Shown: positions 1-32,000, numbered from the stretch's first letter. The stretch: DNA of 32,000 bases from Candidatus Methanoperedens sp. (GCA_041494705.1 JBGQBI010000005.1:230199-262198); one strand, 5' to 3'. Notes: generated from the letters alone by a model not told the origin. Translations and numbers: made by a program.

Positions 1-540
1 GCTGCTCCAGTAAATGCCCTTTCTGAAATCGCAAAGTTCACAGGCGGCAAGCTTTATGAAGAGCATGTGGATGTTTTCAAGCACACTCTGGAAGAGGTAG
101 AAAACATTGTCAGGCAAGTGGAATTAAAATACGGAGGTTACGCCTTCATGCCTCCCGCCTCCACATATCACAAGTTCATGACAGGTCTTCAGGGCGGCAA
201 GATGTCAAGCAGCATCCCTGAGAGCTACATCGCCCTCACCGAAAAACCGGAAGAAGGGGCAAAGAAGGTTATGCGCGCAAAAACAGGCGGCAGGGTGACG
301 CTTGAGGAGCAAAAGAAACTGGGAGGCGAACCCGACCAATGCACAGTATATGAGTTACTGCTCTACCACCTTGTCGAAGATGATAACGAACTTCTTGAAA
401 TCTATAAGGACTGCGTGGGAGGCACGCGCGTGTGCGGCAACTGCAAGAAACATGCTGCCGAGCTTATGCGTGATTTCCTGAAGGAGCACCAGGAGAAGAG
501 GGAGCTTGCAAGAGAGAGGCTGGGCGAGTTCGGGCTTTAA
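1..540 (+). CDS. trpS: Tryptophanyl-tRNA synthetase, C-terminal part (5' end lies outside the window)
   Basis: Frame 1 is open from base 1. It has the class-I aaRS KMSKS-type loop as GGKMSSS, then [19 protein letters not shown] and a C-terminal CGNCKK motif, as in archaeal/eukaryal-type TrpRS. Confidence 0.8.
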
Positions 541-555
541 AAATCCCTGATTATT

Positions 556-1722
556 TTAACTCCACAACTGCCCGCCCAGTATCGCTTCAGTCCTATCATT
601 GGTACTCTGGTGCATTTTCCTGATTCTTACGAGGTATTCATTCCCCCTCAGTTGCGGTTCTTCAAAAACAGCATCCACACCCACTAATTTCAGGTAGTCC
701 TCAAATTCCTTTACGGTATCAAGGCTCTTCACCCTTATCTGCACGTTCTCGGCAATACGTTCGCCATCTTTTTTCTTTTTAATGGTTTTTATCATGGGCA
801 AAAGAAGACTTTCCCCGAGCTGCCTGCACCTTTTTTCCACGCTCTCCTCATCCTCGCCCCATTCAACAGACTGGAAGGCTTCCCTGCATACCCTTCCGAA
901 GAAAAAATCCCGCCCGAAATCATTGTAGAATTCAAAAGCGTATCTCAAGTCTGCGCAGTTGCTCTCTGAACTTGTGTACTTTACCGAGGGAAGAATCATT
1001 TGCGGGTCTTTGACAACCACCCCTTCATGCATCGAACCGCCTAATTCCTTGATAATCCGCGAAATCCCGGTATGCGCTTCCCCGATTTCAAACTCCCCGA
1101 AAAGCCTGACTGATTTTATACCGTACTTATCCACAAGCGCCCGCCGTTTCATCACAGGCAGGGGTTTCCCTGTTATCTTCTCTCTTATGTCAAAAACAAA
1201 AAAATCAAGGGACTCTATATCATAAAATGTTTTTGGCACATACGGGCTGTCCGGGCCTACCATCTCCCCGCACAGCACAAGTTCAGGATGATCCTTGAAA
1301 AAATCATATCCGATGAGGTCAATTGCTTTCTCGGTTGTATAAGGACAAATAAAACCGCCGCGCGTGAGAGCAACGAGCGCATCGCCGATTAACGCCACCC
1401 TGACATTGTAGCCGTTCATCTTCTCCTCCACTGCCACTGTCCCGCATGAAGAGAAATGCCTTTGCAGGGCAGGAGATAGCATCAATGTCCGCGAAATCTT
1501 GGGAAACCCGCGCACTATATCAAACGGTTTGGTGAATACCGATGTGCCTCCTTCAATCAAGGAAACAGGTTTATCGAACCTGAATAATTCTTTCTTTCCC
1601 CATACATACTGTATTGTCTTTCTTTTCAGCGCGCCTGTTATCCTGTGTTCGGGAATATCCAGTAGTTCGGATACTTTTCCTATATCCAGTTTATTGGCAA
1701 ATTGTGAGACATCCCGTCTCAT
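556..1722 (-). CDS. ATP-dependent RNA ligase, Rnl3 family (Pab1020/MthRnl-like)
   Basis: 388 aa. Nucleotidyltransferase motif I is EEKMNGYNVRV (adenylylated Lys), followed by ALTRGGFICPYTTE and LCGEMVGPDSPYV. These blocks closely resemble the Pyrococcus Pab1020 sequence as I recall it. The start overlaps the upstream CBS gene stop (ATGA at 1719-1722). Confidence 0.85.
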   Translation of the reverse strand: MRRDVSQFANKLDIGKVSELLDIPEHRITGALKRKTIQYVWGKKELFRFDKPVSLIEGGTSVFTKPFDIVRGFPKISRTLMLSPALQRHFSSCGTVAVEEKMNGYNVRVALIGDALVALTRGGFICPYTTEKAIDLIGYDFFKDHPELVLCGEMVGPDSPYVPKTFYDIESLDFFVFDIREKITGKPLPVMKRRALVDKYGIKSVRLFGEFEIGEAHTGISRIIKELGGSMHEGVVVKDPQMILPSVKYTSSESNCADLRYAFEFYNDFGRDFFFGRVCREAFQSVEWGEDEESVEKRCRQLGESLLLPMIKTIKKKKDGERIAENVQIRVKSLDTVKEFEDYLKLVGVDAVFEEPQLRGNEYLVRIRKMHQSTNDRTEAILGGQLWS

Positions 1723-2501
1723 CCTTTCTCCGCCAGATGCTTGATAATCGCTCTCCTGCTGATTACGCCCACCAGCTCGTCCTTGAGATTAAGAACAGGC
1801 ACCCCGCCAATATTCTCATCCAGCATCAATGATACGACCTCGGAAATAGGTGTATTCGTTCTTACGGATTTCACACTCCTGGTCATGATATCACCCACAA
1901 TAATGTTGCGGATTCTCCCATCCTGCTGATTATCCGGTACGAGGTCCCTGAAATTCATCATCGCCTTTGCAACATCACGCTCGGTGATGATTCCTACGAT
2001 ATCGCTATTTTCAACTACAGGCACCCTTCCGATATCGTTGTCCAGCATTATGCGCCTTGCGTGCGCGACCCTGTCTCCGGGGCTTACGGATATGGGTTCT
2101 TTCATTATCTCGGCTGCATATCCTTTCACGCCCTTTGCGCTTTTTAATATCTCATGCGGTGTCACCCATCCAAGAATATTGCCATTATCAGTCACGACGA
2201 GTATTCCCCCTTTCCTGTCCATCAATGCAATCGCATCTTCAATACCCGTATCGGAAAGGACTTTCGCGAACAAATCCGTTGTGGCGGCAGCAACATGCAG
2301 CGATGATGCGGGAAGATTCGATGTCTTCCATGTCCCGAGCTTCCGGGCTATGCTCCTCATCGTAATTACACCGGTGAGTTCGCTTCCGTTAGTCACCAGC
2401 AGCCTGCGTGTATCATGCTTATCCATCAAGTCCATTGCATGTGAAAGTTTGTCAGACTTATGCACCGAAACAGGTTCACTCATTATGTCTTTTACCTTCA
2501 T
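1719..2501 (-). CDS. CBS-domain protein, four CBS motifs (two Bateman modules)
   Basis: 260 aa with four repeats of the CBS pattern (..IM..PV.V......A..LM....I..LPV.....L.GIIT..DI..). G-h-h-T/S-x-x-D ribose-phosphate sites are present (GVITMRSI, GIITERDV, GVISRRAI). Confidence 0.9.
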   Translation of the reverse strand: MKVKDIMSEPVSVHKSDKLSHAMDLMDKHDTRRLLVTNGSELTGVITMRSIARKLGTWKTSNLPASSLHVAAATTDLFAKVLSDTGIEDAIALMDRKGGILVVTDNGNILGWVTPHEILKSAKGVKGYAAEIMKEPISVSPGDRVAHARRIMLDNDIGRVPVVENSDIVGIITERDVAKAMMNFRDLVPDNQQDGRIRNIIVGDIMTRSVKSVRTNTPISEVVSLMLDENIGGVPVLNLKDELVGVISRRAIIKHLAEKG

Positions 2502-2510
2502 GTTATCATC

Positions 2511-3359
2511 TCACATTGTCATTATTGATTTCACTATATTCTCACCGGTCAATATCCCCATAACCCCATTGCCCGCCACGGGCAGACCGTTTATTCTCTC
2601 TTTTACCATTATGCCTGCGGCATACGTTGCCAGGTCATCGCTCTTAATCGAAATAATCGGGCTTGACATGATGTCCTCGGCGACGAGGGGCACTTCCTCT
2701 ATATACCTGTTCTGTTTCCTTCCGGCTGCGCTTTCCTTACGCGTCATCTTTATTTCTTTTTGAGGGAGACCGCCTCTTTTATTTTTCATCTCCGTGAACG
2801 TGAGATTGGAACTTGTAATAATCCCAACCGGCATATCATTTTCTTCAAGAACCACTGCCCTATCTATCATATTTGCATCAAGTTCGTGAAGTATGTGGCT
2901 TATCGTGTGATGCCTGTGAACGGTTAATGCAGGTTCAATTTTCAAATCCTTGACTTTCAGGTCAAGATCCAGAGTTGAGAAATATCTGATTAAGTCCCAT
3001 TTTGTGACTATGCCTATCACTTCATTCTTATTGTTGACAACCGGCAACCCGCCAATATTATTTTCATTCATCAATTCTGCAAGCTGCTTTGGTGTCGCCT
3101 CAGGGAATATCGTTATCAGGCTCTCTGTCATGACTTTTCTTACAGGTATATCATCAATCGGCCGCCTGCGCCACTGCGGCTCGGCCTGGTTAAGCCTCCT
3201 GCTTATGTCTTTCTTGGTCACAACCCCAATGGGCTTGTTATTCTCAACGATTACAAGCCTTCCGATTCTGTGGCGAAGCATCAGGTTCCTGGCTCTCGCG
3301 ACATTCTCATCCGGCGATACTACATAGACTGGTGCGCTCATTATATCCTTGATTTTCAT
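2511..3359 (-). CDS. CBS-domain protein, four CBS motifs
   Basis: 282 aa with four CBS repeats (GVVTKKDI, GIVTKWDL, GIITSSNL, GILTGENI). A 9-nt SD-bearing spacer lies on each side. Confidence 0.9.
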   Translation of the reverse strand: MKIKDIMSAPVYVVSPDENVARARNLMLRHRIGRLVIVENNKPIGVVTKKDISRRLNQAEPQWRRRPIDDIPVRKVMTESLITIFPEATPKQLAELMNENNIGGLPVVNNKNEVIGIVTKWDLIRYFSTLDLDLKVKDLKIEPALTVHRHHTISHILHELDANMIDRAVVLEENDMPVGIITSSNLTFTEMKNKRGGLPQKEIKMTRKESAAGRKQNRYIEEVPLVAEDIMSSPIISIKSDDLATYAAGIMVKERINGLPVAGNGVMGILTGENIVKSIMTM

Positions 3360-3368
3360 AAAAACCTC

Positions 3369-4304
3369 TTAATCCGCCATTGCCCTGACAAAATCCCGTT
3401 CTGTTATGATGCCCTTAAGTTCGCCTTCTTCAAGCACTGGAAGCGAACCGACATTCTTATCAAGCATGACGCTTGCAGCCTCTCCTAAATCCACATCAGA
3501 TTTCGTAAAAATTACATCTCTTCTTATAAGAGTGCTGATGGGTACTTCAAAAACCTCTCTGGCGTTTCCGGTAACAAGCCGGTTGAACATGTCGCCGCTT
3601 CCCAGGAAACGCATAATGTCAGAAGCCGTAATTATGCCTATCAGGACATTATCCCGGATTACGGGAAGTCTCCTGAAACCATTATTTATCATGGATTTTG
3701 CTGCAATCCCGATTGACATATCGGCCGGGGCGGTTACTATATTTTTGCTCATGTATTCATCTATTGTCTTGCCCGTGATAATTCCGGATATCAGAAAAAC
3801 AAAGTCCCTTTCTGAGATGATGGATTTTACTCTCTCCTCTCCGTCAAGGATGGGAATCCCGCCGATATTTTCTTTTATCATCGTATCCATTGCATCCTTA
3901 AGCGAATCTTTTTCATTGAGCGTTACAACATTCTCTTCCATTATCTCGCTTATACTGCCGTTAACGGCTGCAAGCAGGTTTCCTTTGAACCTGTTCTTTA
4001 CTATAAGGTTTCTTTGACCGCCTCCAAGAAAATCCACAATATCCTGCGAGGTCACTATTCCTTTTAGGCGGCTGGTACCCGCATCAACCACCGGGAGTCT
4101 CCTGAAACCGTGCTTCAACATGGTCTTGACTGCCTCAATCACCGGCATCGTAGGGGGTATTGTCACAACTTCCCTTGATGCTACTGTCATTATATCGCCA
4201 GATTTTTCAGAAATCCTTGATTTAAAATCAATTGGCGCCATATTCCGCATATACCCTCTGGGGTCCTGTTGTTTTTTTTTCATGGTTATGTTGCTAAAAT
4301 TCAT
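3369..4304 (-). CDS. CBS-domain protein, four CBS motifs (gamma-AMPK/MJ1225-like architecture)
   Basis: 311 aa with four CBS repeats. GFRRLPVV/GFRRLPVI signatures are reminiscent of AMPK-gamma-like stand-alone CBS proteins. An alternative start further in (MKKK..) is possible. Confidence 0.88.
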   Translation of the reverse strand: MNFSNITMKKKQQDPRGYMRNMAPIDFKSRISEKSGDIMTVASREVVTIPPTMPVIEAVKTMLKHGFRRLPVVDAGTSRLKGIVTSQDIVDFLGGGQRNLIVKNRFKGNLLAAVNGSISEIMEENVVTLNEKDSLKDAMDTMIKENIGGIPILDGEERVKSIISERDFVFLISGIITGKTIDEYMSKNIVTAPADMSIGIAAKSMINNGFRRLPVIRDNVLIGIITASDIMRFLGSGDMFNRLVTGNAREVFEVPISTLIRRDVIFTKSDVDLGEAASVMLDKNVGSLPVLEEGELKGIITERDFVRAMAD

Positions 4305-4313
4305 AAAGCACCT

Positions 4314-5087
4314 TTAGATGAACGCTTTGATTATATCACTTCTATCAACTATACCTGCAAGTTTCCCGCCATTGACTACAGAAAGCCTCCCTACATCAAG
4401 CTTCATAAAAGCCTGTACCGCTTCCTTCAAACTCGTTTCAGGAGTTAAAGAATATGCAGGAGTGCTCATAATCTTTTCTACAGGCGGCGACATGGAAGAC
4501 CTCGTCCCCTGCTCATCCTCCCTCTCGATTCTCGCATAGCCTGCGTTGATAATATTACGCCGGGTGACCATTCCGATAAGTTTGTCATTTTTTACCACGG
4601 GCAAACCTGAAAAACCTGTTTCTTTCATGTTCAGCCAGACTTTGGCAACATTGTCCTTAGAAGAACATGTTTTTACATCGGTGGTCATTACCTCGCTTAT
4701 CTTCTTTGAAGGAATTTTATCTAAGTCAAGGTTCCTGAAAATATCAACCATGCTCAAAATACCTGCAAGCGTCATATCCTGCCCGGATTTCAATACAGGA
4801 GTGCGACCCACGCCTGCCTCTATCATCAATCTGGCAGCCTGCATCATATCCATATCAGGATATACAAACGGGAACTCAGACATGAATCCTTCAACTGTTA
4901 CATTTGATTTTGTGGAATATATGTTCAACAATTCCTTCTCATTTAATATCCCGATGACCCTGTTCTTATTATCCACCACTGGCACCGTGCGAAAATGCCT
5001 GTCCCTCATCAACTGGCGCGCATGTGTCATAAATTCTGTACCGTGAATAAAAACAGGGTTTTTGGTCATTACATTTTTTACTTTCAT
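4314..5087 (-). CDS. CBS-domain protein, four CBS motifs
   Basis: 257 aa with four CBS repeats (GILNEKEL, GILSMVDI, GMVTRRNI, GIVDRSDI). GGAG lies upstream of the ATG. Confidence 0.9.
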   Translation of the reverse strand: MKVKNVMTKNPVFIHGTEFMTHARQLMRDRHFRTVPVVDNKNRVIGILNEKELLNIYSTKSNVTVEGFMSEFPFVYPDMDMMQAARLMIEAGVGRTPVLKSGQDMTLAGILSMVDIFRNLDLDKIPSKKISEVMTTDVKTCSSKDNVAKVWLNMKETGFSGLPVVKNDKLIGMVTRRNIINAGYARIEREDEQGTRSSMSPPVEKIMSTPAYSLTPETSLKEAVQAFMKLDVGRLSVVNGGKLAGIVDRSDIIKAFI

Positions 5088-5153
5088 AGTCTCATACTCC
5101 TTTTATTGCGCATATATTTGTTACTTAAATAAAATCCCAAATTTACTGCGTCT

Positions 5154-5702
5154 TTAAGTCTCTCTGCAACTCTCACAAAGAAGTTTTCCATCTACAAGTA
5201 ACAGGGTATCAACATTATCGCCGCATTCCTCGCATATCCCACGATTGATATTTTGAGGAACCTCCATTGAAAAAACCTTCTCCCGGTGCATCTTGATGAG
5301 GTCGGAGAAAATACTGCCCATCTCGGCTGAAATCGCGATGAGGTCGGTATCCGTGACGATGCCCACGAGTTTCCCATTTTCCACAACAGGTAATCGCCTT
5401 ATCTCCATTTTCACCATCTTATGCATGGTATCGGTAACATCCTCTTCGGTATTTATGGTTATCAGGGGAGTGGTCATCAATTCTCTCATGGAAATATCCT
5501 CCGGTTTAAGATTCCTGGATACGATTTTCCTGACAATATCACGCTCTGTGATTATTCCAACCGGTTGCTTTCTATCTGTGATAATGATGCTGCCAACATC
5601 ATAGTCTAACATTTTTTTTGCTAATTTCTGGACATCACTTTTTATGTCAATGGTAACTACATCCCTGGTCATTATTTCTTTTACCGGCATCTTAACTTCC
5701 AT
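5154..5702 (-). CDS. CBS-pair protein with C-terminal zinc-ribbon
   Basis: 182 aa with two CBS motifs and then C-terminal CEEC..(16 aa)..CESC, a four-Cys ribbon. A strong SD (GGGAGGAT) sits 4 nt upstream of the ATG at 5702. Confidence 0.88.
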   Translation of the reverse strand: MEVKMPVKEIMTRDVVTIDIKSDVQKLAKKMLDYDVGSIIITDRKQPVGIITERDIVRKIVSRNLKPEDISMRELMTTPLITINTEEDVTDTMHKMVKMEIRRLPVVENGKLVGIVTDTDLIAISAEMGSIFSDLIKMHREKVFSMEVPQNINRGICEECGDNVDTLLLVDGKLLCESCRET

Positions 5703-5822
5703 AGTAATCCTCCCTATACGTAACTATGTATTTTGATGTGTTTAAATGTTATGTTAGCTGCTACTAATATGGCATCAAGTTAAAAATAAATACAATATTT
5801 CGATTTTAACCGGCTTTCCGCC

Positions 5823-6233
5823 CTATTCTTTTAGCATCCTGACCATTTTTATTGCAGCCTCGACTGCCCGCTTTGCGTACTCCACGCGCTCATGAGCATC
5901 AAGCCTGCTCATTCCAGGGCCTGATATTCCAAGAGTTATGGGTTTCCCGTATTCAAGAGCAAGGTCGGCTATCTTCCTTGAGGCGTGCTGTATAACTATC
6001 TCATCGTGTTTTGTCGCTCCCTGTATCACGCACCCTATTGTGACTACGGCATCAATTGTTTCATCCTCGGCAAGTTTTTTTACTGCAAGGGGCATGTCAA
6101 AAACCCCAGGGACGTATAATATTTTCCCAACAGAAGCTCCAAGAAAAGCTGCATGTTCTTTTCCAAGGGTCTCCATCTGGATTGTTAAATCACGATTGAA
6201 TTCTGAAACCACAAATCCTAATTTTATACTCAT
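5823..6233 (-). CDS. ribH: 6,7-dimethyl-8-ribityllumazine synthase (archaeal type)
   Basis: 136 aa. LGFVVSEFNRDLT, VPGVFDMPLAVKKL, DAVVTIGCVIQGATKHDEIV and KPITLGISGPGM closely match the archaeal lumazine synthase (MJ0303-like) pattern. Confidence 0.88.
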   Translation of the reverse strand: MSIKLGFVVSEFNRDLTIQMETLGKEHAAFLGASVGKILYVPGVFDMPLAVKKLAEDETIDAVVTIGCVIQGATKHDEIVIQHASRKIADLALEYGKPITLGISGPGMSRLDAHERVEYAKRAVEAAIKMVRMLKE

Positions 6234-6363
6234 TTTAGCACCTGAATTTGTTATATTATTTGATTCATCTATATATTTTTCGATAGAGTTTTTTGGCTAA
6301 AAGCCCGGCGTTCGATACTACGGCATGAATCCATGAAACATTTATATCCCTTATTAATGTATG

Positions 6364-6412
6364 AAAAACTTTAGGAAAGTTTTATCAAAAGAAGGGGATA
6401 TTTTATATCCCC
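6364..6412 (+). repeat. Intergenic repeat copy 1: BRE/TATA-like arm plus 8-bp hairpin, upstream of ilvC
   Basis: AAAAACTTTAGGAAAGTTTTATCAAAAGAAGGGG followed by the hairpin GGGGATAT-TTT-ATATCCCC. The arm matches copy 2 at 31 of 35 aligned positions. Confidence 0.7.
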
Positions 6413-6465
6413 TATACGTCCTAAAGGGGCGTAACCATTTATGAAAGGAGAAGAAGGAACCAATT

Positions 6466-7461
6466 ATGGTGAAAATATTCTATGACAAGGATGCAGACTT
6501 AAACGTATTGAAGAATAAGACCATTGCAGTAATCGGTTATGGCAGCCAGGGAGCAGGACAGGCGCAGAATCTTCATGATTCAGGACTCGATGTTATAGTG
6601 GGCGTCCGCAAGGGCGGCGAATCCTGGGCGCAGGCAAAGACTGACGGTCTCTCAGTGACGACAATGGCAGACGCGGCTAAAAAGGGAGATTTAATCCAGA
6701 TTCTTGTGCCGGATGAGATACAGGGCGCTATCTACTCAAGCGAAATCGCCCCCAACATCAGCAAAGGCAAAACGCTGTGTTTCTCGCACGGCTTTAATAT
6801 CCATTTTAACCAGATTGTGCCACCAAAGGACGTGGATGTAATAATGGTCGCACCTAAAGGACCCGGCTTCCTTGTAAGGCGCACTTATACCGAGGGCAAC
6901 GGCGTTCCTGGGCTTCTTGCCATATACCAGGACGCTTCCGGCTCGGCGTGGGATACGGGCATGGCTTATGCGAAAGGCATCGGAGCCACACGTGCCGGCG
7001 TGATAGAGACTACTTTCAAGGAGGAGACCGAGACTGACCTTTTTGGCGAGCAGGTTGACCTGTGCGGCGGCTGCGCGAGCATGATAAAGGCATCCTTTGA
7101 GACGCTTGTCGAGGCGGGATACCAGCCAGAGATTGCATATTTTGAGACATTGCATGAATTAAAACTCATAGTTGACCTGATTCATGAAGGCGGCTTGAGC
7201 AAGATGTGGTATTACGTATCCAACACAGCAGAGTACGGAGGCATGACCGTTGGTCCGAAGATAATAAATGAACAGTCGCGCCTGGCTATGAAAGAGGCGC
7301 TTCGCAGGATTCAGAGCGGGGAGTTCGCCCGCGAGTTCGTGCTTGAAGGCAGGACGAACAGGCCTGTACTGAATGCACTTGAGAGACAGGAGAAAGAGCA
7401 CCAGATAGAGAAGGTGGGGAAAGAACTGCGAGCCATGATGCCGTGGCTTAAAAAAGATTAA
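6466..7461 (+). CDS. ilvC: Ketol-acid reductoisomerase (class I)
   Basis: 331 aa. N-terminal Rossmann motif [17 protein letters not shown], plus GFNIHF, DLFGEQ..LCGG and [14 protein letters not shown] are all typical of IlvC. Confidence 0.95.
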
Positions 7462-7511
7462 AAACCTTTGGGAAAGATTTATCAAACGAAGGGGTATGCG
7501 AAGCATACCCC
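7460..7511 (+). repeat. Intergenic repeat copy 2: same arm, different but compensated 9-bp hairpin, immediately after the ilvC stop
   Basis: AAAAACCTTTGGGAAAGATTTATCAAACGAAGGGG followed by the hairpin GGGGTATGC-GAA-GCATACCCC. It overlaps the ilvC TAA. Confidence 0.7.
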
Positions 7512-7570
7512 AACACTGCGCAAGCCGAAGTATCGGCTTATGATGGCAAATTGCCATCATTTTAGTGTTG
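7511..7570. other. Compact element able to form a three-way junction (candidate small RNA or bidirectional terminator)
   Basis: The outer stem CAACACT(7511-7517)/AGTGTTG(7564-7570) encloses two perfect hairpins: AAGCCGA-agta-TCGGCTT (7522-7539) and GATGGCAA-a-TTGCCATC (7542-7558). An ATTTT run lies inside. The element sits between convergent genes. Confidence 0.4.
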
Positions 7571-7601
7571 AATTACGTCTCAACTTTCAACCGGATAATA
7601 T

Positions 7602-7940
7602 TCAGGTCACAATCACTTTTCCTTTCATGGTTGGATGGATGTGGCACTGATATTCAAATGTCCCGGTCTCGTTAAATGTAAAGCTATATGTCTGTCCCTG
7701 GCTCAATATCGGTGAATCGATATCGTTTCCTATTCCGGTTACAGTGTGCTGCACGCTATCCCGGTTGGTCCACGTCACCGTGGTCCCTTTTGCAATAGTT
7801 ATGGTATCCGGGTTAAATGCATAACCCTTAATCTCCACAGTATTGGCGGCCGCAGGTTGGGTCTGTGTTTTAGGTCCGTATGTGCAACCGCTTGCCAGTA
7901 CGGCGATTATTAAAAAGCTTATTAGCCATATCTTTCCCAT
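7602..7940 (-). CDS. Small type-1 copper (cupredoxin/plastocyanin-like) protein, probable lipoprotein
   Basis: I set the start at the ATG at 7940 (MGKIWLISFLIIAVLASGC, a signal peptide with lipobox Cys), with GGAGGT 5 nt upstream. Copper ligands are intact: H in VQHTVT and C/H/M in YQCHIHPTMKG. Confidence 0.8.
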   Translation of the reverse strand: MGKIWLISFLIIAVLASGCTYGPKTQTQPAAANTVEIKGYAFNPDTITIAKGTTVTWTNRDSVQHTVTGIGNDIDSPILSQGQTYSFTFNETGTFEYQCHIHPTMKGKVIVT

Positions 7941-8112
7941 TTTAACCTCCTTAGAATATACATGCACATATACACTACTTATAATTTTTTGCTTTGGAAT
8001 TATGAGTTCGTTTGACCTGAAAAGTAAAAATGTGACATTATAAATCATGTTATTTTAAAAATGTTGTTAGAAAACTATAAATATTGATGTTATAACATAT
8101 ATGCTGCAAATA

Positions 8113-8135
8113 AATGTGATATATTAATTCACATT
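8113..8135. promoter_or_regulatory. Inverted repeat in the AT-rich promoter region of the HTH/ppsA operon (candidate operator)
   Basis: AATGTGA (8113-8119) - 9 nt - TCACATT (8129-8135), located about 17 nt upstream of the TTG start at 8152 and next to the GGAG RBS. Confidence 0.3.
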
Positions 8136-8151
8136 AATTTAGGAGATTTAC

Positions 8152-8589
8152 TTGAAAATTGTATCAAAGCCTTTGCTGTATACACCCGAATGGCTGGTCT
8201 CATTTGAAAAAGAAGCAGCTTCTGAAATTATCCTGTATCAGGATACTGGTAAAGTGATTCGTGAATACAGGACGAGATATGGAATGTCTCAGGAACAACT
8301 TGGAGCTTTGATGGACCTGCGGCGCGAATCCATATCGCGTATTGAAAATGGAAGTGTGACGCCAACATTGGGTTTTATCAAAAAATTCATTAATGCAGTA
8401 TCTTTGATTGAGGCAATCCGTGTCGAGAGGGCGCAGCATAAGGAAATCGATGTTCATTTTCTTGAGAATCTGGCAAAGGAACTTGGTTTTTCGCGTGAAG
8501 AACTTACGGGAATCATTAAAGTGGCAGTAGAAAGTTACGATAAAAAACTCATTAAAATTCAAAAATCGTTAAAGGAGAAAAAAATATGA
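8152..8589 (+). CDS. XRE-family helix-turn-helix transcriptional regulator
   Basis: 145 aa with a TTG start and AGGAG 6 nt upstream. The Cro/C1-type HTH is MSQEQLGALMDLRRESISRIENG. The stop overlaps the ppsA start (ATGA at 8586-8589). Confidence 0.7.
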   Translation: MKIVSKPLLYTPEWLVSFEKEAASEIILYQDTGKVIREYRTRYGMSQEQLGALMDLRRESISRIENGSVTPTLGFIKKFINAVSLIEAIRVERAQHKEIDVHFLENLAKELGFSREELTGIIKVAVESYDKKLIKIQKSLKEKKI

Positions 8590-10871
8590 CAGAGGATTCA
8601 GTTATCTGGCTTGAAGAGGTAGGAAAGGAAGATATAGCGATCGTGGGCGGCAAAGGTGCAAGCCTCGGCGAGATGTTGCGCGCTGAACTCCCTGTTCCCT
8701 CTGGATTTGCCGTAACAGCGCAGGCTTTTCGCAGGTTTATAGACGAAAATGGAATAAACGATGAACTTTTCAGCTCCCTTGAAGTGGATGTCGATAATGC
8801 AGATATTTTAAGGGATGCAGAAAAAAAGGCAAAAAAAATCATCATGGGAGCAAAAATCCCCGCTGATATGGAAAAGAGCATAAAGTCAAAGTACAGGGAC
8901 CTGTGCAAACGAGAGAAAGATGAAGTTTTCGTGGCCGTGCGTTCAAGCGCCACAGCCGAAGATTTACCAGATGCCAGTTTCGCCGGACAGCAGGACACCT
9001 TCCTTAATATCAGAGGAGAGCAGAACGTACTTGATGCGGTCAAGAAATGCTGGGCATCACTTTATGGCGCGCGGGCTATCTATTACAGGGTAAAACAGGG
9101 ATTTGACCACCGTAAAGTCAACCTCTGCGCTGTCGTGCAGATGATGGTGGACGCAGAGAAGGCAGGCGTGATGTTCTCGTCCCATCCGTCCACAGGTGAG
9201 CCTGTCACGATTATCGAAGGCGCGTGGGGACTTGGTGAAACCGTGGTATCAGGGTCGGTTTCGCCTGATTATTATCTGGTGGATAAAAAGTCAAGGACCA
9301 TAAAAGAGCGAAAAATCGCCACTAAAAACGTCATGCACACAAAAGACCCAAAAACCGGCAAAACCATCGATATTCCTGTACCTGCTGACAAGAAAAACGC
9401 AAAGGTGCTTGACGATGATGAGATATTGAAACTCGTTGAGTTCGGAGACGTTCTTGAAGAGCTTTACGGAATACCACAGGATATTGAGTGGGCGATAAAG
9501 AATAAAGAGATATTCATCCTCCAGTCAAGACCTATTACAACAATAAAGAAGAAAAAAGAGACAAAAGAAAAAGTAGCAACTTCTGCTATTCTTGAAGGGC
9601 TTGGAGCTTCCCCGGGAATCGCATACGGCGAAGCAAAACTCATAAGCGATGCAAGCGAACTCGGAAAGGTCAAGCATGGCGATATTCTTGTGGCTGTGAT
9701 GACCACGCCGGACATGGTGCCGGCGATGAAACGCGCCGCTGCTATAGTGACTGACGAGGGCGGGCTTACATGCCATGCAGCCATTGTATCGCGCGAACTT
9801 GGCTGCCCTGCGGTCGTGGGAACACGGAAGGCAACAGAACTATTGTCCGATGGCATGAAAATCACTGTGGACGGTGAAAAGGGGCTTGTTTTCGAAGGCA
9901 AAAAAGAAGCTGCAATGCCTGCGGCAGCGCATTCCGAAAAGGCGCCTGTTTCTTTTGCCAGAACCAAACCCATTACGGCAACCGAGGTTAAGGTTAATGT
10001 ATCCATTCCCGAAGCCACGGCGCGGGCTGTTGAGACACAGGCCGACGGCGTTGGGCTTCTGCGTATCGAGCACATGATACTTGGTCTTCCCAAACACCCC
10101 AAGCAGTACATAAAGGAAGGAAAAGCGGATGAATATGTAAATGAACTTGTTTCGCGCATCCAGACGGTGGTGGATGCGTTCTATCCCAAGCCTGTGTGGG
10201 TGCGGACGCTTGATGCGCCCACTGACGAATTCAGGGCGATGGAAGGCGGCGAAGGAGAGCCGATTGAACCGAATCCCATGCTGGGATACCGCGGCATAAG
10301 GCGCGACCTTATAGATACTGAACATTTCGAGCTTGAGGTAAGGGCCTTCAAGGAATTAATCAAGCGCGGCTACAACAATATGGGCATCATGATTCCTCTT
10401 GTGCAGCATCCTTCGGAGCTTCGCCGCGCAAAAGAGTTCATGAAAAATGGCGGGCTTGATATCGAAAAGCTTGATATCGGGATAATGGTGGAAATCCCGG
10501 CTGCGGCGCTAATAATCGACCAGTTCATAGCCGAGGGGCTGGATTTTGTGAGCTTCGGCACAAACGACCTCACGCAGTACACGCTTGCTGTTGATAGGAA
10601 TAATGAGCATGTGGCGCATCTTTACAATGAGATGCATCCTGCTGTGATGAAGCTCATCGAGCATGTGATTATCGAATGCAATAAGGCGGGTGTGAAAACA
10701 AGCATCTGCGGGCAGGCTGGGAGCAACCCGAAGGTTGCAAAGAGGCTTGTGGAGCTTGGGATTACGAGTATTTCCGCGAATATTGATGCTGTGGAGGCTG
10801 TGAGAGATATGGTGGCGAGGACGGAGTTGCAGTTGCTGCTGAAGGCGGCTCGAGAAAAACAGAATAAATGA
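8586..10871 (+). CDS. ppsA: Phosphoenolpyruvate synthase (pyruvate, water dikinase)
   Basis: 761 aa. It has the N-terminal ATP-grasp motif VGGKGASLGEM, the phosphohistidine swivel motif GGLTCHAAIVSRELGCPAVVG, and the C-terminal PEP-utilising TIM barrel (GTNDLTQYTLAVDR). Confidence 0.95.
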   Translation: MTEDSVIWLEEVGKEDIAIVGGKGASLGEMLRAELPVPSGFAVTAQAFRRFIDENGINDELFSSLEVDVDNADILRDAEKKAKKIIMGAKIPADMEKSIKSKYRDLCKREKDEVFVAVRSSATAEDLPDASFAGQQDTFLNIRGEQNVLDAVKKCWASLYGARAIYYRVKQGFDHRKVNLCAVVQMMVDAEKAGVMFSSHPSTGEPVTIIEGAWGLGETVVSGSVSPDYYLVDKKSRTIKERKIATKNVMHTKDPKTGKTIDIPVPADKKNAKVLDDDEILKLVEFGDVLEELYGIPQDIEWAIKNKEIFILQSRPITTIKKKKETKEKVATSAILEGLGASPGIAYGEAKLISDASELGKVKHGDILVAVMTTPDMVPAMKRAAAIVTDEGGLTCHAAIVSRELGCPAVVGTRKATELLSDGMKITVDGEKGLVFEGKKEAAMPAAAHSEKAPVSFARTKPITATEVKVNVSIPEATARAVETQADGVGLLRIEHMILGLPKHPKQYIKEGKADEYVNELVSRIQTVVDAFYPKPVWVRTLDAPTDEFRAMEGGEGEPIEPNPMLGYRGIRRDLIDTEHFELEVRAFKELIKRGYNNMGIMIPLVQHPSELRRAKEFMKNGGLDIEKLDIGIMVEIPAAALIIDQFIAEGLDFVSFGTNDLTQYTLAVDRNNEHVAHLYNEMHPAVMKLIEHVIIECNKAGVKTSICGQAGSNPKVAKRLVELGITSISANIDAVEAVRDMVARTELQLLLKAAREKQNK

Positions 10872-10888
10872 GACGGGAGTAATCGTAC

Positions 10889-11737
10889 TTGACCGCCCCC
10901 ACCCTCCCCATCCTCGACAACCACATGCACCTCAACCCCGCGGGCAGGTGCCTCGAAGCAGTCCGCGAATTCGCGCGCGCCGGGGGAACGCATATCGTGC
11001 TTGTGTCGCTCCCGCCCTGGTCGCTGGGCATCGAGATAAATGCGCCCGAGGATTACAGGCAGGTTTTTGATAAGGTTTTAAAAATAGCGCGGCGCGCCGA
11101 GGAAGTCGAAAAAGTAAAGGTATTCGTTGTGCTCGGCGTGCATCCAGCCGAACTGACAAAATATTACGGGCGCCTCGGACTTACGCACGCCGTGGAAATA
11201 ATGAAGGGCGGGCTTGAAATAGCGCGCGAATATGTTGAAAAAGGTCTTGCCGTGGGATTGAAGTCCGGGCGCCCCCATTATGAAGTCGAGCCGAAAATAT
11301 GGGACGCTTCAAACGATATAATGCGCCACAGCTTCACGCTGGCAAAAGATGCAGGCTGCGCCGTGCAGCTTCATACCGAAAGCGCCACGGAGGAAGGGCT
11401 CTCTGAAATTGCAGGGATTGCCAGGGAAGCAGGTTTGCAGCCTGAGAAAGTGGTCAAGCATTTCTCGCCGCCGATGGTTAAAATATGCGAGAAATATGGC
11501 ATTTTCCCGAGCGTCCTTGCAAGCGAGGATGCCATAGAAAAAGCCCTTTCTGAAGGCACGCGTTTCATGATGGAAACGGATTACATTGACGACCTTAAAA
11601 GACCGGGTTCGGTGCTCGGGCCAAAGACCGTCCCGAAGAGGACAAAACAACTGATACCGGAATGGGGCGAGGATGTGTTCTGGAAGATACACAAAGAGAA
11701 TCCTGAGAAAGTGTACGGCGTGGAAATTAATATTTAA
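10889..11737 (+). CDS. TatD-related metal-dependent hydrolase (TIM-barrel, COG1099-like)
   Basis: 282 aa. A TTG start lies 9 nt after GGGAG and is needed to retain the N-terminal DNHMHL (HxH) metal motif. Further His/Asp residues (QLHTE, METDY) fit the amidohydrolase/TatD fold. Confidence 0.7.
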   Translation: MTAPTLPILDNHMHLNPAGRCLEAVREFARAGGTHIVLVSLPPWSLGIEINAPEDYRQVFDKVLKIARRAEEVEKVKVFVVLGVHPAELTKYYGRLGLTHAVEIMKGGLEIAREYVEKGLAVGLKSGRPHYEVEPKIWDASNDIMRHSFTLAKDAGCAVQLHTESATEEGLSEIAGIAREAGLQPEKVVKHFSPPMVKICEKYGIFPSVLASEDAIEKALSEGTRFMMETDYIDDLKRPGSVLGPKTVPKRTKQLIPEWGEDVFWKIHKENPEKVYGVEINI

Positions 11738-11765
11738 ATTTTAACTTGCGGTTTCACCGGTATAA

Positions 11766-12275
11766 TTATGGTATTACTGTTATTTTCTGGTTCTCCAGGT
11801 CCTGGAACTCTCTGATAGAAAACGTGTATGTTCCTGTCCTGTTAAACGTGTAATCAAAGCGCTCGGTCTGATAACGCATGAGTCCCGTCCTCCCGCTCCA
11901 GAGTCCTTCATTGCTTACTATAGTAAGAGGAAAATCGTAGCTGTCGTCATTTATCCATCTGACGCTGTCTCCTGTGTGGATGCTAAAATTCAGTATATTA
12001 AAGCCAGCCGGTAGCTCATAAGAAGAATTCCCTCTAATCGCCCTTATCCTGTAAAACCCAAAATCACTGTCAACCCATATCCTGTACATTACGGGCTCAA
12101 GGGAAGGAGCAGGAGTTGCTGTCAGGGCAGGAGTTGGTGATAGGGTTGGAAAAACGGTGGGCTGCACTGTTGCAGTTGGGGTTGCAGTTGGTGTAGGAGC
12201 CGGAGGCTTAACACATCCAAGGAAAAAGAGCGAAATAATAACGATGACAACCAGGATTAATTTATTAATTTTCAT
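11766..12275 (-). CDS. Lipobox surface protein with Pro/Thr-rich linker and a cupredoxin-like domain lacking copper ligands
   Basis: I set the start at the ATG at 12275 (MKINKLILVVIVIISLFFLGC). The linker is PPAPTPTATPTATVQPTVFPTLSPTPALTATPAP. The C-terminal domain follows the G.sV.W.N.D...GtYtF...kitV pattern of the 7602-7940 protein, but His/Cys/His/Met are replaced. Confidence 0.7.
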   Translation of the reverse strand: MKINKLILVVIVIISLFFLGCVKPPAPTPTATPTATVQPTVFPTLSPTPALTATPAPSLEPVMYRIWVDSDFGFYRIRAIRGNSSYELPAGFNILNFSIHTGDSVRWINDDSYDFPLTIVSNEGLWSGRTGLMRYQTERFDYTFNRTGTYTFSIREFQDLENQKITVIP

Positions 12276-12390
12276 GCACCACACCATTATTAATGTTAGC
12301 ATTATTCATAAATAACCTTATCGATGCTGGCGCCAAAAAAATCCTTCCGTTATTTATATAGCCATCTTCTGCGAATTAAACCACCTCTAT

Positions 12391-13614
12391 ATGATGCGTG
12401 ATTACCTTACACTGGATGATATTAACACAAAAGGGAAAACCGTTTTATGCAGGCTTGACCTCAACTCGCCGATGGACCCGAACGGGACTATTCTTGACGA
12501 CAGCAGGTTCAGGAGCCACCTTACAACCCTGAGGGAGCTTGAAGAATCAAAAGTCGTAATCCTGTCACACCAGAGCCGCCCCGGCAAGAGCGATTTTACA
12601 ACAATGGAGCCCCATTCAAAAATATTATCGAAAATGATGCGCAGGAATGTGGATTATGTCGATGATATATTCGGCTCCCACGCAGTCGATTCTATAAAAA
12701 GAATGAACAAAGGCGATATCATATTGCTTGAAAATACCCGTTTTTATTCTGAAGAATCGCTTGAGCGCACACCGAAAGAACATACAAGGACACATATGGT
12801 AAAGCAGCTTTCACCACTTTGCGACATTTTTATGAACGATGCTTTTTCGGTTTCCCACAGGTCTCATCTTTCAGTCACAGGTTTTACCGAGGTATTGCCA
12901 AGCATAGCAGGAAGAGTAATGGAAAAGGAAATCGACTCCCTTAACAGGGGATTATCCTGCAACGACCGCCCGTGCATATATGTGCTTGGCGGCACGAAAG
13001 TCGATGATTCCATCAAAGTCACGAAAAACGTACTTGAGAAAGGCTGCGCGGACAGGGTGCTTGTAACAGGGGTAGTGGCAAATGTATTTCTTGCAGCTTC
13101 AGGGGTGAAAATAGGAAGCTCAAATATGAATTTTATTGATAAACAGGGTTATTTGCCGCAGGTAGAGATTGCCCGCGGACTACTTTCACGTTTTAAGAAA
13201 CATATCGGGATGCCTGTGGATGTGGCGCTTAATAAAAATGATGAGCGCGTGGAAGAAAAAGTGCATAACCTGAACACGGAATTGCCAATCCATGACATAG
13301 GCATCGAGACGATGGTCAAATTCTCCGAGGAAATAAGCAGCGCCAGGACGGTTGTAATGAACGGTCCTGCCGGGGTTTTTGAGAAGGATGCTTTCGCCCT
13401 CGGAACCCAGGAACTCATCAAAGCAGGAGCAAAATCGGGATTCTCGGTAATAGGGGGCGGTCACATTGCCGCAGCCGCCGAACAAATGGGCATTTCCAAT
13501 AAATTCTCTCATGTGAGCACGGGCGGAGGCGCTTGCATTGATTTTTTAGCGGGTGAAAAACTGCCCGGAATTGAGGCATTAAAGGATGCTGCCAGGAAAT
13601 TCAGGAAAAAATAG
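12391..13614 (+). CDS. pgk: Phosphoglycerate kinase (archaeal type)
   Basis: 407 aa. RLDLNSP, SHQSRPG, NTRF, NDAFSVSHRSH, the hinge, and C-terminal GGGHIAAA..STGGGACIDFLAG are typical of PGK. Confidence 0.93.
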   Translation: MMRDYLTLDDINTKGKTVLCRLDLNSPMDPNGTILDDSRFRSHLTTLRELEESKVVILSHQSRPGKSDFTTMEPHSKILSKMMRRNVDYVDDIFGSHAVDSIKRMNKGDIILLENTRFYSEESLERTPKEHTRTHMVKQLSPLCDIFMNDAFSVSHRSHLSVTGFTEVLPSIAGRVMEKEIDSLNRGLSCNDRPCIYVLGGTKVDDSIKVTKNVLEKGCADRVLVTGVVANVFLAASGVKIGSSNMNFIDKQGYLPQVEIARGLLSRFKKHIGMPVDVALNKNDERVEEKVHNLNTELPIHDIGIETMVKFSEEISSARTVVMNGPAGVFEKDAFALGTQELIKAGAKSGFSVIGGGHIAAAAEQMGISNKFSHVSTGGGACIDFLAGEKLPGIEALKDAARKFRKK

Positions 13615-14233
13615 CGCAACGGGTTTTGATTTCACAGGTAGTATGACCCTGCTTGTGAAAGACGTTGTTAACACCCATCCTTTTTTTTGCCACATAAGAC
13701 CGGATAATGTCCTCGTCGCAATATCCCCATCCAATGGAAGAAGTAACGGCGTTGTTGCAAAATTAAGACCTATGAGGTTTGAAGATGGTTCTAAAACCAG
13801 GATTGCCCGCGGAATAGAATATATCGCTCCCGAAGTCAATATTAACGGAAACAACATCCTTTACATCGTATATTTCCATCTGCCGCGGTTCCTGAATCAC
13901 GGGAACCACGAGACAAAAATTTCCACGGTATTACATGAACTGCATCATATCTCTCCTTTATTTAACGGGGACATAAGGCGATTCCAGGGCAAAAATTACG
14001 CACACGGAAGTTCAAGAAAAAAATATGATGAGCTTATCAATATTTACACTGATGAATATATAAAATCAACTGCTCATCCCGAATTGGGCGGGTTTTTAAA
14101 ATACAAATATTCCGAATTGAAGCGCAGATACGGCGCTATCTATGGTGATATGATCCGCATTCCCCGTTCCAAAACCGTGAATATCCTTGCGAAACATTTA
14201 ACCTTGAAAGATAATATTACGTCCCCAGAATGA
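13586..14233 (+). CDS. Hypothetical protein with HExxH motif (possible zinc metallopeptidase)
   Basis: 215 aa containing VLHELHHI (HExxH). It overlaps the pgk 3' end by 29 nt; an alternative start at 13643 (MTLLVKD) avoids the overlap. The stop overlaps the next gene's start (ATGA at 14230-14233). Confidence 0.55.
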   Translation: MLPGNSGKNSATGFDFTGSMTLLVKDVVNTHPFFCHIRPDNVLVAISPSNGRSNGVVAKLRPMRFEDGSKTRIARGIEYIAPEVNINGNNILYIVYFHLPRFLNHGNHETKISTVLHELHHISPLFNGDIRRFQGKNYAHGSSRKKYDELINIYTDEYIKSTAHPELGGFLKYKYSELKRRYGAIYGDMIRIPRSKTVNILAKHLTLKDNITSPE

Positions 14234-15165
14234 AAAAAATAAGGATTATTGCCCAGCTAACAATCGGGATAATAATTATTGCTTTTATTTTAAATAAACT
14301 AAACATCAATGACGTCCTGTTAATCTTGAAGAAAACCGACCCGGTATATTTTATTTTTGCATGCTTTGCCTACCTCGGCATGAATCTGGTCCTTTCTTTC
14401 CGCTTATCCTACCTGCTCAAAAAAATAGGGTATCGGGCAGGATATAAGTCAGTCTTTTTTTCTCATATGGGGGGAATGGTAGTCGGGGACATAACTCCCG
14501 GAAGGAGCGGATATTTCCTGACCCCGCCAATTTTGAAAAATAATGCAGGAGTCCGGATAACCGACGGCATGGCCTGCATCTTTGCGCCGCAGGGTATTGA
14601 ATTTGTTCTAAAGGTTGGCGGAGCCTTTGCAGCCATACTATACATATCTTCCTTTTCCAACCTCAGCAGGGATTTTCTTATCTCGTCCGGCATCGGAGCT
14701 TTTCTATTGTTGATGGTGGGGATATTGATGTTGGTCATTTCATGGAAGAATGAAAGCCTGTCTTTGAGATTTTTACAGAGAATCCCTTTTTTCAAGAATT
14801 TCACAGAGAATCTTTTGTTTTTCAAGGAAAAAAGTATCAGGATAAAAGAAAGCATGAACGTCATCCTTATGTTATACGCTATCGGTTGGATTTTTGCTGC
14901 AATGCAATGGTTTTTCCTGGGGAAAGCCCTCGGATTGAATATATCGTTTTTTGCCTTCTTCCTGCTTCATCCGCTCATATCCCTCCTGATGTTCGTGCCG
15001 CTGTCGCCCGCTGGTCTTGGATTGATGGAAGGGGGAGTTATTGTTGTCTTTTCATTTTTCGGGATTCCATCGGCGCAAGGGTTAGCTTTTTCGGTATTGG
15101 TGAGAGTGAGTATACTGCTTGTTGACCTGTTGGGTTTAAAATCGGTATTGACTGCATCTAAATGA
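14230..15165 (+). CDS. Flippase-like / lysylphosphatidylglycerol-synthase TM-region family membrane protein (UPF0104)
   Basis: 311 aa with about 8 predicted TM helices. The N-terminal pattern and GDITPGRSG.F loop are characteristic of the UPF0104/LPG_synthase_TM family. Confidence 0.65.
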   Translation: MKKIRIIAQLTIGIIIIAFILNKLNINDVLLILKKTDPVYFIFACFAYLGMNLVLSFRLSYLLKKIGYRAGYKSVFFSHMGGMVVGDITPGRSGYFLTPPILKNNAGVRITDGMACIFAPQGIEFVLKVGGAFAAILYISSFSNLSRDFLISSGIGAFLLLMVGILMLVISWKNESLSLRFLQRIPFFKNFTENLLFFKEKSIRIKESMNVILMLYAIGWIFAAMQWFFLGKALGLNISFFAFFLLHPLISLLMFVPLSPAGLGLMEGGVIVVFSFFGIPSAQGLAFSVLVRVSILLVDLLGLKSVLTASK

Positions 15166-15234
15166 AAAATCCGGTAAAAGCCGCCCATAATATTCAGATA
15201 GGTTAAAATATCTTCCATTCAAAATATAACATTG

Positions 15235-15606
15235 ATGACAACTCAAAAAGTCACAAAAGTACTCCTGTTCCTTAAGAACATGGTTTACGAGAGCACAAGC
15301 CCGATGGAAATACTGCGCTTTGCAAAATACTACCGCAAGAAAGGTCTTGATGTGGTGGTGGTTCTCTGGGGCCCGATGGGTGTCATTCTTGCGAAAAAGG
15401 GGAAGCGCGGCACGCCTCCGTATGATGAACGCGTCCAGGAATGTATTGATTTGGGGGTTAAATTCAAATGCTGCGAACTGGCGTCCTCAATGATAGGTTT
15501 TGAACCGGGGGAACTGATAGAAGGCGTGGAAATGATACATTCCTTTGAGGTGGCTGACCTGATGCTTGAGTACTGCGAAGAAGGGCAGCTTGTAATAACA
15601 CTTTGA
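15235..15606 (+). CDS. DsrE/DsrF-like (COG2210-type) small protein
   Basis: About 123 aa. The alpha/beta pattern KVLLFL...GLDVVVVLWGPMGV...GVKFKCCELA...V.SFEVADLML resembles the DsrE-like sulfur-relay/peroxiredoxin-like family. A TTG at 15232 is an alternative start. Confidence 0.5.
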   Translation: MTTQKVTKVLLFLKNMVYESTSPMEILRFAKYYRKKGLDVVVVLWGPMGVILAKKGKRGTPPYDERVQECIDLGVKFKCCELASSMIGFEPGELIEGVEMIHSFEVADLMLEYCEEGQLVITL

Positions 15607-15645
15607 GCAAGCCTTTTTAATCACCAGGTTCATTTACCGCTCCAT

Positions 15646-16854
15646 ATGGACAGGGAACTCCTTCTTAAACTTAAAAACGGCGAGACAAGTTTTCACGAGG
15701 TTGGAAAATCACTTGACAGCAATCAGGCAATCGAACTCCGGCGGGCTGCGGTTTCTGAATTAACCGGAACACAATTTAAGCATATTCACAATTTTTCATT
15801 TGACATTGAAAGCGTAACAAAGCGCAATATCGAGAACATGATAGGCGCAATACAGGTTCCGCTTGGCGTGGCTGGGCCTCTTCGCGTTAACGGCGAATAT
15901 GCAAAAGGTGATTATTACATCCCTCTTGCTACCACGGAAGGGGCGCTTGTGGCAAGCGCAGACAGGGGAAGTTCGGCCATCACAGCCTCCGGTGGAGCGA
16001 ATGTCCGGATTTTCCAGGATGGGATGACAAGGGCGCCTGTTTTCAGGGCACATGACATAATAAGCGCAAAAAAACTTGTGGACTGGGTAAAGGCGAATTT
16101 CAAACGCTTGAAAGAGAGAGCGGAAGAAACTACCAAGTTCGGCGAGCTTCTTTCTGTGAAAGCATTTGTCGCTGGCAGGAATGTTTATCTGCGATTTTCC
16201 TATGACACCAAGGACGCCATGGGAATGAATATGGTCACGATTGCGACCGATGCCGCTGTTGACCTTGTTCTTGAGGCAAACGATGTGGAACTTATAGCAT
16301 TATCAGGCAATATGTGCACCGACAAAAAACCGGCCGCCATAAACGTTATTGAGGGCAGGGGAAAAACCGTTTCTGCTGATGTTGTGCTTGGAAAAGAGGT
16401 CATAACCGGGAAACTTAAAACCACTCCTGAAAGAATGGCAGAGGTAAATTACAGGAAAAACCTAATCGGCTCTGCCCGCGCCGGGTCGCTCGGGTTCAAT
16501 GCGCATGCTGCAAACATCGCGGCAGCGCTCTTCATCGCCTGCGGGCAGGATGCGGCGCATGTCGTAGAGGCAAGTAATGCCATGACCACGATGGAAATCA
16601 CTGAATCCGGTCTTTACTGCTCGGTTACACTGCCTTCGCTCCCTGTCGGGACAGTGGGCGGCGGAACTCGCATCGGTACACAGCAGGAGTGCCTGAATAT
16701 GCTTGGGGCAGCGGGAGCGGGAGAGACGCCGGGTACGAACTCAAAAAAATTTGCCGAGATTGCAGCCGCGGCTGTACTTGCAGGTGAGATTTCACTCATC
16801 GCCGCTCTTGCTGCGCGGCATCTGGCAAAAGCGCATGCTGAACTGGGGAGATAA
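15646..16854 (+). CDS. hmgA: 3-hydroxy-3-methylglutaryl-CoA reductase, class I (archaeal isoprenoid lipid pathway)
   Basis: 402 aa. ENMIGAIQVPLGVAGPL, TTEGALVAS, DAMGMNM, GNMCTDKKPAA and VGTVGGGT are canonical class-I HMGR motifs. Confidence 0.95.
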   Translation: MDRELLLKLKNGETSFHEVGKSLDSNQAIELRRAAVSELTGTQFKHIHNFSFDIESVTKRNIENMIGAIQVPLGVAGPLRVNGEYAKGDYYIPLATTEGALVASADRGSSAITASGGANVRIFQDGMTRAPVFRAHDIISAKKLVDWVKANFKRLKERAEETTKFGELLSVKAFVAGRNVYLRFSYDTKDAMGMNMVTIATDAAVDLVLEANDVELIALSGNMCTDKKPAAINVIEGRGKTVSADVVLGKEVITGKLKTTPERMAEVNYRKNLIGSARAGSLGFNAHAANIAAALFIACGQDAAHVVEASNAMTTMEITESGLYCSVTLPSLPVGTVGGGTRIGTQQECLNMLGAAGAGETPGTNSKKFAEIAAAAVLAGEISLIAALAARHLAKAHAELGR

Positions 16855-16863
16855 AAAATCCAG

Positions 16864-16950
16864 TCAGGTGATGAGATCAATTGCCCGGCGGTATCTGTGC
16901 TGCGCCGTGTTTTTTATGTTGACTATCACAGGTTTTTCATTAACTTTCAT
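16864..16950 (-). CDS. Candidate 28-aa small ORF translationally coupled to the Isf-like gene
   Basis: The Isf TGA is followed by a 9-nt spacer AGGAGGAGT and then an ATG. The ORF reads MKVNEKPVIVNIKNTAQHRYRRAIDLIT. A minus-strand T6 run (16853-16858) follows its stop. I recognise no homology. Confidence 0.3.
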   Translation of the reverse strand: MKVNEKPVIVNIKNTAQHRYRRAIDLIT

Positions 16951-16959
16951 ACTCCTCCT

Positions 16960-17589
16960 TCATCCTTTGATCTTCCCCACAACCTCTGCCACGCGCAGGC
17001 CAACATGCCTTGCCATCGCAAGACCAATCTCATCATTCAGGGCATCACCCTTCATTCCGGCTTTGGCGCTTCCGCCCAAACCGTAGTTATTGCCCACCAC
17101 TATCATATTCTGCATAAGCATCCACTGAAGTATGGAGTTTATGGTAAAAAGCTGGCCTCCATCCCTGCCTCCGCCCACTGCTATGGCGCCACCCACTTTG
17201 TTTTTCAGCAGGAATTCAGGTCCGCCGGGAACACCAGGCCTGTCCTGCGGAGTGCCTTTTGCATACCGCAGTATTACGCTCCTGTCAAAAAGAGCCTTGA
17301 GCTGGGCTGTCACAGAAAGGAAATATACTGGTGAAGCTACGATTATCCCGTCCGCTTCCTTCAATGCTTCATAAATGCGGGGTACATCATCATCTTTTAT
17401 AGCGCATATTCCCTTTGATTTATCAGTACGGCATGTCCCGCAGCCGTTGCAGGGTTTGATTTTCTTGCCTGACAGGGCGATTAATTCTGTTTTAGCGCCC
17501 AATTCAGACGCTGCTCTCAATGCTTCCTGTACAAGTATTTCGGTGTTGCCTTTTGCTCTCGGGCTTCCGGATATTCCAACTATTTTCAT
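16960..17589 (-). CDS. Iron-sulfur flavoprotein (Isf-like NADPH-dependent FMN reductase family)
   Basis: 209 aa. The flavodoxin-like N-terminus is MKIVGISGSPRAKGNT and the compact Cys cluster is CNGCGTCRTDKSKGIC (C-x2-C-x2-C-x8-C), as in Methanosarcina Isf-type proteins. Confidence 0.8.
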   Translation of the reverse strand: MKIVGISGSPRAKGNTEILVQEALRAASELGAKTELIALSGKKIKPCNGCGTCRTDKSKGICAIKDDDVPRIYEALKEADGIIVASPVYFLSVTAQLKALFDRSVILRYAKGTPQDRPGVPGGPEFLLKNKVGGAIAVGGGRDGGQLFTINSILQWMLMQNMIVVGNNYGLGGSAKAGMKGDALNDEIGLAMARHVGLRVAEVVGKIKG

Positions 17590-17699
17590 AATTTACTCCT
17601 TTTTACGATAAATTCTTATATTAATTACGGTAATACGATAGTTTAATTATATATTTAATAATTTCTGCGAAAAATTCGCAAAAAGAGGCAAGACGCAAT

Positions 17700-18677
17700 A
17701 TGGCAAAAATGTGGACGTCGAATGAAGAGTTTGATTTTGAAACTGCAAGAGACTATGCAAGCAAACTTGTATTGCTGGCTTGCGCCCACCGGGCAGGAAT
17801 ATTTGAAGCACTCTCTGAGGAAAAGGACATAGCAGCCCTGAAGCATGCACTCAATGCCGACGAGAGGGCTCTCTTCATCGTACTTGAGGCGCTTTGCGCT
17901 TCGGGATATGTCCATAAGAGGCTGGACAGGTATATCATAACCAAGAAGGCACGGTCTCTTTTCCTTGAGCACGGTGAGGATTATGTTGGAGGGTCTCTTC
18001 CCCATTTTCTCGATATAATGGAAGCATGGCTTAAGCTTCCCGGGATAATCAAAGGGGCAAAGCCCGACAGGTCAGAAGGTGATGTTGCCGCTTTCATGAA
18101 CGCAATGGCATCAAGGCCGGATGAAGTTGTAGAGAATGCCGTAGAGCACTGCCTTAAAAGGAAAAGTAATGCGAAGAACGTGCTTGACCTGGGGGGCGGG
18201 CCTGGCAAGTACGCAAAAGCCTTTGTCAATAGAGGCTTGAGCGTGGTTCTTTATGATTTGCCGGATACTATTGATTACGTCAAAACCCGGTTCGGACTGG
18301 GGGATGTCAGGAACCTGATTCTCAGGAAGGGGGATTTCACAAACGAGTTCGTGAATGAATTCGCCGGTGAGTCATTCGACATTGTTTTTATGGGCAATAT
18401 CTGCCATATCTATTCAGAGAAAGGGAACAGGAAACTTATAAAGCGTGCCGGTAATATTTTGAGAAGCGGCGGGATGATCGCCATCGAAGACATGGTCAGG
18501 GGACGAAGTCCAATGGCAGAAATGTTTGCCGTGAATATGCTGGCAAACACAGAAGATGGAAGCACATACACTGAAGCGCAGTACAGGGAATGGCTCACAG
18601 ATGCCGGATTTCGCAAAATCGAAATAATTGACATTGCGCAAAAGAGTAACCAGCTTATCACAGCTTTTCTGGGGTAA
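17700..18677 (+). CDS. SAM-dependent O-methyltransferase (family 2, with N-terminal winged-helix dimerisation domain)
   Basis: 325 aa. SAM motif I is VLDLGGGPGKYA with an acidic loop at VLYDLP. The N-terminal about 100 aa resemble the dimerisation domain of plant/bacterial-type OMTs. Confidence 0.75.
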   Translation: MAKMWTSNEEFDFETARDYASKLVLLACAHRAGIFEALSEEKDIAALKHALNADERALFIVLEALCASGYVHKRLDRYIITKKARSLFLEHGEDYVGGSLPHFLDIMEAWLKLPGIIKGAKPDRSEGDVAAFMNAMASRPDEVVENAVEHCLKRKSNAKNVLDLGGGPGKYAKAFVNRGLSVVLYDLPDTIDYVKTRFGLGDVRNLILRKGDFTNEFVNEFAGESFDIVFMGNICHIYSEKGNRKLIKRAGNILRSGGMIAIEDMVRGRSPMAEMFAVNMLANTEDGSTYTEAQYREWLTDAGFRKIEIIDIAQKSNQLITAFLG

Positions 18678-18680
18678 AGT

Positions 18681-19136
18681 ATGGACGAGACGGACAAGAA
18701 GATAATTGAACTGTTACAGCAGGATGGCAGATTGGAGGATGTGGAAATAGCCCGAAAAATTGGGATATCACACGATACAGTTAAACGAAGAAGAAATAAA
18801 CTCGAAGATGCCGGTTACATTAAAATCCAGGCTAATATCAATCCGCGCAAGCTCGGATATACAAATGTCTTTATCTTAGGGATAACTTTAGCCCCCGGCA
18901 AAGATGTCAGGAAAATAGCAGGAAAACTGGCTTCTATGAAAGAGTTCTTTTTTGTGGCGCTTTCGTTGGGCCCCACTCATTCCATAGTTGCTTCATGTTT
19001 TGCTCAAGACCAGATAATTCTCAATAAACTGGTTGAAGAATTAAGAACATGGAAAGAAATAGAAAAAATCGAGACCAATATCATTTACGAAGTTTTGAAA
19101 TCCGGCTACCATAATATTCCAGTAATAACCCTGTAA
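18681..19136 (+). CDS. Lrp/AsnC family transcriptional regulator
   Basis: 151 aa. The N-terminal HTH is DKKIIELLQQDGRLEDVEIARKIGISHDTVKRRRNKLEDAGYI, followed by a C-terminal RAM/ACT-like domain. It starts 3 nt after the OMT stop. Confidence 0.85.
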   Translation: MDETDKKIIELLQQDGRLEDVEIARKIGISHDTVKRRRNKLEDAGYIKIQANINPRKLGYTNVFILGITLAPGKDVRKIAGKLASMKEFFFVALSLGPTHSIVASCFAQDQIILNKLVEELRTWKEIEKIETNIIYEVLKSGYHNIPVITL

Positions 19137-19152
19137 GGAGCCAACCTATAAT

Positions 19153-20151
19153 ATGACTATTGCAATTGAAGTCAAAGAGCTTGTTAAGGTTTATGACGGC
19201 AAGGTCAGGGCTTTAGACGGTGTTAATCTAAAAGTTAAAGCCGGAGACGTTTTTGCCCTGCTGGGCCCCAATGGTTCGGGCAAAACTACGTTGATGCGGA
19301 TTTTAACCACCCAATTTAAACCCACTTCCGGTGAAGCATTTATTTTCGGATTCGATGTTGCAAGGAGGGATGCCGAAGTCAGGAAAGTTATCAGCTACGT
19401 TCCCCAGGAGACGAGCGTCTGGACTGATATCAGCGGCTATGAGAATCTTCTCATATACGCCAAAATTTATGGGCTTCAATCGAGAGATAGGAATAAGGTT
19501 ATCCGGGATGCACTGGAGGGTATGGGCCTGGATACTGTTGCGGACAACCTTGTCAAGACATACTCTGGCGGCATGATCAGAAGACTTGAGATGGCATGCG
19601 CCATGCTTATAAGACCTAAGATTTTATTTCTGGATGAACCTACATTGGGTCTTGATCCTACTGCCAGAAAGGCTGTCTGGGAGAAGCTGACATCTTTTAA
19701 GAAGGAATATGATACAACAGTATTTTTTAACACACATTACATGGATGAAGCTGACCTCTACTCTGATGAGATAGCTATAATTGATAGAGGCAAGATGGTC
19801 AAGTTCGGTACGGCTGATGAACTTAAACATTCCATCAGGAGAGATGTCGTTCAATTCAGTTTAAACAATCATATTGTTGATGAGAGTGTTTTAAAGAGTA
19901 TCAGGGATTTAGATTTTGTCAACGACATTATTATTAATAATTCGGAACTCAGCGTAGTTGTCGTTGATGCAGAAACTGCGTTGCCTGTTGTTATGGAGAT
20001 CCTGAGAAACGGGGGCATATCTGTAAAGAAAATATCTATGACCAGACCGACCCTGGATGATGTTTTCTTAAAATATGCCGGGGCTATTTCTTTGGATAGC
20101 GGCGGTATTCGCGAGAACAAGCAAATCAGGAGCATGAGCGGGAAGGGATAG
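19153..20151 (+). CDS. ABC transporter ATP-binding protein (ABC-2/DrrA-like, with C-terminal extension)
   Basis: 332 aa. Walker A is GPNGSGKTT, the signature is YSGGMIRRLEMA and Walker B is ILFLDEPTLGLD. The extra about 90-aa C-terminal domain is typical of DrrA/CcmA-like ATPases. Confidence 0.9.
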   Translation: MTIAIEVKELVKVYDGKVRALDGVNLKVKAGDVFALLGPNGSGKTTLMRILTTQFKPTSGEAFIFGFDVARRDAEVRKVISYVPQETSVWTDISGYENLLIYAKIYGLQSRDRNKVIRDALEGMGLDTVADNLVKTYSGGMIRRLEMACAMLIRPKILFLDEPTLGLDPTARKAVWEKLTSFKKEYDTTVFFNTHYMDEADLYSDEIAIIDRGKMVKFGTADELKHSIRRDVVQFSLNNHIVDESVLKSIRDLDFVNDIIINNSELSVVVVDAETALPVVMEILRNGGISVKKISMTRPTLDDVFLKYAGAISLDSGGIRENKQIRSMSGKG

Positions 20152-20159
20152 ATTTGACA

Positions 20160-20924
20160 ATGACAGATTCTTTAAGGGAAATGTTTGCTATGATAGAACT
20201 TGAGCTGCGAAGGCTCAGTCATGACAGAACCGAATTATACACCAGGGCAATACAACCGATTTTATGGTTAGCTGTTTATGGAACTGTCATGAGCCATGTT
20301 AAGGCTATACCTACTGATGGGATACCTTACCTTGATTATATTACTCCTGGCATTTTGCTGCAATCTACCATATTTGTATCGGTCTTTTATGGTTTAACTA
20401 TTGTATGGGAAAGAGAGACCGGTATTTTAAAGAAGCTTCTTGTGGCTCCTGCTTCCAGGTATGCTACTGTTATAGGCAGGTCAATAGCTTCGGGCGTCAG
20501 GGCGATTTTCCAGGTTCTCATAATTATACCTGTGGCGCTGCTTATTGGAGTTGATTTTCTGTTTAACCCTCTATACTTCATTATGGCAATTTTAATAATA
20601 TTCTTTGTTTCAGGCGGGTTTGCCGCCATCTCTATACTTATAGCATCTTTAATGAAAACAAGAGAGAGGTTCATGGGCATAGGCCAGGCTCTTATCATGC
20701 CGCTTTTCTTTGTCAGTAATTCCCTGTATCCAATCAAACTGATGCCCACAATCTTACAAAACTTAGCCTATTTTAATCCTTTAACCTACGCGGTGGATGC
20801 TGTGAGAGGCCTGATGATAAGCGGGGACATTAGCAACCTTCTGCCCGATATTGCGGCAATTGCAATTTTCGATGTAATAATGTTTGCGGCGGCTTCAATA
20901 AGCTTCAGGAAAATCATAGAATAA
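20160..20924 (+). CDS. ABC-2 type transporter permease
   Basis: About 254 aa with six predicted TM helices and the ABC-2 membrane pattern. It directly follows the ATPase. A TTG at 20154 is an alternative start. Confidence 0.85.
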   Translation: MTDSLREMFAMIELELRRLSHDRTELYTRAIQPILWLAVYGTVMSHVKAIPTDGIPYLDYITPGILLQSTIFVSVFYGLTIVWERETGILKKLLVAPASRYATVIGRSIASGVRAIFQVLIIIPVALLIGVDFLFNPLYFIMAILIIFFVSGGFAAISILIASLMKTRERFMGIGQALIMPLFFVSNSLYPIKLMPTILQNLAYFNPLTYAVDAVRGLMISGDISNLLPDIAAIAIFDVIMFAAASISFRKIIE

Positions 20925-20988
20925 CTTAGCCCTGTATAATTAATAGTACCATTCTTTGGAAAAAGATATAATAATTCAATAACATTTA

Positions 20989-21516
20989 ATGCTCAATAGA
21001 CTGATGGTTCAAATGAAACTCAAATTAAATATCGGAAAGCATAATATTTTGATATCGGCTATTGTTTTGATCATCTCAGTGCTCCTGCTTATAAACCGGC
21101 TCCTGGCGACAGGCCCTGTTCAGCTCATTTTGGAGAACGGCCAGGCAGTTCCGATAGAAGGGGTCTCGTATTTTTCACTGAATGAGGTGTTGTTCCTGAT
21201 TATAACTGCATGGTTTGGAGGTATGTCATTCCTTTATATATTCCTGCTCTCAAACGAAAGCGAAGCGCCCGCATTAAAAGAGAATACAGCAGCCGAGAAT
21301 AAAAGTACAGCCGTGTTGGCAGCCAATCTGCTTATTGGTGATGAGAAGATATTGCTACAGAAAATCATCGATGGCGGTACGATATTACAGAGGGAACTTA
21401 TTTTAAAGACTGGCTTTTCGGAGCCAAAAGTGAGCAGGCTTCTTGATAAGCTTGAGAAAAGAGGATTGATAATACGCCAGAGGGATGGGATGGGAAACAA
21501 GGTATTGATAAAATAG
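20989..21516 (+). CDS. Membrane-associated winged-helix transcriptional regulator (COG2512-like)
   Basis: 175 aa with two hydrophobic TM segments (ILISAIVLIISVLLLI; VLFLIITAWFGGMSFLYIFLL). The C-terminal MarR/IclR-like wHTH is ILQRELILKTGFSEPKVSRLLDKLEKRGLIIRQRDGMGNKV. Confidence 0.7.
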   Translation: MLNRLMVQMKLKLNIGKHNILISAIVLIISVLLLINRLLATGPVQLILENGQAVPIEGVSYFSLNEVLFLIITAWFGGMSFLYIFLLSNESEAPALKENTAAENKSTAVLAANLLIGDEKILLQKIIDGGTILQRELILKTGFSEPKVSRLLDKLEKRGLIIRQRDGMGNKVLIK

Positions 21517-21528
21517 CTATGTAAGACC

Positions 21529-21595
21529 TGATTTCATTTTTTCGAAACTGCTTTCAAGACAATTTCAGGGAATTCATATATGGTCTTTCATCTTA
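21529..21595 (+). promoter_or_regulatory. Conserved promoter/operator block, copy A (upstream of PepSY-like gene 1)
   Basis: CTGATTTCATTTTTTCGAAACTGCTTTCA[AGACAATTTCA]GGGAATTCATATATGGTCTTTCATC. It shares about 55 nt with copies B and C and carries an 11-nt internal duplication. The TATA-like CATATAT lies about 26 nt upstream of the ATG at 21604. Confidence 0.6.
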
Positions 21596-21603
21596 TGGAA
21601 ACT

Positions 21604-22002
21604 ATGAACAAATTGAAAGTATTCGCACTGGTTATGATCGGTCTGCTGATTATTGCCACAGGGCTGCGGTTTACCTATTTGGAGGTGCATGAATTCCCGC
21701 TTAATGAGACACAAAAGATTTTTGCAATAAACACAGCAAAGGATGGGTTAAGAGATGAAATCGGGGGTAACAATTATAATACTACTGTCCAGGATCGAGG
21801 ACGGACAATGTCTACCGCAAACGGAGATAAAAAGGTCGTACGTGTTGTTCTCACCCGGGAAAATATAACCATAACTGCTCTTGTTGACATGGATACAGGC
21901 AGTGTAGTGGAAAAAACCAGGGTGGAATCGAGCGGATGGATGACAGAGTATCAGGATCAAAATCCAAAGCGCTGGGGGCATCAGCGTTTATTCAACAGGT
22001 GA
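21604..22002 (+). CDS. Small N-terminally anchored PepSY-like domain protein (paralogue 1)
   Basis: 132 aa from MNKLKVF. It has a TM anchor, then LNETQKIFAIN..., then VVRVVL...ALVDMDTGSVVE, which fits the PepSY pattern. It is about 60% identical to the 30319-30720 product. The start was chosen by paralogue alignment; the track start at 21580 lies inside the conserved non-coding block. Confidence 0.7.
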   Translation: MNKLKVFALVMIGLLIIATGLRFTYLEVHEFPLNETQKIFAINTAKDGLRDEIGGNNYNTTVQDRGRTMSTANGDKKVVRVVLTRENITITALVDMDTGSVVEKTRVESSGWMTEYQDQNPKRWGHQRLFNR

Positions 22003-22038
22003 TACCCCGCGCCTGTGGGATAGAATAACGTATCAAAT

Positions 22039-22947
22039 ATGAAAGTTCGAATATTCCTTTTCCTGCTGATAATCCTGATAACAGGAGCGCATGCACAGGA
22101 GACGATAAACGAGGAGCAGGTATTGCTCAATGGTTATGTAGACAATTCCGGGAACGTGCTTCTGACAGGTTATGCCACGCCCGGATCTTTGTCTTATATG
22201 CCTTTCTTAAATGAAACGCAGTACACTTTTGATAACAATACTAACCAGCTTTATACAGTTACAGACGCACTGACATCAAAGAGCGCGGATATATGGTCGC
22301 TTAACTTCTCTTTGGAAGGTTACTATTCAGACTATTCTGTAACATTTGATTTTCCTGCCGGTTCTGAGGTCACGAAGATTGATGTACCACCTGAACTCAA
22401 TTACCAGGTACAGGTCAAGGCGGACTCGCTTACTTTATCCATTCATGGATACAGGGTAATATCACCATGGATTAAAGTGGAATACAAACTGCCAGCTAGT
22501 GTGCCAGCTCAATCAAGAAGCCCAATTACTACCGTGCTCATAGCATTGCTTGTTATTGTGTCGATCGCAGGAACTAGCTTCGCGTTTTATAGACGTAGAA
22601 TGCAGAAAACAACAGCCATCCCTGAAAAGAAAGAATCCCTCAACCAGGAAACTGAGGTAATCTCGGTAATGAAACCTGAAACAAAAGAAATCCGTATCAC
22701 CGGCGAAATGCAAAAGGTCATAGATACTCTTTCCGATAACGAGAAGGCGATAATAAGCATACTGCTAAGAAACGGTGGTTCTGCAACGCAGGCTGACATC
22801 CGGTATGAGACAAGGATACCAAAATCTTCACTTACAGGCATAATAAACGCTCTAAAGAGGAAAAATATAATAAAAAAGCATGAATACGGAAGGACGAACG
22901 TTATCGAACTTTCGGAATGGTTTTTATCTGAAAAAGAACTCAAATAA
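22039..22947 (+). CDS. Membrane-tethered winged-helix regulator with signal peptide and extracellular domain (COG2512-like)
   Basis: 302 aa. It has a signal peptide (LIILITGAHAQ), an extracytoplasmic domain of about 150 aa, a TM helix (ITTVLIALLVIVSIAGTSFAF, then YRRR), and a cytoplasmic wHTH (SDNEKAIISILLRNGGSATQADIRYETRIPKSSLTGIINALKRKNII). Confidence 0.7.
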   Translation: MKVRIFLFLLIILITGAHAQETINEEQVLLNGYVDNSGNVLLTGYATPGSLSYMPFLNETQYTFDNNTNQLYTVTDALTSKSADIWSLNFSLEGYYSDYSVTFDFPAGSEVTKIDVPPELNYQVQVKADSLTLSIHGYRVISPWIKVEYKLPASVPAQSRSPITTVLIALLVIVSIAGTSFAFYRRRMQKTTAIPEKKESLNQETEVISVMKPETKEIRITGEMQKVIDTLSDNEKAIISILLRNGGSATQADIRYETRIPKSSLTGIINALKRKNIIKKHEYGRTNVIELSEWFLSEKELK

Positions 22948-23021
22948 AGCTTATTTGATACCAATGTTCTGCATCGAAATTAAGTATCGTTCAATCCAAG
23001 AGGGAATTTGAGGTTATCAAA

Positions 23022-23654
23022 ATGAAAATAACGAATAAAATAGCAATATTATTTGCTGCATCTTTGCTGGTTCTGGCACCAATGGCAGTAACTGTGTTTG
23101 CTCAGCCCTCAGGTGTGGGCACTGGTAAAGAAAGAGGATACGGAGCACCGCATAACCCTATCGGAACGTTAAAACCGAATGTTGTGCCTATACTTATGGG
23201 ACACGGGTTTGCACTGAATCCATCAGATGAATCCCAGTATCACGTTCTGGATGTGACGGCTATGAAAGTCAGCAACGCATCCCAAAGTCAGACCAGAGCT
23301 GATATCAGATTCGCAGGTCAGCCGTATGGTCTCACCATAACTGGCTTTACCGACCAATCACTTACTGGAAACATAGAGACGCTGCCTCCGCGCGGGACGA
23401 ACCAGACGGGCTTCACCCCAACTACAGTAGGAAGCATATCGCTTTCAATGTCTAAATACGAAGGGGTAATGCTTGCAACAGGTACTATAACCATGAACAG
23501 TACGAATTATAATGTACTACTGACATCTCCCGTTATAGCTTCAGGTGGCGAACAGCCCAACTTCAATGGAACGATCAGACAGCACAGCTTTAATGCAACA
23601 TTAAGAAAGGGCAACTTCAATGGAATGTTCGGACCACACAATTCTAAACGATGA
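23022..23654 (+). CDS. Secreted protein of unknown function, N-glycosylation-sequon rich
   Basis: 210 aa with the signal peptide MKITNKIAILFAASLLVLAPMAVTVFAQ and five N-x-S/T sequons. The C-terminal tail has a repeated NFNG motif. GAGG lies upstream. I recognise no family. Confidence 0.65.
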   Translation: MKITNKIAILFAASLLVLAPMAVTVFAQPSGVGTGKERGYGAPHNPIGTLKPNVVPILMGHGFALNPSDESQYHVLDVTAMKVSNASQSQTRADIRFAGQPYGLTITGFTDQSLTGNIETLPPRGTNQTGFTPTTVGSISLSMSKYEGVMLATGTITMNSTNYNVLLTSPVIASGGEQPNFNGTIRQHSFNATLRKGNFNGMFGPHNSKR

Positions 23655-23682
23655 AACACAGAAAATGATAAAGTAAGAGTAT

Positions 23683-23714
23683 TGGATCCCCGGCAGGGGA
23701 TTCATTTTATTTAT
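23683..23714 (+). terminator. Hairpin plus T-run terminator after the secreted-protein gene
   Basis: UGGAUCCCC-GGCA-GGGGAUUCA forms a 9-bp stem including one G-U pair, which favours the + strand. It is followed directly by TTTTATTTAT. Confidence 0.55.
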
Positions 23715-23950
23715 CCCCCTTGGCACGAAATGATAACGCTTGTGAATAAAAATGAAATAATAAACGTAATAAAAGATTACATACAGAGGAAGTCCGGTGT
23801 TTAATTAAAGCATATGTACCCCTCCGTACCACCACCTCTCTGGGCTTCCATTACTTCTAATATACGGCAACAGAACGGATTGGAGAGAATGATAATAGGA
23901 ATCTCGACACGAATTATAACGATACGAAAAAGAAAATAAGGAGAAACAAA

Positions 23951-24400
23951 ATGAACAGGAAAACAGCAATCATATTACTTTTATTAACATCAGTAATTCT
24001 TGCAGGAGCACCGGAGGCTTTTGCAAGGCCACAATATTTTAACGCGCTCACCGCAGTATATGGTAGTGATTATTCATGTGGCACCTGCCATGTGAATCCC
24101 AATGGCGGCGGACCACGCAACTCTTATGGAACGTTATTTGAGAGCCAGCCTGGCCATAGGGCTGATCCGGGTGCAGCCCTGACAGCAATAGGGTCGCCGT
24201 CCTCATCAACTGCAACCCCACTCATTACGCCAACAGCCACAACGACCCCGGCACCAACAGATACTCCAGTTGATACTGCAACTACGGAGGTTACAACCGT
24301 GACGCCATCAGCGACACCCGCAGCACCAGGATTCGGAATTGTGTTATCCCTGGTCGGATTATTTGCAATGATTCTTCTGGCAAAGCGGAATGATAAATGA
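23951..24400 (+). CDS. Small monoheme c-type cytochrome with Thr/Pro-rich stalk and PGF-CTERM anchor signal
   Basis: 149 aa. It has a signal peptide (..AGAPEAFA), a single CXXCH (CGTCH) in a domain of about 60 aa, a T/P-rich linker of about 45 aa, and C-terminal PGFGIVLSLVGLFAMILLAKRNDK (PGF + TM + basic tail). A strong AAGGAG RBS is present. Confidence 0.75.
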   Translation: MNRKTAIILLLLTSVILAGAPEAFARPQYFNALTAVYGSDYSCGTCHVNPNGGGPRNSYGTLFESQPGHRADPGAALTAIGSPSSSTATPLITPTATTTPAPTDTPVDTATTEVTTVTPSATPAAPGFGIVLSLVGLFAMILLAKRNDK

Positions 24401-25104
24401 TGGAAACCATAATGGAACTGCAGGATGTCTGGAAAATTTACAAGATGGGTGAAGTGGAAGTTCCAGCTCTGAGAGGAGTAAGTGTAAAAATAAAGAAAGG
24501 AGACTTTGTGGCTATCATAGGTGCCTCGGGAAGCGGCAAGTCCACAATGATGAACCTGATAGGCTGCCTGGATATTCCTTCCAGAGGAAGCCTCTACCTC
24601 CGATCGCAAGACATCAGCACATTAAGCGAATCAGACCTTGCCTCATTCAGGGGAAAGACTATCGGTTTTATTTTCCAGCAATATAACCTGATCCAGTCAA
24701 TGTCTGCTTTTGAGAACGTGAAGCTTCCATTGGAATTCCTGGAATATGATGACCAAAAAGCGGCAAACAGGGCAATAGAAATACTGACACTGGTAGGCTT
24801 GAATAACATGATGCATCATCGGCCGACACAGCTTTCCGGGGGTCAGCAGCAGAGAGTGTCTATAGCAAGATGCCTGGCTGGCGACCCTGAGATAATCCTT
24901 GCGGATGAGCCTACCGGAGCACTCGACAGTGTTACAGGCAGGGAAGTCCTGGATATGCTTCACAGATTGTGGGAAGAGCAGGGAAAAACGATCATAATGG
25001 TCACTCATGACCTTAATCTGGCCAAATATGCTCACACAACAATTGAACTGAAAGACGGAGAGATTTTGAAAATATCTGAAAATAATGAGGTAAATAAAAA
25101 ATGA
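24400..25104 (+). CDS. ABC transporter ATP-binding protein, MacB/LolD/FtsE type (module 1)
   Basis: Walker A GASGSGKST, Q-loop, signature LSGGQQQRVSIARCL, Walker B IILADEPTGALD, H-loop VTHD. This is the same family as M. jannaschii MJ0796. The start at 24400 aligns with the paralogue; the ATG at 24397 is an alternative. It overlaps the cytochrome stop. Confidence 0.92.
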   Translation: METIMELQDVWKIYKMGEVEVPALRGVSVKIKKGDFVAIIGASGSGKSTMMNLIGCLDIPSRGSLYLRSQDISTLSESDLASFRGKTIGFIFQQYNLIQSMSAFENVKLPLEFLEYDDQKAANRAIEILTLVGLNNMMHHRPTQLSGGQQQRVSIARCLAGDPEIILADEPTGALDSVTGREVLDMLHRLWEEQGKTIIMVTHDLNLAKYAHTTIELKDGEILKISENNEVNKK

Positions 25105-26465
25105 AAAAAATAATATTTCCGGTTTTGATAATACTGGTATTGACAGCTTACACTCCCGCAGTTTATGCGGGTTTAGCAGGTTCAACAGTACTATCAGTAA
25201 GCCTTGCGAACTATGACCCTAATCCTGCTATCGCAGGAAATACCGTGGATGTACGTATAGGTATCCAGAATATCGGCGGTACGAGTACTAACGATCTTAT
25301 GATGGAAGTTATACCACAGTATCCTTTTGAGCTTGTACCAGGTGAAAACGCAGTTCAGGAGGTAGGAATAGTTCAACCTTATCAGACGAGTGATCCTACT
25401 GCAAATATGAAAGTCGTACTGTACCATATGCAGATAAACAGGAACGCTCCGGCAGGAAGTTACCAACTCAAAGTTAAGTATTATGAGGCGGGTTCAACCG
25501 ATGTGACCGAGCAAATCCTGTCCCTTGATGTGAAGAGCAAAGAAAGCGCTGAAGTGATACACATTGGCCAGACGATGCTCGTTCCGGGAAAGCAAAGCAG
25601 CTTAATATTCACAATCAATAATGTCGGGAATGCCCCCCTCCGGGATTTGACTTTCAGCTGGGCGAATGATGATAAGATAATTCTTCCAGTCGGGAGTGAC
25701 AATACCAAATATATCAAGTACATTGATATTGGCAATGGCAGTGACCTGGAATACCAGGTGATGGCAGATACTAATGCACAGCCGGGATTATACAAACTGA
25801 ACTTATACCTGACTTATGCAGACTCGATGTCAAACCAAACGAAAACAATAAGCACATTTGCCGGCGTGTATGTTGGCGGAGGAACGGATTTCGATGTGGC
25901 ATTCTCAGATAATTCAAACAGCCAGATGTCTTTCACCGTTGCCAATATCGGAAGCAATCCTGCAAATTCAGTATCTGTGGCGATTCCCGATCAGCCAGGC
26001 TGGAGTGTAAGCGGCTCAAATTCAGTCATCATAGGGAATCTGAACAAAGGAGACTACACAGTTGCAAGCTTCAAGTTGCAGTCATCAATAAGTAATATGA
26101 CTTCCCAGAATAGAGCAGCCAGAAACAATACCAACGTCCAGGGACGTTCTATGCAAGGACCAGCAAATAGCTCATCTGATACGGTACACATGCAAATCGC
26201 CTATACTGACACCATGGGACAAAGAAACGTCGTCGAAAAACAAGTCAAAATTGGATCTCAAAATATGGCATCTGCAACCGGGCAAACGGCTATGGGACGA
26301 GGAGGAGCCACACAACAAACAAGTGTACTCTCTAATAACATGCTGTATATCTTCGGAATAGTTGTGCTTGTTGGCGCAGTTGTAGTCCATAGGAAGTACA
26401 AGAGCCGCAAAATGATTAATCCCGATTTCAAGATAAAGGATTTACTCAAAAGCGAGAAGAAATAA
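25101..26465 (+). CDS. Surface protein with repeated CARDB/COG1361-like beta-sandwich domains and C-terminal TM anchor (module 1)
   Basis: 454 aa with a signal peptide and repeated blocks of the form P.pG....v.v.i.N.G...l.dl. A Q/N/S-rich segment is followed by a TM helix (LYIFGIVVLVGAVVV) and a basic tail. The start overlaps the ATPase stop (ATGA). Confidence 0.7.
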   Translation: MKKIIFPVLIILVLTAYTPAVYAGLAGSTVLSVSLANYDPNPAIAGNTVDVRIGIQNIGGTSTNDLMMEVIPQYPFELVPGENAVQEVGIVQPYQTSDPTANMKVVLYHMQINRNAPAGSYQLKVKYYEAGSTDVTEQILSLDVKSKESAEVIHIGQTMLVPGKQSSLIFTINNVGNAPLRDLTFSWANDDKIILPVGSDNTKYIKYIDIGNGSDLEYQVMADTNAQPGLYKLNLYLTYADSMSNQTKTISTFAGVYVGGGTDFDVAFSDNSNSQMSFTVANIGSNPANSVSVAIPDQPGWSVSGSNSVIIGNLNKGDYTVASFKLQSSISNMTSQNRAARNNTNVQGRSMQGPANSSSDTVHMQIAYTDTMGQRNVVEKQVKIGSQNMASATGQTAMGRGGATQQTSVLSNNMLYIFGIVVLVGAVVVHRKYKSRKMINPDFKIKDLLKSEKK

Positions 26466-26483
26466 TAACTCCTGCGGGTCAAA

Positions 26484-27731
26484 ATGAAACTAAATAAGTG
26501 CTTCAAACATGCGTTTAATATGGTGCTGCACAGCAAGCTGCGAAGCTGGCTGACTATAACTGGCATAGTTATAGGTGTTGCCGCAGTGATTGCTATTGTA
26601 TCTATAGGAGACGGGATGCAGCAAACGCTGAATGCACAATTGAATGCTCTTGGCGGAGATATCGTGACAATCACAGCCGGCGCTGAACGCGGTGGAAGCA
26701 TGTTTGGTATGAGAGGCGGCGGGGGAGGAGGTGGTTCTTCTGGAGGAGCCCAGGCAACGACCAAAGAAATAGTGTTAGGCAGGAGTGATCTCCAGGCATT
26801 GAAGGGTATACCTGATATTGCGCTTATCGACACAAATATCAGAGAGAGTGTGAATATATCCTATCTTGGCAAAACAGGTAAAGTGTCTGTAACAGGCGTA
26901 GACCAGACGGTTTGGTCTAAGATTACAACAACTACAATAAAAACAGGCCGGATGCTTGATTCTGCTGACCAGAACGTCATAGTTATCGGAGGAAATCTCG
27001 CATCTTCTTATTTCTCCCAGCCTGTCGGGATAAATAAGATGGTAACGATAAACGGCAATGCTTTCAGGGTTGTGGGAATTCTTGATGACCAGACCACCAG
27101 TGTTTACATGCCGATCCAGATGGCATACCAGGTGATGCCAGACAAAACAAATGGTATCTATGATACATTTGTTGTTAAGATTAGAGACCAAAACCAGTTA
27201 GATTTAGTAATCACGGAAATCCAGAACAAACTTATGATTTCAAGACACGTCACTCAAAATACAATGGATTTTTCAGTCACTTCAAGGAAGGAAATGCAGC
27301 AGGCAAGAGCAGCTACGATGAGTTCAATGAGTAATTTTCTTCTTGCAATTGCAGCGGTTTCATTAATTGTCGGTTCTATCGGGATTGCAAATACCATGTT
27401 CACTTCTGTCCTTGAAAAGACTAAAGAAATCGGGATAATGAAAGCCATTGGCGCGCGCAATCCTGATATCCTGCTCATATTCCTGTTCAATGCAGGATTT
27501 ATCGGGCTCGTTGGAGGGGTCATAGGCATAATCCTTGGAACAATTCTTTCAGGTTTCTTGCCTGCGCTCATGGGAGGGGGTCTTCCCATGGCAAGAGGGG
27601 GCACAATAGTGACATTGAACTCGATAATTATGGCACTATCAGTATCGGTTACAGTAGGAATACTTGCAGGAATAATTCCTGCGTACCAGGCATCGAAATT
27701 GAGGCCTGTTGATGCCCTGAGATACGAATAG
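26484..27731 (+). CDS. MacB-type ABC permease (FtsX domain with large extracytoplasmic domain; module 1)
   Basis: 415 aa. TM1 (LTITGIVIGVAAVIAIVSIG) is followed by a loop of about 230 aa, then three C-terminal TM helices with the FtsX pattern (EKTKEIGIMKAIGA...). It ends with YQASKLRPVDALRYE. Confidence 0.9.
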   Translation: MKLNKCFKHAFNMVLHSKLRSWLTITGIVIGVAAVIAIVSIGDGMQQTLNAQLNALGGDIVTITAGAERGGSMFGMRGGGGGGGSSGGAQATTKEIVLGRSDLQALKGIPDIALIDTNIRESVNISYLGKTGKVSVTGVDQTVWSKITTTTIKTGRMLDSADQNVIVIGGNLASSYFSQPVGINKMVTINGNAFRVVGILDDQTTSVYMPIQMAYQVMPDKTNGIYDTFVVKIRDQNQLDLVITEIQNKLMISRHVTQNTMDFSVTSRKEMQQARAATMSSMSNFLLAIAAVSLIVGSIGIANTMFTSVLEKTKEIGIMKAIGARNPDILLIFLFNAGFIGLVGGVIGIILGTILSGFLPALMGGGLPMARGGTIVTLNSIIMALSVSVTVGILAGIIPAYQASKLRPVDALRYE

Positions 27732-27803
27732 TGGAGCCGTGAACTTTGTTCCAGGTATTTTCATACCTTACTTAATAAGGACTTATTCCTGGAGAGCTAA
27801 GGC

Positions 27804-27858
27804 ATTATTTCATTTTTCTGGAACTGATTTCAGGGAATTATTATATGGTCTTTCATCT
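27804..27858 (+). promoter_or_regulatory. Conserved promoter/operator block, copy B (orphan: no PepSY-like gene follows)
   Basis: ATTATTTCATTTTTCTGGAACTGATTTCAGGGAATTATTATATGGTCTTTCATCT, about 88% identical to copy C. TTTCA pentamers at 27808, 27828 and 27851 have the same 20/23-nt spacing as in copy C. Confidence 0.55.
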
Positions 27859-27877
27859 ATGACATATCTTAGAGAAC

Positions 27878-27903
27878 CATCAAGCATCAAATGATGCTTG
27901 ATG
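27878..27903. repeat. Perfect 12-bp palindrome just downstream of orphan block B
   Basis: CATCAAGCATCA-AA-TGATGCTTGATG. Confidence 0.6.
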
Positions 27904-28050
27904 ATAGTTGGGATACAAATAATGTATTGATTGTAAAAGACTTACCCCGGTGGATTCTCTGCGATTTGCAATAGGAAAAAATGTGCTAAACTCATAATAA
28001 TTTACTAAGAACTTTATACAATAAGGACTAATAATAGAATAGGGGAAAAT

Positions 28051-28935
28051 ATGCAAGAAATAGGAGTCGGCGATATTCATACGCACACAATGTATTCAGG
28101 GTTCTCCAAATATTCGTTTTTATCATATCCGGATAGTGTGACAACTCCCAGGACCTCAATCAAGGTTGCCGAAAAACTCGGGCTCGATGTTCTCTGTATA
28201 ACGGATCACAACACGATTAAAGGCGCAATTGAAGCCCGGAAGTACAACAAGGAACTGGTGGTGATAGGTGAAGAGATATCTTCTCGCGACGGTGAAATAT
28301 TAGGATTGTTCCTCCAGGAGCAAGTCAATCCCGGCTTAAGCGCCGAAGAAACGATAGAACAAATACACGGGCAGGATGGGATAGCCATTGCCCCGCACCC
28401 TTTTAGTGCGCATTGTTCCTGTGTTGGCAAAAAAATGAACACATTAAGATTTGATGGGATAGAAGTATTCAATGCATTGCACAGGGATGGATATTCAAAC
28501 GCTCTTGCACTTGAAAATTGTAACGGGCATGCGAAGCTTGGCGGAAGTGACGCACATGCAAGTTACATGATAGGAAATGGTTATACTCTATTTCATGGAA
28601 GTTCCCAGGAAGATTTAAGGGCTGGGATAAAGAATAAGGAAACGATTTATGGAGGAAAAGTAGCATCTCTTATGGAATTTATCAATTATGGTGCCCGGGT
28701 AGCTTATGAATCGTCAAAGACAATCCTGAAGGTCAATGGGGTAGATTGCCCCATGTCTGCCAGAATATCCAGGGTAAGAAATTCACGCAAAATTTCATAT
28801 TTGCTGGGTTCTATCGCATATGCATTTTCACCTTTGCCTGTTGTTTGTACCCTTCTTGGCGATAGATTGCTGCAGCATAAAGGACGAAAGATTTGGAGAG
28901 ATACACACCGCTATCGTTTTACCAATGAGAGATGA
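28051..28935 (+). CDS. PHP-domain metal-dependent phosphoesterase with hydrophobic C-terminal segment
   Basis: 294 aa. DIHTHTMYS (HxH), LCITDHNT, IAIAPHPF and GGSDAH form the PHP motif series. The C-terminal part has YLLGSIAYAFSPLPVVCTLLG. Confidence 0.8.
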   Translation: MQEIGVGDIHTHTMYSGFSKYSFLSYPDSVTTPRTSIKVAEKLGLDVLCITDHNTIKGAIEARKYNKELVVIGEEISSRDGEILGLFLQEQVNPGLSAEETIEQIHGQDGIAIAPHPFSAHCSCVGKKMNTLRFDGIEVFNALHRDGYSNALALENCNGHAKLGGSDAHASYMIGNGYTLFHGSSQEDLRAGIKNKETIYGGKVASLMEFINYGARVAYESSKTILKVNGVDCPMSARISRVRNSRKISYLLGSIAYAFSPLPVVCTLLGDRLLQHKGRKIWRDTHRYRFTNER

Positions 28936-28941
28936 TTTAAA

Positions 28942-30036
28942 TTGGCACATGTATTTGTAAGTCCACTCTCATGGGGATTGGGTCATGCCACCAGGGATAT
29001 TCCAATAATCAGGGAACTTAAAAATCACGGTCATGAAGTAACTATTGCAACGAGTCGAGGCGCCTTTATATTATTAAAAAAAGAATTTCCGGATTGTGAT
29101 TTCATTTATTTTGAGGACTATCCTGCGCCGTACAGTTCAACAAAATATTTCCTGCCAAAATTTTTCGCAAATATTCCGGTTCTGGTTAAAGCCCTGGCAG
29201 ATGAAAAGAAAAGGACGGATCACCTCCTGTCAAAAAACAACTATGATGCTGTCATAAGTGATAACCGGCTTGGCGTTTATTCAAAAAAGATACCCTCTTT
29301 CTTCATTTCGCACCAGTTGCGCTTTAGCGTTCCTTATTACATCAGGCCTGCAGAGACCGTTTCCCAATATGTCAATGAATATTTCCATAAAAAATTCGAC
29401 CGTGTGATTGTTCCTTCCAATAGCCCTGATGAAAATGGTAATTGTCTCAGCGGGAAATTGTGCAAGTCAACCCGGAAAGCAACGAATATGAAGGCATACT
29501 ATGCAGGAATTCTGTCGAGTGTTCAAAAAATGGATGTATCTGAAGACCTTGATTTCCTGATAATTATTTCAGGTCCCGAACCGCAGCGAAGCAAACTGGA
29601 AGAGATAATTCTCAAGCAGGTACAGGAGCTTCCCGGGGAGAAAATGGTGATTCTCGGACGACCTCAGGATAATTTCGAAAAAAAGCTAGATAAGTGGACT
29701 ACTGTTAAATCATATGTAACTGAGGAAGAAAAGATTGTACTCATGAATCGTGCGAAATTCATAATAAGCAGGTCGGGTTATACGACAATGATGGACATTG
29801 CGGAACTTGATAAAAAACATGGTGTCTTTATACCCACTCCCGGTCAGACAGAACAGGAATACCTGTCCCAGTATTATGAAGAGCAGGGGTGGTTTTATTC
29901 AAAAAGCCAGTATAAATTAGAGATTCTCAAAGACATTGAGAAGGCGAAGGAATATAGTGGCTTTCCTCCCATGGCGAAGTCAAAGGATAATGTTAAACGG
30001 CTGTATAAAGAAGTATTTGCACAATACTTAGATTGA
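28942..30036 (+). CDS. GT-B fold glycosyltransferase (MurG/GT28-like, MJ1255/TIGR00661-like)
   Basis: 364 aa with a TTG start. The N-terminal glycine loop is SWGLGHATRDIPIIREL, and the C-terminal half has RSGYTTMMDIA...GVFIPTPGQTEQEYLSQ, a nucleotide-sugar binding pattern. Confidence 0.65.
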   Translation: MAHVFVSPLSWGLGHATRDIPIIRELKNHGHEVTIATSRGAFILLKKEFPDCDFIYFEDYPAPYSSTKYFLPKFFANIPVLVKALADEKKRTDHLLSKNNYDAVISDNRLGVYSKKIPSFFISHQLRFSVPYYIRPAETVSQYVNEYFHKKFDRVIVPSNSPDENGNCLSGKLCKSTRKATNMKAYYAGILSSVQKMDVSEDLDFLIIISGPEPQRSKLEEIILKQVQELPGEKMVILGRPQDNFEKKLDKWTTVKSYVTEEEKIVLMNRAKFIISRSGYTTMMDIAELDKKHGVFIPTPGQTEQEYLSQYYEEQGWFYSKSQYKLEILKDIEKAKEYSGFPPMAKSKDNVKRLYKEVFAQYLD

Positions 30037-30091
30037 ACAATCATCTTACTTTACCTCTGGCAAGCGATGCAAATATACCTGCAAAACATAG

Positions 30092-30120
30092 AGCAGCGAA
30101 AACAATGAACGCTGCTTTTT
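30092..30120 (+). terminator. Hairpin plus T-run after the glycosyltransferase gene
   Basis: AGCAGCG (30092-30098) - 11 nt - CGCTGCT (30110-30116), followed by TTTT. Confidence 0.4.
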
Positions 30121-30251
30121 CGCTTCCCAGGAAAAGAGAATAGTTTTCAGATACAATCAGGATAGATATGCTGTTGTAGTTGGCGATGACGGGAAAGTGG
30201 AAGCATGGAAAAAGTTAGGAAAAGGTATTACTGAAAAAGGTTAGCGCAAGC

Positions 30252-30306
30252 ATGATTTCATTTTCTTAAAACTGCTTTCAGGGAATTCTTATATGGTCTT
30301 TCATCC
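30252..30306 (+). promoter_or_regulatory. Conserved promoter/operator block, copy C (upstream of PepSY-like gene 2)
   Basis: ATGATTTCATTTTCTTAAAACTGCTTTCAGGGAATTCTTATATGGTCTTTCATCC. The TATA-like TTATAT lies about 28 nt upstream of the ATG at 30319, which suggests a leaderless or very short leader mRNA. Confidence 0.6.
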
Positions 30307-30318
30307 TTGTGAGTGCGT

Positions 30319-30720
30319 ATGAACATCTGGAAAACACTGGCAATAGTTATGATTGCCCTGCTGATTATTGCCATCGGAATCAGATTTATCGATATAGAAG
30401 GCCATACATTCCAGCTTAACGAGACACAAAAAACCTTCGCAATAAACTCAAGCCTGGATGCGCTGAAAAACGAGATAGGGAATAACAACTATAATATTAC
30501 AGTCCAGGATCACGGCATGATAATATCTACCGCAAACGGAGATAAAAAGGTCGTTCGTGTGGTTTTTACTAACGGCAATGTAATCTTAACTGTTCTCGTT
30601 GATATGGATACAGGCAGTGTTGTGGAAAAGAGCAAAGTGGAACATAGTGGATGGATGACAGAATATCAAAATCAAAATATGGAACGCTTGGAACATAAAC
30701 GATTGCTCAGGGCGACATAA
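30319..30720 (+). CDS. Small N-terminally anchored PepSY-like domain protein (paralogue 2)
   Basis: 133 aa from MNIWKTL, a paralogue of the 21604-22002 product. They share STANGDKKVVRVV, LVDMDTGSVVEK and SGWMTEYQ. The stop overlaps the ATPase start by 1 nt (TAATG). A GTG at 30313 is an alternative start. Confidence 0.7.
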   Translation: MNIWKTLAIVMIALLIIAIGIRFIDIEGHTFQLNETQKTFAINSSLDALKNEIGNNNYNITVQDHGMIISTANGDKKVVRVVFTNGNVILTVLVDMDTGSVVEKSKVEHSGWMTEYQNQNMERLEHKRLLRAT

Positions 30721-31397
30721 TGGAATCCATAATGGAACTGCAGGATGTCTGGAAAATTTATCGCATGGGTGAGTTTGACGTACCTGCACTTGCGGGAATA
30801 GACCTGACGATCAAAGCTAGGGAGTTTGTGGCTATAACAGGACCCAGCGGATGCGGCAAGTCAACGATGTTAAATATGATAGGCTGCCTGGACATGCCCA
30901 CCCGGGGAAAGGTTTTGCTTGAAGGCAAGGACATATCGGAATTCAAAAGTAATGAACTGGCGCGTGTAAGAGGTAAAAAAATCGGGTTCATATTCCAGAC
31001 TTTCAACCTGTATCCAACCCTGACAGCCCTTGAGAATATCAGGCTGCCGATGAGGATTCATGAATTTCCTGAAGGAGTTATAGAAGAGACGTCAATGAAT
31101 TTACTTAATACGGTCGGGCTGGCTGAACGCGGCTCTCATTTCCCGGCGCAGTTATCAGGCGGGCAGCAGCAGAGGGTTGCAGTCGCAAGGGCGCTCTCAA
31201 CAGGCCCTTCTATTCTCCTGGCAGATGAGCCTACAGGGAACCTGGATACAAAATCAGGAGGCGAAGTAATGGATGTTTTTAAACGTTTAAACAGCGAGGG
31301 ATTGACTATAGTTATGATAACGCATGATCCGAGGATTGCAGGATATGCAGGAAGAGTTGTGAAAATGCTTGATGGAAAAATAACAGGTGAAACATGA
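30720..31397 (+). CDS. ABC transporter ATP-binding protein, MacB/LolD/FtsE type (module 2)
   Basis: 225 aa. Walker A GPSGCGKST, signature LSGGQQQRVAVARAL, Walker B LLADEPTGNLD, H-loop ITHD. Confidence 0.92.
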   Translation: MESIMELQDVWKIYRMGEFDVPALAGIDLTIKAREFVAITGPSGCGKSTMLNMIGCLDMPTRGKVLLEGKDISEFKSNELARVRGKKIGFIFQTFNLYPTLTALENIRLPMRIHEFPEGVIEETSMNLLNTVGLAERGSHFPAQLSGGQQQRVAVARALSTGPSILLADEPTGNLDTKSGGEVMDVFKRLNSEGLTIVMITHDPRIAGYAGRVVKMLDGKITGET

Positions 31398-32000
31398 ATA
31401 AATTCAATTTAATTTTGATAATCGTATCGACATTACTGATTGCGCAGGTTGCCTCCGCGGGCTATCTTGTGACCGAAAGCGCACCGGTTTATCCCGGAGA
31501 TACGACTTATGTCTATTTCGTGGTAAATAATACAGGATTTGGTCAATTTCTGAATGACGTAAAAGTCAGGCTAGAGCCCAAAGATAACGCCTCGGCTAAT
31601 GCAGTGACTATACTTGATGATGTGTATTCGCTGGGAACTATAGAGAATTGGGGCGACCAGAGAACCGCAAGGTTCAAAATCCATGTAAACCCTGATGCAG
31701 CAGAAGGCGATTATTATTTCAATGTATATACTACCTACAGAGGCCAGCAGATAAGTAGCAATACCCCGGCACCAATGGTAACGAGCGAACTCAAGAACCA
31801 GATATTGACCATTAAAGGGAAGCCCTTAATAGTGCTGACTAATTCAACGCTTGGCATCGTAGAGCCGATGAGTGTTAATAAGGAAACGCTAAAGTTTAAA
31901 AATACAGGCACAGGCACAGTACAGAACGCCGTAGCTGAAATAGACCTTACCGGCACCGGGGGAAGCAGCAAATCATCCTTTTCAATTCTTGGCGCAGGAA
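31394..32000 (+). CDS. CARDB/COG1361-like surface protein (module 2), 3' end outside the window
   Basis: This ORF is absent from the supplied ORF track, presumably because no stop falls in the window. I translated it by hand and the frame is open from the ATG at 31394 (ATGA overlap with the ATPase) to 32000. It begins MNKFNLILIIVSTLLIAQVASA (signal peptide), then YPGDTTYVYFVVNNTGFG...LKFKNTGTGTVQNAV, beta-sandwich blocks like those of the 25101-26465 product. Confidence 0.65.
   Translation, partial: MNKFNLILIIVSTLLIAQVASAGYLVTESAPVYPGDTTYVYFVVNNTGFGQFLNDVKVRLEPKDNASANAVTILDDVYSLGTIENWGDQRTARFKIHVNPDAAEGDYYFNVYTTYRGQQISSNTPAPMVTSELKNQILTIKGKPLIVLTNSTLGIVEPMSVNKETLKFKNTGTGTVQNAVAEIDLTGTGGSSKSSFSILGAG

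Follow-up and report, generated by a model that had tools for sequence, protein, structure and literature searches.

Paralogous MacB/FtsX-family ABC modules with a candidate dedicated partner and a conserved putative operator in Candidatus Methanoperedens

The locus and its two modules

The stretch of chromosome analysed here, 32,000 nt from the methane-oxidising archaeon Candidatus Methanoperedens (the window, with positions counted from its first nucleotide), carries two copies of one ATP-driven envelope machine (Table 1). An earlier note, made from the sequence alone, had listed the open reading frames of this region, and all of them are present at the coordinates it gave. Its gene order, its terminator and its three copies of a conserved noncoding block are likewise borne out, as are the tight gene junctions: 1-nt overlaps at the ATPase genes (TGATG at 24400 and TAATG at 30720) and ATGA overlaps into the CARDB-like genes (25101 and 31394). 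Module 2 runs past the end of the window, and its remaining genes are found in L001.

Table 1. Features of the two modules and the segment between them
Feature	Position	Strand	Remarks
TMwHTH1, 2-TM membrane-tethered wHTH regulator (DUF7343)	20989..21516	+	Pfam 36.1 bits
Block A, putative promoter/operator	21522..21593	+	TTTCA at 21532, 21552, 21563, 21586; TATA-like TCATATATG centred near 21578
Small ectodomain protein 1 with N-terminal anchor, 132 aa	21604..22002	+	
ectoTMwHTH2, signal peptide-ectodomain-TM-wHTH regulator (DUF7343)	22039..22947	+	Pfam 56.1 bits
Secreted 210-aa protein	23022..23654	+	5 N-x-S/T sequons
Terminator-like hairpin, then T-run	23683..23704	+	TTTTATTTAT
Monoheme CxxCH protein	23951..24400	+	Putative PGF-CTERM anchor signal
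ABC ATPase 1 (LolD/MacB subfamily)	24400..25104	+	Pfam ABC_tran 6.9e-33
Partner 1	25101..26465	+	Three beta-sandwich domains between a signal peptide and a C-terminal TM with short cytoplasmic tail
Permease 1, MacB_PCD + FtsX (Pfam)	26484..27731	+	4 TM
Block B, short form	27795..27858	+	TTTCA at 27808, 27828, 27851
11-bp perfect hairpin	27879..27905	+	Segment in window and L007, missing from L004 and L010
PHP-domain phosphoesterase, 3' of block B	28051..28935	+	C-terminal hydrophobic segment
Glycosyltransferase after PHP gene	28942..30036	+	Weak Glyco_transf_4 match
Block C, short form	30243..30306	+	TTTCA at 30256, 30276, 30299
Small anchored protein 2, 133 aa	30319..30720	+	65% identical to protein 1
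ABC ATPase 2	30720..31397	+	Pfam ABC_tran; 53% identical to ATPase 1
Partner 2, cut by window end	31394..32000	+	400 aa in L001 (16294-17496); permease 2 (417 aa) next

The broader interpretation in that note, a duplicated and promoter-sharing module of nine genes, is partly supported. Two paralogous copies do exist, but the identities between them (53% for the ATPases, 41% for the permeases, 24% for the partners) speak against a recent duplication. Since these values are low and permease 1 is 57-73% identical to its DPANN orthologues, sequence comparison indicates that modules 1 and 2 are ancient paralogues. As for a shared promoter, a block heads the ABC operon of module 2, but the ABC genes of module 1 lie behind a terminator and have no block. 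Nor do the nine genes form one conserved set, because three of them (those for the ectodomain regulator, the 210-aa secreted protein and the cytochrome) are confined to only about 12-14 Methanoperedens loci.

A syntenic ABC triad

The core is a three-gene operon encoding a LolD/MacB-type ATPase, a CARDB/COG1361 partner and a permease with MacB_PCD and FtsX domains. Wherever the contig allowed, its order and strand are identical in 80 of 80 species-level loci, which range from Methanosarcinales to DPANN archaea, with many of the latter included; the ATPase/CARDB-like/FtsX triad singled out earlier is thus a strictly syntenic unit. We found no experimental literature on it.

Both ABC components have the features of type VII systems. 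ATPase 1 belongs to the LolD/MacB/FtsE subfamily; its top NCBIfam models are MacB, LolD, DarD and FtsE, each below the equivalog cut-off, and the best PDB matches are MJ0796 (4.7e-68, residues 6-224 aligned), MacB and LolD, so that the kinship to MJ0796 proposed in the note is correct. Permease 1 matches MacB_PCD (9.2e-31, 108 bits, residues 21-248) and FtsX (8e-18, 65 bits, residues 288-406) in Pfam, and its TM-like segments (23-41, 284-302, 329-347 and 380-398) leave a large extracytoplasmic domain between the first and second, with the FtsX domain C-terminal. Its best PDB matches are 5xu1_M and MacB, and the FtsX and Lol models of NCBIfam score far under their cut-offs. A membrane-fusion adaptor of the MacA/HlyD type is absent among the recurrent neighbours of the 80 loci and among the window ORFs, and no LolA-like gene recurs in the triad neighbourhoods.

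The partner protein matches CARDB (24.6, cut-off 22.7) and NEW3 (24.7, cut-off 24.4) in Pfam, marginally and through domain 3 only; many of its homologues have precomputed matches to one or the other, and NCBI names the family "COG1361 S-layer family". The structural model (pLDDT 66, moderate confidence) consists of three beta-sandwich domains and a TM helix, with generic fold matches. Across 60 homologues, conservation is 0.76 for domain 2 and 0.79 for domain 3, the membrane-proximal ones, and 0.57 for domain 1. Because the gene lies between those for the ATPase and the permease in 80/80 species-level loci and the membrane-proximal domains are the best conserved, we argue that the partner is probably a stoichiometric, dedicated subunit of the ABC machine.

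Regulators, small anchored protein and accessory genes

Both regulators in the window exceed the Pfam cut-off for DUF7343 (27.6 bits) and have predicted TM segments N-terminal to the wHTH. In TMwHTH1 these are at 20-38 and 67-85, and the external loop is just 26 residues long. This gene lies directly 5' of the block in copy A of the window and in L005, L015, L092, L095 and L096, and in L085, L086 and L099 a DUF7343 protein gene is found directly 5' of the small-protein gene. Full-length tblastn matches to ectoTMwHTH2 (61-87% identity) occur in 12 Methanoperedens-type loci; those in L068 and L079 are partial, covering the wHTH part only. The link between a wHTH regulator and the triad that the note had drawn holds widely, with such a gene upstream in 48/59 loci versus downstream in 3/51 (Fisher p ~9e-17, a value that overstates the evidence since the loci are not phylogenetically independent); within the distant subset it is upstream in 38/46. 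The regulator is of two types: a DUF7343 protein tethered to the membrane, or an HTH_45 protein, the latter paired with a 221-aa membrane protein in 31/31 cases. This pair, together with a secreted helical protein, makes up the front end in most other lineages. Tails rich in Met, Gly and His, or repeats rich in Cys, occur in some of the secreted proteins encoded nearby, and 1/17 gives a weak Metal_resist match.

The ORFs for the small anchored proteins exist as described, but the starts given for them (21580 and 30313) are less likely than others. The most likely ones are ATG 21604 and ATG 30319; an ATG also occurs within the block, but in most copies its frame is not that of the gene or meets a stop codon. 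An AF2 model of protein 1 (pLDDT 77) has a TM helix followed by a six-strand sheet against which two short helices pack, and the proteins share the motif (V/I)D-x-D-(S/T)-G-x-V. Their previous label, "PepSY-like", is unproven: neither window protein has any Pfam match, PepSY included, only 1 of 59 relatives matches PepSY (E 1.3e-3), and the Foldseek matches of protein 1 are all non-significant (best E 0.15; PepSY-containing YpeB E 0.41, probability 0.87). Membership in PepSY (PF03413) is thus not supported. UniRef names one homologue PepSY.

Within Methanoperedens, the small-protein gene is the first of a 4-gene operon, an arrangement seen in at least five related loci. Most lineages are without it. 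In each of three lineages with a homologue 25-54% identical, a DUF7343 gene adjoins; behind the 27% and 54% relatives the complete triad follows, and for the 25% relative only 219 nt of the next gene are left before the end of the contig.

The remaining genes have narrower distributions. The gene for the 210-aa secreted protein, a protein with no Pfam or NCBIfam match, follows that for ectoTMwHTH2 in 11 Methanoperedens-type loci. The cytochrome has a single CGTCH, a predicted haem site, at residue 43 behind its signal peptide, and ends in ...PGFGIVLSLVGLFAMILLAKRNDK; its putative PGF-CTERM signal scores 24.0 bits in Pfam (cut-off 18.8) and 20.2 with TIGR04126 (cut-off 24.5). It precedes the triad, in 1-3 copies, in 13 Methanoperedens loci and is missing from L016, L018, L019 and every non-Methanoperedens locus; it is therefore optional even within Methanoperedens. 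In L004, L007, L009, L010, L084, L092 and L095 the permease gene is followed by one for a PHP protein, after which L004, L007 and L010 also keep the glycosyltransferase gene.

The conserved block

The 30-nt core of the block occurs three times in the window, versus 0.00 expected from shuffles, and 18 distinct instances were aligned. They fall into long and short forms that are an 11-nt indel apart. Each of the 9 metagenome matches lies ahead of a small-protein gene, and all 7 of the longer contigs run on into the ATPase; conversely, the small genes found via their protein carry the block in 5/5 cases with upstream DNA available. Where the small protein is just 63% identical, the core is still 100% conserved, and conservation of the block exceeds that of the adjoining coding sequence. 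TTTCA half-sites lie upstream of a TATA-like box and just downstream of it. The TATA centre is 26 nt before ATG 21604 in block A and 26-28 nt before the start codon across copies, and orientation and spacing to the next start codon are constant. The layout of motifs recurs in the distant loci L044, L098 and L099, between DUF7343 and small-protein genes.

Folding gave no RNA structure signal in block A (z -0.66) or block C (z +0.60), an Rfam search returned zero matches to the block, and terminal inverted repeats were not found in it. Over all loci, the region upstream of the triad shows no enrichment of a strict TTTCA-N5-7-TGAAA palindrome (3 observed, 2.4 expected). Given the conservation, the fixed spacing to the start codon, the position of the TATA box and the absence of an RNA-fold signal, the most natural reading of the block is a putative promoter/operator in which TTTCA half-sites surround a TATA box. 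Block B, which had been described as an orphan, is kept upstream of the PHP gene, at the same position between FtsX1 and PHP, in three other species (L004, L007 and L010). In L005 and L006 the block has no small gene after it.

Proposed function and alternatives

Our preferred reading, to which we give a probability of roughly 0.55, is that the modules encode two old archaeal type VII (MacB/FtsX-family) ABC machines, each with a dedicated partner, which serve in envelope protection and are accompanied by a wHTH regulator acting on the block. If it works like MacB, FtsEX, LolCDE and YbbAP, ATP hydrolysis in the cytoplasm would set the permease ectodomain in motion. Domains 2 and 3 of the partner, which are conserved and lie nearest the membrane, would take up this motion, with its variable domain 1 presumably facing the S-layer. 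The likeliest job of such a machine would be inducible envelope protection, in which harmful or misplaced amphiphilic molecules are cleared from the outer membrane face. In Methanoperedens the 2-TM DUF7343 regulator may bind the TTTCA sites. Block A would drive small protein 1, the second regulator and the secreted protein, block B the PHP-glycosyltransferase pair, and block C the whole module 2 operon. The small protein, as the first gene product of a regulated operon, may act as a feedback co-sensor. Counted against this reading are the accessory genes, which vary by lineage and so give no single functional clue, and the position of the module 1 ABC operon, behind a terminator and without a block. 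The moderate confidence and generic fold matches of the partner model, and the lack of enrichment of the strict palindrome, weigh on the same side.

An ordinary MacB-type exporter, whether its cargo is a drug, a metal, a bacteriocin or an antimicrobial peptide, with the beta-sandwich protein merely co-expressed, would account for the closest characterised relatives being efflux and resistance pumps (MacB, Spr0694-0695 [5xu1] and BceA), for the inducible local regulators that such pumps typically have, and for the tails and repeats of the neighbouring secreted proteins, with their one weak Metal_resist match. We consider it unlikely in view of the partner gene, which holds an invariant position in 80/80 loci, shows start/stop overlaps in this stretch, and encodes membrane-proximal domains with strong conservation between phyla. 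A Lol-like machine that extracts or positions envelope proteins that are secreted or lipid-anchored (PGF-CTERM), among them the cytochrome, with the partner as a ladder towards the S-layer, draws on the overlap of the cytochrome gene with the start of ATPase 1, its recurrence before the triad in Methanoperedens, and the matches of the ATPase to the LolD model and the permease to LolC/E. However, the cytochrome is missing from three Methanoperedens-type loci and from all others outside the group, the Lol scores are far below cut-off and LolA-like genes do not recur nearby, making this proposal quite improbable.

It is also doubtful, to much the same degree, that sensing is the main function, as in a Bce-like module where the ABC machine and the small protein report transport or envelope damage to the tethered regulator. 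Here the adjoining DUF7343 and small-protein genes, retained at 25-54% identity with a complete triad in 2/3, fit well, as do the position of the small protein, always at the head of a regulated operon, and the external loop of the regulator, too small at 26 residues for an obvious ligand-binding domain; but most lineages are without the small protein and use HTH_45 with a separate membrane protein. This sensory reading is compatible with envelope protection and does not exclude it. Finally, three copies within 9 kb, the indel between long and short forms, and gene content 3' of the block that varies by strain (the small gene being missing in L005 and L006) could suggest that the block is a non-regulatory recombination scar or miniature mobile element. 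This is very improbable, given that its orientation and distance to the start codon are constant, that it is kept at orthologous positions across species and has no terminal inverted repeats, and that its motif layout returns in distant lineages between DUF7343 and small-protein genes.

Comparison with known systems

The closest solved relative of the triad ATPase is MJ0796 of Methanocaldococcus jannaschii (PDB 1f3o, 1l2t); the studies in the literature searched are of the isolated ATPase only, with no description of its membrane partners or biological role. The small protein resembles PepSY proteins (PF03413; YpeB) in the packing of a helix against an antiparallel sheet and in its (V/I)D-x-D-(S/T)-G-x-V motif, but differs in that the window proteins lack a Pfam PepSY match and a significant fold match.

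MacAB-TolC and the Gram-positive MacAB-like pumps, such as S. pneumoniae Spr0693-0694-0695 (PDB 5xu1), have an ATPase of the same LolD/MacB subfamily, and their permease, like the archaeal one, has four TM segments, a MacB_PCD ectodomain and a C-terminal FtsX domain. In contrast to these pumps, the archaeal triad has neither a membrane-fusion adaptor nor an outer-membrane duct; it has instead a single-pass partner with three beta-sandwich domains, encoded between the ATPase and the permease, which are themselves two distinct polypeptides.

FtsEX with EnvC, PcsB or CwlO, LolCDE-LolA and YbbAP-TesA are type VII ABC systems that each have an extracytoplasmic partner of their own (PMC7668044, PMC12646458). 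The logic is alike, in that ATP hydrolysis is thought to act on one dedicated extracytoplasmic protein, but the fold of the archaeal partner is unrelated to these, being no coiled coil, hydrolase or LolA barrel. To our knowledge, archaea have neither peptidoglycan nor a Lol pathway.

ABC resistance genes can be controlled by membrane-bound one-component regulators of the BcrR or ToxR/CadC type. In BceAB-BceRS modules, a MacB-family ABC system is found beside a membrane-embedded regulator (PMC9169098, PMC11009047). The archaeal system differs from the latter in having no histidine kinase and a permease of 4 rather than 10 TM segments, and its regulator is either a wHTH (DUF7343) on two N-terminal helices or HTH_45 with the 221-aa membrane protein. 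The likeness to both BceAB-BceRS and BcrR lies in the arrangement itself, with MacB-family ABC genes adjoining a membrane regulator that is probably an envelope-sensing switch for the operon.

Gene content of the region

Proteins encoded in the window share 64-90% identity with proteins of Candidatus Methanoperedens (ANME-2d), and the neighboring genes are of the usual chromosomal kind (ketol-acid reductoisomerase, PEP synthase, phosphoglycerate kinase, HMG-CoA reductase). Every ORF described in an earlier note on this DNA is found, and the gene junctions overlap by TGATG, TAATG and ATGA exactly as that note had it. At the center of each module is a triad of genes for an ABC ATPase, a partner protein and a permease. 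In Pfam the ATPases match ABC_tran, the permease matches MacB_PCD plus FtsX, and the 454-aa partner passes the CARDB and NEW3 thresholds marginally. Both regulators of module 1 score above the DUF7343 threshold; one, TMwHTH1, consists of two transmembrane (TM) segments and a winged helix-turn-helix (wHTH), and the other of a signal peptide, an ectodomain, a TM segment and a wHTH. The 149-aa cytochrome has a single CxxCH and a probable PGF-CTERM tail, and the secreted-protein gene is followed by a hairpin and T-run. Module 2 is completed in the DNA past the window end, which encodes a 400-aa partner and a 417-aa permease. The unrelated exporter pair next to TMwHTH1 is preceded by an AsnC-type regulator gene and is kept at the same place in two related loci (L005, L007).

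Location of features in the window and in related loci (L numbers) of other genomes
Feature	Source	Coordinates	Remarks
CBS-only proteins	window	1719-5702, minus strand	five successive genes; four products with 4 CBS repeats, one with 2
Second, unrelated ABC exporter pair	window	19153-20924	directly 5' of TMwHTH1; DrrA-like ATPase with DrrA C-terminal domain, ABC-2 permease
Module 1	window	20989-27731	
TMwHTH1	window	20989-21516	
Block A	window	21522-21593	long form
Small protein, module 1	window	21604-22002	
Ectodomain regulator	window	22039-22947	
Partner 1 tail	window	26400-26465	short, cytoplasmic
Permease 1 loop	window	26680-26760	residues about 66-92; GGSMFGMRGGGGGGGSSGG
Block B	window	27795-27858	short form
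Segment after block B	window	27873-27960	about 90 nt
Perfect hairpin in this segment	window	27879-27905	11 bp
Block C	window	30243-30306	short form
Module 2	window	30252 onward	
Small protein, module 2	window	30319-30720	
Front end, example	L022	5656-7222	
Front end, example	L045	4801-7234	
TMwHTH1 then ATPase 1	L004	2990-3210	
Block with small gene lost	L005	1205-1422	

Conservation of the triad and relation of the modules

Relatives were sought by a scan with the partner-protein alignment, using one genome per species; 169 were found and 80 loci were kept for comparison. All 80 are from uncultured genomes, which represent Methanoperedens, other Methanosarcinales (ANME-2, ANME-3) and many Woese-, Nano-, Aenigm-, Iain- and Nanohaloarchaeota. 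The proposed co-occurrence of ATPase, CARDB-like and FtsX genes holds throughout: in all 80 species-level loci the order ATPase-partner-permease on one strand is constant, the few absent genes falling at contig ends. The best solved relative of the ATPase is MJ0796 (4.7e-68), then MacB, LolD and BceA, while the permease is closest to a pneumococcal MacAB-like permease and MacB. No membrane-fusion adaptor recurs among the neighbors of the triad in these loci. That the system is found in many small DPANN genomes suggests that it is not dispensable.

Identity between Methanoperedens and DPANN sequences (L024-L083) is 60-78% for the ATPase, 57-73% for the permease and 44-56% for the partner. Because these values are high for such distant lineages, they suggest that the whole triad operon may have been transferred horizontally between them.

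The two modules had been viewed as a duplication. They share only 53% (ATPase), 41% (permease) and 24% (partner) identity, and permease 1 is nearer its DPANN orthologues (57-73%). The modules are thus old paralogues from two co-resident subfamilies and did not arise by recent duplication. The glycine-rich loop of permease 1 lies within the MacB-type ectodomain and permease 2 has a similar loop; we know of none in bacterial MacB.

The partner protein

By sequence, the partner has no solved relative. Its model (pLDDT 66) predicts a signal peptide, three β-sandwich domains and a disordered linker that leads to a TM helix and a short tail; the structures that it matches by fold are tandem Ig/MG domains of a generic kind. 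Conservation, scored on 60 homologues of <62% identity, is 0.76 in domain 2 and 0.79 in domain 3 (membrane-proximal) versus 0.57 in the distal domain 1. Many, not all, Methanosarcinales and DPANN orthologues have a semi-conserved motif in this tail, (R/K)KYKxxKLxDPxFK(I/L)KD(L/I)F, a possible point of contact with the ATPase or permease.

Regulators and front-end genes

Among loci with at least 2 kb of DNA 5' of the ATPase, and counting two wHTH families, a wHTH gene lies within 3 kb upstream of the ATPase in 48 of 59, versus 3 of 51 with one downstream of the triad. The Fisher p of about 9e-17 is indicative only, since the loci are species representatives and are not phylogenetically independent; in the distant subset the upstream count is 38/46. 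Thus, the association of wHTH regulators with the triad, claimed earlier, stands. An HTH_45 protein is present in 31 loci, each time paired with a divergently transcribed gene for a 221-aa polytopic membrane protein, and DUF7343 proteins occur in about 19. In contrast, the idea that all nine genes form one conserved set fails for three of them, the ectodomain regulator, a secreted 210-aa protein and the cytochrome, which are limited to about 12-14 Methanoperedens loci (with 0 to 3 cytochrome copies per locus). No homology was detected between the regulator ectodomain and the partner, secreted protein or small protein.

Elsewhere, 25 loci encode a secreted helical protein 5' of the triad, and a Cys-rich lipoprotein is sometimes encoded there too (7 loci). 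Outside core Methanoperedens (L022-L083), this conserved front end begins with the 221-aa membrane protein gene, which overlaps a 94-aa HTH_45 wHTH gene; the helical protein (170-190 aa) is next. The motifs DYxAWK and LTEExF are repeated in the helical protein, and its tails are rich in Gly, Met and His. Kinship with CpxP/Spy/ZraP was considered and rejected: the Metal_resist match was weak and seen in 1 of 17, and the PDB gave none.

Close strains differ in gene content at the triad locus. In L004, TMwHTH1 is followed directly by ATPase 1, and the small protein, second regulator, secreted protein and cytochrome are missing; L005 and L006 have kept the block and lost the small gene save for a few first codons.

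The small anchored protein

The small protein encoded after block A and, as a paralogue, after block C was earlier called PepSY-like, and it does resemble PepSY in its helix-on-sheet topology and a VDxDTGxV motif. Membership in that family is not upheld: Pfam searches of the window proteins and 59 relatives gave no match for the protein itself and a weak one for a single relative, and PDB profile and fold searches gave nothing significant. PF28201.1, a Pfam accession in the precomputed annotations of two homologues (P0143, P0168), may be a family newly created for it.

Its close family has 141 members (60% identity or more), all confined to Methanoperedens; when 1.84 billion representatives were searched with a profile, 63 clusters were found. 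The small protein is gene 1 of a four-gene operon, with the triad following, in independent contexts. Relatives with 27% and 54% identity have an adjoining DUF7343 gene and a complete triad downstream, as does the arrangement in the distant locus L044; a 25% relative also adjoins a DUF7343 gene, on a contig that stops 219 nt into the following gene.

The conserved block

The 30-nt core of the block occurs three times in the window, versus 0.00 expected, and 18 distinct instances of the block were aligned. In L015, whose small protein has only 63% identity, the core (TATATGGTCTTTCATC) is unchanged. Among exact metagenomic matches, the small-protein gene is next in 9/9, the ATPase follows in all seven contigs that reach beyond it, and TMwHTH1 is directly 5' of the block in three. 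TTTCA copies, spaced 20 and 23 nt, surround a TATA-like box centered 26-28 nt 5' of the start codon; the long form has an extra copy.

A structured RNA in the block was considered and rejected: the window has no Rfam family, and neither block A nor block C folds better than shuffled sequence. The frame of an ATG within the block is not conserved. A block-like layout with a GTTTCA-N6-TGAAAC palindrome is present at the distant loci L044, L098 and L099. Given its conservation, the TATA position, the lack of an RNA signal and the same layout in distant loci, the block is best interpreted as a promoter that carries candidate operator sites, which probably serve the adjacent DUF7343 regulator. A TTTCA-N5-7-TGAAA palindrome is not enriched upstream of all triads (3 versus 2.4 expected); this motif belongs to loci with a DUF7343 regulator and the small protein.

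The proposed sharing of this promoter does not extend to the ABC operon of module 1, which lies behind the terminator and has no block. A second shared motif 5' of the cytochrome-ATPase 1 operon was sought and rejected: the common k-mers were all coding sequence. Nor is block B an orphan, since it is kept 5' of a PHP-glycosyltransferase pair in three other species as well. The hairpin after block B was discounted as a repeated element, being single-copy in the window; its segment is found in L007 and is missing from L004 and L010.

Proposed mechanism and significance

Bacterial type VII ABC systems (PMC5985334, PMC7668044, PMC12646458) suggest, by analogy, that ATP-driven movement of the permease ectodomain would act on the partner. 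We further propose that the system is an inducible device for protecting the envelope, with its transcription under membrane-linked control. We put the probability of both together at roughly 0.55. The contacts, the substrate and the pairing of regulator with DNA are what we infer for a gene set whose composition, synteny and regulator linkage are observed.

A more far-reaching version, which we think improbable, would make the triad and its membrane-linked wHTH regulator the first module for sensing and answering envelope stress to be described in archaea. In it, a MacB-type machine would push an S-layer-reaching Ig-like stalk, and a membrane-tethered transcription factor that binds TTTCA sites around the TATA box would receive feedback on the state of the envelope from the first-gene product, whether small and anchored or secreted and helical. 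If so, the fact that many reduced DPANN genomes have kept the module would imply an important cell-surface role, possibly at cell-cell contacts.

The component families are already named in databases; literature searches on the triad, COG1361 with COG0577, DUF7343, and Methanoperedens with MacB/FtsX found nothing relevant. What is gained is the likeliest pump-contacting domains of the partner, two alternative membrane-linked regulator arrangements and a short candidate operator, so that the role of MacB-type machines under an S-layer becomes open to experiment. To our knowledge, type VII ABC systems are understood in bacteria only. There, the dedicated partner on which each one acts is linked to peptidoglycan, lipoproteins or an outer membrane, all three of which, as far as we know, archaea lack. 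Compared with these systems, the triad is a widespread, strictly syntenic archaeal version whose partner is of a new class.
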